From Bacillota bacterium (GTDB taxonomy: Bacteria > Bacillota > Ch66 > Ch109): a stretch of DNA of 64,000 nt. The stretch is from positions 576,001 through 640,000 of the forward strand of contig JBMNLH010000001.1 in assembly GCA_050952625.1 (NCBI GenBank), in the 5' to 3' direction. Under the pieces are notes generated by a model. That model worked only from the letters and a program-made list of their open reading frames with translations, was not told where the DNA came from and ran no database searches. Positions 1 to 64,000 of this stretch are shown piece after piece. The position numbers were made by a program, and so were the translations under genes. Each line of letters begins with the position of its first letter. Position 1 is the stretch's first letter.

Positions 1-306
1 GAGATTAACCCGCGGCGCGAGGGTTCTTTGATCATGGAATTAAGCGGTCAGCCGGACAATTTTCAATCAGGCATCAGTTTTCTGGAAGGTTTAGGCGTTG
101 TCGTCGAACCGATCAGCCAGACGGTAGTTCGAGACGAGGAGCGGTGTTCCCATTGCGGAGCCTGTACCGTGGTTTGTCCGGTTGGGGCTTTATACATGAA
201 TCGACCCTCCATGGAAGTTGGGTTTGACAATGAAAAGTGCCTGGTTTGCGGACTGTGCGTTTCTTATTGCCCGCTTAAAGCAATGGATGTAAAATGGGGC
301 GATTAG
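1..306 (+). CDS. NIL-domain / 2x[4Fe-4S] ferredoxin, 5'-truncated by the window edge
   Basis: Frame is open from base 1 (EINPRREGSLIMELSG..). It has two ferredoxin motifs, CSHCGACTVVCP and CLVCGLCVSYCP, and lies next to a UPF0280 gene. Confidence 0.8.
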   Translation, partial: EINPRREGSLIMELSGQPDNFQSGISFLEGLGVVVEPISQTVVRDEERCSHCGACTVVCPVGALYMNRPSMEVGFDNEKCLVCGLCVSYCPLKAMDVKWGD

Positions 307-309
307 TCA

Positions 310-1059
310 GTGTATGTGCAAAGAACCTACCGTTGCGGTCAGAGCAGTCAAGACCTGTCCTTTTTTCAAGTCAGGTTAAAAGAAACTGACTTGTATATTG
401 GGGTCGACCAGGAGAGGTATACCCCAGAATTGGTCAAGATAGCCGAGGAACTGGTCTGGCAGTACCGCAATCAACTGGAGTTGTATATCCAGGAAGACCC
501 GGAGTTTCGGATCACTTTTGAGCCTCATTTTTTGCTACCCACTGCGCCAGCTTTAGCCCGCATAATGGGGCAGGCTGCCTGGCAGGCTGGGGTAGGGCCG
601 ATGGCTGCGGTTGCCGGAGCTATGGCTGAAGCCGTGGGGCGCGGTCTGCTCACCAAGGTCCGAGAGGTAATGGTGGAAAACGGAGGCGATATTTTTTTGA
701 AGATTCGTCGTCCACGGCTCGTTGGTATTTTTGCCGGGACCTCGCCTTACAGCCACCGGTTAGCCCTAGAAATCGATCCGCGTTGGGGTGCATTGGGTGT
801 TTGTACTTCTTCTGGGACCGTCGGCCCTTCTTTTAGTGCTGGTCGAGCAGACGCCGCGGTTATCTTGGCTCCGTCAACCGCCCTGGCGGATGCCGTCGCC
901 ACGGCTGTGGGCAATGTGGTTCAAACACCGGCTGATGTGGAAAAGGGCCTGGAACTAGCCCGTTCGATTCAAGGCGTCATCGGAGCCGTGGTTATTAAGG
1001 AAGACAAGCTAGCTGCTTGGGGAAAGGTCAAATTGGTGCCGCTTAACGGAGATCGATAG
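310..1059 (+). CDS. UPF0280 / COG2122 ApbE-like protein
   Basis: Motifs VGPMAAVAGA, VENGGDI, GVCTSSGTVGPSFSAGRADA and ADAVATA. Confidence 0.85.
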   Translation: MYVQRTYRCGQSSQDLSFFQVRLKETDLYIGVDQERYTPELVKIAEELVWQYRNQLELYIQEDPEFRITFEPHFLLPTAPALARIMGQAAWQAGVGPMAAVAGAMAEAVGRGLLTKVREVMVENGGDIFLKIRRPRLVGIFAGTSPYSHRLALEIDPRWGALGVCTSSGTVGPSFSAGRADAAVILAPSTALADAVATAVGNVVQTPADVEKGLELARSIQGVIGAVVIKEDKLAAWGKVKLVPLNGDR

Positions 1060-1219
1060 GTATAGGGAGACAGCTTTTACGATCTTGGTTCCTTTTCTTC
1101 ATTTTATACTTGCCTGAGTCCTGCGCGGCGATAATTACCGGGATTCGGAAATCGCCTCGTTCAAGCTGTGCCAAGCATCAGTTGTTGATTGGGCCAAAGA
1201 AACGACCAACAAGGGAAGG

Positions 1220-1645
1220 TTGAGTGCGACGATGAAATTCTTAACCGAGTATTTGTGGTTTAACACTAGACAGAAAAGGGAGTACCTCAACATCACCCCG
1301 GAACTCCAACGAATCTTAAAGAAAAGCGGCATTCAGGAAGGGATCATGCTGGTTGCCGCGATGCACATAACAGCCGGGATCTACATTAATGACGATGAGA
1401 GCGGAATCATTGGCGATATTGACGAAATGCTGGAAAGGCTGGCCCCTTCTGGACGGGATTACCGGCACCACCGGACCGGTGAGGACAATGGGGATGCTCA
1501 TCTGAAGAATATCTTAGTCGGGCACCAGGTAATTGTCCCGATTACCGACGGCAAATTAGACTTCGGCCCCTGGCAGCAGGTGTATTACGCCGAATTCGAT
1601 GGCCAACGCCGGAAAAGAGTCGTGGTCAAAGTGATGGGAGAATGA
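1220..1645 (+). CDS. yjbQ: YjbQ/UPF0047 family protein (secondary thiamine-phosphate synthase-like)
   Basis: Motifs [22 protein letters not shown] and [16 protein letters not shown]. Confidence 0.85.
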
Positions 1646-2838
1646 GTTGGAAAATTAGGAAGGCAACAATGGATAAAAATTTTCCGCTAGAATTTAAAAT
1701 GTCTCTTGAGCTCGAAGGGGAAAAACGCATTTCCGGCAACGATCTCTTCAACCTGCTGGAAAACATTATGAAGTATGGCTCTATAAGCCGGGCCGCTTCG
1801 GAGTTGGGGGTTTCTTATCGCTATGCCTGGGGCCTGATCAGGGCGGCCGAAAAAGACCTTGGCCTGCAGTTGGTAAACAGGCAGGTGGGCGGTTATGCCG
1901 GTGGAGGAGCATCCCTTAGCCAAGAGGGCCGGGAATTCTTAAACGAGTACAAGACATTTAAACAAGAAATAGATCTCCAGCTAGAACAATTTATCAACCG
2001 GACTGCTTCCAAAAAACAACTTTCTTCTATTAATGAAGCCTTCAATAAGAACTCTTCAGAGCGGCACCTGCTACTGGCTAGCACGATGGAACCAGTCGAA
2101 ACAGGCCTGTTGGATGTCCTCGAAGGGGCCTTTTTCCAGGCGACTGGCGTGTTAGTCAGACATATTGCCCTCGGTAGTGGGCGTGCTCTGGAGATGGCTA
2201 GGACCGGACGGGTGGATATGGTTCTTACCCATGCTCCAGAAATAGAAGAAGAATTTTTGCTCGACGGCTGGGGCAAATCACGAATACCGGTCATGGCGAA
2301 TGACTTTATTTTAGCCGGCCCGTCCTTTGATTCAGCCGGGTTAAAAATGCTCGATCGGGGTGGTGGAGCAAAAGAAGCCTTTCGCCAAATTGCTTATACC
2401 CGCGCCCCTTTTATCAGTCGTGGCGATCGCTCTGGCACCCAATTAAGAGAACTTCAAATCTGGGAATCGGCCGGGATTTACCCCAAGGGAGAGTGGTACA
2501 TCGTCTCTTCCGGAATCGTCGGCAATAGGGGTATTCTGCGGCTTGCCTTGGAGCAGCAGGCTTATGCTCTAGTAGACCGGGCTACTTTTTTACTCTCCAG
2601 CAGCCAAAATAAAATGAACATATTTATTGGGACCGAAGAGGGTAATGCGCTACCTGGGGAACTAGAAAACATCTTTTCTCTGCTCCTTGTTAATCCCGAG
2701 CGGGTACCATTTGTCAATTTTGAAGATGCCTTACTTTTTGCCAAGTGGATTCAGGGAAAAGAAGCTCAGCGAGTTATAGCCGGTTTCGGCGAGGAAAGCT
2801 ACAACCGGCCTTTATTCTCTAGAGTGGTTTCGGAGTAG
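1642..2838 (+). CDS. ModE-type winged-helix regulator fused to a TupA-like (tungstate) periplasmic-binding-protein domain; probable start at ATG 1669
   Basis: The N-terminus has the ModE/YvgK HTH motif [29 protein letters not shown]. The C-terminus has ETGLL, GSGRAL, THAP, MANDF and [10 protein letters not shown], typical of TupA. There is no signal peptide. Confidence 0.8.
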
Positions 2839-2924
2839 ACCCTCCTGTTGCTAAGCAGCTACACAAAAAAGATAAATAATCAATTGCGCAGTTCAACAGA
2901 GGTCAGCGATTGGTGGTTATATTA

Positions 2925-2953
2925 TTGACACAGCTTATTTTATAATTTAACAT
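2925..2953 (+). promoter_or_regulatory. sigma70/SigA-like promoter
   Basis: TTGACA-N17-TAACAT. Confidence 0.5.
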
Positions 2954-3118
2954 AAGAGCTAAATGGAATCTTTCAGCTAGTTCCTGACTTAGATTAGATT
3001 AAATATTCTAAACGGTTTTTCTCCTGCTTGTGATCCGAAGTATATGAAAATTTATTTTTATCATTTTTACTATAGATCCTCATGCCTGACCTTTAGTTAG
3101 TTTGAAATTTTTTGGCCT

Positions 3119-3142
3119 CGATATGAATTTATGTGCATAACG
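3119..3142. promoter_or_regulatory. putative ModE-like operator 1
   Basis: Palindrome CGATATGAA-N6-TGCATAACG, 8 bp upstream of a TTGACA hexamer at 3151. Confidence 0.65.
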
Positions 3143-3187
3143 AATGTGTATTGACACCATAGCCGTTAATTAATGTAAATTTTTTCA

Positions 3188-3217
3188 CCCCGCTATGCAT
3201 TCCGGTGCATAACGGGG
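3188..3217. promoter_or_regulatory. putative ModE-like operator 2
   Basis: Near-perfect inverted repeat CCCCGCTATGCA-N6-TGCATAACGGGG, resembling the ModE box (CGNTAT...ATAACG). Confidence 0.7.
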
Positions 3218-3338
3218 CATAAAGTATTGATAACTGGCTTGTACGTGGCTCTTCGTATAAGGGGCATATTATATATCCGCAACTAGTGTAATGATCTTGT
3301 TTGCCGGACTAATAAACAGCGTAAAAAAATTTAAATAA

Positions 3339-3446
3339 TTATCTCCGAGCCTAGTTACCCTAAAGGTTTTCAAGCCCATGGGTACAGGCCGATAGGGTGG
3401 CACTGGAAACGGTGTTGCCTCCCCGTTAATTTTGGAAAGGAGATGA
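3339..3446 (+). ncRNA. Moco-class riboswitch, P3-less (tungsten-cofactor-associated) variant
   Basis: CTCCGAG..CCTAA..GGCCGATAGGG..TGGAAAC..GCCTCCCCGT..GGAAAGGAG, with P1 TTATCTCC/GGAGATGA. There is no P3 between GCCG and AGGG. Confidence 0.85.
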
Positions 3447-3472
3447 TAGTCCTCTAATAGGTTTATTTTATT

Positions 3473-3507
3473 AAAAGCGTCTCTATTCTAGGTGCTTTTT
3501 TCTTTTT
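3473..3507 (+). terminator. intrinsic terminator (riboswitch expression platform)
   Basis: AAAAGCGTCT-loop-AGGTGCTTTT followed by a T tract. Confidence 0.6.
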
Positions 3508-3587
3508 ATGGGAATATAGCAAAAAAATTGTCGAAATGTAAAAGTATTTACAGTGCGTATCACTAAGGAAAGGGTGTATGACTGGTC

Positions 3588-6500
3588 ATGCAAGCTACTA
3601 AATGGTATAGGTTTTTACCAGTCCTGCTGGGCGTATTTTTGATTATCGGGACCATCGGCCTGCTGGTGCCCACAGTTGCCTTTGCCGTAGGGGATGACCT
3701 TACCATATCAGGGCCTGGACTGAAAAATCCCGGACCTATAATCATTACCCAGAACCAGCTCCGGGGAACGGAGGCATTACCCGCGGAATTACAAACAGTA
3801 GCAGAAGCGGTTTATTTACCGCAAACTGACGCATGGTACAGTACCATCAACACCTGGCCTACCAAGAGCTGGTACCGGGGGCAGGGCGTCAAATTGACCG
3901 ACCTGCTTAATCTAGCCGGGGGACTCAATGACGAGGCCACCCTGATCAGGTTCACTTCTCGCGACGGCTTTAAAGCCACCTTTACGGTGCAAGAGCTTCT
4001 CGTTGAACCCCGGTATCGTTTCCCTAGTTTCATGGATACCGGCCTCCCCGGGCATCTTCCCGGTGATCCGTCAGAGCCGGTAGAGGTTGAGCCGATCATT
4101 GCCCACAGAAGTTTTACCGCCCATGATATTAGAAATGTTGTGGGAGAAGGCACACTAGAGAATTTCAGCGACGGTGAGGCCAATCATTTGTTATATGGGC
4201 AGCGGGCGGTAACCCAGCAGACCAACGCCAGGTTTGTTAAATATGTAACTGAAATCGAGGTGCTTACCGATCCCGTATCTAAATGGGATAATCCCACGGC
4301 TGATCCGGCACCTGGAGATGCAGAAGTGCCGGTAGGGACCTTGGTGGAACTTCAAAGCCCTTTCAACGATGAGGATAAAGTTCATTACACCCTGGACGGC
4401 AGCGACCCAACCATAAACAGTCCGATGTACAACTGGATTGCCAGTCGGTGGTGGTCATCAAGATCGGATGTTCTGGACGAAATTAATCACCCCATTGAAA
4501 TCACCGATAACACCACCATCAAGGCCTTTGTCACCGGCCCTGGCCGGGCGGACAGCGATATTGTTACTTTTGCGTATCGGGTTCCGCTGACTATCAACCA
4601 GGCTAACCCGGCTAAGGCAATCAAGAACGAGGAATACGCTGGCCATACCTTCACGGCAGTCGGTGGCCAAAAGCCCTACCGCTTTGCTGTCACTGGTGGT
4701 TCCCTGCCGGAAGGCATGAGCCTAAACGAATCATTACTAGAGGGAATACCCGCAGAGAGTGGTACGTTTCCCTTCACCCTAACCGTAACCGACGGTAATA
4801 ACCAGACCGTTAGCCGGGAATTTACCCTGGTGGTTGTGCTCGCCCCTCCAACCCTAAGTACCACCAGTAGCAATGTAGGCCAGAAGATTGAGCTGACCTT
4901 TACCGACGATGCGGTCTGGCGGGAGGCCATCACCGATGTAACCGTTAACGGAAACTCTATTACTGGCCATTATAGTGTTGCCGCCGGAGTAATCACTATT
5001 GACGCTGCTGTGTTTGCGACTGCCGGTGACTATACGATAGCCGTTATCGCTACCGGGTACCTTGAGGCCGTTGTGATACAAAATATTACAGCCGGTACCG
5101 GTCCGAAACTACCGGATGGGGAAATTGTCTTAACTATCAAAGGTGATGGGGTGGCGAATCCCAAGGAGTTTACGCAGTCCCAGTTAGAAGAAATGAATCA
5201 ATGCCAGTATGTTTACAGTTGCATCAACACCTGGCCTAGTAAAAGATGGTATGTGGGTAAAGGAGTTGAATTAAACGACCTGCTCAATCAGGCTGGAGGG
5301 ATCCAACCCGGGGCCACCCTGATTAAATTTACCTCCAAGGATGGCTACTATATGACGTTTACAGTCCAGGAGTTATTAAGAGATAAACGTTATCGTTTCC
5401 CCAACTTCAAGACTGGTGGTGGTGACGGTGACGGGCATATTCCCGGCTCAGCCGCCGGTGCCGTAGAGGTAAAGCCGATTCTTGCCCTGATTAGTGCTGA
5501 GGGTACCGACAATCCCGCTTACATGAACGAGGCGGATGCCCCTCTGTTGATGCTCGGGCAGCGGTCAGTTACGGAGCAAACTGGTCCTTTATTTGCAAAA
5601 TACGTTAAAGAAATCGAAGTACTTACCAATTCTGTGCCTAAATGGGATAGTCCTAAGGCAGAGCCGGGCAGCGGATCAGTACCGGCCGGGACCCTGGTAA
5701 CCCTGAGCAATAACAATATGGACATGGATAAGATTCATTACACTACGGACGGAAGCAACCCGACGCTACACAGTCCGATATATAACTGGATCGCCAAGCG
5801 GTGGTGGGCATCGCGGGGTGAGGACACCGTGGCCCAGATTAATCACCCGATCAAGATCACCAAGGACACAACTATTAAAGCCATTACTATTGGCCCAGGC
5901 CGGGAAAACAGCGACATCGTTACCTTTACTTACAAAGTGACGGGGCCTCTGGTTAGTACCAGTGATCAGATCAGACCCAGCGAAGGTGGCACGGTAAGCC
6001 TTGGGGACGAGGCTGTTCTTGAGATACCGGCCGGGGCACTGACCGGAACCAACCCTATTGAGGTAAAAATAGATCGCGTCACTGAGCCCCCAGCTGCGCC
6101 GACAGGGTTTAAGATTATCGGCAGCGTCTACGAGTTCAACGTGGACGGGAAGACCAGCTACATCTTTAATAAGCCGGTAACTCTCAAGCTTAGCTTTGAT
6201 CCCGAGCGGGTCGGTTCTGACGCAGCTCCTGCTATCCATTACTACGATGAAACCGAGAAAAAATGGGTCAACCTTGGCGGTGAGGTAAACGGTAACACCA
6301 TCAGCGTCCAGGTGGAGCACTTCACCAAATTTGCCGTGCTGGCAGCCTTTCCGGCTAAGGTAACGACGACAATAGAGCCTAGCAAAGGCGGTACCGTAAG
6401 CATCGGGGAAGAGGCGGTTCTGGAAATACCGGCTGGGGCTCTGACCGGGACCAGCCCAGTGGAAGTAACCATTAAGTGCTTGACTGAGCCACCGGTTATC

Positions 6501-7286
6501 CCGGTTGGTTATAAGCTTGTCGGTGGGGTGTACGAGTTCAGCGTGGACGAGAAGACCAGCTACCGCTTTAATAAAGCGGTGACCCTCAAGCTTAGCTACG
6601 ATCCTGAGTTGGTCAGCCCTGAAGAAACTCCAGCCATCCACTACTATGACGAGACCCAGAAAAAGTGGATCAACCTTAGCGGCGAGGCAGCCGGACATAC
6701 CGTAACCGTGGAACTGGATCACTTCACGATCTTTACGGTCATGGTTGCCCCGAAAGCAAAGGAAGTCACCCTAACCGACATTGCCGGCCATTGGGCGGAA
6801 AACCAGATTAAAGAACTGGTTGGGCTTGGGGCTATCAGCGGTTATCCAGACGGCACCTTCAAACCGGACAATAACATCACTCGGGCTGAATTTGCCACGA
6901 TCCTGGTCAAAGCGTTTAAACTGGAACCCCAAAGCGGCCAAGTTTTTGCTGACACCGCCGGTCACTGGGCTAAAGACACCATCGCTACAGCCGCAGCTTA
7001 CGGCATTGTTAACGGCTATGACGGTCATACCTTTGGCCCTAACGATCTGATTACCCGTGAGCAAATGGCCGCCATGATTGTGAATGCGCTCAAACTAACG
7101 CCAGTGTCAGAAGAAAGCTCGTTTATCGACAGTGGCAGCATCTCGGGATGGGCTAGGGTTGCCGTGGCCACTGCGGTGAAAAACGGGTTAATTAACGGTT
7201 ACCCGGATAACACCATCCGTCCCCAGGGCCAGGCCACCCGGGCTGAGGCAGCAGCGATCATGGTGAATGCGTTGCTTAAACTTTAG
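3588..7286 (+). CDS. S-layer-anchored protein: signal peptide, 2x [Oxidored_molyb-like + FN3-associated], Ig-like domains, 2x ZU5-like repeats, 3x SLH
   Basis: Repeated YS(T/C)INTWP..W..GV.L.DLL..AG..A..I.F.S.DG(F/Y)...KYV.EIEV and HYT.DGS.PT. C-terminal SLH motifs DIAGHWA, GYPDGTFKPDNNITRAEFA and TREQMA. Confidence 0.8.
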   Translation: MQATKWYRFLPVLLGVFLIIGTIGLLVPTVAFAVGDDLTISGPGLKNPGPIIITQNQLRGTEALPAELQTVAEAVYLPQTDAWYSTINTWPTKSWYRGQGVKLTDLLNLAGGLNDEATLIRFTSRDGFKATFTVQELLVEPRYRFPSFMDTGLPGHLPGDPSEPVEVEPIIAHRSFTAHDIRNVVGEGTLENFSDGEANHLLYGQRAVTQQTNARFVKYVTEIEVLTDPVSKWDNPTADPAPGDAEVPVGTLVELQSPFNDEDKVHYTLDGSDPTINSPMYNWIASRWWSSRSDVLDEINHPIEITDNTTIKAFVTGPGRADSDIVTFAYRVPLTINQANPAKAIKNEEYAGHTFTAVGGQKPYRFAVTGGSLPEGMSLNESLLEGIPAESGTFPFTLTVTDGNNQTVSREFTLVVVLAPPTLSTTSSNVGQKIELTFTDDAVWREAITDVTVNGNSITGHYSVAAGVITIDAAVFATAGDYTIAVIATGYLEAVVIQNITAGTGPKLPDGEIVLTIKGDGVANPKEFTQSQLEEMNQCQYVYSCINTWPSKRWYVGKGVELNDLLNQAGGIQPGATLIKFTSKDGYYMTFTVQELLRDKRYRFPNFKTGGGDGDGHIPGSAAGAVEVKPILALISAEGTDNPAYMNEADAPLLMLGQRSVTEQTGPLFAKYVKEIEVLTNSVPKWDSPKAEPGSGSVPAGTLVTLSNNNMDMDKIHYTTDGSNPTLHSPIYNWIAKRWWASRGEDTVAQINHPIKITKDTTIKAITIGPGRENSDIVTFTYKVTGPLVSTSDQIRPSEGGTVSLGDEAVLEIPAGALTGTNPIEVKIDRVTEPPAAPTGFKIIGSVYEFNVDGKTSYIFNKPVTLKLSFDPERVGSDAAPAIHYYDETEKKWVNLGGEVNGNTISVQVEHFTKFAVLAAFPAKVTTTIEPSKGGTVSIGEEAVLEIPAGALTGTSPVEVTIKCLTEPPVIPVGYKLVGGVYEFSVDEKTSYRFNKAVTLKLSYDPELVSPEETPAIHYYDETQKKWINLSGEAAGHTVTVELDHFTIFTVMVAPKAKEVTLTDIAGHWAENQIKELVGLGAISGYPDGTFKPDNNITRAEFATILVKAFKLEPQSGQVFADTAGHWAKDTIATAAAYGIVNGYDGHTFGPNDLITREQMAAMIVNALKLTPVSEESSFIDSGSISGWARVAVATAVKNGLINGYPDNTIRPQGQATRAEAAAIMVNALLKL

Positions 7287-7314
7287 GAAGAAAATCAGGT
7301 GTCAATATCACGAC

Positions 7315-7439
7315 TGTCATTTTGAGCGAAGCGAAGAATCTTTTCCACGCTGAGCGGTAAGATCCTTCGCTAACGTTCAGGATGACATAGGCACCCGCTA
7401 TTTTCATCAATGGTTGTGCCCGGCGGGCATAGGTGGTTA
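7315..7439 (+). repeat. REP-like palindrome plus a 43-bp conserved repeat (family B)
   Basis: Hairpin TGTCATTTTGAGCGAAGCGAAGAATCT...AGATCCTTCGCTAACGTTCAGGATGACA, then GCTATTTTCAT..TGGTTGTGCCC..GGCAT.GGTGGTTA. A similar composite lies at 40241-40370. Confidence 0.75.
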
Positions 7440-7454
7440 GGGAGAAAAGAGAGC

Positions 7455-9179
7455 ATGATTACGCAATTAATTAATTTTCAATTTAAGAAACCGTTTTATC
7501 AACACCTGATCACTACCTTTATCCTGTTACTGTTCGTAGTTTGGATTAACCTGATGATAGGGCCGGCGTCGGTTTTAGCGGAACCCTCAAAAATGCTGGA
7601 AATAACCGGAGACGCAGTAACAACGCAGGTGGAGTTTACTCTGGCCGAACTGGAAGCGATGGAGCAATACCAACAGGTATACAGTACGGTTAACACCTGG
7701 CCGACCAAAAGATGGTACACGGCCAGAGGGGTTAAAATAAGAGATCTGCTTACTTTAGCCGGGATTAAGGAAGAGGCCAAGCTGATCAGGTTTGTCTCGC
7801 ATGACGGCTACGATGTGACTTTGACGGTTAAGGAATTATTAAAAGACAAGCGTTATTACTACCCGGGTTTAAAGGAGAATCACCCCAGCGACGGGAGCAT
7901 TCCCGGTTCTACTGCGGGGGCACAGGAAGTAGAGCCGATCCTGGCCTTAGTTAGCAGCGAGGGCAGCAATGACCCCAAAAATATGAACGATCGGGATTCC
8001 TTACTGTTGATCTTTGGGCAGCGGGCCATAACCGAACAGACGAATAATCTATTTTTAAAGTACGTCAGTAAAATTGAAGTACTCAGCACCGAGCCGGAAA
8101 AATGGGATGCCCCCAAGGCCAATATACCCAGCGGAACTGTTCTACCTGAGGGAACCCTGCTCACCCTGAGTAATAAAGGGAATAACGAAGATAAGATATA
8201 TTACACCACGGACGGCAGTACGCCAACGGTGAATAGCCCGATGTTTAACTGGAGTGCCAGCCGCTGGTGGCCTTTACGGGACGATTTGGATGGGGTCAAT
8301 TCTCCCATCGAAATCACCAAAGACACGGTGATCAAGGCGATCACCATTGGTCCCGGCAAAGAGGACAGCGAAGTTGTCACCTTTTCCTTTACGGTTGATT
8401 ATACCGGCGAGGCGGTTGATCCAACTAAAGTTTCAGGTGGACCGCCGACCGGGGTAACCCTCGATCGGAATACACTCAACCTCAAGCCTGGCGGTACTTT
8501 CCGACTGGAGGCAACTATCGCCCCGTTCAATGCCGATGACCAGCAGGTGACCTGGCGGTCCAGTGACACCAGGGTGGCCACAGTGGATACCGACGGCCTG
8601 GTGACAGTTGTCGGTCCGGGAACGGCCATCATTACGGTACAAACGGTAGTTGGCAACCATACAGCCACCTGCATTGTCAACGGTCCAAACGCGGAAGACA
8701 GCGGTCAGGATGCGGTTTTTCTTGGCAGCGAGTCTCTGGATAATGCAGCCCGAGAGAAGCCTGTAGAAGCGGTCGAGCCGCTGGAGGAAGAGCCGTTATC
8801 GGTGAATGAGGCTGAACATCACCGGCCAGAAAAAAATGAGGCTGATGCCAACGAAGTGCTGGGAATTGCTCATGAACTGCCGATGAATGAACAAGACGCC
8901 GGTGAGCCGCCAGTGGATGAATTGTCGGTGCCGGAAGGCAAAGGGCAGTACCTGGCAGAAAAAGAAGTTTTAGCCGCCGGCTCCTCGATGACAAATTCGG
9001 TCACAGAGCAGCCGGCTAGCCGGTACTGGCAGGTCTTCGAGGTGTCGCCAGAGGTTGTACTGCCGTTGCCGATGCAGGAGGAACAAAAATGGGCGGATTT
9101 TTACGCGGCAGGAATATTTCTCTTCCTCTTTCTTTCCGGTGTGGGTAAAAGATACGCTGAATATGCAAAGGAGCTATAA
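7455..9179 (+). CDS. secreted protein: Oxidored_molyb-like + FN3-associated + Big_2 + acidic linker + C-terminal TM anchor
   Basis: [21 protein letters not shown]; [10 protein letters not shown]; [14 protein letters not shown] (Big_2); C-terminal [21 protein letters not shown] 7455 follows GGAG, whereas the ORF-track start at 7410 lies inside a repeat. Confidence 0.75.
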
Positions 9180-9184
9180 ATCAA

Positions 9185-9847
9185 GTGATCGAAGCTGTTT
9201 TAATACCCTTAAAAGATACCTTGCATGTTATCTCTTCGGGTTTGCTGATCCCGACCATAACTATCCTGCTGCTGTTATTGGCTTTGACAGCAGTCGAGTT
9301 GGGCGGCCTGTTGACCGAAACTCTTACGGAACGACGCAAAATGAAGGTGAATGTGCCAGAGTTGGTTGATTCTTTTCAGGGAAAAAATGTTGGGGAGATC
9401 TTGGCGATGATTGAGCGCAGCAGCCTTTTTCGACGCCAGAAAACAGCCTTGGGTGAGCTAATCATGCGCAACAGTTTACCCACCGCCACCTTACAGGCCC
9501 TGGCCCGCCGTTTGCTGGCTGGCGAGGAACTGCATTATGCCAGGATAACCGATCGGACCGATTTGGTGGCGCGCTTGGCCCCCATGTTCGGGTTAATGGG
9601 CACGCTGATTCCACTTGGGCCGGGCATGATTGCCCTTGGCCAGGGGGACATCAAGATCCTGGCGGATTCACTCCTGATTGCCTTTGACACAACAGTAGCT
9701 GGCTTGGCTGCTGCTGGTGTCGCCTTTGCCATCTCTCGGCTGCGTAAAAGATGGTACGACGATTACCTGAGTACTCTAGAGGCCTTAATGGAAAGCCTAT
9801 TGGAGGTGTTTGAACGTGGACGGGGGACTGAGAAGCCGGCGGCATAG
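9185..9847 (+). CDS. MotA/TolQ/ExbB proton-channel family protein (HmuU-like)
   Basis: RLAPMFGLMGTLIPLGPG..L..GD...LADSLLIAFDTTVAGL. Confidence 0.88.
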   Translation: MIEAVLIPLKDTLHVISSGLLIPTITILLLLLALTAVELGGLLTETLTERRKMKVNVPELVDSFQGKNVGEILAMIERSSLFRRQKTALGELIMRNSLPTATLQALARRLLAGEELHYARITDRTDLVARLAPMFGLMGTLIPLGPGMIALGQGDIKILADSLLIAFDTTVAGLAAAGVAFAISRLRKRWYDDYLSTLEALMESLLEVFERGRGTEKPAA

Positions 9848-10148
9848 GCCGCTTAAGGTGACTGAGGAGGTCAACCCGATTGAGGGAGTTCTCAACATTG
9901 GGGATGTCATGCTGGTTTTTGCTTGTGGGCTGATGCTGGCTCTGTCCGTTTACTGGAACATCGATCTGGGCCCCATGGGCAAGCGCGTTGACCTGAATCG
10001 GGGACGGGAGGTGACAGAAGTACCGGGGATACGCAATGATTTGATTGAAACCCAGGGCCAGGGAAAGCTCTATGAGAAAATGGGCACGGTCTATAAAGAC
10101 CCGGCAACGGGGCAACTCTTTATGCTGACTGAAAGTAGCGGTGGATAG
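9810..10148 (+). CDS. DUF2149 family protein (ExbD/HmuV-like partner)
   Basis: NPIEGVLNIGDVMLVFACGLMLAL TM segment with Asp, and a G.G..MGTVYKDP.TG C-terminus. It overlaps the ExbB-like gene. Confidence 0.82.
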   Translation: MNVDGGLRSRRHRPLKVTEEVNPIEGVLNIGDVMLVFACGLMLALSVYWNIDLGPMGKRVDLNRGREVTEVPGIRNDLIETQGQGKLYEKMGTVYKDPATGQLFMLTESSGG

Positions 10149-10243
10149 TTGTCTGCGGGTGCGCAACCTCAAGTGCGGGTTGAGCACTGCTCCCTTGTAA
10201 GCAACCAGTAACTGTCTAATTAACAAGGAGGGAAATAAGTTTA

Positions 10244-11689
10244 ATGCAATCCTATATCAGGGAAAGGGCAACCCCAGCGGTGCTTGTTTTAGACGCTTAC
10301 CCCAAAAAGTCGTGGTTTGGCCAGTTCATGCTGGCCGTCCTGGGTATATTGCTGCTTGCTGCTGCGATTAGCCTGATAGTTCCGACCGCTGCCCTGGCCG
10401 CGTCAGATTCGCTCGAAATCACCGGCGATGGGGTTACGACTCCGATGACGTTAACCCTGGAAGATCTGGAAAAATGGAGCAGCACCAGGAGGTATATAGC
10501 TGTATTAACACCTGGCCTACCAAGAAATGGTATGTAGGCAAAGGGGTTAAGTTATATGACTTGCTCGCCAAGGCCGGGATGACCGATGAAGCCACGTTAA
10601 TCAGATTTAATTCTCTCGACGGTTACACCGTAACCCTTACGGTTAAGGAACTGTTCGAGGATAAACGTTATCGTTTCCCAAATTTCAAGGCCGGTGGTGC
10701 TGACGGTGACGGACATATGCCTGGCGATCCGTCGGGTAAGGTAGAGGTAGAACCAATTGTTGGCCTTATTAGTGTTGAGGGCAGTGATAACCCTAAGTAC
10801 ATGAACGATCTAAATTCCTTGCTGCTGATGCTGGGACAGCGTGCGGTTACCGAGCAAACAGGAAATTTATTCGTTAAATATCTTAATAAAATCGAGGTTC
10901 TAACCACCGAGCCGGAGAAATGGGATGCTCCGCAGGCTAATCCGGCTAGCGGGATAGTCCCCGCGGGGACCATGGTGACCCTGAGAAATACCCACAATGA
11001 TGATGACAAGGTCTATTACACCACGGACGGGAGTACCCCGACCCTGAACAGCCCGATGTATAACTGGATTGCCAGCCGGTGGTGGGCAGCCAGGGCCGAT
11101 GTTTTAGGAAACATAAATCACCCCATTGGCCCTATTAATGAGAACACCACGATTAAGGCGGTTACCATTGGCCCCGGCAAGTTGGACAGTGAGGTCGTTA
11201 CCTTTAGCTACCAGGTGGCTGAGGCCGGGTCTGACGATGGTGACCGTACTCTTGATGGCGACCCGAAGTCCAACGGATAAGGATGATACAGTGCCGGACC
11301 AAACATCTCTAAAATTAATCCAACTCACCATTGGACAGCTGGAGGCCCGTGTTGACGGCACACCCTATAGCCTGAACGCAGCACCGTACATCAACGCCGA
11401 AGTCGGACGCACCCTGGTACCGTTGCGGTTTGTCAGCGAGGCCTTGGAAGCCGGGGTTGCTTGGAACCCGGAAACTAGACAAGTAACCATTACTGATGAG
11501 GAGAAGGAGATTATTCTGACCGTGGGCACTTGCGAGGTTCAGGTCAATGGCGTGCCACAGACCATCGACTGTGCCCCAGTGATCCAGCCGCCTGGTCACA
11601 CCTTTGTCCCCCTCCGCTTTGTGAGCGCGGCCCTGGGGGCCGGGGTGGATTATGATTCCGGCCGCGGTCAGGTGATAATCACCCGATAA
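10244..11689 (+). CDS. secreted Oxidored_molyb-like + FN3-associated + copper-amine-oxidase N-terminal (stalk) domain protein; two frameshifts
   Basis: Three ORF pieces (10244, 10474, 11126) join into signal peptide + YSCINTWP domain + RTLVPLRFVSEAL stalk domain. The first break is at an A5 run (10470-10474) that needs A6. Confidence 0.7.
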
Positions 11690-11708
11690 ATACCCGATAA
11701 AATCATAT

Positions 11709-11805
11709 TGCTCCGAGCCCCGTGACCTAAAGGAAACTCCCCAAGGTCACTGCGCCGATAGGGTTCGCCTGGAAACGGGCGAGCCTCCCGTTGTGGAAAG
11801 GAGGC
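11709..11805 (+). ncRNA. second Moco-class riboswitch, P3-less variant
   Basis: CTCCGAG..GTGACCTAA..GGTCAC..GCCGATAGGG TTCGCC TGGAAAC GGGCGA GCCTCCCGT TGT GGAAAGGAG. Confidence 0.85.
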
Positions 11806-11823
11806 TTTTTATCCGGATAACTG

Positions 11824-11862
11824 AGATCCGGCTGGCTTCCTTTTGACCAGCCGGATCTTTTT
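11824..11862 (+). terminator. intrinsic terminator after riboswitch 2
   Basis: AGATCCGGCTGG-loop-CCAGCCGGATCT-TTTT. Confidence 0.75.
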
Positions 11863-11944
11863 GTTGAGCTGATAGGAGGTGGGAACGATTATTTTTTTGC
11901 AGGGTTGACTAATTAAGGAGAAATAAGGGGAGGGAGAAAACAGA

Positions 11945-14900
11945 GTGAAAGGGAAAAAAACGGTCCGAAGTTGGTATCACCTTTTGCCATTTGTCCTGAG
12001 TGTGTTTCTATTGGCCGGTATGTTCGGTCTGTTGGCACCCGCAGATGCTTATGCTGCAGGACAAGGTATTACCATATCGGGACCCGGATTAAATGAACCC
12101 GAGGGGGTAGCATTTACCCAGGACCAACTTGAGAACGATTTACCACAAACTATCGAATACTACAGCACCATCAATACCTGGCCCACCAAGAGCTGGTATG
12201 GAGGGGTGGGCGTTAAGCTAACTGACCTGCTTGAAGCAGCTGGAGGGCTTAATGAGCAAGCGACGCAGATTAGAATTATCTCCGCAGACGGTTTTAAAGC
12301 GACATTTACCTTGCAGGAACTTCTCGGCGAAACCAGGTATCGTTTTCCTAATTTTATGGATACCGGTCTCCCTGGCCATCTTATTGGGGATGCATCTGGT
12401 GCGGAGCCGGTAGAACCCATAATTGCTTACAAAAGTGGTTCTGGTCATACAATAGCTGATGTCATGAACGAAAGTAACTTGAAAGATGGCGATGCTAATC
12501 ATCTACTGTACGGGCAGCGGGCGGTAACCCAGCAGACCAACGCCAGGTTCTCCAAGTATGTAACAGCAATTGAAGTACTTACTGAACCCGCCCCTCAATG
12601 GGACGTACCTACAGCATCAGTAGTGCCTGGAGAGGTGCCGGTAGGTACCCTGGTGGAACTGAAGAGTAAATTTAATGATGAGGACAAGATTCATTATACC
12701 CTGGACGGCAGTGACCCGACCATAGAAAGTCCCATGTATAACTGGATTGCCAGCCGTTGGTGGTCTTCAAGACAGGATGATTTAGATGATATAAATCGCC
12801 CCATTGAAATTACAGAAGATACTACAATCAAGGCCATTGTAATCGGCCCTGGCCGGGCGGACAGCGAAATTGTTGAATTCACCTATACAGTAGATAAATC
12901 CGCAACTGTGGCGGTTTCAGGTGTAAGTATTAGCGAAAGTGACCAGGAATTAGAGAAAGGCCAGACAGTCAAACTCAATGCTTTAGTGACCCCCGCAGAT
13001 GCCACCAATAAGAATGTAGGCTGGTCCAGCAGTAACGATGCTGTGGCTACGGTGAGCGCAACTGGCCTGGTAACCGCAGTGGCAGAAGGCACCGCGACTA
13101 TTACGGTTACTACTGAAGATGGCGAATTTACTGATTCGATTACCGTCACTGTAACCGCTGTGCCGGCATCGGATTTTGTAGTAGAAAACGGCGTTTTGAA
13201 AGAATACAAGGGCGCCGGAGGTGATGTGGTCATCCCAGGTAATCTGGGCATAACCAGTATTGGGTATCCTGCGATTCAGTATGCGAACAGCAGCCTTACC
13301 TCCGTAGTCATTCCCGAGGGTGTAACTACTATTGACGGTCTTCGGCATTTGATAGGTTGTGGACTAGCTTAACATCCGTAGTCTTGCCCCAGAGCTGTAA
13401 CCGGAATTGGGGCAAGGGCCTTTTGCAGAATGCACTAGTCCTTCGTGAAATAAACATTCCTCAAGGTGTTACCAAAATCGGAGACGAGAGACGTTTTGGC
13501 GTTGCTATGCCCTTGAAAATATAATTCTTCCCAACAGTCTCACCAGCATTGGCGAAGCGAGCATTTCGGCAATGTACCGCTCTATCTGAGATAAACATAC
13601 CCGAAAGCGTTACCGATATTGGGCCAAAAGCATTTCAGAGTTGTAGCAAATTAACAGAGATAGTCATTCCCAATAGTGTTGCCAGCATTGGAGACAGAGC
13701 CTTTTATAGATGCAGCGCTCTTACATCTGCAACTATTCTAGGTACTGATACTGCCTTGGGAGCTGAGTTGTTTGACCAATATCCCGCAGGGACCCCCAGG
13801 GTGGTAACTATACATGGTTATCGCGGCTCTACTGCCGAAGCGTACGCAACTGAGAATAGTATTCCTTTTGAAGCCATAGACGCAACTGTAGCGGTTACTG
13901 GCGTAAGTATTACTGAAAGCGACCAGGAGTTGAAGGTCGACGAGACCGTTCAGCTTAATGCCGTCGTTGAGCCAGCGAATGCCACCAACAAGAACGTCAC
14001 CTGGTCCAGCAGTGATGAAAGTATTGCCACGGTAGACGAAAACGGTCTGGTAACCGCAGTGGCACAGGGCACTGTCACCATTACGGTGACCACCGAAGAT
14101 GGGAACTTTACCGACAGCATCACCGTCAATTCGGTCCCAGTTGGCCCACAGATACTGCTGCGCTGCAACTCCGGAATCCCGGAGGCGAACGTATTCATCA
14201 CCGGCAGCGGTTTTGATGTCGGCGCGGTGGGAACAATCTGGTTCGACACCAACAATAATGGAGTCCTGGACGATGGTGAGCCGTCAGTTGATGTGAAGAC
14301 TGATGCGGATGGGGCTATCCCCTTGCTCACGAGTCTAACTGTTCCTTCAGTAAGTACGGGCAACTACACTGTGCAGGCTGATGTCCCGAGCGGGGATGGC
14401 ATCGAAGCTGCCGCCGTCTTCACTGTAACCGACGTCGGCATAATCGTTGGCCCAATCAGTGGAAACAGTCAAGGACAGGGTGATGTCAGATATATCACAG
14501 TTACCGGCAGCGGTTTTGCCCCCAGCACCGGCTATAGACTTTTCTGTGACCGAAATGGGAATGGGATCTTCGATGATGGTGCTTACAAGTCTGGTACTAC
14601 AACAGCTGACGGTACAGTGTCAGTGAATAATATGTCTTGGCCGGCATCGCCGACAGGTATCTACAATATCCTCTTAGACATTAATAAAGATGACACCATA
14701 GAGGCTTCAGCCAGCATCGCGATTACTCCGGGTATTAAAATTAGCACTCCCAGAGGTGTCCCCGGAGCAAATATCGGTATGACTCTTGTAGGTTTTTCGG
14801 CGAATGAGACCGGGTATGTCTGGTTTGATACAAATGGTAACGAAGTCTGGGATGAGGGCGAGAACCAGTTACCTGTAACAACCAGTGGTGGCGGGTCAGT

Positions 14901-17900
14901 TAATACCTCCGGCTTGATCGTACCTTCCGTATCGCCAGGAAACTATCAGGTTTGTACCGCAATACCGGCCTGTGGTCTCAAAGCTTCAGCCACCTATACT
15001 GTCACTGGCTTGACACTGAATCCCAATTCAGGGACAGCCGGCACGAGCATAGACATTCTGGGTTATGGATATGTGGCTAACCAGACATCCGGCAAGTATA
15101 TTTGGTTTGACACTAACGGCAACGGCTCTTGGGATGCTGATGAAAGCAAGGTAGACGTAACCACCGATGCCAGCGGTACCCTGTCTCCTGTTTCTCTTAC
15201 TGTCCCGGCAGTGCCCGCTGGTACCTATAATGTATGTGCTTCCGTTTTTCCCAGTGGAACCTTCGCGGTTTTCACTGTTAAAGATCCGCCGGCAATTGAC
15301 ATTCTCTACGACGGGACAGTCACTTTAAATGCAGGTGAGACCTTTACGGTGACCGTCGATGCTAATGAATATATAATTAATGAGAACACACCACTGGGTG
15401 CGCTTCATAAAGCCTCAATTGCCAGTGGCTTCAGCTATGCTGTTACGGATAAGAAATACCAAAATTCAGGTATTCTTCTTTTAGATGATATAGGAAGTTA
15501 TCCTTATGTAAAGAGTGGCAGTGAATGGTACGCCTATGTGAATGATGTTTATAAAGATGGCTATGAAAATTCTAATAATGCCCTAAATCTTGTTGAACTT
15601 GTGGATGGGGATAAGGTTGAGTTCTACTACGCCGACATTGACTCGACCGACCTCAATGCGGTAAAGACAGCGGCTACTGCGGCAGTGTTAATCGTTGTTG
15701 ATTCCGATGCAACCACACCATCTGACTGGACGCTTCAACTCTCAGGTGCCAAAGAGGAAACTGTAACTAAAGCCTATTTTGAGCAAGGCCTGGCCTGCGC
15801 ATCATCTAGTCATCAGGTGTCCTGGACTGATGGAGACGGTAATACCTGGGGAGGTGTACCCTTATGGCTGCTGGTAGCCATGGTTGATGATGACCCGGAT
15901 GCTGGTGATAAGCACATCAATTTTAACGACGAGCTTGCTGTCCAGGACTATGAAATTAAAGTAATAGCCGGCGATGGCTGGTCGACTACCCTGAGTAGTG
16001 CAGCTATCGCCCGCAGTGATGCTTATATTGTCGCTAATACCCTGAACGGAGAACCGTTGCCGCTTAAGACCGAATCAGGCAAAGACTGCTGGCCGCTCTA
16101 TCTTAAAGGTTCAGCTATCTCTGGCGGACAGCAGGTAGGCAATATTGTTCGTATCGAACTGTCTGGTCTGCCTGAACCAACTGCTGGATGGACACTGGAG
16201 ATGATCGGAGAAGTAGGGGACACCATAACACAAGAGGAATTTGAAGACGGATTGGCCTGTACTGGCTCCGGCCATTACCAGGAATGGAAAGATAAAGACG
16301 GAAACCTTTGGTCCGGTGTGCCACTGTGGGTACTTCTAGGAGCAGTGGACGACATTGAGACCGGAGCCCACTGGACTTTCAATAATGAACTTGCCTCAAG
16401 TTATAGCGTTAAAGTAATTGCTGGTGACGGAAATTATTTCAAGACCTTTGCTGGTTCCGATGTGGCCGAAAGCAACGACTATATTGTAGCGAATAAATGC
16501 AATGGTGAAGCACTTACCGGTTCATCCGCACCACTGCGCCTAGTCGGGGATGGTGTTACCAAAGATGATGGCTCACTCGGAGGCCTAGCTGTTGGTAACA
16601 TCGCCCGGATAGAAATACCTGAACTGCAGACGCCGGCCGCTGAACCTGGCAGCTGGAATCTGGCCTTGAATGGTAAGATCAGTGATGTGATTTCCCAGAC
16701 TGAGTTTGAAGCTGGCCTGGTCTGTCCAAATTCGGGACACTTAAAGCAATGGAAGGATGCTGACGGTAATGTCTGGTCAGGGATACCCCTTTGGTTACTG
16801 GCTGGCTGGGTAGATGACCGAAAGCCCCACAGTTACGATTATAATCAGGCTGTGATTGGTTACAAAGTCCTGGTGAAAGCTGGAGACGGCTACAGCGTCG
16901 ATTTTGCGAGTGCAGAAATCAATAAGAGCAGCGACTATATTATTGCGAATAAATTCAACGGTGTGCCACTTACTGATTCGGGACCACTGCGTCTGGTTGG
17001 CACTGGTGTTGCCAAAGACGATGGCTCCCTGAGCGGAAAAAGCGTCGGGAATATCGTGGAGATCGAGCTGACCTCCTTCGCGACCGGCGGTGGTGGAATC
17101 ATCCCCGAACTCCGTATTGTCAAGTATGCTGAAGACGGCACTACCATCCTGGCCGAAGAGACCCTCAATTACATCGACATGAAGGATCGGTTCAAAGTGA
17201 TTGGGGACGGGACTACGGTATATAAATTCCAGGGAATTACCAATGACCCGGAAAATATATGGGACCCAGAGGAAACCAATCTCGGCGGTTTTAAGATAGC
17301 CAATGCTGTAATGGGCACCCGCCTCAAAGACCTTTGTGAACTGGTTGGTGGTATGGGAGCAGGAACCGAAATCGTCTTAGCTGCCAATGACGGTTATGAA
17401 ACCAAGCTTCCCTATTCCTCCATCTATACTGACCCATCAGTACAGGCCCGCCAGGGGGATGCCATTCTGGCCTGGTATGCTGACGGTAAGTATGTTCCTG
17501 AGTATCGCGATGGTATGCGCTTATTCTTTACGCCGGAGGATACGGTTTATAGTCAGTGGGATATGCACGAGACTCTGCCGGAACCATACTGGCATTACTA
17601 TGGTGCTGAGGGGGTTATGTATCCTTCTTGTGCTGGTTTGTCAGCCAAGTACATTACCGAAATCAAGGTATACTCCGTGCCCCAGGGTGATTGGACACTG
17701 GAACTCGATGGTCAGGATATTGGTGGTCTGAAGACTGATATAAGCAAGACCTATTTTGAATCAGCCCTTACCTGCCAGTTTGGTGCTAACCACAAGGCAA
17801 CCTACACCGATTCTAAAGAACGAACCTGGGAAGGTATGCCGCTGTGGTTCCTGGTTGGCTTCGTCGATGACGCTGACCAGCATTCCAATAACGCCTATAA

Positions 17901-18480
17901 TGATGCTCTGGCCGAGTCAGGGTATCAGGTGGTAATCACTGCAGAGGACGGCTATTCGGTAACAATTGATAGCACAGATCTTGGCCGGAACAATAACTAC
18001 ATTATCGCCAACTCGCTGAATGGAGCGACTATTCCTGAAACTGATGAAAACTGGCCGCTCCGTCTAGTTGGACCAGCTGTTACCGGAACTAACTCAATTT
18101 CGCAGATTGTAAGTATTAAGTTGGTGAGCTCAGAACAGGTTGATCCGGTTTACACAGTATCACCTGTGGCTGATGCCGCTTATACTGCGGGGACTAATCC
18201 GGACGGCATCAATACCATGACCGTTAATACGGGTGTATCCGGGTTCAAATACTTCACGGTTGATATCGAACCGGTGGCCTCCCACAGCGGTGATGAAACC
18301 GTGGTCTTCACTCATTTACGAAACGGTATTCAGCTGCAGATCAACTCTACTAGAGCCGACTTTGATGAGGTTGATATTGCTCAGGCTGGTTTTAATGTTC
18401 AATCCGGGGATGTTATCAAAGTTTACATCGTGGATGAGCTGACCAATGCCACTGACCACAACCCGGTGATTCTGCAGTAA
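11945..18480 (+). CDS. giant (~2170 aa) secreted protein, frameshifted in its LRR region: Oxidored_molyb-like + FN3-associated, Big_2, BspA-type LRRs, Big_2, Ig-like repeats with DxNxNG loops, DUF4430-like domain, 5 divergent Oxidored_molyb-like repeats, conserved C-terminal domain
   Basis: ORFs 11945-13372 and 13549-18480 are bridged by a continuous LRR pattern (LxxxxIPxxVTxIGxxAFxxC) that changes frame at 13340-13560. Repeats read W.GVPLW.L...VDD...A.DG...D..YI.AN..NG....PLRLVG. Confidence 0.72.
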
Positions 18481-18606
18481 TGATTCAAACCGTAAGTATT
18501 TGAAGGATTGAGAAGCGAAATGGGCAAAACCTGAAAAAGCCGTTGGCTCGAAGGGTTTTGCCCAACGCTCCCCATCGAAGATTTATAACTAAAGGAGCAG
18601 GGTGAT

Positions 18607-20175
18607 ATGATACCTGAATTGGAATACAAAAAAAGGAAGCATCCGGGGGCTAGCCGGATAAGCTGCCTGCTTATAGTCCTCTTCGCCCTTTTTTGCTCCT
18701 GCTGTTTCCCTGCGGCTGCTTGGGCTGAGGAAGTCACCCGACCCGGGCAGATTATTTTAACCTGGACCCAGGACCCGGCTACATCCCAGACGATTACCTG
18801 GTTAACACCGGATGCTGAGGCGAATAAGCTCCAGTACGCCGAGTCATCAGGCTTTGACGGTGATTTTTCCGACGCCGGACTAATTACCGCAACTAGTGAG
18901 CAATTTGCCGGCGGCGATAATTACCGGTATACAGTCACGATTACCGAATTGAATCCCGGTACGCAATATGTCTACCGGGTGGGCAGGGACGGAGCCTGGA
19001 GCGAGATATTGTCTTTCTCGACTTCCGCTGATCCAGATGACTTCACATTCTTATACCTGGGTGACGTTCAGGAAGGGTATGCTCAGTGGGGCAGTATGGT
19101 GGAGCAGATTTACGAAGAGAATCCAGAGATTAAGTTTGCCTTATTGGGGGGAGATTTAACCAATGGTGACAGCGAATCCGAATGGGAACAATTCCTTGGT
19201 ACTGCAACAGGTGTATTTTCCCGGATACCGATGATGCCGGCCAAGGGTAACCACGATGGAGATTTATTTTTGGAGTTCTTTTCCCTGCCAGATAATGGTC
19301 CTCCGGGGGCAAACGGTAATTTTTATTCCTTTGATTATGGTGATGCTCATTTTGTAGTATTAGATACCAGCAACATTATTACTGATAGTGTCAAACAATG
19401 GCTGCAAGAGGACCTGCAAAATACGGATAAGAAGTGGAAGTTTGCCGTCTTTCATCACCCTCCTTATCAAAATTTTGATGATAATAAAACTATCGATGAT
19501 GCTCTTCGTGAAAACTGGGTACCAACATTAGAGCAAAACCAGGTTGATATGGTCTTTGTTGGGCACCAACATGTCTATATGCGAACCCATCCTATCTTCC
19601 AGGAAGAAGTACAAAGCGATTCGTATGGAATTGTCTATGTGATGGGGAATTCCGGTTCTAAACATTATAGTCTCGGGGAAGGTTTTCCCTATATTGCCCG
19701 AGAGGAGTCGGGCAGCAACTATCAGGTGATTGAAATTCAAGGGAATTTTTTAACTCTGACGGCCAGGAAAGCGGATGGTGAACTGATTGAAACCTACACC
19801 ATCGGAAAAGGAGATACACCGGTTGAGGAGGAAGAGCCACGTTATACGGTCATTCCTGATGAAACCGACCCAACCTATACCCCGGGCAGCACTGAAGATG
19901 GCATTTGTACCTTGACTGTGAACCCTGGTATATCGGGATTTAATTATTTAAGGGTCGGTATTACTCCGCGCGTCTCTCATAGCGGCGAGGAAACCGTGGT
20001 CTTTATTCATTTAAGAGACAACGATCAACTAGGGCTTAACGCCACTAGAACTGATTTTGATCAGGTAGGTACTGCCCAGGCTGGTTTCAACGTAAAAGCC
20101 GGTGACGTGATCAAGGTTTACATCGTCGATGCGTTGACCAATGCCGAAGACCACAATCCAGTAATCCTGCAGTAA
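18607..20175 (+). CDS. secreted purple-acid-phosphatase-like metallophosphoesterase with a C-terminal domain shared with the upstream giant protein
   Basis: Signal peptide, FN3-like Y.YRVG, motifs GDVQ, GGDLT, GNHD, HHPPY and GHQHVY, and a C-terminus ending ..HNPVILQ. Confidence 0.85.
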   Translation: MIPELEYKKRKHPGASRISCLLIVLFALFCSCCFPAAAWAEEVTRPGQIILTWTQDPATSQTITWLTPDAEANKLQYAESSGFDGDFSDAGLITATSEQFAGGDNYRYTVTITELNPGTQYVYRVGRDGAWSEILSFSTSADPDDFTFLYLGDVQEGYAQWGSMVEQIYEENPEIKFALLGGDLTNGDSESEWEQFLGTATGVFSRIPMMPAKGNHDGDLFLEFFSLPDNGPPGANGNFYSFDYGDAHFVVLDTSNIITDSVKQWLQEDLQNTDKKWKFAVFHHPPYQNFDDNKTIDDALRENWVPTLEQNQVDMVFVGHQHVYMRTHPIFQEEVQSDSYGIVYVMGNSGSKHYSLGEGFPYIAREESGSNYQVIEIQGNFLTLTARKADGELIETYTIGKGDTPVEEEEPRYTVIPDETDPTYTPGSTEDGICTLTVNPGISGFNYLRVGITPRVSHSGEETVVFIHLRDNDQLGLNATRTDFDQVGTAQAGFNVKAGDVIKVYIVDALTNAEDHNPVILQ

Positions 20176-20452
20176 GGTCTCTAAGCGGAAGCTGCTACTT
20201 TTAGACCATCAAAGAGAGAACTATAAGCTTGCAGGTGGTGCTAAAGGCAGTATGGATCTTAAGCCGTAGGTGGAAGGAAAGCGGAGCAAGAAAGCGTTGT
20301 CCAATGGCGACCATACTTGCTCAATCCCGACCTATCACTAAAGTGAAAATTTTTGGGATCTTGACGTTTTTTGAGGATAAAGGGATTTCCACGGCTGACT
20401 TGATTGGCTTTGCTGCCAAGCAAGATCTTAGATAAAGGAGTGAGCGATCCAA

Positions 20453-22684
20453 ATGATGCACAGGATAATTAAGCGCAGGATAATTGTGTTTCTCCAAATC
20501 GCCTTACTGCTGATGATGTGTTTTCCGGCTGTTGTAATGGCAGATAGTTCACCTCAAATAAGTGTGTCGTTGAGTAAAACTACGGCACCAGTTGGCGATA
20601 GCGTGACCGTTTCCGGTACAACGGCATCAGGCGCATGGGTCCCCCTTAAAGTGATTGACGAGGCAGGAAATATAGTAGTATTCGATGCCGGAAAGGCAGA
20701 TCCGAGCGGTAATTACAGTATTGGTTTCATTGTGCCAGCCAGTGCTTCCGGTACATTAACGGTTGTTGTCGGGGAAGGCAGTGGAGTGGCGACCAGTCCC
20801 CTGACTGTGGGAACCGCAGCACCGAAAGCTTCACCAACAAGCGGGTCAGTAGGTACCGGCACTAAAGTGACCTTAATGTCTACAACCGTTGGGGCGAAGA
20901 TTTTCTACACCCTAGATGGCAGTATCCCAACTCAAAACAGCGTAGAATATACCGGTCCAATTACTATTAATGAGTCTGTTACCATCAAGGCCATCGCCAT
21001 TAAGGCTGGTATGAGTGCCAGTACCGTGCTGACCGAGTCGTATACAGTTATTGAATCGATAGTAGATGAAGAAGTAGAGGTTACCGATTCTAATAAGGAA
21101 CTGGCTATAACCGAGGAAACAAAAAGCCTGGGTACCCTCGTCCAAATCAGCGTGCTTGATAACGTGAATGATGCAAAGATCAGTGTCAGTGCGCTTATGA
21201 ATCCCCCTGAATCTGGCATGGTGACCACCAGTGAATTGCCTGCCCTGAACATAGCAGCCACTGACACTTCTTTCAGTTCTGCTCCCATTCAGGTAGCAAT
21301 ACCGGCCGGAGCAAAAATAAGTGCGCCGGAAGGCTGGAACGGCACCATTAACGTTCCTACTGTTCAGCCGGCTAATACGGTAACAATCGATCCGGATCCT
21401 GGCCAAAAGGTCACCGTCAATAGCGTAATCGAGGTTGGCTATGGTGACATACCACTGACTTTTGACAAAGCCGTGCGCCTTGCCATCCCCGGCCAGGCCG
21501 GCAAGGATGCGGGCTACTACCGAAACGGTGAGTTTACTAAAATCCCCAGTTTACCGTCAAATGCTCAGGATGACCAAGACTGGGCGGATGCTAACATAGC
21601 TCCCGGTAAGGATGGCAAGATGGATGTCGGTTCGGACCTAGTCATTTGGACCAAGCACTTCACCAAGTTTGTCAGCTATACGCAGACTGCCACCGGTAGC
21701 CCAGGTGGCGGCGGTGGTGGCACTCCACCATCAAAGGCGGTTACCTCCACTACCGGGTCGGCCAAAGTTACCCCCAGTGCTGGTGGCACCATCAGCCTCG
21801 GAGATGAGGCTACTATTAAAATACCGGCCAATGCCTTAGCCGGAACCAATGCTGTGGAAGTGAAAGTTACAAAAGTGACTGCCCCTCCCGCCGTACCGGC
21901 CGGCTTTAGGCTAGCGGGCAGCGTTTACGAGTTCAGTGTGGGCGGTAAAGATAGCTATAGCTTTGATAAGGAAGTGACTATCACTCTTAGTTTCGATCCC
22001 AATGCTCTCAAACCGGGTGAGACTCCGGCCATTTACTATTACGATCAAAATGCAAAGAAGTGGGTCAAACTTGGCGGTGAGGCAACTGACAACGCCGTAA
22101 CTGTAAAAGTGGATCACTTTACCCAGTTTGCCGTAATGGCGGAGCCGGCCTCGCTAGATCAAACCTTAACCGACATTACCGGCCATTGGGCGGAAAACCG
22201 GATTAAAGAACTGGTTGACCTCGGGGCTATCAGCGGTTACCCAGACGGCACCTTCAGGCCGGACAATAACATCACCCGGGCTGAATTTGCCACGATTCTG
22301 GTCAAAGCGTTTAAACTCGAACCGCAAAGCGGCAAGGTCTTTGCCGATACTACCAGCCACTGGGCTAAAGACACCATCGCTACAGCCGCAGCTTACGGCA
22401 TCGTTAACGGTTATGACGGTAATACCTTTGGCCCTAATGATCTGATTACTCGTGAGCAAATGGCCGCCATGATGGTGAATGCGCTCAAACTAACGCCGGT
22501 GACAGAAGAAATCTCGTTTATAGACAGCGGCAGCATCTCGGGCTGGGCTAGGGCAGCTGTGACCACAGCAGTGAATAACGGGTTAATCAACGGCTACCCT
22601 GATAACACCATCCGTCCCCAGGGCCAGGCTACCCGGGCTGAAGCGGCAACAATCATGGTGAATGCGTTACAAGTAAGAGGGTAA
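20453..22684 (+). CDS. S-layer (3x SLH) scaffold-like protein with Ig-like, FN3-associated and ZU5-like domains
   Basis: Signal peptide, FYTLDGSIPT and WTKHFT. Its SLH repeats are nearly identical to those of 3588-7286. Confidence 0.8.
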   Translation: MMHRIIKRRIIVFLQIALLLMMCFPAVVMADSSPQISVSLSKTTAPVGDSVTVSGTTASGAWVPLKVIDEAGNIVVFDAGKADPSGNYSIGFIVPASASGTLTVVVGEGSGVATSPLTVGTAAPKASPTSGSVGTGTKVTLMSTTVGAKIFYTLDGSIPTQNSVEYTGPITINESVTIKAIAIKAGMSASTVLTESYTVIESIVDEEVEVTDSNKELAITEETKSLGTLVQISVLDNVNDAKISVSALMNPPESGMVTTSELPALNIAATDTSFSSAPIQVAIPAGAKISAPEGWNGTINVPTVQPANTVTIDPDPGQKVTVNSVIEVGYGDIPLTFDKAVRLAIPGQAGKDAGYYRNGEFTKIPSLPSNAQDDQDWADANIAPGKDGKMDVGSDLVIWTKHFTKFVSYTQTATGSPGGGGGGTPPSKAVTSTTGSAKVTPSAGGTISLGDEATIKIPANALAGTNAVEVKVTKVTAPPAVPAGFRLAGSVYEFSVGGKDSYSFDKEVTITLSFDPNALKPGETPAIYYYDQNAKKWVKLGGEATDNAVTVKVDHFTQFAVMAEPASLDQTLTDITGHWAENRIKELVDLGAISGYPDGTFRPDNNITRAEFATILVKAFKLEPQSGKVFADTTSHWAKDTIATAAAYGIVNGYDGNTFGPNDLITREQMAAMMVNALKLTPVTEEISFIDSGSISGWARAAVTTAVNNGLINGYPDNTIRPQGQATRAEAATIMVNALQVRG

Positions 22685-22752
22685 GCAGGTTCAGAAGCTA
22701 GATAAATACTGAAGCGAAATCAAATCAAAATATCCGAGGGACCTTTCTCGAC

Positions 22753-22782
22753 GGCGGAGAAAAAAGAAATTTTTTCTCCGCC
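22753..22782. terminator. strong stem-loop (terminator or mRNA stabiliser)
   Basis: GGCGGAGAAAAAA-loop-TTTTTTCTCCGCC. Confidence 0.5.
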
Positions 22783-22906
22783 CAACTTCTGTCTGATCCT
22801 ATTAACGTTTTCTTAACAGATTTTATTACATTAGTAGCCACTTTTGTCTGATCCCTATAAACCTTATAGGATAAATTAGGATAATATAGTTAGGGAGGCA
22901 TCCTGG

Positions 22907-23467
22907 ATGCAGCGTTTTTATTTATGGAAAGAAAAAGCAGCCGTTGTTGCTTTGTTGTTGTTTTTGGCCGTTTGCGGCTTAGGATGTGGCGGTACTCCGG
23001 CCGAGAAAGCTGTTCCCGGCGTATTGTTTATTGAGGGTAATGGTGTTGAGGGTAAAGTTTCCATCACCCTGGAGGAGTTAAAATCTATGCCGGATGGTCT
23101 GGTAGAAGCTGATTATTTCTCGATTAATTCATATGGGACCAAAAAATATTTTCATTTTAAAGGTATTTGGGTGTGGCATGTTTTAAGGGAAAAGGTTACT
23201 TTGAAGGATTCTGCTGCCAAGGTTGCCTTTATCGCAGAGGATGGCTATAAGGTGGAATATACCCTGGAAGAGGTAAAGCGGGAAGATTATATCGACGAAC
23301 AAAACCCCGAGACAAAATACAAGATGATCCTGGCCTGGGAAGAAAACGGACGGGAATATGACCTGGATAATGGCAATCCCTTTCAACTGGTCGTTGGGCA
23401 GCGAGAGCCCGGGGATGTAAACAAACCCTACTGGGTCCGGAATATAAAGACCATCCGCATTGATTGA
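22907..23467 (+). CDS. lipoprotein with an Oxidored_molyb-like domain
   Basis: Lipobox-like GLGC, then YFSINSYG..FKGI.V..VL..A..V.F.AEDGY...ILAWEENG..PFQLVVGQ..WVRNIKTI. Confidence 0.75.
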   Translation: MQRFYLWKEKAAVVALLLFLAVCGLGCGGTPAEKAVPGVLFIEGNGVEGKVSITLEELKSMPDGLVEADYFSINSYGTKKYFHFKGIWVWHVLREKVTLKDSAAKVAFIAEDGYKVEYTLEEVKREDYIDEQNPETKYKMILAWEENGREYDLDNGNPFQLVVGQREPGDVNKPYWVRNIKTIRID

Positions 23468-23547
23468 GCCGAGCCTGACCGGCCGGGTAGGAGGTTATCT
23501 GAAGCGAAAGACTCCAACGACGTTCACACAGGGAGGGTCTAAACCAT

Positions 23548-24631
23548 ATGGAAGAAAAAATAAATGGCCAAAGGAAATACTACCTGAGCAACCGGGACCT
23601 GTTGATTATCGCGGTATTGAGCGGTATCGGAGGGGTGATGAGCACCTATATCGGCTATTTGGGCAATTTGTTAAACCGCGTTTTCGGCGTTCCCTTCGGT
23701 GCCGGGCAGTTTGTGTCCGGTCTGCACGTTTTTTGGTTCATCCTGGTAGCGGGGCTGGTCAGGAGGCCCGGTGCCGCTACGGCCGCTGGCTTGCTCAAAG
23801 GAGTAATCGAACTGCTCACCGGTAGCACCCATGGGGTTGTGATAGTCCTGATTTCTCTGATCCAGGGGTTGCTGGTCGATGTTGTCCTGCTGCTTACCCG
23901 GCGGCACAATTTACTAAGTTACATGTTGGCTGGCGGAGTGGCGGCTGCATCGAATGTATTTGCCTTTCAACTCCTCTATTTTTCCGGTGCTCCCATGACC
24001 TACCTTCTCCTAATTGGCCTTATGGCCCTTGTTTCAGGTGCTCTTCTGGCGGGCAGCTTCGGACACAGCGTCCTGGAGGTTGTGCACCAGGCCAGACCCT
24101 TTCGTTTTGCGGGTGGATCAGAGGAAGAGCTGGCCGCCGGAGTCACACCAAATGGTGCTAAGAAAAGACTCACCCCCCGTTGCCGGCTGGCAGTCACTAC
24201 CCTGCTGCTGGTGGTGTTCGCGAGTGGGGCGGTTTATTACTTTGTCGCGGTCTTTGAACCTCCCTGGGTAGGGGCCTCGTTGTCAAGTAGCAGGGGCAGT
24301 GCAAAAACCTCTATCTTTTCAGCTCTCCGACTTCGACCAGTATGAAACGACCATAACCGCTGAATTAAAGGGACAGGTTAGTTACGTTCCGCCCCAGGAG
24401 TATACTGGTATACCCTTAAGGATAATTCTTCAGGAGGCCTCGCCTTTGGATGAAGCGAAAAAGCTTAGGGTCATGGCCACCGACGGCTATGAGGTGGAGT
24501 TTGAACTGGAAAAAGTATTTAATGACGATCAGATGCTGCTGATCCGAGAAGGGGATATGCTGCGCCTGATTGCTGGCAATTACGATGGCGGATACTGGGT
24601 GAAGCTGGTTAACCGGATAATCGTGGAGTGA
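23548..24631 (+). CDS. ECF transporter S component (YkoE-like) fused to a C-terminal Oxidored_molyb-like domain; one frameshift
   Basis: Multi-TM protein with LVRRPGAA..LLKGVIELL.G and QGLLVD. Removing one G at 24271-24274 joins it to PRCQVAGAVQKP..YTGIPL..ATDGY..LRLI..YWVKLV. Confidence 0.75.
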
Positions 24632-24821
24632 ACTCGTTTCGGCTTCGTTGAACATCTAGCTCGGGGCTTCAGATGAACTCCTCCTGAAGTTTACACATTG
24701 CAACTACTCATGCATCAAGGATACAACCACCTATGATAATAGTGGCCATATGTCATCCTGAGCGTTAGCACTATTTATCAATAACCACTTATAGAAATGA
24801 AAGTCTTTTGATTCAGATAAG
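24629..24821 (+). mobile_element. small MITE-like element (family A) with a nested family-B/REP fragment
   Basis: TGAACTCGTT..GCT..TGAACATC..CTTCAG..CTGAAG..CTTATAGAA..GTCTTTTGATTCAGATAA, shared with 30329 and 48705. The insert at 24701-24769 is the reverse complement of family B. Confidence 0.6.
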
Positions 24822-24848
24822 CTCTTCTGTTAGCTGGAAGGAGTTTTT

Positions 24849-26405
24849 ATGGTAGAACCGGTTGTTGACATTCAGGAACTCTCTTTTATTTATCTTGGTT
24901 CGAATTCTCCGGCCCTGGAAAAGATTAACCTGCAGGTCTACCCGGGCCAGTTTCTGACAATAACGGGTCCCAGCGGGTGCGGCAAATCCACGTTGGCTCT
25001 GTGCTTGGCTGGCTTTATCCCCCATGCTTATAGCGGGAAAATGGAGGGGACCGTCCGGATAAAGGGCAGAAACACCCGGGACTATCCCAGTGGCGGGCTC
25101 TCCGGCATAGTGGGTTTGGTGCAGCAGGATCCGGAGGCCCAGCTTTGTACCCTGACAGTGAGCGATGAGGTGGCCTTTGGGCCGGAAAACCTGTGTATCC
25201 CGCCAGAAGAGATCCAAGCGCGATGCTATTTTGCCTTGCAAGCGGTAGGTGCCCTGGATTTAAAGGATAGAAAAGTGTACACACTTTCCGGAGGCGAAAA
25301 ACAACGGGTGGCGATTGCCTCTGTGCTGGCGATGAATCCGTCGCTGCTTATCCTGGATGAACCGACAGCCAACCTGGATCCTTCTTGTACCAGGGAGGTG
25401 CTCCAAACTCTAAAAAAATTGAGAGAGGAACAGAAAATCTCGATTATTGTGATTGAGCATCGCCTGGAAAGACTTATCCCTATATCTGACCGCTTGTTGC
25501 TGATGGAAAAAGGAAAAATTATAGGGGAAAGCACGGCTAAAGAGTTCCCTAATAAATATTTCCCGGCCCTTAGCTCGACAGACACCAGCACTGTTTGGCC
25601 GCTGGAGAAACCATCAGCCCTTGAGAAGCAGGCCGAGAAAACGCCCCTTCTGACAATAAAGAATCTTAGAGCTGGGTATGAGGGAAGAAATGTTCTCTCG
25701 GGAATCAGTTTTTGCGCTTATCCCGGCGAAACCATTGCCCTCATGGGGAATAATGGGAGCGGTAAAACTACCCTTTTAATGGCCTTGCTGGGAGTGCTTA
25801 AACCTGAAGCAGGGACAATAATCAACCTTGAAGGACAAGATATAACCGGCGTCAAGGTTACCCGTCGTGCTCAGGACATGGGGCTTACCTTTCAAAATCC
25901 GAACCACCAGATTTTTGAACATACCGTGACTAAAGAAGCAACCCAGGCAGCCCGTTTTTTGAGTAAGAATGCCCAACCAGAAATTGAAGACAGAGTCAAT
26001 CGACTATTAGAAAGGTTCGAGTTGCGGCAATATCGAGATAAGAATCCCTTTACTTTGAGCTTGGGAGAAAAAAAGAGGCTGACTTTGGTTTCCCTTCTGG
26101 CGTATTCTCCCAGGATCTTAATCCTGGATGAGCCCCTCGTTGGTCAGGATAGGGACCGGCTTGACCTTCTTATCGCCGCGCTGCAGGAGCACCGGGCGCG
26201 AGGAGGAGTAACTTTGATGGTCTGCCATGAACCAAATGTGATTGCCTCCTGCTGTCAAAGGGTTCTTTTCCTGGCCAATGGAAAGCTGATCATTGATGCC
26301 CCGGTGAATATAGCCCTGGCAGAATTGGCCCAATTAGGGATGGAAGAGTATTTGCCTTCTGGGTATGAATTTTCTTCATCAGGTGAAAGAAGGTCAGACA
26401 GATGA
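24849..26405 (+). CDS. ECF transporter fused dual ATPase (EcfAA', YkoD-like)
   Basis: GPSGCGKST, LSGGEKQRVA, LDEPT; second cassette GNNGSGKTT, LSLGEKKR, LDEP. Confidence 0.9.
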   Translation: MVEPVVDIQELSFIYLGSNSPALEKINLQVYPGQFLTITGPSGCGKSTLALCLAGFIPHAYSGKMEGTVRIKGRNTRDYPSGGLSGIVGLVQQDPEAQLCTLTVSDEVAFGPENLCIPPEEIQARCYFALQAVGALDLKDRKVYTLSGGEKQRVAIASVLAMNPSLLILDEPTANLDPSCTREVLQTLKKLREEQKISIIVIEHRLERLIPISDRLLLMEKGKIIGESTAKEFPNKYFPALSSTDTSTVWPLEKPSALEKQAEKTPLLTIKNLRAGYEGRNVLSGISFCAYPGETIALMGNNGSGKTTLLMALLGVLKPEAGTIINLEGQDITGVKVTRRAQDMGLTFQNPNHQIFEHTVTKEATQAARFLSKNAQPEIEDRVNRLLERFELRQYRDKNPFTLSLGEKKRLTLVSLLAYSPRILILDEPLVGQDRDRLDLLIAALQEHRARGGVTLMVCHEPNVIASCCQRVLFLANGKLIIDAPVNIALAELAQLGMEEYLPSGYEFSSSGERRSDR

Positions 26406-27241
26406 GTTTTTATCGTAATACTGTCCAGAACCGGATGGCCTCTGTTGTAAAGGGATTTTTCCCCGGCCTGACCTATGTGGATCAATGTTCCCGGTTGCAC
26501 CGGGTTCATCCTTTGGTCAAATTGGTTTTGCTTCTTAGCTTCAGCTTAACTGTTTTTGCTGTACCTTCTTGCCTCGGGGGAATTATTCTTTTCGGCCTGC
26601 TGCTTATCGGTTATGGTTTGGCCGGATTAGGCCTGGGCTTTTTTACGCGCAAGCTTCGCTTTATTCTTGTTTTTGGCCTGTTTATTTTCCTGATCCAGCT
26701 TATTGCGGTCAAAGAAGGCGTTTTGCTCTGGCAATTGTTCCTGGGGCCGATATACTTTTCAGTTTGGTCAGAAGGCCTTTTCGGCGGCTTAAGGATGATG
26801 CTGCGCTTGGTTAATATTATTGGTTCCAGTTATCTATTTGTCGCTACGACCGATCCGAACCGGCTCGCTTATGCCCTGATGCAGGCCGGGCTACCGTACC
26901 GGTTTGGCTTTATGCTCATTACCGCCCTGCGTTTTATTCCTATTTTTCAACTGGAACTGGAGCAGGTGAGGAATGCGCAAATGGCTAAAGGAATTGAAAT
27001 GGAGGGGCTTTCGCCGCGGAAACTCTTAAGGGCGGTCCGGTATCTGCTGGTACCGTTGGTGATATCTACGTTAAGCAAGGTTGATTATCTGACCATTTCG
27101 ATGGAGAGCCGGGCTTTTGGCCTCTATCCGGCAAGAAGTTACCAGCATTCCCAGGCCTTATCGAGGAATGATAAAATAGCCCTCTTTGTAGTTCCTCTTT
27201 TTTTTGGCCTTTTTACTTTCTTTCTAAACTACCTAAAGTGA
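26402..27241 (+). CDS. ecfT: ECF transporter transmembrane T component
   Basis: LHRVHPLVKL, ALRFIP, AQMAKG and MESRAF coupling motifs. Confidence 0.88.
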   Translation: MSFYRNTVQNRMASVVKGFFPGLTYVDQCSRLHRVHPLVKLVLLLSFSLTVFAVPSCLGGIILFGLLLIGYGLAGLGLGFFTRKLRFILVFGLFIFLIQLIAVKEGVLLWQLFLGPIYFSVWSEGLFGGLRMMLRLVNIIGSSYLFVATTDPNRLAYALMQAGLPYRFGFMLITALRFIPIFQLELEQVRNAQMAKGIEMEGLSPRKLLRAVRYLLVPLVISTLSKVDYLTISMESRAFGLYPARSYQHSQALSRNDKIALFVVPLFFGLFTFFLNYLK

Positions 27242-27372
27242 AACCGATATTCGCCATATAAAAAAATGAACGCCAGGGAAAAGCGACTCCCAGTGTTTTG
27301 ACATTTTTGTACGATTCCTGAAAGCTTTGATCAAGCGGTTTTACTGGTTTTATTAATCAAAAAAGTTATTGG

Positions 27373-27399
27373 GAAGGAAATCCAAGCCAGATATGGAAT
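27373..27399 (+). promoter_or_regulatory. SigH-like promoter
   Basis: GAAGGAAAT...GAAT (AGGA-N17-GAAT). Confidence 0.4.
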
Positions 27400-27542
27400 A
27401 ATAAAGAGAGAGCATAGAAATTTATTGCTTAAGACAAACTAATATAATAGTTGATTAGAGAGGTTTTTTTATTTCTGGTGGCCTTATGCTGTCTAATATG
27501 TTATCTGGCACTGAAGGGAACGATCAGCAGGGGGTGTGAAAA

Positions 27543-29447
27543 ATGGAAAAGTTACTGGTCGCGGCAATTCAATACGAGCCCGCTATGTTTGCCTATGAAG
27601 TCAACCGGGAAGAGCTTTATCACCTGACGGAAAAGGCAGCCGCCAGCGGAGCCAAGATTATTGTCCTGCCCGAAATGGCGACAACTGGTTATGGCTGGTC
27701 CAATCGGTGGGAACTAGCACCGTATGTGGAAACGATTCCCGGACCAACCACTGAGCTTTTCTCGAAAATTACCCGAGAGTATGGCTGTTATGTAGTAATT
27801 GGTCTGGCAGAAGTTGACCCAGTAACTGGTATTTACTATAATGCCGCCGCCTTAGTTGGCCCGAACGGACTAGTGGGACGTTACCGCAAGACACATCTCT
27901 TTGTGGCTGATCCGCGATGGGCCGCTGTCGGGGATTTAGGGTTTCCGGTCTGGGAAACGGAGTTTGGCCGGCTGGGAATCGCTATTTGTCTGGATCTGGA
28001 GTTTCCGGAAGTCGCTCGAGTGCTAGCTTTGAAAGGAGCTCAGATCATAGCTTTCCCCTGTAACTGGTTGGGCGAAGTCTGTCCCTCCGGTATCTGGATG
28101 ACCCGAGCCTTGGAAAACGAGGTTTGTCTGGTGGCGGCTAATCGCTGGGGACGAGAGAGGGGGGTTAAATTTAGCGGCGGCAGTTGCGTTATTGGGCCGC
28201 AGGGGAATATCCTGGCTTTTCGGGGCAACGGCAATGGAGTTGTGGCTGCGGAGCTGTCTATACGTCTGACGAAGAGTGCTCCTGAACCGGCTTCCTCGGT
28301 GACAGAAAGTAATCAGGAACCGGAACGGCAGCTGGATCAGCAGACTGATGAGCAGAAGGAACTCCAGTTAAGGGAAGAATCTGCTTCTAGCACCCGGTTG
28401 GAACACAAACAGTTAGAGCCACTCGACGGTAGTTTTCGCCTGCCGGGAGATTATCTAATGAGACGAAGGCCGGACCTCTACCATCAGTTAATGTGCGCCG
28501 GCCATCTCTGGCGGCCAGAGACATTTTTTGGCCTTGACCGACACAGCCCACTCCCCGAAGGCCGTGAATCGCTCGTTGGATTAATTCAGTTTGAAGCCGT
28601 CCCAGGTAATCGAGATGCCAATCTAACGCGAATACAACAGTGGGTAACCCGGGCTAAGCAGGAGCAACCTGGGTTGCAGTTGTTAGTTTTCCCAGAACTG
28701 GCTAATACCGGTTTGGTAACGAATAAAATGTCAGAATTAGCTGAGTCAATTCCCGGCGCCACTTCCACCTTCTTAAGTCAAGTAGCAGTTGAACATGCCA
28801 TTTATCTGGCTTGGGGCATGGCTGAACGGGGAGAAGACGGATCGGTGTATATTACAGCCGTCTTAGCCGGTCCGGATGGTCGGATTTATACCTATCGAAA
28901 AGTTCATCTATTAGCCCGGGATGAGGTCTGGGCCCAACGGGGATCGGCTCTGCCTATGCCAATTGATACCTCACTTGGTCGAATTGGTCTGCTTCTGGGG
29001 ACCGACCTTCTTTTCCCCGAGGCAGCCCGCTGTCTGGCCAACCAGGGAGTGGATTTAATCGTAGTGCCGGCTGCTTTAGCCGGACCAGGGCCAGTCGGTC
29101 TTAGTCCAGAACAAAATTTAGAAATCTGTTCAGCTAAGATTAATGATCCCTACCACTGGTCAGTCTGGCGAGTCCGCGCCTGGGAAAACAGTGTATATTT
29201 AATAGTCGCCAATAAAGCCGGCAAAGGTGAAGTGCGGCGAGGTTTGAACCTGAGTGGGATCTTTGGCCCGATTGCCTACGAACGATCGGAGGCGGCTCAG
29301 GAAATCCTGACGGATTCGATGGAAGGTATGCTAGTTAAGACAATCAGTACTAGTCGTACTACGCGAGAGGGACGCCGGGTCCGGGCGAAGGATAATCTCC
29401 GACGCCGACAGATCGGTTTGTACCGGGAATTAGTGTTGCAGGGGTAG
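27543..29447 (+). CDS. tandem two-domain carbon-nitrogen hydrolase (nitrilase superfamily)
   Basis: Domain 1 has LPEM/YRKTH/AICLD; domain 2 has FPEL/YRKVH/LLGTD. Confidence 0.85.
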   Translation: MEKLLVAAIQYEPAMFAYEVNREELYHLTEKAAASGAKIIVLPEMATTGYGWSNRWELAPYVETIPGPTTELFSKITREYGCYVVIGLAEVDPVTGIYYNAAALVGPNGLVGRYRKTHLFVADPRWAAVGDLGFPVWETEFGRLGIAICLDLEFPEVARVLALKGAQIIAFPCNWLGEVCPSGIWMTRALENEVCLVAANRWGRERGVKFSGGSCVIGPQGNILAFRGNGNGVVAAELSIRLTKSAPEPASSVTESNQEPERQLDQQTDEQKELQLREESASSTRLEHKQLEPLDGSFRLPGDYLMRRRPDLYHQLMCAGHLWRPETFFGLDRHSPLPEGRESLVGLIQFEAVPGNRDANLTRIQQWVTRAKQEQPGLQLLVFPELANTGLVTNKMSELAESIPGATSTFLSQVAVEHAIYLAWGMAERGEDGSVYITAVLAGPDGRIYTYRKVHLLARDEVWAQRGSALPMPIDTSLGRIGLLLGTDLLFPEAARCLANQGVDLIVVPAALAGPGPVGLSPEQNLEICSAKINDPYHWSVWRVRAWENSVYLIVANKAGKGEVRRGLNLSGIFGPIAYERSEAAQEILTDSMEGMLVKTISTSRTTREGRRVRAKDNLRRRQIGLYRELVLQG

Positions 29448-29664
29448 CCAGAAGGTGCTCGCGATTAGATATTCGGGGCACCTTAAATGGTACCCCAACC
29501 TGGAGCTGCTATCTGGTTTACCGCAGCTATACTCAATATTCAGGTCACCTTAAACGGTGTCATAACTCAATGCTGGCATTTTAATGTCCGCACCCTGCTG
29601 GCCAGTTGGCTCAGGACAACTGGCACCGCGATGCTCTTGATGGGAAAAGGCTTAAATTACTAAT

Positions 29665-30135
29665 TTAAAAGTTAAATAATAAAGTAGCACTGAGCCCAGA
29701 GATTAATAAACCCGCTATTATGACCCCGAAAAATATAGCAATTAGTGAGTTCCAAAATTTTAACCCCAGAAATACAGCCGCGAAGGCTCCAGTCCAAGCC
29801 CCAGTGCCAGGGAGGGGGATGCCAACGAAAACCATTAGGCCTAACCATCCCCAGTGCTGTATTTTCTCGTGGAGTTTTTTACTCTTTTTATTTCCCAATC
29901 GAACGAGCCACTGATGAATACGCGGCAGGCTTTTAAGCCAATTCAGCAAATAGTTCATGCCGATCAGGATGAAAGGCACCGGCAGCATATTTCCGATAAG
30001 GGATAGAATCAACACTTTGCCAAGCGGCAGATTCATGGCTACGCCTAGGGGGATGGCCCCCCTTAGTTCTAGAATAGGGGTTGCCGCGGTGATTATTACC
30101 AGCCATTCCTCTTTCATTCGAGAACTCCTGAACAA
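29665..30135 (-). CDS. COG2426 small multi-drug export family membrane protein
   Basis: PILELRGAIP, GNMLPVP and FVGIPLPGTGAWTG. Confidence 0.85.
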   Translation of the reverse strand: MFRSSRMKEEWLVIITAATPILELRGAIPLGVAMNLPLGKVLILSLIGNMLPVPFILIGMNYLLNWLKSLPRIHQWLVRLGNKKSKKLHEKIQHWGWLGLMVFVGIPLPGTGAWTGAFAAVFLGLKFWNSLIAIFFGVIIAGLLISGLSATLLFNF

Positions 30136-30328
30136 TCATTTTCAATACTGTATCGTATGAAAAATATTATTCTACGAATAGTTGTCTTTTCCTTCATTCA
30201 TTACTTCACTTGCACCGGATTAAGAGACAGCGGAGAATATAATGAAAGAAATAAGAACACAAAAATAGCATCGTTTCAGGTTATTCACAAATCAATGAGA
30301 ACCAGGGATAATAACTATTAGGGATAAT

Positions 30329-30448
30329 TGAACTCGTTCGGCTTTGCTGAACATCATGACTTCAGACAGAGACTCTGCGCTACTGAAGTTTAAACAAGAT
30401 AACCCTCATTTATAATTTATAGAAGTAGGAGTCTTTTGATTCAGATAA
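30329..30448 (+). mobile_element. MITE-like element, family A
   Basis: Same conserved ends and internal CTTCAG/CTGAAG stem as 24629 and 48705. Confidence 0.6.
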
Positions 30449-30506
30449 AGTTTCTATATGAATATGCGGTTAAGTAACATTAACCCTATATCCACAGAGG
30501 TGCAGC

Positions 30507-31583
30507 ATGCAGATTGATCCTGAAAATAGTGACGTCGCTCAACCAAGTAGGCTGATTACAAGGAGTAATGAACTAAGAAAGATAGGGGAATTCGGTTTAA
30601 TTGCTCAACTGAACCGTTTGTTAGGACATACTGAAGATGAGCTAAAATCCCTAGGAGTGGAATGTGGGATTGGGGACGATGCTGCGGTTTTAAATCTGCC
30701 ATTTGGCGAGCAGATGCTGATCACTAATGACATAATGATTGAAGGCACTCACTTTATCTGGGAAAAGATTCCCCCGGCATCGCTCGGTTATAAGCTGATG
30801 GCCATCAACCTTAGTGACATTGCGGCAATGGGCGGTACTCCTCGATTTGCGGTCGTTTCCCTGGGGATCAATGACCAGCTAACATTAATGGATGCTGAAG
30901 CTATCTATCAAGGCATGCGGGATCTGACTCAATGCTTCCATGTCCTGATTGTTGGTGGGGATACGGTTCGTTCCCCACTTTTGACTCTGGGGCTTACGTT
31001 GATTGGTACGGTACCGGCTGGTAAGGCCGTACTTCGTTCTGGTGCCCAACCGGATGATATTCTCTTGGTTACCGGTTCCCTGGGGAAGTCAGCTGCCGGT
31101 TTGGAACTGATAATCGGAGAGGCGTCCATATCCGGCATAGCCAGGGATCAAGTGTTAAAAGCCCATTACTGTCCCTATCCCCGAGTAATAGAGGGAAAGC
31201 TTCTGGCTGATTTAGGTTGGGTTCATGCGATGATCGATATCAGTGACGGACTGGCCAGCGAGGTTACCCACATCTGTCAGCAAAGTGGAGTTGGGGCTGA
31301 GGTTTGGGAGGAGGCCCTGCCTATTGATGGTGATACCCAAGAAATAGCGGAAAAACTAAGCCGTGATCCTCGCCAATGGGCCCTTTGCGGGGGAGAGGAC
31401 TACGAACTCTTGTTGACTGTGGCGGCGGACCGGGTTGAGGATACTCAAAAAGTCCTAGCCCAGGTGGGGTGCAGTTTAACTCCAATCGGTCGCATTCTTC
31501 CAGCGTCAGCCGGTCTGAGGCTAAAGCGTTCCGGAGGAATGGTGCCGTTGAGTATGGGAGGCTATAATCACTTTTCTCCCTAG
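30507..31583 (+). CDS. thiL: thiamine-monophosphate kinase
   Basis: GEFGLI, GIGDDAAV, NLSDIAAMGG, GGDT, DISDGL and GGEDYELL. Confidence 0.93.
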   Translation: MQIDPENSDVAQPSRLITRSNELRKIGEFGLIAQLNRLLGHTEDELKSLGVECGIGDDAAVLNLPFGEQMLITNDIMIEGTHFIWEKIPPASLGYKLMAINLSDIAAMGGTPRFAVVSLGINDQLTLMDAEAIYQGMRDLTQCFHVLIVGGDTVRSPLLTLGLTLIGTVPAGKAVLRSGAQPDDILLVTGSLGKSAAGLELIIGEASISGIARDQVLKAHYCPYPRVIEGKLLADLGWVHAMIDISDGLASEVTHICQQSGVGAEVWEEALPIDGDTQEIAEKLSRDPRQWALCGGEDYELLLTVAADRVEDTQKVLAQVGCSLTPIGRILPASAGLRLKRSGGMVPLSMGGYNHFSP

Positions 31584-31633
31584 GTGCTCTACACCATACA
31601 CCAATAAAAGGCCTTTTATTTACCCATGACTAT

Positions 31634-31696
31634 CTTACGTCTAACCCCGAACACCTGACGTCTAACACCTGACGTCTAACGCCTAACGCCTTATTT
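31634..31696. repeat. degenerate heptamer tandem repeat (~9 units, CT(A/G)AC(G/A)(T/C))
   Basis: cttacgt ctaaccc cgaacac ctgacgt ctaacac ctgacgt ctaacgc ctaacgc cttattt. Confidence 0.75.
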
Positions 31697-31748
31697 TTCA
31701 CATCTTAGGCTCCATTAACAAAATAGCACTGGAGGTTAGCTAGTTATT

Positions 31749-32591
31749 ATGTATCCTGTTGCCTTAACTATTGCCGGCTCTGATCCCTCGGGGGGAGCAG
31801 GAATCCAGGCTGATCTTAAAACCTTTATGGCTTTTGGTGTGTATGGAGCCAGTGTGATTACGGCCGTAACTGCCCAGAACACCCAAGGAGTCTCGGCGGT
31901 GAACCCGGTTCCCGGAGAATGGGTGCAGGGACAACTGGAGTCAGTTTTGAGCGATCTCTGTCCGAAATCTATTAAACTCGGACTGCTTCCGACCAGAGAG
32001 TGTATTCGAGTAGTAGCCCAGCGGCTGCAGTTCTACCGGCAGCAGTTCTCTAATGCGCCGCTGGTGCTTGATCCAGTTGGCATTTCCAGCAGTGGCCATC
32101 AACTGGCTGAGCCGGGATGTCTAATGATGCTGAAAGAGGAAATCTTGCCGATTACGACGCTGGTTACGCCTAATCTACCGGAATTAGCTGCTTTGACGGG
32201 ATATTGTTTTCAGTCGGAGCGGAATGATCATCAAGCGAATATCGAATCTGCCCGAGTATTACTAAAAACTGGAGTTGGTGCCGTGCTAATTAAAGGAGGG
32301 CACGCCGGTGGGTTATGGGCGACCGACATTTTGGTGTGGGCTGATGGAGTTAAAGAATTCACTAACAAACGAATTATTACCAAGCATGGGCATGGAACTG
32401 GCTGTACCTTATCAGCGGCCATCGCTGCTGGCCTGGCCCAAGGGTGGCTAATGACTGAATCGATAAAAAAAGCCAAGGCCTATTTAAACGGTGCCTTGCA
32501 AAATGCCCTGGAAGTGGGTAAGGGTACTGGCCCGGTTGATCACCAATTCGGCCTTAAATCATGTTGGATTAACCAACATAATAATGGTTAA
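31749..32591 (+). CDS. thiD: hydroxymethylpyrimidine/phosphomethylpyrimidine kinase
   Basis: [35 protein letters not shown] and [10 protein letters not shown]. Confidence 0.93.
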
Positions 32592-32612
32592 CTTTATTGT
32601 TGAAAAATAGTC

Positions 32613-34043
32613 TTATACTAGTCCCAACATCGGTTTGTTTTGGCAAGTAATCCTTTGCTGGCTTGAAAACCTAACCTGATTGCGTCCGGCATTTTTGGCC
32701 TGGTAAAGAGCTTGGTCAGCCCGCTTGAGAATTTCAAAGGCGTTGTCATTGTCCTTGGCAATCGTGGCTATTCCAATACTAGCAGTTAAGTTTATCGTTT
32801 CAAAATTCTTATTAGCTAATTCAACAGAGTCAAAACCGATAGACTCAATCTCAAAATTTTCAATAATGGCTCTTAGATTGTCAGCTATTACACATGCTTG
32901 ACTTAGTTTGGTTTCCGGAAGGACAATGACAAACTCATCCCCGCCGTAGCGACAGAGAATATCAGAATTCCGAAGTCGGTTACGCATCAATTTGGCTATG
33001 CTCTTTAGACCTAAGTCGCCTACCAGGTGGCCTAGTTTATCGTTAAGCAGTTTGAAGTTATCCAGGTCTAAAATCATGACGCAGAGTGGCCGAGAGTATC
33101 TAAGGGCTTGCTTAATTGCTTGGTCAAGAGCGCTTAAGAGATAGCGATAATTAAATAAACCAGTTAATTCATCAACCTCGGCTTGTTCAGATAATTTCTT
33201 AATTAAAGAAGTGCGTTGATAATAGGTGACTAGCAGGTCATGTAAAACGTCAAGAAAACTGAGCAAATCATCAGTAATTAGTTGTGCTTCCGAAGATTCA
33301 ATGGATACTGCCCAGATTACTTTATTATTATCCACGACTGGGATCCAAATCGAATATAAGTAATCAGACTCTAACACGGGGCCGTAGGGTTGGTGACTTT
33401 TTTCGTATTTATTAAAAATGCCGATTTCTTTATGTTTTAAAAACGGTTTTAACAATCGGCAATTATAGGAAGTAGTTACAACTCGACTGTCAACCAATTT
33501 GAGGATGCATTGTAATTCAGGCAGCACAAACCCGATTTGACAATTAACGAAAAGCGTTTGAAGAGCTTGCGCTACTCTAGTCATGGCTTCTGGGACATCT
33601 AGGTATTCCTTAAGTAGGGTCTGTGATATTTGGGCAATAACCCTTAATTCATGGCTGCGCCGGTCCAGTTCTTCGTTTTCTCGCCGGATTTTTTCTAGAT
33701 TCTGGGCCATTTCGGATATCTCGTGGCTTTTTCTCTCCAAGTATTCTCGGTGGGTTATTCCATAGGCAATCATAACTTCTAATAGGAAATTAAAAGACTG
33801 TAGGAGGAGGCCCGGGTATTTCAAAGGAGAAATTGATTTTAGTGAGTCTTCCACCTGCGAAAGATGGATTTCGACAATCTCATCAGGACCGATCCCGGTC
33901 TGCACCAGATCGCTACTCAATCTAGAAGCCTGATAAAGGCTGTTTTCTGACGGATTCAAGAGGTATTCAGTTAGGATCTTGCCGTAAGTTTTCCGCAGTT
34001 CAGATGACATATGAGTAGCTCCTTCTTCAATGTCGTCAGTCAT
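32613..34043 (-). CDS. diguanylate cyclase with N-terminal RsbU_N-like domain, coiled coil and GAF-like region
   Basis: Y..IL.EYL..PSE.SLYQA......GPDEIVEIH (RsbU_N), DELTGLFN, DLDNFK, RNSD I-site and RYGGDEF. Confidence 0.85.
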   Translation of the reverse strand: MTDDIEEGATHMSSELRKTYGKILTEYLLNPSENSLYQASRLSSDLVQTGIGPDEIVEIHLSQVEDSLKSISPLKYPGLLLQSFNFLLEVMIAYGITHREYLERKSHEISEMAQNLEKIRRENEELDRRSHELRVIAQISQTLLKEYLDVPEAMTRVAQALQTLFVNCQIGFVLPELQCILKLVDSRVVTTSYNCRLLKPFLKHKEIGIFNKYEKSHQPYGPVLESDYLYSIWIPVVDNNKVIWAVSIESSEAQLITDDLLSFLDVLHDLLVTYYQRTSLIKKLSEQAEVDELTGLFNYRYLLSALDQAIKQALRYSRPLCVMILDLDNFKLLNDKLGHLVGDLGLKSIAKLMRNRLRNSDILCRYGGDEFVIVLPETKLSQACVIADNLRAIIENFEIESIGFDSVELANKNFETINLTASIGIATIAKDNDNAFEILKRADQALYQAKNAGRNQVRFSSQQRITCQNKPMLGLV

Positions 34044-34048
34044 TATAA

Positions 34049-34630
34049 CTAATTAATTCTTCTGATAACCAGAACAGTCGCATCATCATCTGGGGTTGCA
34101 TATTTTTCACCAATACCAGTAGATATCTGGGATGGCGAAAAGCTGTAAGAATCAAGTTTAGTGTCTTGCCAATTATTTAGAATTCCGTCAGTCAACATTA
34201 TTAGGCGATCTCCCAGCCTAAAGGGATGGTTTTGCTGAATTAGTTTGGGTAGTCTAAAACCAATTACTCCAGCAGCAGAAATCAAATTAGTGGTGGTCTG
34301 ACTCTGAACCTGGGCCTGGATGTTGCCTACTCCCCAGTAGGTTAAACGATTTTCTAAAAAATCCAGGATAGTCAGACCTAGAACTACTCCCCGGGTTGAC
34401 CGAAGTTGGTTGTGGAGAAACTGAATACAGGAAGCGTCCGGCCATACTTCAAACTGCTGTATTATCTGAACAGCCTGTCTGGAAGCGTAAGCCGCCTCTT
34501 CCCCGTGACCGAGTCCATCCACTAAAACGACTATGGCTCCATTATTCACCTCTTTGATTAAATAGGCATCGCCACAACAGGTTTCTCCGAGTTTTGGTCT
34601 CTGATAGACCGACCAATTCAATCTAGCCAT
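34049..34630 (-). CDS. rsbX: RsbX-like PP2C/SpoIIE phosphatase
   Basis: CGD, VDGLGHG, GVGNI, TDG and DDAT. Confidence 0.8.
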   Translation of the reverse strand: MARLNWSVYQRPKLGETCCGDAYLIKEVNNGAIVVLVDGLGHGEEAAYASRQAVQIIQQFEVWPDASCIQFLHNQLRSTRGVVLGLTILDFLENRLTYWGVGNIQAQVQSQTTTNLISAAGVIGFRLPKLIQQNHPFRLGDRLIMLTDGILNNWQDTKLDSYSFSPSQISTGIGEKYATPDDDATVLVIRRIN

Positions 34631-35022
34631 TTTCTAGCCACCACTTGTGTTCCCATGCCAAGGTTACTCTCAATGTAAAACTCGTCCATCAGCCTTTTTG
34701 TACCCGGTAAACCCATCCCCAGCCCCCGCGCAGAAGAAAATCCATCCGTTAAGGCCCGGTCTAAATTGGCAATACCGGGGCCTTTATCCTCAGCCAGAAT
34801 CTCAATTCCTTGTCTTCCATTTGCCTCAATAATCTGGATGTTGACCCGGCCAGATCCGGCATAAACCAATATGTTTCGGGCTAGTTCGGAGATCCCCGTG
34901 GTGATTCGAGCCTGGTCAGTCAACCCGAACCCTAGTTGGCGAGAAATTTCTCGACCGATTTGGCGTACTTCAACAATATCAACTTCGGAACTAATTGTTA
35001 CGCTGCCCATTTGTTTAGCCAC
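34618..35022 (-). CDS. rsbT: stressosome kinase RsbT
   Basis: DQARITTGISELARNI..YAG.G, D.GPGI and GLGMGLPGTKRLMDEF. Confidence 0.88.
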   Translation of the reverse strand: MAKQMGSVTISSEVDIVEVRQIGREISRQLGFGLTDQARITTGISELARNILVYAGSGRVNIQIIEANGRQGIEILAEDKGPGIANLDRALTDGFSSARGLGMGLPGTKRLMDEFYIESNLGMGTQVVARKWLD

Positions 35023-35395
35023 TCCAACCCCATCCTTTCGGGGCGTTACTTTCCTTTTCCAGGTATTCCAGTCCCGTTTCCAGATTGCGCCGAGTCGGAG
35101 TATCTTTGAAGTAAACCCCTAGTTCGACCATGGTTATTGCGACAGCCGGTTGTATTCCCACTAGGACTACGTTTGTTCCCATTATCTTGGCCATCTGAGC
35201 TGTTTCAGTTAGCGCGCGGCTCATAAAGCTATCAATAATTTCGACAGCCGTTAAATCGATTAACACACCAGTTGCCCCGGTCCGGTCTATCTGTTGTAAA
35301 AGGTTCTGTTGCAGAGAGAGGACTGAACGGTCAGAAAGGTCTACTTGAATAGAAACAATTAAAATGTTTTTTATTTTTAAAATTGGTATTTCCAT
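35015..35395 (-). CDS. rsbS: stressosome STAS protein RsbS
   Basis: IPILKI, IIDSF and VGIQPAVAITMVELG. Confidence 0.88.
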   Translation of the reverse strand: MEIPILKIKNILIVSIQVDLSDRSVLSLQQNLLQQIDRTGATGVLIDLTAVEIIDSFMSRALTETAQMAKIMGTNVVLVGIQPAVAITMVELGVYFKDTPTRRNLETGLEYLEKESNAPKGWGWSG

Positions 35396-35434
35396 TACCC
35401 CGAATTCACCTCCTATCAGAATTAGACTTACGGC

Positions 35435-35857
35435 TTAAATGCTCTGATTGTTGTTAGGAGTGACCCACTTTTTTACAATTATCTTAGTTCCTTGATTAAC
35501 AGCGGAGTGTATCTCAAACTCGTCCGACAAACGGCGGACACTGGGCAGTCCTAGACCGAGCGATCCTTTCGAAGACCAGCCGTTAGTAAGGGCTAATTCA
35601 CAGTTTTCTATACCCGGTCCCTCATCATTGCAGGTAATTTGCAGGCCGGCGGTTTTTTCGTTCTGAATAATATTAAGAGAAATAGTGCCTCCGTTGGCGT
35701 GAATGAGTGTATTGGTGGCTAACTCAACGATGCAAAGGTCAATTATTTGTTGGTCCTTTGACCCAAACCCTAGCTTTTTGGCTAAGCGTCTTGCCTCAGC
35801 CCGGATTGGGGCAACATCACATTCGGTTTGTAAATGCATGATTTTAGTCTGATTCAC
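35435..35857 (-). CDS. second RsbT-like kinase
   Basis: ELATN..HA.GG, DEGPGI and LGLGLPSVRRLSDEF. Confidence 0.8.
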   Translation of the reverse strand: MNQTKIMHLQTECDVAPIRAEARRLAKKLGFGSKDQQIIDLCIVELATNTLIHANGGTISLNIIQNEKTAGLQITCNDEGPGIENCELALTNGWSSKGSLGLGLPSVRRLSDEFEIHSAVNQGTKIIVKKWVTPNNNQSI

Positions 35858-36663
35858 CTTGGACTCTCCACCAAAGACTTGGCTAGAGCAAATCCCTTCT
35901 TGAGGTTTCCAGCCGTTAAAAACTGATTAAACTCTATACCTAGGCGGATTATTGTTTGAGCGATTTCCGGTCTGACCCCGACTAGAATACACTGAGCCCC
36001 TAACAAATTCGCCGCCTGGACCGTTTTGATTAGGTGATTGGCAACTTGGGTGTCAACCACTGGTACCCCCGTTATATCAATAATTACGATATCTACCTGA
36101 TAATCAATAATGCTTTTCAGAACCGCTTCCGTGAATTGGTTGGCCCTTCGGCTATCTACCGTACCAATTAATGGGACAATGATGATTTGATCATCAATCG
36201 GTAATACCGGCGTAGATAGTTCCAAGGCCCGGTGCTGTGAATCAATAATTTGTTTTTGCATTTCCACATAGGTGTTCGCAGCCTTGACCCGACATTTTTC
36301 GAAAAGGTCGGTTAAGGTATTAAAACATTCGAACAGTTGGCTGCTTGAGTCTGCAAATAGTTTAAGGCCTTCTTCAAAGCAGGTCTGACGGATTGTTGAA
36401 AACAGCATTAGCAGTTCATCTAGCACGTACATTTCCTGAGTGCGTCGACCAACCAGATGCTGAATATGACTGTTTATCTTGGAATTGTCACCGCTATTCA
36501 GGTAGGTTACAATTTCATCGTAGATTTGACCAAGGGCTGGTAACAATTCCTCATCTGTTTTGTTCTGGTAATGGAGGGTATCTTCCGTTCTAATTCGGTT
36601 AAACCAGTTCTTGAGCAGTATTTCACGTTGATTAGACAGATGATTAGCCAGGATAGCCTTCAT
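35854..36663 (-). CDS. rsbR: stressosome protein RsbR (globin-like N-domain + STAS)
   Basis: ELSTPV, PLIGTVDSRRA, DITGVPVVDTQVANHL and GVRPEIAQT. Confidence 0.88.
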   Translation of the reverse strand: MKAILANHLSNQREILLKNWFNRIRTEDTLHYQNKTDEELLPALGQIYDEIVTYLNSGDNSKINSHIQHLVGRRTQEMYVLDELLMLFSTIRQTCFEEGLKLFADSSSQLFECFNTLTDLFEKCRVKAANTYVEMQKQIIDSQHRALELSTPVLPIDDQIIIVPLIGTVDSRRANQFTEAVLKSIIDYQVDIVIIDITGVPVVDTQVANHLIKTVQAANLLGAQCILVGVRPEIAQTIIRLGIEFNQFLTAGNLKKGFALAKSLVESPR

Positions 36664-36727
36664 ATTTATGGTCCTCCTAGGAATTGAATTTTACAGCAGT
36701 AGATTTATAGTAGATTAATATAGGAAG

Positions 36728-36754
36728 ATTCGCTGTCTTTTTGTAAATTCCTTC
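36728..36754 (-). promoter_or_regulatory. SigH-like promoter for the stressosome operon
   Basis: Reverse complement GAAGGAATTTACAAAAAGACAGCGAAT (AGGA-N17-GAAT). Confidence 0.5.
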
Positions 36755-36898
36755 TTTATATCGGAAAATTCGACATATTTTTTCCAGCTAATCCGATACT
36801 CATTGCAAAATCATTATTGCCAAATCCAATTGTAATAAAATAGATAAATGATAATCATCATGGTAATATATATTTCAAATTGATAGAGGTGGGTTCTT

Positions 36899-37684
36899 AT
36901 GAGTAGTGAAACTGTTTTATATGAAATCGAAGGATTAGTTGAATGGCTGCAGATTAAAGTCAATGAGGCCAAGGCCCGGGGGTTAGTGGTTGGGGTATCT
37001 GGAGGAATTGATTCGGCAGTGGTGGCAGCTTTGATCTGTAAAGCTTTTCCAAATCAATCATTGGGTTTGATTTTGCCCTGTCATAGTAGTCAGGAAGACG
37101 TAGCAGATGCTCATCTAGTCTGTGATTCGATTGGTATTTTTAAACAGGTGATTAATCTGGACGAGCCTCATCAGATCATCCTAGACAGCGTGGTGACCGG
37201 CTTGGGTGAGGTTGTACCTATAGGAGAAGGACAACAAACACGACGCCTTACGGACGCTAATCTGCGGGCCCGCTTAAGAATGAGCGCCTTGTATGCGGTT
37301 GCTAACTCCTTGAATTATTTGGTGGTTGGAACAGATAATGCAGCTGAAGTTTACACTGGTTATTATACCAAGTATGGCGACGGGGGCGTGGATCTTCTGC
37401 CGCTAAGTCAGTTTGCCAAGCGGGAGGTAAGGGTTTTGGCCAAGGCGTTAAAGATCCCAGAAAAGATCATTATTAAGGCCCCATCCGCCGGTCTATGGTT
37501 AGGACAAACAGATGAAGGGGAAATGGGAGTAACCTACACCGAGATAGATAATTATCTAGAAGGTAAGCCAGTGTCTGAAACAGCGCGGCAGCGGATTGCG
37601 TATCTGCATCAAATCAGTGAACATAAGCGGAATTTGCCACTAGTATATCCGCGGAAACGTTCGATAATAACACGTCAAACGTAA
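36899..37684 (+). CDS. nadE: NH3-dependent NAD+ synthetase
   Basis: VSGGIDSAV, NLRARLRM, GY.TKYGDG, PSAGLW.GQTDE and SEHKR. Confidence 0.93.
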   Translation: MSSETVLYEIEGLVEWLQIKVNEAKARGLVVGVSGGIDSAVVAALICKAFPNQSLGLILPCHSSQEDVADAHLVCDSIGIFKQVINLDEPHQIILDSVVTGLGEVVPIGEGQQTRRLTDANLRARLRMSALYAVANSLNYLVVGTDNAAEVYTGYYTKYGDGGVDLLPLSQFAKREVRVLAKALKIPEKIIIKAPSAGLWLGQTDEGEMGVTYTEIDNYLEGKPVSETARQRIAYLHQISEHKRNLPLVYPRKRSIITRQT

Positions 37685-37745
37685 AACGTTAGACGAAAAA
37701 TTGCCGAAGTACGGCTGAAACAGACCGGCCGGCATGATGCTGACC

Positions 37746-38468
37746 TTAACGTCTGTGACCAAGGTCCGCAATGTATTGGCTTAGATCGTCTAGATTGCCC
37801 TGGGCGGACGGGATGTATCGCGGTTTACCTTGATCAATAAGACAATTAGTCACCAGGAAGGTGTCTATTCCTAGCCTTGAGGCACACATATCCTCTTGCA
37901 TATCGTTACCGATCATCAGACATTCCTCTGGTTGCCGTCCCAGATAATTTAAGATATCCAGAAAATAGTTCAGGTTTGGTTTGCAGAACCTTGAGTTTTC
38001 GTAGGTGGTTACTAGTGCCCAGGGATGATCCGCGATCCCAGCCCAACGCATGCGCTCCTGAGTGGCGACAGCCGGAAAAACCGGATTAGTCGCCAAGACG
38101 ATGCTAAACCCCTGAGTAACAGCTTGGTCGATAATTTGCCTAGCCAGCGGGGTTGGTTGAGTAAAAGAAGACAGGTTTTGGAAATCATTGGTGTAAAAAT
38201 CGTCAAAAATAGGCTCCATAACCTCCCGCGGTTGGGGGACTAAACCGGTAAAATGATTCCAAAAGACGGTCTGGTTGTCCTGTTCCAGACAGTTGCTTGA
38301 GATCATTGCGTTCGTCGCGGACCACAGATGGGCGATGAATTGTCTGGGTTCCAGAAATTTGATAAATTTGGGAGCTAATCGTTTCATGTACTGATCAGCA
38401 AAATAGTGCATATTCATTGGCAATAACGTACCATCCAGGTCAAAAAGCAGGGTGGTAATCTTATTCAT
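37746..38468 (-). CDS. HAD-superfamily hydrolase
   Basis: FDLDGTL, ATNP, KP and MIGND...D. Confidence 0.85.
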   Translation of the reverse strand: MNKITTLLFDLDGTLLPMNMHYFADQYMKRLAPKFIKFLEPRQFIAHLWSATNAMISSNCLEQDNQTVFWNHFTGLVPQPREVMEPIFDDFYTNDFQNLSSFTQPTPLARQIIDQAVTQGFSIVLATNPVFPAVATQERMRWAGIADHPWALVTTYENSRFCKPNLNYFLDILNYLGRQPEECLMIGNDMQEDMCASRLGIDTFLVTNCLIDQGKPRYIPSAQGNLDDLSQYIADLGHRR

Positions 38469-38628
38469 TTGGAGTCACTCCTATAGCAGCTTTGTTTAGC
38501 TAGGTCAGCAGTATTTATCTAGTATACCCGAAAAATTGGTAAAGTCAATTGACTCACGCCCCAATCCATTGCGTGGTATGGGGGGCTGTGCTACAATTAT
38601 TGTCAGAATTCTTGGTTAAGGGGGTAGA

Positions 38629-39393
38629 GTGGTGGCTGGTCATTCCAAGTGGGCTAACATTAAACATAAAAAGGCTAAGGTTGATGCTCAAAGAGGTAAA
38701 CTTTTTACGAAATTAGGTCGCGAACTGATTATGGCCGCTAAAGCCGGCGGGGGCGATCCTAATACTAACCTGCGCTTGAAGATAGCGATCCAAAAGGCCC
38801 GGGAAGCCAATATGCCTGCGGATAATATTCAGCGAGGAATTCAACGCGGAACTGGAGAAATCGAGGGAGCAAACTACGAAGAGATTGTTTATGAGGGCTA
38901 TGCACCCGGCGGAGTAGCGGTAATGATGCAGTTGGCAACCGACAACCGCAACCGAACAGCCTCGGAGATCCGGCATGTTTTTTCTCGCTGCGGCGGTAGT
39001 TTGGGGGAAACCGGTTGTGTGGCCTGGATGTTTGAGCGCAAAGGGCTGCTGGTTCTTGATCCGGACCAACCCCAAAAGGACGAGGATGAACTGATGCTGT
39101 TAGCCTTAGATGCGGGAGCGGAAGACATTCGAACCGAGGGCGATACAACCGAGATTATTACAGCACCGGATGATTTTGAGACGGTTAGAGAAGCTTTAAC
39201 TGAAGCCGGTTTAAAATTTATTGAGGCAGAGATCACAATGCTCCCCCAAAACTTAGTGGAAGTAACCGACGTGGAGCAAGCAGCTCAGGTCCTTAAACTG
39301 GTTAATATGTTAGAAGAGCATGATGATGTGCAGAATGTTTATGCTAATTTTGATATTCCCGAAAGCTTAATGGACCAATTAGAAAGCAATTAG
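38629..39393 (+). CDS. yebC: YebC/PmpR family protein
   Basis: [27 protein letters not shown] and DDVQNVY. Confidence 0.93.
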
Positions 39394-39437
39394 TTTGGAC
39401 CGGTTTATAATCAGCCTCCGCTGGAAATAATAACTAC

Positions 39438-40151
39438 TTGAAGAGCAATCTTCAAATCCAGTGTATTTTGAGGTTGATGCTTATGCTTAACCACCGTTTC
39501 CGGTATATTTTGTTTGGTCTTTTAGCAATCGGAATGATCAGTTGTCTAACTGCTGCCATTTGGTTTGGCTGGGTTTCCCGATGGGGAGGTTGGGCTTTTA
39601 AGCCTTCAATGGCGGTGGTTGCTTCCAATTATTTGGATGACTCCAAGGAAAAGAAGAATGCGGTACCATCACCTGGTGGATTGATTGAGCACCTGACTAA
39701 TCCACAGCATAATAATTCTGGGATTATTATTACCCCGGTAACCAAGGTCGTGCGAGAGTGCCGGTATAATTTATGTGGTCATATTGAGGTTGGGGTACCA
39801 ATAAATGATCCGGCCTTGATCGGATTAGGGATTTCTCAGTTAACAGACCTTTATACAGCGCGGGATGGCTGGGAAGTGATTTTGGCAGGACCGGAAAGGG
39901 TAACCCTTCGTTTAACCCTCGAACAGCTATGTCCGCAGTGCGCAGTCAGGCGGCATCTAGGAGTAGTTGACGGTAAGGTAGCCATTTTTTACGGCCCGGC
40001 TGGCCATCGGGGAGGACTCGAAAGATTGACCAACCTGTCACTCTCGGATTTACCGGTAGAGTGGCAGGAACCGATTCGGTTGGGAATGTTGGAATTCGAA
40101 GACGCTGAGTCTTTAGCCCAAGCCTTAGACAATCTAGATGAATATCGCTAG
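39438..40151 (+). CDS. BofC C-terminal-domain membrane protein
   Basis: N-terminal TM, Y..CGH, and HLGVVDGKVAIFYGP..LP...L..G..F......LDNLDE. It sits in the usual bofC position after yebC. Confidence 0.6.
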   Translation: MKSNLQIQCILRLMLMLNHRFRYILFGLLAIGMISCLTAAIWFGWVSRWGGWAFKPSMAVVASNYLDDSKEKKNAVPSPGGLIEHLTNPQHNNSGIIITPVTKVVRECRYNLCGHIEVGVPINDPALIGLGISQLTDLYTARDGWEVILAGPERVTLRLTLEQLCPQCAVRRHLGVVDGKVAIFYGPAGHRGGLERLTNLSLSDLPVEWQEPIRLGMLEFEDAESLAQALDNLDEYR

Positions 40152-40240
40152 ATAAAGATGATGATTACCAGGACGCAACTCCGGCAGTCATTGCTATGAA
40201 TACCATTTATTCGTTTATCGTGGTGCAGGAAACGCACAAT

Positions 40241-40370
40241 AATTCTGAAAAGAGCGAAAAATCTTTTCCACACCGAAAAGTAAGATCCATCCTTCGCTAA
40301 CGCTCAGAATGAAAATGACATATGTTCGCTATTTTCATAAGTAGCTGTGTCCTTGGGGCATGGGTGGTTA
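40241..40370 (+). repeat. degenerate REP-like palindrome + family-B repeat
   Basis: Aligns by eye to 7315-7439 (AATCTTTTCCAC..GTAAGATCC..TCCTTCGCTAACG.TCAG..GCTATTTTCAT..GGTGGTTA). Confidence 0.7.
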
Positions 40371-40401
40371 ATAATGATTTAAAGTCTAGGGGGGCCAGCC
40401 G

Positions 40402-40992
40402 ATGAATGTTTTAGTGCATATGTGCTGTGGTCCTTGTGCTTCTTACCCAGTGCCACTTTTACTTGAACAAGGGCATCAGGTGCGAGGCCTTTATTACAAT
40501 CCGAATATTCATCCGTACCAGGAATATCAGCGTCGGCAGGAGGGAGTTAAGCAACTGGCACAATGCCTGGGAGTAGAGGTTATTTACTTACCAGAATACG
40601 ATATTGAAAAATACTTTCGAGAAACAGCCTTTCGGGAAGGTCAACGTTGTCGTCTTTGTTATTATCTGCGTTTGAAAAGGACGGCTCAAGTGGCGAAAAA
40701 AGGAAATTTTGCCGCCTTTACGACGACTTTACTGGTTAGTCCTTTCCAGAAACATGAAGTTATTCGAGAAGTGGCTGAACGGATCAGTGAGGAGGTTGGG
40801 GTCCCTTTCTATTATCAAGATTTTCGACCTGGTTACCGCGAATCAGTGATCCGTTCCAAAGAAATGGGTTTGTATCGGCAACAATACTGCGGGTGCGTTT
40901 TTAGTGAGCGGGAACGATTTATGTCCCGGTCGGAATTGAAAAGGTCCCAACAGTCTTTGGAGGAAAGGGGAAAGACAGATGGGAGATCCTAA
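40402..40992 (+). CDS. queH: epoxyqueuosine reductase QueH
   Basis: HMCCGPCA, YNPNIHP, RC..CY..RL, FTTTL..SP and YRQQYCGC.FS. Confidence 0.9.
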   Translation: MNVLVHMCCGPCASYPVPLLLEQGHQVRGLYYNPNIHPYQEYQRRQEGVKQLAQCLGVEVIYLPEYDIEKYFRETAFREGQRCRLCYYLRLKRTAQVAKKGNFAAFTTTLLVSPFQKHEVIREVAERISEEVGVPFYYQDFRPGYRESVIRSKEMGLYRQQYCGCVFSERERFMSRSELKRSQQSLEERGKTDGRS

Positions 40993-41203
40993 TCAGCTTG
41001 CTCGGCTGCTCATTTTCTTAGGATTAGGAGTTGCTGGGCTCGGGTTACTAATCCTTATCGTTGGAAAAGTTTTTCCTTTAGGTCGTCTCCCCGGCGATAT
41101 CTATTACTCTCGAGGTAACTTTTCGGTCTATTTTCCCTTAGCGACCATGCTTATCTTGAGTTTGCTTCTTACAATCGCAGTCAATTTATTTTTCCGTCGT
41201 TAA
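40979..41203 (+). CDS. DUF2905 family small membrane protein
   Basis: LGRLPGDI....NFSVYFPL. Confidence 0.85.
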   Translation: MGDPNQLARLLIFLGLGVAGLGLLILIVGKVFPLGRLPGDIYYSRGNFSVYFPLATMLILSLLLTIAVNLFFRR

Positions 41204-41357
41204 CCAGCCAATCACCCTTATTCGTATGGGGATTGGCCTTTTTTATTTTTTGTGTTTATTACTCATAATACGACCGCATCATCCGAATTTCTGCTGAATA
41301 ACTCAATTACCATTAATTTTTTAGGACTAATGTCCCGGGGTTATTTTACCTATCTAA

Positions 41358-41385
41358 GCAGGAATTCTGGCAGATGGCGTAGAAT
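41358..41385 (+). promoter_or_regulatory. SigH-like promoter
   Basis: GCAGGAATT...GAAT (AGGA-N18-GAAT). Confidence 0.5.
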
Positions 41386-41499
41386 AATCTAACAAATTAT
41401 ATAAAATGTTGGTTTGTTTCTCAGTATCTTGTTAAATGTTACTTATTAATTGTTTATTTCGTCTATTAAATAAGATTTTAGACTGACTAGTACATATTG

Positions 41500-41578
41500 A
41501 TAAAGGCAAACTTGGTGAAAACCGAGGACGCAAAACCACGGGCCTAAAGCATAATGCTACGGCGGCCGGGTTGCCGAA
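41500..41578 (+). ncRNA. cyclic di-GMP-I (GEMM) riboswitch
   Basis: AAAGGCAAAC..GAAA..GACGCAAAACCACGGGCCTAA..GCCGGGTTGCC. Confidence 0.88.
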
Positions 41579-41602
41579 GAAATAATTCTAAAGCTTTTTA
41601 GA

Positions 41603-41627
41603 TGAGTTCTCTTCGGAGGACTCTTTT
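41603..41627 (+). terminator. riboswitch terminator
   Basis: GAGTTCTC-TTCG-GAGGACTC-TTTT. It can pair alternatively with CCGAAGA at the 3' end of the aptamer. Confidence 0.65.
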
Positions 41628-41791
41628 AATATCTTTAGTGGTTTAGAGATTAGAATATATTTATTCACTCAGCTTGCTGAAAAGTGGGGGTGGTCAATAG
41701 GGTACGAATAAAGCAGTGTCAAATTATCAAACGCATCTATTCTCGAAATAGTATTTTAGTCAAATTATAATTTTGGAGGAGGCAGTTTTTT

Positions 41792-42928
41792 ATGAGTCAA
41801 TTGATTGATTCCTTTCGTACTCTAGCTGAGTTTTTGGTCAATACATATGAAGGGGAATGTATTTACTTTACTACGGACCTGGAAAAGTATAATTTTGTCA
41901 TGAGTAAAGGCCTTGACATACCTGGGATTCAGGTCGGCGAACGCTTGATAGAGGGTGGTAATCTGCAAAAATGCATTCGGGAGAACCGGTCGCTTGAGGG
42001 GACTATTGAACGGGTTGTTTATGGACAACGGCTCAAATTCTATATACGGCCGATTGTCGAAGAGGGCGAGGTTAAGGGCTGTTACGGGGTCTATATCCAT
42101 AAACTGCACCGGGTGGCCCGCGCTTTTCCTGACTTTGCCGGACCCTTGGCTGAAGCCTTCCCGGAAGGGGCATTTCTAATGGTGACTGACATGGAGAAGG
42201 TCGCCTACCGTCAGGGGTCTAACAAGTTTGATATTCCAGTCATGCAATCGGGGACTATCCTAAAAGATGATGGCATTGCCAAGGAGGCCATGCGCCTAAA
42301 CCAGGGCTTAACCAAAGAGCTTGACGCCAGCCTTTATGGTGTTGCGACGCGCGGCACCAGCATTCCCCTGTATGACCCGGATGACAAGCAGCTGGTTGGG
42401 ACATTTGGCATTTATATGCCGATGACCCTGGCTCACAATCTGCAAGAACTGGCTATGAAGATGAATACCGGGGTACAAGAGATTGCCTCAGTCATGGAAG
42501 AGGTAGCGGCGGCGGCCAGTGATATTTCTATGAACCAGGGTCAGTTGGCGGAGCGAGTCAAAGAGGTTGCGAGTATTTCCGGCGAGATTAATGAAGTTTT
42601 GGATTTCATTAAGTCAGTCGCTGACCAGACTAAAATGCTCGGCTTAAATGCGGCGATTGAGGCAGCCCGGGCCGGTGAGCACGGACGGGGATTTGGTGTG
42701 GTCGCTGAGGAAATCCGTAAACTGAGCGACCAGTCGAAAGAGACTGCGGACCGGATCCGTAAACTAATGAAAGAGATTAATGACCGGATTCAGGATGTTT
42801 CTGAGGCCTCCAATAGCAGTTTGAAACAAAGCCAGGAGCAGGCGGCCGCGACCGAAGAAGTCACCGCTTCGGTTATGGAGATTGGACAATTGGCGGAGAA
42901 ACTAACAGAAACAGCCAGGTCTTTGTAA
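41792..42928 (+). CDS. soluble methyl-accepting chemotaxis protein
   Basis: [33 protein letters not shown]. It has no TM segment and a duplicated N-terminal sensor module. Confidence 0.88.
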
Positions 42929-42945
42929 GATAAGGAGGTTGGATC

Positions 42946-43365
42946 ATGGATAGTATCCAAATGGTCGCTTTTCGTCTGGAGGATAACTATTTTGGGATTG
43001 ATATTATGAAAGCCAAAGAAATAATGGGCCTAGCCCCGATCACCCAATTGCCTCTTTTGGCTTCTTATATGCGGGGGGTAATTGATGTACGGGGCAAGGT
43101 CGTCCCAGTGGTCGATACCCGGATGAAACTAGGCTTGGGCAGCGGAGAAATTACTGATGAATCTCGCCTGTTACTGGTGGAGAATAAGGGAAAAATTGTC
43201 GCCTTACTAGTGGACGAAGTATCCGAAGTGATTACGCTGACCAGTGAGCAAATCGAACCAATTGCCGGCATTGAGACCGGGTTTGGTTCGGTTGACGGAA
43301 TCGAGGGGATCGCTCGCTTAGATAACCAACTTTTAATTTATTTAGATACAGATAAGTTGCTCTAA
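42946..43365 (+). CDS. cheW: chemotaxis adaptor CheW
   Basis: FGIDI....EI, GVIDVRG.VVPVVD and LLVDEVSEV. Confidence 0.9.
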   Translation: MDSIQMVAFRLEDNYFGIDIMKAKEIMGLAPITQLPLLASYMRGVIDVRGKVVPVVDTRMKLGLGSGEITDESRLLLVENKGKIVALLVDEVSEVITLTSEQIEPIAGIETGFGSVDGIEGIARLDNQLLIYLDTDKLL

Positions 43366-43483
43366 ATATCTACAGATAGCAAGATTACCCAAGAACCAGC
43401 AGGGATTTCTAATTCAGTGTCGAATTCCCTGTATTGGTTCTTTTTTATTTGTCGAACATTTATTTGTCGAAACAGGGGGTGAA

Positions 43484-45211
43484 GTGATGCGGCGGTCTGG
43501 TTGCCGGCGTGATCGTTATAGACAAATATTTACTCAGTGCTTGGATAATAAGCAAGATTCAAAGCGGTCTCAAACCAGGGTTGCTGTTTTAATGCTGCTG
43601 TTTTTAGGCCTATCTTTAATCCCGGTCAATCCATTAACCAAAGCAGCAACTTTGCCGGAAAAAATCAAGATAGGCGTGGTTACCGATAGTTCCAGTCTTG
43701 ACTTTGGCGTTAAACAGGGGACTTATTCTCTAGTTGATTCGGGAACGGGTCGGACCATTGTCGATTCAATTACCAAGGGAGACACCTTTCGGGCCCAATT
43801 GGAATTAAATACGGCGCACATTGGGGTCTATCGCTACCTTGGTAGCCCTGGCGGAGAAAAGAGTTCTGTGGTTCGCGCGCCTGAACCGGAAGCCTCAGCA
43901 AATACTAATAAAGATAAGTCAGTGACTGCGGCCCGGAATGGGGTTAACGGACCGGCAGAGCAAGACACGACTACTGGCGAGGATAGTAATCAAAATACTA
44001 TAAGCGACAGCAGCGACCAAAACGACGAAAACAAGAAAAATCAACAGAAGCAGCCAATTATTGTCGGGGACTGGGAATATATTGGTGCTTTCAAAGGACC
44101 GATCTGTCTGAAGCCAAAAGGGAATTCCAGTAGTTCTGGCAGCACCCCCTCGCATTTGTTTCGGTGCGATTCAAGACGCTATCGCGGGCAACTAGAAATA
44201 AGGGTAAATGCAGGACGAAACGGTTTAACTGGGATTAATGAACTGCCCTTAGAAGAATATTTATACGGAGTGGTCGGTCGAGAAGTCAGTAGCGGGTGGC
44301 CTTTAGAAGCCCTGAAGGCTCAGGCGATTATTGCGCGGACCTACGCGGTGCGGGGGTTAAACCGACATATTTCTGAGGGGTATAACCTGTGCAGCACGAC
44401 CAATTGCCAAGCTTACGGTGGTTATGATTATGAGGCTGAGTCCATAATTCGGTCGGTCAAGGAAACGAGTGGGCAAGTTCTTCTAGACAACCAAGGACAA
44501 TTGGCAGTCACTCTGTATCACTCCAACAGTGGCGGATACACCGAGAATAACGTGAATGTGTTCGGAGCCGATCTCCCTTATCTTCAAGGGAGGCCTGATC
44601 CTTATAGCCTAGGCTACGGGTTGGCAGATTGGAGTTATTCTACGGTAGTCAACGGAAAGAATAGTCGGGGGGAAGACGGATTAAGAGATTTATTGCTTAG
44701 AAATAATCCGAGTTTTGGTCTTGTGGATTCAATCGAGTTAGTAAAGTATCCTTCGGGTCGGGTTGACTCGGTGATTATCAAAGATGACCGCGGTAATACT
44801 ATAACCATGACGGGTGGGAGTTTTGGCAGCCTTTTCAATCCTAATTATGCTACGGTCAGTCGGGAACGGGTGATGGGACGGTTGTTTGATCTTAACACTG
44901 ATGCTGCTATCGCGATGCTCAATGGCCATGGTGAACGAACAACCCAACAAGGTGGGGTCCGGCAGTTAGCTGTTGTGTCAGCCAGTGGGGTAAGCCAAGG
45001 TCTGGCCGGGGTTGAAACCAACTATTTCGTGGCCGGAGCAGATGGTAAATACCTGCGGCCAAAAGCCCCGGGAACCTTAGAATTTCAAGGGCACGGCTGG
45101 GGGCATGGTGTTGGTTTATCCCAGTGGGGAGCCTACGGGATGGCCCAGCAGGGATTTAAGTATCAAGAGATCCTGGACTTTTACTACCCGGGTACCCAGT
45201 TAAGTCGATAG
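43484..45211 (+). CDS. SpoIID/LytB domain protein
   Basis: LEEYLYGVV.RE, EALKAQAI.ARTY, CQAY, YHSNSGG.T and GHGWGHGVGLSQWGA. Confidence 0.9.
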   Translation: MMRRSGCRRDRYRQIFTQCLDNKQDSKRSQTRVAVLMLLFLGLSLIPVNPLTKAATLPEKIKIGVVTDSSSLDFGVKQGTYSLVDSGTGRTIVDSITKGDTFRAQLELNTAHIGVYRYLGSPGGEKSSVVRAPEPEASANTNKDKSVTAARNGVNGPAEQDTTTGEDSNQNTISDSSDQNDENKKNQQKQPIIVGDWEYIGAFKGPICLKPKGNSSSSGSTPSHLFRCDSRRYRGQLEIRVNAGRNGLTGINELPLEEYLYGVVGREVSSGWPLEALKAQAIIARTYAVRGLNRHISEGYNLCSTTNCQAYGGYDYEAESIIRSVKETSGQVLLDNQGQLAVTLYHSNSGGYTENNVNVFGADLPYLQGRPDPYSLGYGLADWSYSTVVNGKNSRGEDGLRDLLLRNNPSFGLVDSIELVKYPSGRVDSVIIKDDRGNTITMTGGSFGSLFNPNYATVSRERVMGRLFDLNTDAAIAMLNGHGERTTQQGGVRQLAVVSASGVSQGLAGVETNYFVAGADGKYLRPKAPGTLEFQGHGWGHGVGLSQWGAYGMAQQGFKYQEILDFYYPGTQLSR

Positions 45212-45294
45212 CTTCCCTGCCGTTAAGCAGCACTTCCCAAAATCATGATCGCGCCGTGTATTGACGGAGGTCAGCGATTGACGTTTAATTTTAC

Positions 45295-45337
45295 TAACCG
45301 CCCATGCCTGAAGGGCACAACCACTGATGAAAATAGC
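45295..45337 (-). repeat. family-B 43-bp repeat
   Basis: TAACCGCCCATGCCTGAAGGGCACAACCACTGATGAAAATAGC is the reverse complement of the family-B consensus. Confidence 0.7.
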
Positions 45338-45367
45338 TATAATAGATGAACACAGGAGAAATAATGG

Positions 45368-46432
45368 ATGCTGGTTTCTGAATTTGATTATAACCTGCCC
45401 GAAGAACTAATTGCCCAGGAGCCTGGTGAGCAACGTGACCAATCTCGGTTGCTGGTGGTTCACCGGGCTTCCTCTTTCTTGGAACACCGGCTTTTTTGCC
45501 ATTTAGTCGATTACGTTCAGCCCGGCGACGTTTTAGTGTTAAATGAAACCCGAGTAATTCCAGCCCGTTTAATGGGGTATCGTTATGATACTGGTTCCCC
45601 AGTTGAAGTGTTCTTACTTCACCCCTCGAAGCAACCTTTAGTCTGGGAAGCACTGGTCAAACCAGGACGCAAGGCCAAAACTGGATCTCGGCTAGTATTT
45701 GGCTCGAATCAACTACAATTAAAAGGAACCGTTCTCAGGGTGACCGAGAACGGAAGTCGGGTTATTGAATTTGAACTTCCTGGGAGTTCTGAAGTTGATC
45801 TACCGCGGGAGTTTGAAGACATCCTGGAGATACTAGGACAAACCCCGCTTCCGCCTTATATTAACCGAGCTCCGCGAAAAGAAGACCGAGAACGATACCA
45901 AACGGTTTATGCTCGGGAAAAAGGTTCCGTAGCCGCCCCAACCGCCGGTCTGCATTTTACGCCGGCACTACTGAGGCAGCTGGGCGAAAAGGGAGTAAGC
46001 CTTGTGCCGCTGGTGTTGCATGTTGGTCTGGGGACGTTTCGCCCAGTCAAAGTTGAGCGGGTGGAACAGCACCAGATGCATTCCGAGTACTATCGGATCT
46101 CAAGTCAAGCCGCGGAAACGATTAATCGAAGCCGCGCCGAGGGAGGAAGGGCTATTGCGGTAGGAACAACCGCGGCTCGGGTTCTTGAAACAGTGGCGGA
46201 TGAACAAGGAAAAATTTGGCCAGGCGAGGGGTGGACTGATATCTTCATTTATCCGGGGTATCGCTTTAAGGCGGTGGACGGTTTAATCACTAATTTTCAT
46301 CTGCCCCGTTCCACCTTGCTAATGCTAGTGTCCGCTCTGGCCGGCCGCGATTTAATTCTGCATGCTTATCAGGAGGCAGTGGCCCAGAAGTATCGCTTTT
46401 TTAGCTATGGTGACGCGATGTTCATTATTTAA
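45368..46432 (+). CDS. queA: S-adenosylmethionine:tRNA ribosyltransferase-isomerase
   Basis: FDY.LPEELIAQ, PLPPYI, AAPTAGLHF, TNFHLP and YRFFSYGDAM. Confidence 0.96.
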   Translation: MLVSEFDYNLPEELIAQEPGEQRDQSRLLVVHRASSFLEHRLFCHLVDYVQPGDVLVLNETRVIPARLMGYRYDTGSPVEVFLLHPSKQPLVWEALVKPGRKAKTGSRLVFGSNQLQLKGTVLRVTENGSRVIEFELPGSSEVDLPREFEDILEILGQTPLPPYINRAPRKEDRERYQTVYAREKGSVAAPTAGLHFTPALLRQLGEKGVSLVPLVLHVGLGTFRPVKVERVEQHQMHSEYYRISSQAAETINRSRAEGGRAIAVGTTAARVLETVADEQGKIWPGEGWTDIFIYPGYRFKAVDGLITNFHLPRSTLLMLVSALAGRDLILHAYQEAVAQKYRFFSYGDAMFII

Positions 46433-46490
46433 TGCCAATTTTTAAGTGGAAGCTCGCAGAAATATGTTATAATTGTGAAGTATGTTATAA

Positions 46491-47651
<1,161 letters not shown>

Positions 47652-47656
47652 TTTAA

Positions 47657-47962
47657 GTGGATAATACGTTTCTTTTGTATTTAGTCGGTTTTTTGGCACT
47701 GATGTGGTTTTTGATGATTGCTCCCCAGCGAAAAAAAGAGAAAGAACGGCGCCGCATGTTGGACAACTTGGCGGTAAACGACCGGGTGGTGACTATTGGC
47801 GGAATATATGGCTACATAGATGAGATTCGAGAGGAAACCGTGGTTTTGGAAATTGCTGATGGGGTTGCGATTGAGGTGTTAAAAAACGCGATTGCCTTTG
47901 TTAAAAATGAAGAAGATACTGAGGAAGAAGCAGAACCAGAGGACGAGACGGAAGCTAAGTAG
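47657..47962 (+). CDS. yajC: preprotein translocase subunit YajC
   Basis: TM segment, PQRK and VVTIGGIYG; lies after tgt. Confidence 0.9.
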   Translation: MDNTFLLYLVGFLALMWFLMIAPQRKKEKERRRMLDNLAVNDRVVTIGGIYGYIDEIREETVVLEIADGVAIEVLKNAIAFVKNEEDTEEEAEPEDETEAK

Positions 47963-48030
47963 ACCAGATCCGGACAATTATAAGGGTTTGATGCTGATTA
48001 GAGCACGTTTCAGGGAGGAAGTTTGAGGGA

Positions 48031-48702
48031 ATGGAGAAGAAGTTGACCTTAGAAGACCTTAAACAGGATCGAATGGTTGATACTTTCATTCGGTTAGGGA
48101 ACCAGTACTTGGGAGAGATGGGTTATACCGAACATGGGTATCGCCACCTGGGAGTAGTAACTAGTCGGATACAGCGGATTATGCAATCGCTGGAGTTTTC
48201 GGAACGAGAGGTGGAACTAGCTGCTATCGCTGCTTATATGCATGACATCGGTAATGTGGTCAATCGAGTGGGCCATAGTCAGTCCGGGGCCTTGTTAGCT
48301 TATCATATCCTAACTAGGCACGGGATGCCGCTAGAAGAGATTTCCGTCATCTTAGCGGCAATCGGCAACCACGATGAGGGGAGTGGTGGTGTTCCAGTTA
48401 ACGCGATTGCCGCGGCGTTGATTTTGGCGGATAAGTCGGATGTCCACCGCAGTCGGGTCAGAAATCAAGATATCGCTACTTTCGATATTCACGACCGGGT
48501 TAACTATGCCGTGGAGGATTCGGATTTGCGGGTTGATGGACAGGAAAAGACAATCACGATGGAACTAAAAATTGACATTAGTATTTGCCCGGTCATGGAG
48601 TATTTTGAAATCTTTCTCACCCGGATGGTCCTCTGCCGTCGAGCGGCTAGTTTTCTGAAAACTCAATTTCGTCTGCTGATTAATGATGCCCGGTTACTGT
48701 AG
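48031..48702 (+). CDS. HD-domain phosphohydrolase
   Basis: GYTEHG..H, HDIGN and ADKSDV.RSRV. Confidence 0.85.
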   Translation: MEKKLTLEDLKQDRMVDTFIRLGNQYLGEMGYTEHGYRHLGVVTSRIQRIMQSLEFSEREVELAAIAAYMHDIGNVVNRVGHSQSGALLAYHILTRHGMPLEEISVILAAIGNHDEGSGGVPVNAIAAALILADKSDVHRSRVRNQDIATFDIHDRVNYAVEDSDLRVDGQEKTITMELKIDISICPVMEYFEIFLTRMVLCRRAASFLKTQFRLLINDARLL

Positions 48703-48704
48703 AG

Positions 48705-48825
48705 TGATCTTGTTCAGCTTTGCTGAACATCAAGATCTTCAGCTGGAGACTCTACTCCACCCGGAGTTTTAACAAGGTGACCTCCGCTTATAGAAGTGGA
48801 AATGGGAGTCGTTGATTCAGATAAG
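48705..48825 (+). mobile_element. MITE-like element, family A
   Basis: TGATCTTGTTCAGCTTTGCTGAACATC...CTTATAGAAGTGG..GGGAGTC.TTGATTCAGATAAG. Confidence 0.6.
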
Positions 48826-48847
48826 ATCTGACACCGGTTGTTTTTCG

Positions 48848-48877
48848 TTGACACTTTTCAACAGTGAGGTTTATAAT
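48848..48877 (+). promoter_or_regulatory. SigA promoter for secDF
   Basis: TTGACA-N18-TATAAT. Confidence 0.65.
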
Positions 48878-48962
48878 CAACCTGTCTGTTTATCAATTGG
48901 GGAGATAGTTTCTAACCTTAATATTAAGACGTAGTTAAGAAGGAGTTAAAGGGGGAAAGGGG

Positions 48963-50180
48963 ATGCACAGGGGCAGTAGTGTCCATATTTTTCTAGTCAT
49001 AGCAACTATCCTGGTTGTTATTGCCGCTGCAGTAGCGGGGGTCAACCCCATCAGACAAAACATTAATCTAGGTCTCGACTTACAGGGCGGGATTCATGTT
49101 GTGCTGGAGGCTGTGGACACGCCTGAGGCACCAGTTACGCCAGAAGCAGTCAAAGGAGCTGCCGGCGTAATTCGGACTCGGGTCGACCAGTTAGGGCTGA
49201 AAGAACCGATTATTCAGCCGGAAGGTAATAATCGAATAATCGTTGAGTTAGCCGGGGTACAGGACCCGGAGGAAGCGGTTGAGCTGATCGGCAAGACCGC
49301 GATGCTGGAGTTTAAAAACCCAGAGGGCGAGACGGTTCTGCTGGGAAATGAACTCAAGGACGCCCGGGCCGGGCTTAACCCGAACGGAACCCCTGAGGTG
49401 CATTTAACCTTTAATCCTCAAGGGGCCGAAACCTTTAAACAGATCACAACAGACAATGTTGGCCGGCAGATTGCCATTTATCTAGACGGGAATCTATTAA
49501 CCAATCCAGTGGTCAAAGAACCGATTCCTAACGGGGAAGCGGTCATCAGCGGCGGTTATCAAAGCTTGGAAGAAGCGGAAAACGACGCAATCTTACTTCG
49601 TTCCGGGGCCTTGCCGGTAAAGCTGGAGATGATGGAAAAACGGACCGTTGGTCCGGTTCTAGGTGAAGAATCCCTGCAAAAGAGTTTCAAAGCCGGCTTA
49701 ATCGGGATTGCGGCGATTTTAGTCTTTATGATTGGCTTCTATCGATTGTCCGGTTTCATTGCTGATTTTTCTCTGGTTCTGTATGCTTTATTAGTCCTGG
49801 GAATCTTGGCTATCTTCCAGGCGACACTGACCCTGCCGGGGATTGCCGGGTTCATTTTGTCCATTGGTATGGCGGTTGATGCCAATATCCTTATCTACGA
49901 GCGAATCAAGGAAGAGTTGCGGGCTGGTAAAACCCTGATGGCCGGGATTGATGCTGGTTTCACCCGGGCTTTCTGGACGATTTTTGACTCCAATCTGACG
50001 ACGCTGATCGGAGCTGGCGTACTCTACTACTTTGGCAGCGGTTCGATCAAAGGATTTGCCTTGACTTTGAGCATTGGGATATTGTGCAGTATGTTCACTG
50101 CGATCACCTTTACCCGGTTTATGCTCCGATCAACCGCCCGGTCTCAACTGATTACCAATCCCAAACTTTATGGAGCTTAG
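48963..50180 (+). CDS. secD: protein translocase subunit SecD
   Basis: LGLDLQGG, LRSGALP, TLPGIAG and GMAVDANILI.ERIKEE. Confidence 0.95.
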   Translation: MHRGSSVHIFLVIATILVVIAAAVAGVNPIRQNINLGLDLQGGIHVVLEAVDTPEAPVTPEAVKGAAGVIRTRVDQLGLKEPIIQPEGNNRIIVELAGVQDPEEAVELIGKTAMLEFKNPEGETVLLGNELKDARAGLNPNGTPEVHLTFNPQGAETFKQITTDNVGRQIAIYLDGNLLTNPVVKEPIPNGEAVISGGYQSLEEAENDAILLRSGALPVKLEMMEKRTVGPVLGEESLQKSFKAGLIGIAAILVFMIGFYRLSGFIADFSLVLYALLVLGILAIFQATLTLPGIAGFILSIGMAVDANILIYERIKEELRAGKTLMAGIDAGFTRAFWTIFDSNLTTLIGAGVLYYFGSGSIKGFALTLSIGILCSMFTAITFTRFMLRSTARSQLITNPKLYGA

Positions 50181-50192
50181 GAGGGGAGTTAG

Positions 50193-51209
50193 ATGAAGCA
50201 GACAGGACGCAACAAGGGGAAAGGTCAAAAAGGCCCGTCAAAATCAGTCGAACAGTTCGCTCCTCACGGCTCTGATCGAATAGAAGCGGGAGTTGAACAG
50301 GCAACTACGAAGTCGCGCCGGGTGATAGATTTTGCGGGAAGGCGGAAGATTTGGTATCTTATTTCCTTAATTCTTATTATTCCAGGCCTGATATCCCTGG
50401 CTGCTCAAGGGCTAAATCTGGGGATTGATTTTACTGGTGGTTCTATGCTGCATATTCGGGTTTCCAGTGAAACCATCGACACCGGTCAGGTACGCACTGC
50501 CGTCGAGAGTTTTGGTTTGGAAAAAGCCCCCGGGATTCAGTCATCCGGGCCCCAGGAATTCCTGATCCGGACTGAGGAACTGTCGCAAGAAAGAATGACG
50601 GAACTCGTTGGCAGTTTACAGACACAACTGGGGAACGTAGAAGTCTTGCGGCATGAGAATGTAGGGGCCTTGATCGGGGAGGAACTGGCCCGTAATGCCT
50701 TATATGCTCTGGGCATTGCTGCTGTTCTAATGTTACTGTATATTACGCTGCGGTTCGAATTCAGGTTTGGCTTAGCAGCGTTCCTGGCTTTATTACATGA
50801 TGCCTTGATTGTGATCGGTGTTTTCTCTCTGTTTCAAATTGAGGTTGCTGGTGCTTTTGTGGCTGCCATTCTGACTGTTTTGGGTTATTCGATTAATGAT
50901 ACGATCGTCATCTTTGACCGGATCCGGGAAAACCGCAAAAATTACCCGCGTTGGGGGCTAGTTGAGCTGGTTAACCGCAGTGTGACCCAAACCCTGACCC
51001 GGTCGATTAACACCTCTTTAACTGTTATCTTCTGCCTGGTCGCCTTGTTGGTGTTTGGGGGTTCGACAATTCAAATTTTTGCCTTTGCCCTCTTAATCGG
51101 AGTCGTTGTTGGTGTCTATTCTTCTATCTGTATTGCTAGTCCATTGTGGCTTGATCTTACGGAAATGAATAGGAATAAAGGGAGAAAATTAGCACCGAAT
51201 GCTCGTTAA
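50193..51209 (+). CDS. secF: protein translocase subunit SecF
   Basis: LGIDFTGG, ALLHD and GYSINDTIVIFDRIRE. Confidence 0.95.
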   Translation: MKQTGRNKGKGQKGPSKSVEQFAPHGSDRIEAGVEQATTKSRRVIDFAGRRKIWYLISLILIIPGLISLAAQGLNLGIDFTGGSMLHIRVSSETIDTGQVRTAVESFGLEKAPGIQSSGPQEFLIRTEELSQERMTELVGSLQTQLGNVEVLRHENVGALIGEELARNALYALGIAAVLMLLYITLRFEFRFGLAAFLALLHDALIVIGVFSLFQIEVAGAFVAAILTVLGYSINDTIVIFDRIRENRKNYPRWGLVELVNRSVTQTLTRSINTSLTVIFCLVALLVFGGSTIQIFAFALLIGVVVGVYSSICIASPLWLDLTEMNRNKGRKLAPNAR

Positions 51210-51396
51210 GCAGCGAAATTAAATTTCATAAAACCCGATCCTTGCCAAGGAGATTAATGTAAAAATTAGCTAGATTAGGACATCCTATAAATATGGGGTG
51301 TCTTTTTTATTTCACTGCTCATGTCCGCTAGGCATAACCACGGATAGAAATAGAGAACATAAGTTTGTTTGCAATTAGCATTTATAACTAATCAAC

Positions 51397-51762
51397 TTGA
51401 ATCCTTCCTCACGTGTAAAGGAGGTTGAGCGGTCCATGGCAGGTAAAAATCCAAGACAGCCGTCCCGTTGGTGGACTTGTTGGTTAGTCTTAGTGCTAGC
51501 GGCTGGAATTTGGTTAGGCGCTAGCGGGGCGGATACAATCCGTTTTTGGCAATATGGCTTGATAGTCATATTAATAATTGGAATTGAAGGGGTTATTGAG
51601 CTCAAACTAAAGCCTATAATTGGCCAAATAAATCGCGAAAAAGCGGTGAGTCGGGTTTTAACCAGCATCGGGACTATTTTGGCGGCAACCGTCATCTTTG
51701 GTTCGGTCGTGGGGAGTGGGGTCTGGTGGCTGCATCTTGAAGACATCTCTGGTCACAGTTAG
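51397..51762 (+). CDS. small hypothetical membrane protein (probable start ATG 51437)
   Basis: Hydrophobic segments, and AAGGAGG upstream of MAGK. Confidence 0.45.
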   Translation: MNPSSRVKEVERSMAGKNPRQPSRWWTCWLVLVLAAGIWLGASGADTIRFWQYGLIVILIIGIEGVIELKLKPIIGQINREKAVSRVLTSIGTILAATVIFGSVVGSGVWWLHLEDISGHS

Positions 51763-52018
51763 CGGTTGACCGCTCCGGATTGAAAGAGGGACTAATCGCC
51801 CTGGGCTGGGCACTTGCTTTGAGGTTTGGCGTGCTGTTTGGCGGATTTATTATCCTAATTTAATACTTGGTTATTATCGCTATTATTGAATAGCTCTCTA
51901 TACAGCTTGGCTCCACCAACAGAATAGGAAGAGCTGATTACACTGGTGTTTTAACGCCGGCTAGCAATTGGCGGTTAAGGGCTAATTATTTTCAGCGGGT
52001 GCAGGAAAACGTCGGAAG

Positions 52019-53779
52019 TTGCCGAATCATTTCCCTATGATTAATGTTGAAACACGTTGGACAACGAAGCGTTTTTCTAGGCTTCCTCAGGTAGCCGGCT
52101 TATCACCCGCCTTAATTAGAATTTTGTTGTCTCGGGGAGTAACTCCAGAACGGATGCCTGATTTTATAAATGGCGGGGTTTCGCTTATTCGCCCTTCGGT
52201 TGCCTTACCGGCAGTCACTGAGGCTGTCGCGAGGATTCGCGAGGCTTTGGCTAAAGGGATGGCGATTACGATCGTCGGGGATTATGATGTTGATGGCATC
52301 ACGGCCAGTGTGCTTCTGTATGAAGTTTTGAACGAATTGGGGACAAAGGCTGAGATTATTATTCCTGACCGCCGGCGAGATGGCTACGGCATCTCAGTTG
52401 AGATAGTTGAACGAATTGCTAACGGTTCTTCAGGTAAAAGTCGGTTGATTATTACGGTGGATAACGGTTCAAATGCCCGGGAGGCAATTGCCAGAGCATT
52501 TGAATTAGGTCTTGAAGTGATCGTGACAGACCACCATGCGGTGACTGATCCTCCTGAGTCAGTGGTTATGGTTAATCCCAATAACCCGTGCCAGCCGTAC
52601 GTTTTCAAGGGTTTATCCGGGGTAGGGGTGGCCTGGAAAATAGCCCGGGAACTTTTAGATTCGGTCGGTCATCCGCAAAAGGCCTGGCACTATTTAGATT
52701 TAGTGGCTTTAGGGACAATCGCCGATGTTAGTCCCTTGATCGATGAGAACCGGGCCCTCGTTAAACTTGGACTCCAGCAGTTAAGCCATCAAGGCCGACC
52801 AGGCATTAAAGAGTTAATTAAACTCCAGTTAGCCCCACCGCTTGAATCAACAAGACGCTAGCCCTTTTCAGGATTCTAACGAGAAAATGGGTCTAAATTT
52901 AACCGCCTATGACGTTGGGATGTATTTAACACCCTGCCTTAACGCGGCAGGCAGAATTGGCGATGTTCAGGATGCGGTTAACCTGTTGTTGTGTCAGGAT
53001 CCGCCGGAAGCTTCTCGAATCGCCAATTTACTGGTGGCTTTAAATCAGGAGCGGAAGCTGCTTACAGAACAGGGGGTGAAGGCAGCCATTGAGCTTATGC
53101 CTCAGGAAGAAGGAATCCCTAGGATCATCTGTCTTCCCCTGCCGGATTTAGATGAATCGATTTGCGGGTTGGTTGCTGGAAGAATAAAAGATGCCTTTTA
53201 TCGGCCGACCCTAGTTTTTACTCGGACTCGCGATAAGGGCTGGAAGGGATCCGGTCGATCTGGTGGCTGGATTTGACCTGACTTCCCTATTGAAATCTAT
53301 TTCCTATCTAAAAGGAGGGGGACATGCACAAGCCTGCGGTTTTCATTTCGCGAGCGAGGATGTAGACGCCTTTCTTCAGGCCGTTAAAACTTTCAGCGAA
53401 GATCATCTGCCCCTTCAGCTATTTACCCGGGTGATTCCGGTTGATTTGCCAGTTGAACCAAGTGAGGTTACCCCGGCTTTAGTGAGAGAAATCAAACAAC
53501 TGGAACCGTTCGGGGCTGGTTGGGAAGAACCCGTGATTGGTCTGCGGGGAATTAGTGTTTCTGGCGGGACCGATGGGTAAGAATGGCGATCACCTCCGTT
53601 TGCGCTGTGACCGGAGCGGTTTGGTTTTTAAGGGGTGGGGTAAGCATAAACAGTATCAGTTGCTTGGGTGCCCTCGAATAATGGATATTATTGGCCGAGC
53701 AAGGTGCAACCTTTGGAACAATCGGGTGTTCTCTGAAGTGGAAATCCTGGACTTTCGCGCTAATATTGACAAGGCCTAA
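52019..53779 (+). CDS. recJ: single-stranded-DNA exonuclease RecJ, split by three frameshifts
   Basis: GDYDVDG, TVDNG, TDHH, GTIADV / P.LNAAGR / GGHAQACG, EPFG / HLRL across ORFs 52019, 52842, 53263 and 53537. Confidence 0.8.
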
Positions 53780-53795
53780 CCATCTAACATATTAT
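53766..53795 (+). promoter_or_regulatory. SigA-like promoter for relA
   Basis: TTGACA-N18-TATTAT. Confidence 0.5.
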
Positions 53796-54011
53796 GTAGG
53801 AAAATTATTGAGATATGAAGTTTAGTCGCAGCTGCTCTTACTCTGAATTTTTTTTCTATGCTCGTATTTTACTTGATCAGCAAATTTGGTTGGGAACGTT
53901 ACTAAATGATATAAACCGCCGATTACTGATACTAAAACCATTTAATTATTAAGCAGCGAGAAAACCGTCTTCTTGCTTCTAGAATAAAAACGAGAGAGGG
54001 GGCGAGTCTGG

Positions 54012-56185
54012 GTGCCGGTAACCAAACTGCTGGATAAAGTAAAGAGCTACTATAATGGAACGGATATTGAAATGATCCGCGAGGCTTACCTGTATGCTAA
54101 GGAAGCCCATGAAGGGCAGTTTCGCAATTCTGGTGAACCCTATATCGTCCATCCTCTTCGAGTGGCTTATACTTTGGCGGAATTAGAACTGGATGTCCCG
54201 ACAATCACGGCCGGCTTGCTGCATGATGTCCTGGAGGATACCTCAAAAACCATGTCTGAAATTGAGCGAAAGTTTGGGCCAGAGGTAGGCCAACTGGTTG
54301 ACGGGGTTACTAAGTTAAGTAAAATTGAATACAAATCCAAGGAAGAACAACAGGCGGAAAATTTGCGAAAAATGTTTCTGGCGATGGCCCGTGATATTCG
54401 GGTTATTTTGATCAAATTGGCTGACCGTTTACACAACATGCAGACCTTAAGGCATCATTCTGTAGAAAAGCAGAAATCTATCGCCAAGGAAACGTTAGAA
54501 ATATATGCCCCGTTGGCGCACCGTTTGGGTATTTTTCGTTTGAAATGGGAATTAGAGGATCTCTCCTTGAGATTTTTGGAACCAGAAAAATATTATGAAC
54601 TGGTAGAAAGAATTGCCGCCCGTCGGCAAGAGCGAGAAGAACAAATTAACCAGGTGATCGAGCGGTTAAAGACGCAGCTGACAGCTATTGGCATTAACGC
54701 TGATTTATCTGGCCGACCCAAGAATTTTTACAGTATTTATCAAAAAATGGTTACTCAGAATAAGGATTTAAGTGAAATTTTCGACCTGATGGCCATCAGA
54801 ATTATTGTCGATTCGGTTAAGGACTGTTACGGTACCCTGGGGATAGTCCACACCTTGTGGAAACCTTTTCCGGGCAGGTTTAAAGACTATATTGCGATGC
54901 CCAAACCGAATATGTACCAGTCACTGCACACGACAGTTATGGGGCCGCGCGGTGAGCCCTTTGAGATTCAGATTCGAACCTGGGAGATGCACCGGACCGC
55001 TGAATATGGGATTGCTGCCCACTGGATCTATAAAGAAGGCGGTAAGCAGGATAAGGATTTTGATAAGAAGGTCGCTTGGCTGCGCCAACTCTTAGAATGG
55101 CAATTGGAATTAAGAGATGCCCATGAATTTATGGAGTCGCTCAAGATAGATCTTTTTTCCGATGCTGTTTTTGTTTTTACGCCCAAGGGAGACGTCATTG
55201 AACTGCCGGCCGGGGCGATACCGATTGATTTTGCTTATCGAGTCCACAGTGAGATTGGGCATCGGTGTGTCGGTGCTCGGGTTAATGGTCGAATGGTCCC
55301 CCTGGATTATCGTTTGAATAACGGGGATATTGTGGAAATTATCACGTCCAAACAAAATAACCCCAGCCGTGATTGGTTGAATATGGTGAAAACTACTCAG
55401 TCTAAGACGCGAATCCGGCAATGGTTTAAACGGGAACAACGGAGGAGAATGCGGCCCGGGGTCGGGAGTCTTTAGAACGGGAAATCAAAAAGGTCGGTTC
55501 TGAACTAGCCGAATGGGCGAGAGGAGATAAGCTGCAGGAAGTTGCCCGCCGGTTTAATTTTCAATCAGTCGATGAGTTATATGCGGCGATAGGGGTTGGG
55601 ACCCTTACCTCTCTGCAGGTTCTAGGCCGGATTAAGGACGAATTCCAGAAAGAGCGCAAGTCCATCTCCGGCCAGGTGGAGGAATTACCAGCTTCCCCGG
55701 AGATTCGTCCCCGATCCAGACATAAGCGAACCTCTAAAGGGGTACATGTCCGTGGTCTGGATAACATGGCGATTCGGTTTGCCCACTGCTGCAATCCTTT
55801 GCCGGGGGACGCCATTGTCGGCTATATAACACGGGGGCGAGGGGTTTCCATCCATCGCGCTGATTGTCCCAACCTTCAAGGTTATTTGAGTAATGAGCCG
55901 GAGCGAATAATTGAGGTCTCTTGGAACGCTCAGGAACAACCAGGTTATCAAGTGGAAATAGAGGTAAAGGCCATTGATCGTCCGAGGCTCACCACGGATG
56001 TCATGAATACTATCGCCGATTCCCGAATTCCCATTAATTCAGTTTATGCTCGGGCCAATAAGCAGAAAATGGCCACAATTAACCTAACTTTAGAGATTCC
56101 CAATGTAGACCATTTACAATCAATTCTCCAAAAGATTAAACGGGTTAATAATGTAATGGAGGTCAGGCGCGTCTTGCCGACCTAG
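54012..56185 (+). CDS. relA: bifunctional (p)ppGpp synthetase/hydrolase Rel; one frameshift near 55441
   Basis: H.GQ.R.SGEPY..HP, LLHDV.ED, YQSLHT and a TGS domain. Adding one G near 55441 restores REQREENAARGRESL and links to CCNPLPGD and the ACT domain. Confidence 0.92.
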
Positions 56186-56223
56186 ACCTATTAGATTAAA
56201 AATAATATCGAGGTGGCGATAGA

Positions 56224-56673
56224 TTGCGGGCAGTAGTGCAGCGGGTGCGTGAGGCTCGGGTAACGGTTGATGATGAGTTAATCGCGAGCATTGGTGAGGG
56301 ACTGGTTGTCCTGTTGGGGGTGAAACATGGGGACAATTCTAGCGATGTACAATACTTGGTCGATAAAATAGCCAATTTAAGGGTATTCGAAGATGATAAC
56401 GGCAAAATGAATCTGTCAGCCCTCGAATTAGCGAAAGAGGTACTAGTGGTTTCTCAGTTTACCCTTTATGGCGACTGTCGTAAAGGACGCCGACCAAGCT
56501 TTACAGAGGCTGCCGATCCCACAGAAGCTAATGCTTTATACCGGCAATTGGTAGAAAGCTTAACGAAGTTGGGGCTTAAGGTTCAGACCGGTCAGTTTCA
56601 AGCTCAGATGCTGGTTGAGATATTTAATGATGGGCCGGTCACTTTACTATTGGATAGCTCGCGAATGATCTAA
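56224..56673 (+). CDS. dtd: D-aminoacyl-tRNA deacylase
   Basis: RAVVQRV, SQFTL, GRRPSF and NDGPVT. Confidence 0.95.
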   Translation: MRAVVQRVREARVTVDDELIASIGEGLVVLLGVKHGDNSSDVQYLVDKIANLRVFEDDNGKMNLSALELAKEVLVVSQFTLYGDCRKGRRPSFTEAADPTEANALYRQLVESLTKLGLKVQTGQFQAQMLVEIFNDGPVTLLLDSSRMI

Positions 56674-56732
56674 TTTAATAATCCGATACAATAAGGCTAA
56701 GAAAATAAGGTTAAGCAGCGGAGGTAAGAATA

Positions 56733-57368
56733 ATGATTCTGTTGGGTATGGAAGTAGGGCAATTAGGGACAAATTGCTATATTGTTGGTTGTGAGGAAAG
56801 TCGTGAAGCAGCGGTTATTGATCCTGGGGGGGATGCCTTGAAAATATTAAAGTTTCTAGAGCGTAATAATTTAAAATTAACCCATATTATCAATACCCAT
56901 GGTCATATCGATCATATTGGGGGTAACCGAACCCTAAAAGAGCAAACGCAAGCTGAGTTAATTATTCATGAAGAGGATGCTTCGATGCTTACTAGTGCCG
57001 GCCGTAATCTGTCTCTCTTTTCCGGCATGGTCATGAGCGGGCCAGCCGCTGATCGGACGGTTAAAGAAGGCGATAAGATCAAAGTTGGCAATACCGTGGT
57101 GTTAGAGGTTATTCATACCCCCGGCCATACTCCCGGCGGTATATCTCTAAAATTAGAAGTAGATGGCAAGAACATCTTATTTGTCGGTGATACCCTTTTT
57201 AACGGCAGTATCGGCCGCACTGATTTCCCAGGCGGATCATACCGGCAATTAATTGAATCAATCCAACAAAAGATAATGGTGTTTCCTGATGAGACCGAGG
57301 TTTACCCGGGGCATGGCCCAGGCACTAAAGTTGGCTTTGAGCGTAAGAGCAATCCGTTCTTGGTATAA
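56733..57368 (+). CDS. MBL-fold metallo-hydrolase (YcbL/GloB-like)
   Basis: THGHIDHIGG, TPGHTPG, GDTLF and PGHG. Confidence 0.9.
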   Translation: MILLGMEVGQLGTNCYIVGCEESREAAVIDPGGDALKILKFLERNNLKLTHIINTHGHIDHIGGNRTLKEQTQAELIIHEEDASMLTSAGRNLSLFSGMVMSGPAADRTVKEGDKIKVGNTVVLEVIHTPGHTPGGISLKLEVDGKNILFVGDTLFNGSIGRTDFPGGSYRQLIESIQQKIMVFPDETEVYPGHGPGTKVGFERKSNPFLV

Positions 57369-57432
57369 TAAAGCATATATTATATATTATTATATATTAA
57401 ATAATCATTAAATCAGAAAGGGGTTTTCTTAA

Positions 57433-57549
57433 ATGTTAGATATTGAGAATATCGAATTGTTTTTAGCTTCTTTGTCAGAAGAAGACCTCAAAGAGGAAGA
57501 CGAAATCACTCCTAATAAAGCTGACAAAGAAGTTGAGGAAAAGGAATAG
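57433..57549 (+). CDS. 38-aa acidic peptide (below the ORF-track cutoff)
   Basis: An AGAAAGGGG RBS precedes MLDIENIELFLASLSEEDLKEEDEITPNKADKEVEEKE*. Confidence 0.45.
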   Translation: MLDIENIELFLASLSEEDLKEEDEITPNKADKEVEEKE

Positions 57550-57581
57550 GAATGGGGCGCGTTTATTAGAGTCAAAGAAGA

Positions 57582-59299
57582 GTGGGAGATAATTGTGTTT
57601 GGTTTGAGAAACGAGGTTTAATTTTGAAACTACGGGTTAAGGCACCAAAAGAATACTATCTTAAAGTGGTGGCGGACCTAGTCCGTCTTTTCTTTCCTCG
57701 GGTAGAAATTATCGGCTTAGTTGACCAACGTCTGGACGATTTATTTACTCCAGCGGCGGGGGAAGAAGAAATCCAGCAAGGGTGAAGGTCTGCTCTGTTT
57801 TGCAGAAGTAATCAAAACAGACAGAGTAAAGAAGAGAAACAGATGAGGAGCGGGAGAACGCGGTATTGGATCCAGCCAGTCGGACATTGGTCGTTTCGCT
57901 GCAGATGCCGGGTAAAAGGGCAGTGGCCCGGGTGCCGATTCCGAAACTAATTCCCGGGGATGAGTCGGTTAATGTCCGCCGTCGTCTAATCCGGCGCGCT
58001 ACTTTACAGGTGTTGGAAGAAATCACCGGCCAGTCGGCCGGACCCTGGGGAATCCTAACAGGCATCCGACCCACTAAGATTGTGCATCGTCGCCTGGATC
58101 AGGGCTGGGAAGCAGAGCAAGTGGCGGATGAATTATGCCGGGACTACCGGCTTGAACCAACCAAGGCCAAATTGCTGGTGCAAGTAGCCCAACGGCAGCG
58201 GCCATTTCTTCTATCCCGGGCGGCAGCTAGCCGGTTGGTTAGCGTATACATTGGCATTCCTTTTTGTCCTACCCGCTGCTTGTACTGCTCCTTTCCTGGT
58301 TATCCTTTGCCCCGAAACGGCCAGATAGTGGGGGCTTTTTTGCAGGCCCTGCTCCAAGAGATTCAGTGCGTGGGAGCCGAGCTCCAGCATCAGGGAATAG
58401 GGGTTCAGTCGATTTATGTGGGTGGAGGCACCCCGACCTCGCTGACCGCTGATCAGTTGCGGCAGCTTTTATTTGCGTTGCGAGAGAACCTGCCTTTCTC
58501 CAGAATCAAGCAGCAGCAAACAACCAAAACAAACCTAGGCGATATTTGCCGGAAAAATGAGGTCACACCGACCGGAGAACCTCCTCTTGCCAAGATTGGT
58601 GAGTTCACCGTCGAGGCCGGGCGGCCAGATACTTTAGATCAGGCGCGGTTAGCCGCTATGCAAGAAGCCGGGGTCAATCGGCTTAGTATTAATCCCCAAA
58701 CCATGCAGGATAAGACTCTGCGTTTAATTGGCCGGCCACATTCGGCAGCAGATACCGAGCACGCCTTCGAGTTAGCGCGTCGGTTTGGTTTTTCCTTTAT
58801 CAATATGGATGTTATACTAGGCCTGCCGGGAGAAACGAGCGGCGATGTGGCGGTTACCCTGGAGAAGATTGGCCAATTAGGGCCAGAAAATCTTTCCGTG
58901 CATACGCTGGCCATCAAGCGTGCCTCCCGCTTGAATGAGCAGCGCGAACAGTGGGTCCTGCCCGGGGTGGAGGAGGTTGAAGCCATGGTTCAAATCAGCC
59001 AGGCAGCAGCGGTGAGTCAGGGAATGGAGCCTTATTATCTTTACCGCCAAAAGCATATTTTGGGTAATCTAGAGAACGTCGGCTATTGCCGACCGGGTTG
59101 GGAGAGCGTTTATAATATTCAGGTGATGGAAGAGCGGCAGACAATCATTGGTTTGGGGGGTGGTGCCGGCTCAAAGTGGCTTAATCCGGCGGATTGGACC
59201 CTAACCAATACCTATAACTCAAAAGATCCCCTGGACTATATCCAGCGGATTGATGAGATCATTCGCAAGAAAATTGACAGAATTCAAGGTCTGAGTTAG
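57582..59299 (+). CDS. hemZ: HemZ-family radical SAM protein; N-terminus frameshifted
   Basis: PWGILTGIRPTK, GIPFCPTRCLYCSF, GGGTPT, EAGRPD and PYYLYRQK; conserved position before hisS. Confidence 0.85.
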
Positions 59300-59302
59300 A
59301 AT
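59274..59302 (+). promoter_or_regulatory. SigA promoter for the T-box hisS-aspS leader
   Basis: TTGACA-N17-TAGAAT. Confidence 0.65.
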
Positions 59303-59324
59303 ACATGGTAGTTATTGACTTAGT

Positions 59325-59366
59325 TAACCGCCCATGCCTCAAGGACCTAACCACCTATGAAAATAG
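59325..59366 (-). repeat. family-B 43-bp repeat
   Basis: TAACCGCCCATGCCTCAAGGACCTAACCACCTATGAAAATAG. Confidence 0.7.
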
Positions 59367-59404
59367 GTTTTTATAAATAAGTGACCTAGGCTACATCCTT
59401 TGAA

Positions 59405-59685
59405 CAGCCAGGAACAGGAGCAGTAAGCCGGAGTCAGAAGCTTTTACAGGGAGAGAATGCCGTGACTGCAAGCATTCTCAGAGCTTTCCGCTGAAGAACA
59501 CCTGGGAGCTGGTCCTTTGAAAATAACCGTCCAGGTTAATGAGTAGTAGGATCCGGATAGCTACCGTTATCAGCTTAATAAGGGGGATAACTGTCTGGTT
59601 ATCCAATCAGGGTGGCACCGCGAGAGAAGCCTTTCGTCCCTGCACGAACTAATCCTTTGTGCGAGGAAGAGGGGTTTATTTTTTT
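59405..59685 (+). ncRNA. T-box riboswitch, probable His (CAC) specifier
   Basis: AGCAGTA, CAGGGAG..GACTGCAAG, GAACAC specifier loop, AGTAG, CCGTTA, T-box CAGGGTGGCACCGCG and a downstream T-tract terminator. Confidence 0.85.
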
Positions 59686-59697
59686 GGAGGTGATTTG

Positions 59698-61005
59698 ATG
59701 CTGGTTAATCGACCCCGCGGAACAAATGATATTCTGCCCGGCCAAGCGGAAAAATGGCGGTATTTGGAGGAGCAAATCCGACAAATATGTTTTGAATACG
59801 GATTTGGCGAGATTCGGACCCCCATCTTTGAGCAGACCGAGCTGTTTCAACGGGGAGTAGGGGAAACCACTGATGTAGTGGAAAAAGAAATGTATACCTT
59901 TCTGGATAAAGGAGAAACCAGCTTAACCCTACGGCCGGAAGGGACCGCGTCAACCGTGCGGGCTTTCGTGGAAAATGGCCTGTATGGACAGCCATTGCCA
60001 GTTAAGCTGTACTACCTGGGGCCCATGTTTCGCTATGACCGGCCTCAGGCGGGACGTTTTCGGCAGTTTCACCAGTTTGGGGTAGAGGTTTTAGGTTCTC
60101 AGGATCCGTTGCTGGATGCCGAAGTAATGATCATGGCCATGGACCTTTACCAGCGACTGGGTTTAAGCAACCTGGAACTGCATCTAAACAGTGTCGGCTG
60201 TCCCGTCTGTCGTCAAAAGCATCGCTCAGCCCTGCGAGAATTTCTGGTTCCTCGGGAGAATGCGTTGTGTGACAACTGCCGTCGCCGTTTGGAACGCAAC
60301 CCGATGCGAGTGCTTGATTGCAAGGGCGAAAAGTGTCAGGAAGCCAGTGCTGGTGCCCCCGCCACCCTGCATCACCTTTGCCCGGATTGTGCCGGACACT
60401 TTCAGATAGTCAGAGAGGCCTTGGACGAGTTGGCGATTCCTTATGTCGTAAATGAACGACTGGTGCGGGGTTTGGATTATTATACTCAGACGGCCTTTGA
60501 GATAATTGCCCCCGGGATTGGCGCGCAAAATTCAATTGGCGGCGGTGGTCGCTATGATGGGTTGGTTGAGGAAATTGGCGGTCCGCCAACTCCAGGGGTT
60601 GGTTTCGCTCTGGGGTTGGAGAGAATTCTCCTGGCTTTGGAGCTTCAGGGAGTAGAATTACCAACGGGAAGTCAATTAAACATTTTTATCAGTACTCTAG
60701 GGGCTGAGGCCCGAAAAACAGCTTTTGATCTGATGACTCGGCTGCGCCGGCTGGGCTTGGCCGTGAATATGGATTACCTGGGACGAAGCTTAAAGGCCCA
60801 GATGAAGCAGGCTGGCAAAAGCGGGGCCCAGTTTGTCGTTATTGTTGGGGGAGAAGAGCTGGAACGACAGGCTGTTACGGTGCGGGATATGGCTGCCGGT
60901 CAGCAGACAGAGGTTGCTCTAGTTGATATCGGAGAGTTCATGGCGGAAAGGCTCGAAGGCCATGTCCGGCTTTTCTCTAGACGCCGGGCCTTAAGAATTA
61001 AATAA
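59698..61005 (+). CDS. hisS: histidyl-tRNA synthetase
   Basis: PRGT.D, LRPEGTA, FRYDRPQAGRFRQFHQ, LVRGLDYY and GGGRYD. ATG 59698 follows GGAGGTG. Confidence 0.96.
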   Translation: MLVNRPRGTNDILPGQAEKWRYLEEQIRQICFEYGFGEIRTPIFEQTELFQRGVGETTDVVEKEMYTFLDKGETSLTLRPEGTASTVRAFVENGLYGQPLPVKLYYLGPMFRYDRPQAGRFRQFHQFGVEVLGSQDPLLDAEVMIMAMDLYQRLGLSNLELHLNSVGCPVCRQKHRSALREFLVPRENALCDNCRRRLERNPMRVLDCKGEKCQEASAGAPATLHHLCPDCAGHFQIVREALDELAIPYVVNERLVRGLDYYTQTAFEIIAPGIGAQNSIGGGGRYDGLVEEIGGPPTPGVGFALGLERILLALELQGVELPTGSQLNIFISTLGAEARKTAFDLMTRLRRLGLAVNMDYLGRSLKAQMKQAGKSGAQFVVIVGGEELERQAVTVRDMAAGQQTEVALVDIGEFMAERLEGHVRLFSRRRALRIK

Positions 61006-61160
61006 TACCGACGAGGTTCGTTCTCAGTCTAATCGGCTGATCGGGTGAAAACACAAGCGTTAGTATTTTGGAGCAGCAGACTGCCCGGGACCGTAAACCT
61101 GTCCCCGTGTCCCACGTTGCCTAAGCAGATCAAATTTTAAAACAGGAGCTAAGGAGTGTA

Positions 61161-62978
61161 ATGGAGATGGCAGAAGCATTGTTAGGTTTAAAACGGACGC
61201 ACTGTTGCGGTGATCTTTCCGTAAGTGAAGCTGGCCAGCTTGTTTGTCTCATGGGTTGGGTCCAGACCAGACGCGACCACGGCGGGTTGATTTTTGTTGA
61301 TTTACGAGATCGTTCGGGACAGGTGCAGGTTGTTTTTAGTCCGGAAGTTGATCAAATTGCTTTTAATAAGGCAGAAACAGTCCGCAGTGAGTTTGTGGTC
61401 GCCATCGTGGGTGAGGTTAGACTGCGACCAGAAGGCACGGTTAATCCTAACCTGGCTACCGGAGAAATTGAGGTTTATGCTCGAGAACTACGCATATTAA
61501 ATCGCGCTAAAACACCCCCGTTCTATATTGAAGAGGATGTGGCGGTCGACGAGATGTTGCGTTTGCGTTACCGGTATCTTGATCTGCGCCGGCCAGAAAT
61601 GCAGCGGTCCCTGATCTTGCGGCACCGAGTCGCTAAAGCAATGCGCGATTTCCTTGATGCCCGAGGTTTTCTGGAGATTGAGACCCCGATGTTAACTAAA
61701 AGCACCCCGGAAGGAGCGCGCGATTACCTGGTGCCGAGCCGGGTTAATCCGGGTAATTTTTACGCCTTGCCGCAGTCACCGCAGATTTTTAAGCAGTTAT
61801 TGATGGTTTCGGGCTTTGAGCGGTACTTCCAGATTGTCCGTTGCTTCCGGGACGAAGACCTGCGGGCTGACCGGCAACCCGAGTTTACCCAGTTGGACCT
61901 GGAAATGTCCTTTATGGAACGAGATGAAATCCTGGATTTAATGGAGGAACTGGTGGCCTTTATCTTTAAAGACAGCCTGGGAGTAGACATTAAAACTCCT
62001 TTTCCGCGACTAACCTACCAGGAGGCCATGGAGCGTTACGGTTCAGATAAACCGGACTTGCGTTTTGGTCTGGAACTAAAAGACGTCGGCGATATTGTCC
62101 ATGATTGTCAATTCAAGGTGTTTGCTGGAGCTCTGGCGGCCGGAGGCCAGGTCAAAGGCTTATGTATTCCCGGTTGCGGCAACTATTCGCGGAAAGAGTT
62201 GGATGATTTAACGGCTCTAGCCGGTGTTTACGGGGCTAAAGGCTTGGCCTGGATGCTGTGCCAGGCCAATAACACTATTAAGTCCCCCATTGCTAAGTTT
62301 TTTACCGAAGAGCAATTGAATCAGCTTCAGGCCAGAATGGGCGCGCAACCGGGCGATCTATTATTATTTGTGGCTGATCAACCAGCGGTAGTAGCCGGAG
62401 CCTTGGGGCACCTGCGCCTGGAATTTGGTCGTCGGCTGAACCTCATCGATCCGAGGGAGTATAATTTTGCCTGGGTCATCGATTTCCCCTTACTAGAGTG
62501 GGATGTTGAAGAGAAACGCTGGGTAGCTATGCACCATCCCTTTACCTCGCCCCGGGATGAGGATGAACAATATCTGGAGACCGACCCCGGTCGGGTTTGC
62601 GCCAAAGCCTACGACCTTACCTTGAACGGAATTGAGGTCGGCGGAGGCAGTATCCGGATCCACCGTCGGGAGATTCAGGAACAAATGTTTAAATTGTTAG
62701 GGTTTACCCAGGAAGAGTCGATGGATAAATTTGGTTTTATGCTGGAAGCCTTCGAATATGGTACACCTCCCCACGGTGGAATTGCCTTTGGCCTTGATCG
62801 TTTAATCATGCTCATGGCCCAGCGCGAATCCATTCGGGATGTTATCGCTTTTCCAAAAACTGCCAGTGCAGTATGCCAAATGACCGGAGCTCCCGCAGCA
62901 GTTGTGCCGCAGCAGCTGCGAGAACTACATATTCGGTTAGACGGTTCCGCAAAGGCCCAACGTGGTGGGAAAAGCTAA
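61161..62978 (+). CDS. aspS: aspartyl-tRNA synthetase (HxxxN-type motif suggests possibly non-discriminating)
   Basis: [49 protein letters not shown] and PPHGG.AFG.DR. Confidence 0.96.
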
Positions 62979-63001
62979 ATCTTACGCACGCAATCATCAA
63001 C

Positions 63002-63030
63002 TTGAAAACCGATAACGGGTATGGTAGAAT
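63002..63030 (+). promoter_or_regulatory. SigA promoter of the 6S RNA
   Basis: TTGAAA-N17-TAGAAT with an extended TG. Confidence 0.6.
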
Positions 63031-63059
63031 AAGACTCGACAAAAGAAACTTGATCAAAA

Positions 63060-63236
63060 AACCCTACTGTGTTCGTGATCCTGCCGAGAGTGTTTTGAGC
63101 CAACACCAAAACATTAGGAGCCTGACTCTGTAAACCGCTGGTAAGCCTTCTGCGAGAGGACACTTAAAGTTTACAGGAGGGCACCAACCTGCGAGAGCAG
63201 GTTCAAAACATCGGCCCCACGGCATCGGTGGGGTTT
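63060..63236 (+). ncRNA. ssrS: 6S RNA
   Basis: Long rod with paired ends (ACCCTACTG/CGGTGGGGT; GTTTTGAGCC/GGTTCAAAAC) and central bubbles, located just downstream of aspS as in other Firmicutes. Confidence 0.8.
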
Positions 63237-63267
63237 TGGCGTTCGGAACGACTGCTGGCCGCCGACC

Positions 63268-63310
63268 GCTATTATTCATTGGTAGTTGTGTCCTTGAGGC
63301 ATGGGCGGTT
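63268..63310 (+). repeat. family-B 43-bp repeat
   Basis: GCTATTATTCATTGGTAGTTGTGTCCTTGAGGCATGGGCGGTT. Confidence 0.65.
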
Positions 63311-63497
63311 GGTACGATATAATTTAACAGATTATCAACCAAGAGCTGGGTTTAATTGCCTGGCTCTTAATGTTTTATGGCTCTTAATGTTTGATCTGTT
63401 TAAAAGCGTAAAATTTAGGAACCAAATTGACAAATTTCACGTTATACTATATAGCCAGAAGTATTTTAATTTAAAGAACTGAAGGAGGTTATAGGGC

Positions 63498-64000
63498 ATG
63501 AAACGAATGATGGTTTATTTGTTGCTTAGCTGTTTCGTGATTACAACCTTAACGCCGGGAAGTGCCTTAGCGGAAAACCCGGTTTTAACAGACATCAAGG
63601 GCCACTGGGCCGCCAAACAAATTGAGCGTCTGGTGGACAGCGGTTACGTCAAGGGCTACTCAGATAATACCTTTAAACCTAATCAGTCGGTAACCAGAGC
63701 GGAGTTCTTTTGTTTACTCGTCCAGGCTCAAGGATCCATCCCTTCAGCCGCATCAACGAACAGTTTTTCAGACACCGTTAAGCATTGGGCTAGTGCCTAT
63801 ATTGAACAAGCAGTAAGAAGCGGTATCTTGCTGCCTGCCGAGTATCCCAACGGCTTAAAACCGGATAGACCGATCCTGCGCAGCGAAGTGGCGGCCGCTA
63901 TTATTCGGGCTTTAGGCATGGGCCCATCTGCCGGAAGCGTTTCTTTTCCCGACAAAGATAAAGTTGAACAAAGTGATTATAAAGGGTTTATAAAGACAGC
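63498..64000 (+). CDS. SLH-domain surface protein, 3'-truncated by the window edge
   Basis: GAAGGAGG RBS, MKRMMVYLLLSC signal peptide, and TDIKGHWA..GYSDNTFKPNQSVTRAEF. Confidence 0.85.
   Translation, partial: MKRMMVYLLLSCFVITTLTPGSALAENPVLTDIKGHWAAKQIERLVDSGYVKGYSDNTFKPNQSVTRAEFFCLLVQAQGSIPSAASTNSFSDTVKHWASAYIEQAVRSGILLPAEYPNGLKPDRPILRSEVAAAIIRALGMGPSAGSVSFPDKDKVEQSDYKGFIKT

Follow-up and report, generated by a model that had tools for sequence, protein, structure and literature searches.

Which compound is taken up by an ECF transporter whose S component carries, outside the membrane, a domain of the sulfite-oxidase fold? The question is raised by a set of adjacent genes in a stretch of 64,000 nucleotides from a Bacillota bacterium (contig JBMNLH010000001.1), hereafter the window. 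Their features are as follows:

22907..23467, + strand: probable lipoprotein of 186 amino acids (aa) with one SUOX/PruR-like domain (PF00174, 6.3e-7; AF2 model)
23548..24631, + strand: ECF S component of the YkoE family with a seventh TM helix and an extracellular SUOX/PruR-like domain, a single gene lying in two frames here through an extra G
24271..24274, + strand: GGGG run with the one-base insertion that breaks the S gene (sequence, P0002 alignment, metagenome contigs)
24849..26405, + strand: fused ECF A-A' ATPase of 518 aa with two ABC domains (PF00005, ABC_tran, in two stretches, 8e-62)
26402..27241, + strand: ECF T component of 279 aa (PF02361, CbiQ, 2.5e-28), its start overlapping the A-A' stop by 4 bases

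Architecture of the transporter

As called, the S gene consisted of two ORFs on the + strand, one at 23548-24345 (265 aa) matching the YkoE family (PF09819, ABC_cobalt, 1.6e-21) and the other at 24299-24631 (110 aa, +1 frame) matching Oxidored_molyb (PF00174, 1.1e-6). The natural homologue P0002 (360 aa, 98% identical) reads ..WVGPRCQVAGAVQ.. across the break site, and contigs from two public metagenome runs of two studies (X1 and X7) match positions 23900-24700 exactly but for one letter fewer at 24271. Because P0002 reads across and these contigs lack the extra G, the split reflects, judged from the sequences compared, either faulty assembly or a lesion private to the strain, and a feature of the gene family is ruled out. 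The first-pass annotation had joined the two frames by repairing one G, and had asked whether homologues are full-length fusions: all 120 listed were fusions of 297-369 aa, and the fusion was also present in the 80 loci (57 bacterial and 23 archaeal) retained for the neighbourhood analysis.

The AlphaFold model of the fusion (pLDDT 81.8) comprised helices at residues 15-182, a disordered basic linker (184-208), a further helix (210-235) and a beta domain (244-360). Its best structural match in Foldseek was thiamine-bound YkoE (5edl; TMt 0.76, rmsd 2.3 over 171 columns, 27% identity), which together with the PF09819 match identifies the six-helix fold of ECF S components. The A-A' ATPase matched the ECF ATPase families TIGR04521 (1e-98) and TIGR04520 (2e-98), and the T component matched TIGR02454 (1.3e-18, under the cut-off of that model). 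A and T genes followed S in 32/32 bacterial and 15/15 archaeal loci with at least 4.5 kb of downstream sequence. Two ABC domains and a CbiQ-type T are thus encoded beside S, as in group-I ECF systems, and the dedicated AA' and T assigned on first inspection were corroborated.

Extracellular domains

The lipoprotein is putative, assigned from an N-terminus that resembles a signal sequence and from a Cys there, in lipobox-like surroundings, that is conserved across 23 aligned relatives. Its model (pLDDT 88.1) matched SorA (1.7e-6) and PruR in Foldseek (TMt 0.74 for 7kom and 0.67 for 7kp2, 0.66-0.74 over 7kom, 7kp2, 7kos, 7kou and 7rkb; YedY gave 0.43). The C-terminal domain of the fusion matched SorA, SoxC, YedY and PruR (TMt 0.58-0.61 for the PruR structures), while an HMM search of the PDB with it returned only the sulfite-oxidase family (SoxC, 1.3e-6). 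The lipoprotein upstream therefore shares the fold of the outer domain of S, as had been noticed from the sequence. Residues D312-G313-Y314 and W350 were invariant or nearly so in 52 aligned fusions, as were D112-G113-Y114 and W176 in the 23 lipoproteins. Wherever the Mo-ligand column may lie, no invariant Cys was found in the outer domain of the 52 fusions or in the mature part of the 23 lipoproteins.

The Moco enzymes of the sulfite-oxidase family (SorA, SoxC, YedY/MsrP) gave the best Foldseek E-values (1.1e-6 to 4e-5). In contrast to them, the domains described here have 110-150 aa, lack an invariant Cys and the dimerisation domain, and their Pfam matches span positions 62-160 and 16-158 of the 169 in the profile, short of a full Moco domain. 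An enzyme loaded in the cytoplasm and exported folded by Tat was also considered and excluded, given the short Cys-less domain, its position behind a membrane helix in the fusion and the lack of a twin-arginine signal (no RR motif was seen on inspection of the lipoprotein N-terminus).

PruR, a periplasmic pterin binder of Agrobacterium, Vibrio and Klebsiella (7kos, 7kom, 7kp2, 7rkb), is likewise a small secreted Cys-less SUOX fold, and passages of the report on it describe pterin binding through that fold in a truncated cleft that likely cannot accommodate whole Moco (PMC11194511). Its signature is a Tyr/Trp sandwich, an Asn contact to the pterin ring and Pro-Trp replacing Cys; the D-G-Y and Y-W-V motifs sit, as placed by motif order only, where PruR has N-x-Y and the Trp of the sandwich. 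No HMM-level sequence match linked PruR to the outer domains. PruR is proteobacterial, binds monapterin and neopterin and signals to the diguanylate cyclase DcpA, whereas the domain studied here belongs to Bacillota and archaea, is either part of a transporter protein or encoded next to one, and comes under control linked to the Mo/W cofactor; no DcpA-type diguanylate cyclase/phosphodiesterase was found in the 80 neighbourhoods.

Riboswitches

Two riboswitches were found in the window:

3331..3458, + strand: Moco-type riboswitch without stem P3 (RF01055, 68.1 bits; alignment)
11699..11819, + strand: Moco-type riboswitch without stem P3, tungsten-cofactor type (RF01055, 74.4 bits; alignment)

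The alignment showed P3 to be deleted in both, a form that is tied to the tungsten cofactor in passages of two reports (PMC2408646, PMC11725836). The gene string led by the riboswitch at 3331-3458 encodes SUOX-like surface proteins and a MotA/ExbB-DUF2149 pair, recognized by Pfam in genes 3588-7286, 7410-9179, 9185-9847, 9810-10148 and 10474-11280. The one at 11699-11819 heads a co-directional gene string that ends in the ECF genes, with S about 11.7 kb away; co-transcription to 27241 is putative, and a perfect 13-bp hairpin in the spacer that precedes the lipoprotein gene counts against read-through from so distant a riboswitch.

In relatives, too, the Rfam scan gave RF01055 matches that precede the operon and share its strand. 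A custom model built from 15 of these RF01055 matches, searched in the window and the 80 loci, recovered 32 sites. Nothing but co-directional genes separated the site from S in the window, and the same held for 19 of the 57 bacterial loci; in L032, L040, L046, L048 and L049 the site lay at most 385 nt from S or overlapped its called start; no such upstream site was found in the 23 archaeal loci. The absence of a TPP riboswitch upstream, remarked on at first reading, held: RF00059 had no match in the window that reached the Rfam gathering score, region 22400-25000 yielded at E<=5 nothing besides a chance-level snoRNA match, and among the 17 relative loci scanned with Rfam there were Moco-type riboswitches and none of the TPP type. 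These data support control of the operon by Moco/Tuco riboswitches in many bacterial relatives, the switching itself being predicted from sequence. It must be considered that riboswitch linkage alone does not settle the substrate, since passages of PMC11725836 also place P3-less riboswitches of Eubacterium limosum before operons that carry an iron ABC transporter annotation.

Neighbouring genes

The genes between the second riboswitch and the lipoprotein gene include:

11945..13372, + strand: secreted protein of 475 aa with Ig-like domains (Big_2, Fn3_assoc)
13549..18480, + strand: giant surface protein of 1643 aa with a SUOX-like domain (PF00174, 3.1e-18; Big_2, LRR_5, GEVED)
18607..20175, + strand: secreted purple-acid-phosphatase-like metallophosphoesterase of 522 aa (PF16656, 1.9e-21; PF00149, 4.3e-17)
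20453..22684, + strand: SLH-anchored surface protein of 743 aa (three SLH, 4.9e-46; CHB_HEX_C_1, Fn3_assoc)

The N-terminal stretch of the 475-aa protein (11945-12334) resembles the outer domain of S (profile A4, positions 198-322, E 8.5e-5). Further SUOX-like surface proteins adjoin the system in the neighbourhoods, with up to 8 such domains per protein. The metallophosphoesterase is a conserved partner: of the loci with at least 2.5 kb upstream, 26/39 bacterial and 11/19 archaeal ones had a Metallophos gene within the four genes that precede S in the same orientation, while the Asgard loci had none. The neighbours linked to Mo/W were TupABC (TupA-like binding proteins, permease and ATPase), MFS_MOT1, MobB and DUF364. 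A Bud32-like kinase also recurred; it was missing from the source genome and, among the 32 bacterial loci whose downstream sequence was long enough, from 21. Thiamine genes did not recur in the 80 neighbourhoods; in the window, thiL lies 3.3 kb downstream.

Distribution and cofactor biosynthesis

AOR was present in 47 of the 48 genomes carrying the system. Among the 19 archaeal carriers, MoaC, MoaA-C and MoeA_N were each found in 2 and MoaE in 4, while 23 of the 29 bacterial carriers had MoaC and most retained MoaA, MoaC and MoeA. In a sample of 121 genomes of an Asgard-type phylum the fusion occurred in 31 and MoaC in 66 with no overlap (Fisher p 4e-14, shared ancestry ignored), and all 31 fusion genomes had AOR tungstoenzymes. 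In a Thermoplasmata-type class (151 genomes) the fusion occurred in 24, with AOR in all 24 and MoaC missing in 20; within AOR-positive genomes the association of the fusion with lack of MoaC had p 8e-6, again with shared ancestry ignored. Among the AOR-positive, MoaC-negative genomes, the fusion was missing as well from 18/38 of the class and from 24 of the phylum, and the incompleteness of MAGs inflates gene absences in all these counts. Two closed archaeal chromosomes (G036 and G039) carried AOR and the system, with no MoaA, MoaC, MoaE, MoeA or MoaB, no PF00994, PF13531 or PF12849, and none of the known Mo/W binding proteins. These observations support the view that archaeal carriers have the fusion in place of cofactor biosynthesis, not alongside it, and keep their tungsten AOR enzymes. 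The source genome (completeness 95.9%) had MoaC, three DMSO-reductase-family loci and no AOR, so that here the system would supplement synthesis instead of replacing it.

Nature of the substrate

We infer, with a probability of about 0.6, that the locus encodes a dedicated group-I ECF importer salvaging the W/Mo pyranopterin cofactor (Tuco/Moco or the metal-pterin core). Riboswitches, neighbours and phyletic pattern are three independent lines that point in the same direction, and in fold the outer domains resemble those that bind Moco as well as the pterin binder PruR. A new substrate of the W/Mo-pterin type had been proposed in the first-pass annotation from domain likeness alone; that proposal is now supported by the cofactor riboswitches, the Mo/W gene neighbourhood and the archaeal replacement of biosynthesis with AOR kept. 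Free Moco is very labile, which counts against salvage, as do the PruR cleft that likely cannot accommodate whole Moco, the AOR-positive genomes lacking both MoaC and the fusion, the presence of MoaC in the source genome and most bacterial carriers, the lack of AOR in the former, and the loci without kinase or Metallophos.

Among the characterized systems nearest to it is YkoEDC, which imports thiamine in B. subtilis and is likewise a group-I ECF transporter; with it the window system shares the PF09819 fold and a dedicated A-A'-T module in the operon. From it an ordinary thiamine/HMP importer with a merely structural or docking extra domain could be deduced, as could be done from the thiamin/HMP permease names of relatives in databases and from the nearby thiL. 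Thiamine contacts YkoE at Tyr46, Trp49, Glu77, Gln95 and Asp131, where Glu77 and Gln95 bind the aminopyrimidine and the stacking Trp49 is called highly conserved, according to passages of PMC5037267. In the HMM alignment to 5edl these correspond to Ser57, His60, E88, Q106 and Gln141, so that of the five contacts only the pyrimidine-site Glu and Gln persist; across 52 sequences, His60, Glu88 and Gln141 were invariant. The window S differs further from YkoE in its seventh helix and 115-aa outer domain, in extracellular SUOX-like partners in place of the cytoplasmic YkoF, and in relatives under Moco-type rather than TPP riboswitches. Thiamine, which as the bound ligand would have refuted the first-pass proposal, is unlikely because the TPP riboswitch is absent and Trp49, Tyr46 and Asp131 are replaced; with no recurrent thiamine neighbours either, a thiamine/HMP importer is the least probable of the explanations weighed here. 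Only slightly less improbable is import of tungstate, molybdate or their thio-forms. Moco-type riboswitches commonly govern Mo/W oxyanion transporters, according to passages of PMC2408646. Such an importer should nevertheless accompany biosynthesis, which the 31 Asgard-type fusion genomes lacking MoaC contradict; TupABC or MOT1 is already in the same operons, and S comes from a vitamin-binding family with the pyrimidine Glu/Gln kept, not from the CbiM/NikM metal type. An oxyanion ligand would suit phosphatases of the purple-acid type, to which tungstate and molybdate bind as analogues of phosphate.

The strongest competitor, though a rather unlikely one, is a pterin that is smaller or earlier than the finished cofactor and is completed in the cell: metal-free molybdopterin, cyclic pyranopterin monophosphate or an unconjugated pterin. 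The outer domains are nearest in size to PruR (134-148 aa; TMt as above), which binds small pterins and probably not whole Moco, and most bacterial carriers, with their MoaA, MoaC and MoeA and with Tup/MOT1 by the operon, could add the metal themselves. Against this, 17 of the 19 archaeal carriers lack MoeA_N and 15 lack MoaE, so that neither cPMP nor metal-free MPT could be finished by known routes, and the two closed chromosomes also lack the known Mo/W binding proteins. Scarcely less probable is another scarce factor for W/Mo enzymes, for example iron or sulfur in some form or a cofactor part not yet described, whose uptake the cofactor riboswitch would regulate as well, as the iron operons of E. 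limosum would suggest; this leaves unexplained both the replacement of MoaA, MoaC and MoeA with AOR kept and the pterin-binding fold in every extracellular part.

Proposed uptake pathway

If the W/Mo cofactor is the ligand, Cys-less SUOX/PruR-like proteins anchored to wall and lipid would catch the pterin outside the cell in anoxic surroundings, the 22907-23467 lipoprotein being proposed as an extracellular ligand-capture protein. The secreted metallophosphoesterase might trim it, for instance splitting dinucleotide forms or taking off the phosphate, before it is handed to the like domain tethered via the seventh helix to the YkoE-type S component. The latter would carry it across the membrane with energy supplied by the AA'T module; in many genomes the neighbouring Bud32-like kinase may re-phosphorylate it, and the cofactor-sensing riboswitch would turn expression off when cofactor is plentiful. 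That strict anaerobes (Asgard and Thermoplasmata archaea, syntrophic Bacillota) run this harvesting pathway in full, from capture, trimming and ECF import to re-phosphorylation, is a tentative proposal that we hold at slightly under even odds. If true, whole lineages gave up cofactor synthesis and depend on their neighbours, with Tuco/Moco as a traded 'vitamin'.

Our literature search turned up no prokaryotic Moco importer; among microbes, the present system may be the first one for taking up ready-made W/Mo cofactor. Finished Moco is taken from other organisms in the diet by Caenorhabditis elegans, an animal, and passages of the reports on it state that little is known about Moco movement (PMC7849362, PMC9793310). 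The Gram-positive heme surface relay (Isd/Shr NEAT) and the ECF heme/cobalamin importers are alike in logic only: many wall-anchored proteins repeat one ligand-binding domain beside a membrane importer, whereas the domains are unrelated, the ligand is different and transfer between domains is only hypothetical here. In addition, one protein of the window has a Shr-like HID domain.

Gene organization and the interrupted S component

Five co-directional reading frames were found at window positions 22907-27241 on the forward strand. In order, they were annotated as follows.

Lipoprotein, 186 amino acids (aa): Pfam Oxidored_molyb, 6.3e-7, weak yet above threshold
S-component frame, 265 aa: Pfam ABC_cobalt/YkoE family, 1.6e-21
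Outer-domain frame, 110 aa: Pfam Oxidored_molyb, 1.1e-6
AA', double ABC ATPase of 518 aa: NCBIfam ECF ATPase models, 1e-98
T component: CbiQ-type, 2.5e-28

The second and third frames (265 and 110 aa) are one gene. The window reads GGGG at 24271-24274, while a natural homologue of 360 aa and 98% identity has GGG and is uninterrupted there. Contigs from two public sequencing runs, belonging to two studies, were identical to the window over 23900-24700 save for one letter absent at 24271; because the assembly may derive from one of these runs, their independence is incomplete. These contigs show that an intact form of the S gene exists; the interruption is an artefact or else a private lesion. 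In run X10 both contigs stopped at 24272/24273, and RNA run X18 gave a single 171-base contig over 24495-24663; neither is firm evidence on the break or on transcription. The layout proposed in the first-pass annotation, in which the S component and the outer domain are split by one G, was confirmed by the ORFs, the Pfam and NCBIfam matches, the homologue alignment and the public contigs.

Promoters and terminators predicted in 22500-27700 were at chance level (8 vs. 5.6 expected and 8 vs. 6.5). The 222-nt gap between the SLH gene and the lipoprotein gene contains, at 22753-22782, a hairpin with a perfect stem of 13 bp and a loop of 4 nt. The folding of this gap beat 200 of 200 shuffles (z −3.0), and the hairpin may act in termination or in processing.

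Predicted architecture and binding pocket

The AlphaFold model of the 360-aa homologue, built with a 52-row alignment (pLDDT 81.8), predicted S-component helices at residues 15-182, a disordered basic linker (184-208), a seventh helix (210-235) and a confident beta domain (244-360). The C-terminus of S components is cytoplasmic. Given this and the extra helix, the outer domain would be extracellular, beside the lipoprotein. Foldseek matched the helical part to thiamine-bound YkoE (5edl, TMt 0.76, 27% identity) and the outer domain to sulfite dehydrogenases, SoxC, YedY and PruR, which binds pterins. The lipoprotein, modelled at pLDDT 88.1, matched the same structures, PruR scoring TMt 0.66-0.74; its profile found nothing significant among PDB sequences (best E 0.035, a cellulase).

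Across aligned relatives, neither the S fusion nor the lipoprotein has an invariant Cys in the SUOX-like domain, so neither is a molybdoenzyme. PruR itself has a shortened, Cys-less SUOX fold able to serve as a pterin receptor (PMC11194511, PMC13259868). However, its cleft is considered too short for the molybdenum cofactor (Moco; PMC11194511), which counts against the cofactor as ligand.

The Glu and Gln that hold the aminopyrimidine of thiamine in YkoE are conserved in the fusion, whereas an invariant His takes the position of YkoE's stacking Trp, and Tyr46 and Asp131 are also altered. Judging from these residues, the S pocket would fit a heterocycle related to, yet different from, thiamine. 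Thiamine, named in the first-pass annotation as a ligand that would contradict its proposal, is disfavored by the three substitutions. Among the ECF S components considered in this analysis, this is the first with a covalently tethered outer capture domain, and the system is a new ECF transporter variant with a tethered capture domain and, probably, a new substrate class.

Distribution of the fusion and conserved neighbourhood

Homologues were sought with a read-through of the S gene that carried four wrong residues (ASLS for PRCQ), the frame being shifted 12 bases late; the same sequence is row 1 of the locus alignment. Among 8000 candidates scored, 591 proteins reached E<=1e-3. With one genome taken per species, 202 stretches encode a relative. 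All 120 listed homologues had 297-369 aa and covered 81-100% of the read-through, and in all 80 loci kept the match extended into the C-terminal domain; the homologues are thus fused throughout both sets, as the first-pass annotation required. Bacillota carriers included Syntrophomonadaceae, Dethiobacteria, Pelotomaculum, Thermovorax, Anoxynatronum and Desulfosporosinus, and the 23 archaeal records belonged to Hermod-/Odin-archaeota, Thermoplasmata and "Methanobacteriota". In a tree of 52 fusions, eight archaeal rows lay on one side of a branch (support 87/53), adjoined by the fusions of two high-GC Bacillota (loci L070 and L080).

ORFs were called anew in the 80 loci and the window and clustered, and representatives were annotated. 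The conserved order was: SUOX-like secreted protein(s), metallophosphoesterase (frequently with its own SUOX-like tail), lipoprotein in some cases, S fusion, AA', T and a Bud32/RIO-like kinase of about 245 aa.

Table. Genes flanking the transporter, in loci with at least 2.5 kb upstream or at least 4.5 kb downstream.
SUOX-like gene, upstream: bacterial 32/39; archaeal 19/19
Metallophos, upstream: bacterial 26/39; archaeal 11/19
Kinase, downstream: bacterial 11/32; archaeal 12/15

The catalytic Lys, Glu, Asp, Asn and Asp of the kinase were all conserved, and its 18 members all matched Bud32 models weakly. In the window's own genome a single-protein search found no kinase, and a profile search gave only a match of E 4e-4 inside a 628-aa frame. 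By analogy with other vitamin salvage routes, the phosphoesterase could trim the ligand outside the cell and the kinase would re-phosphorylate it inside. Against such a full pathway, neither gene is universal across the loci.

Recurring neighbours were TupA-like binding proteins with permease and ATPase, MFS_MOT1, MobB, DUF364/DUF4213 and a TrmO_N-FmdE protein. DUF364 proteins, some also containing DUF4213 ("putative heavy-metal chelation"), followed the T gene or the Tup genes in L008 (7267-8142), L038 (11651-12382) and L042 (4750-5523), and the TrmO_N-FmdE fusion was found, for example, at 1679-2470 of L042. Serine dehydratase, MscS, CBS, amidohydrolase, GNAT and ATP-grasp neighbours of archaeal loci appear unrelated to the system.

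Moco-type riboswitches

Rfam located Moco-type aptamers in the window at

3331-3458, Moco-type riboswitch
11699-11819, Moco-type riboswitch

and beside the operon in many loci. From 15 of the Rfam-located aptamers a covariance model was built, which found 32 sites in 81 sources. In 19 of 57 bacterial loci a same-strand site preceded S with nothing but co-directional genes in between, and in five of these it stood directly before S; the same scan found none in the 23 archaeal loci. In the closest relatives of the window, long surface-protein genes occur upstream, so that the 8-kb flanks mostly end too early. In the window itself the nearer aptamer lies 11.7 kb before S, and a single transcript is only putative, a strong hairpin preceding the lipoprotein gene.

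Stem P3 is missing from both window aptamers, and the window's own genome has seven aptamers of this kind. The P3-less form has been linked to the tungsten cofactor (Tuco) by Regulski et al. (PMC2408646) and in a study of E. limosum (PMC11725836). Nevertheless, in E. limosum operons annotated as iron transporters are also preceded by P3-less riboswitches (PMC11725836), which counts against the cofactor as substrate. PMC2408646 describes 15 Moco RNAs in Syntrophomonas wolfei and mentions "other genes of unknown function".

Several further arrangements were observed. In Anoxynatronum a small ECF S component of another type (PF12822, 178 aa) stands immediately behind a Moco-type riboswitch (L031, 13251-14034; L033 at identical coordinates) and may be a second cofactor-related S component served by a shared module. 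Downstream of the ECF genes, giant proteins carrying as many as eight SUOX-like domains have separate Moco-type riboswitches before them in L030 (11504-17065), L034 (11489 onward) and L042 (12276-17032), and likewise in L048 (about 12270 onward) and L049 (about 11820 onward). The aptamers of L070 (2996-3132) and L080 (5525-5664) have 137 and 140 nt, compared with about 120, and perhaps contain P3.

Phyletic pattern

Among the genomes of the 80 loci, 48 carriers of the system (29 bacterial and 19 archaeal) were searched for aldehyde oxidoreductase-type tungstoenzymes (AOR) and cofactor biosynthesis genes.

Table. Carrier genomes with AOR or biosynthesis genes.
AOR (AFOR_N): 47/48 overall; archaea 19/19
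MoaC: bacteria 23/29; archaea 2/19
MoaA C-domain: bacteria 24/29; archaea 2/19
MoeA_N: bacteria 24/29; archaea 2/19
MoaE: bacteria, weak matches only; archaea 4/19

MoaA, MoaC and MoeA were jointly absent from five bacterial carriers. Two archaeal carriers are closed chromosomes (CP070736 and CP070732), with one and four AOR genes, and neither encodes MoaA, MoaC, MoaE or MoeA, nor any PF00994, PF13531 or PF12849 protein. In a sample of 151 genomes from the class of one closed carrier, the fusion was present in 24, all of which had AOR, vs. 61 of the 127 others; MoaC was absent from 20 of the 24. Among AOR-positive genomes, the ratio with/without MoaC was 4/20 with the fusion and 43/18 in the others (Fisher p 8e-6, shared ancestry and gaps in metagenome-assembled genomes (MAGs) being ignored). 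In 121 genomes of an Asgard-type phylum, 31 had the fusion, 66 had MoaC, none had both and 24 had neither (p 4e-14, with the same factors ignored), and AOR was found in 118, including all 31 with the fusion. The pattern was thus repeated in Asgard archaea, Thermoplasmata-type archaea and a few Bacillota. On the other hand, the window's own genome has MoaC and lacks AOR, which counts against replacement there; DMSO-reductase-family enzymes are present. Two genes of that family in this genome (contig C8, 43952-45226, and contig C1, 1137770-1139107) bear one in-frame TGA each and likely encode selenocysteine formate dehydrogenases.

Proposed function and significance

When a transporter takes the place of cofactor synthesis and the enzymes that depend on the cofactor persist, the simplest view is that it imports that cofactor, here the Mo/W cofactor. 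This reading fits the control by the cofactor's riboswitch and the outer parts with a pterin-binding fold. The riboswitches, neighbours and phyletic pattern support and considerably strengthen the substrate suggested in the first-pass annotation, W/Mo-pterin or a derivative, as the predicted ligand. The archaea without MoeA, two of which have closed genomes that also lack any known Mo/W-binding protein, would need a metal-loaded form. Bacteria with complete pathways could use the imported cofactor as a supplement.

The full-text literature searched, outside which lie most subscription journals and supplements, so that prior mention is possible, contained neither a prokaryotic Moco/Tuco importer nor this fusion. 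The sole Moco uptake met there was dietary, in nematodes (PMC7849362, PMC9793310). These genes may already be listed in the data of PMC2408646 on S. wolfei or in the RegPrecise data of PMC3766115. For hundreds of "orphan molybdoprotein" genomes that remained without an explanation, Peng et al. (2018; PMC6147048) suggested unknown biosynthesis or metal-free forms and did not consider salvage. If true, import would explain how archaea that lack biosynthesis genes yet carry as many as nine AOR genes can live, would place Moco/Tuco among the cofactors that members of anoxic communities (in digesters and sediments, for example) exchange, and would bear on the dependence of Asgard archaea on partners. 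It would also offer an easily testable handle in a small soluble domain, the S component and cultivated carriers (Thermovorax subterraneus, Anoxynatronum and Desulfuribacillus).

Additional features of the window

1642-2838 (+), LysR-type HTH joined to a PBP_like_2 domain of the TupA-like kind, shortly before the first riboswitch
3588-7286 (+), 1232-aa SLH-anchored protein with a SUOX-like stretch, a Shr-like heme-binding-protein HID domain (PF07550, 4e-23) and Ig-like domains
9185-9847 and 9810-10148 (+), MotA/ExbB-like protein (PF01618, 6e-9) and DUF2149 protein
27543-29447 (+), 634 aa, two carbon-nitrogen hydrolase (nitrilase-type) domains with an acidic linker between them
30507-31583 (+), thiL, thiamine-phosphate kinase (TIGR01379, 7e-94)
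41495-41578, c-di-GMP-I riboswitch
59401-59644, T-box leader
63058-63238, 6S RNA

The LysR-type fusion could be a tungstate/molybdate-sensing regulator. The MotA/ExbB-like and DUF2149 pair lies within the run of SUOX-like surface proteins headed by the first riboswitch, also occurs in L002, L015, L020 and L069 (clusters 10 and 12), and may energise a surface apparatus in a Gram-positive-type wall. The nitrilase-type double protein follows the T gene after a 300-nt gap, an adjacency not conserved elsewhere. The thiL gene lies 3.3 kb downstream of the system and, because this placement is not conserved in other loci, is probably there by coincidence. In L012, too, a c-di-GMP-I riboswitch was found downstream of the system.
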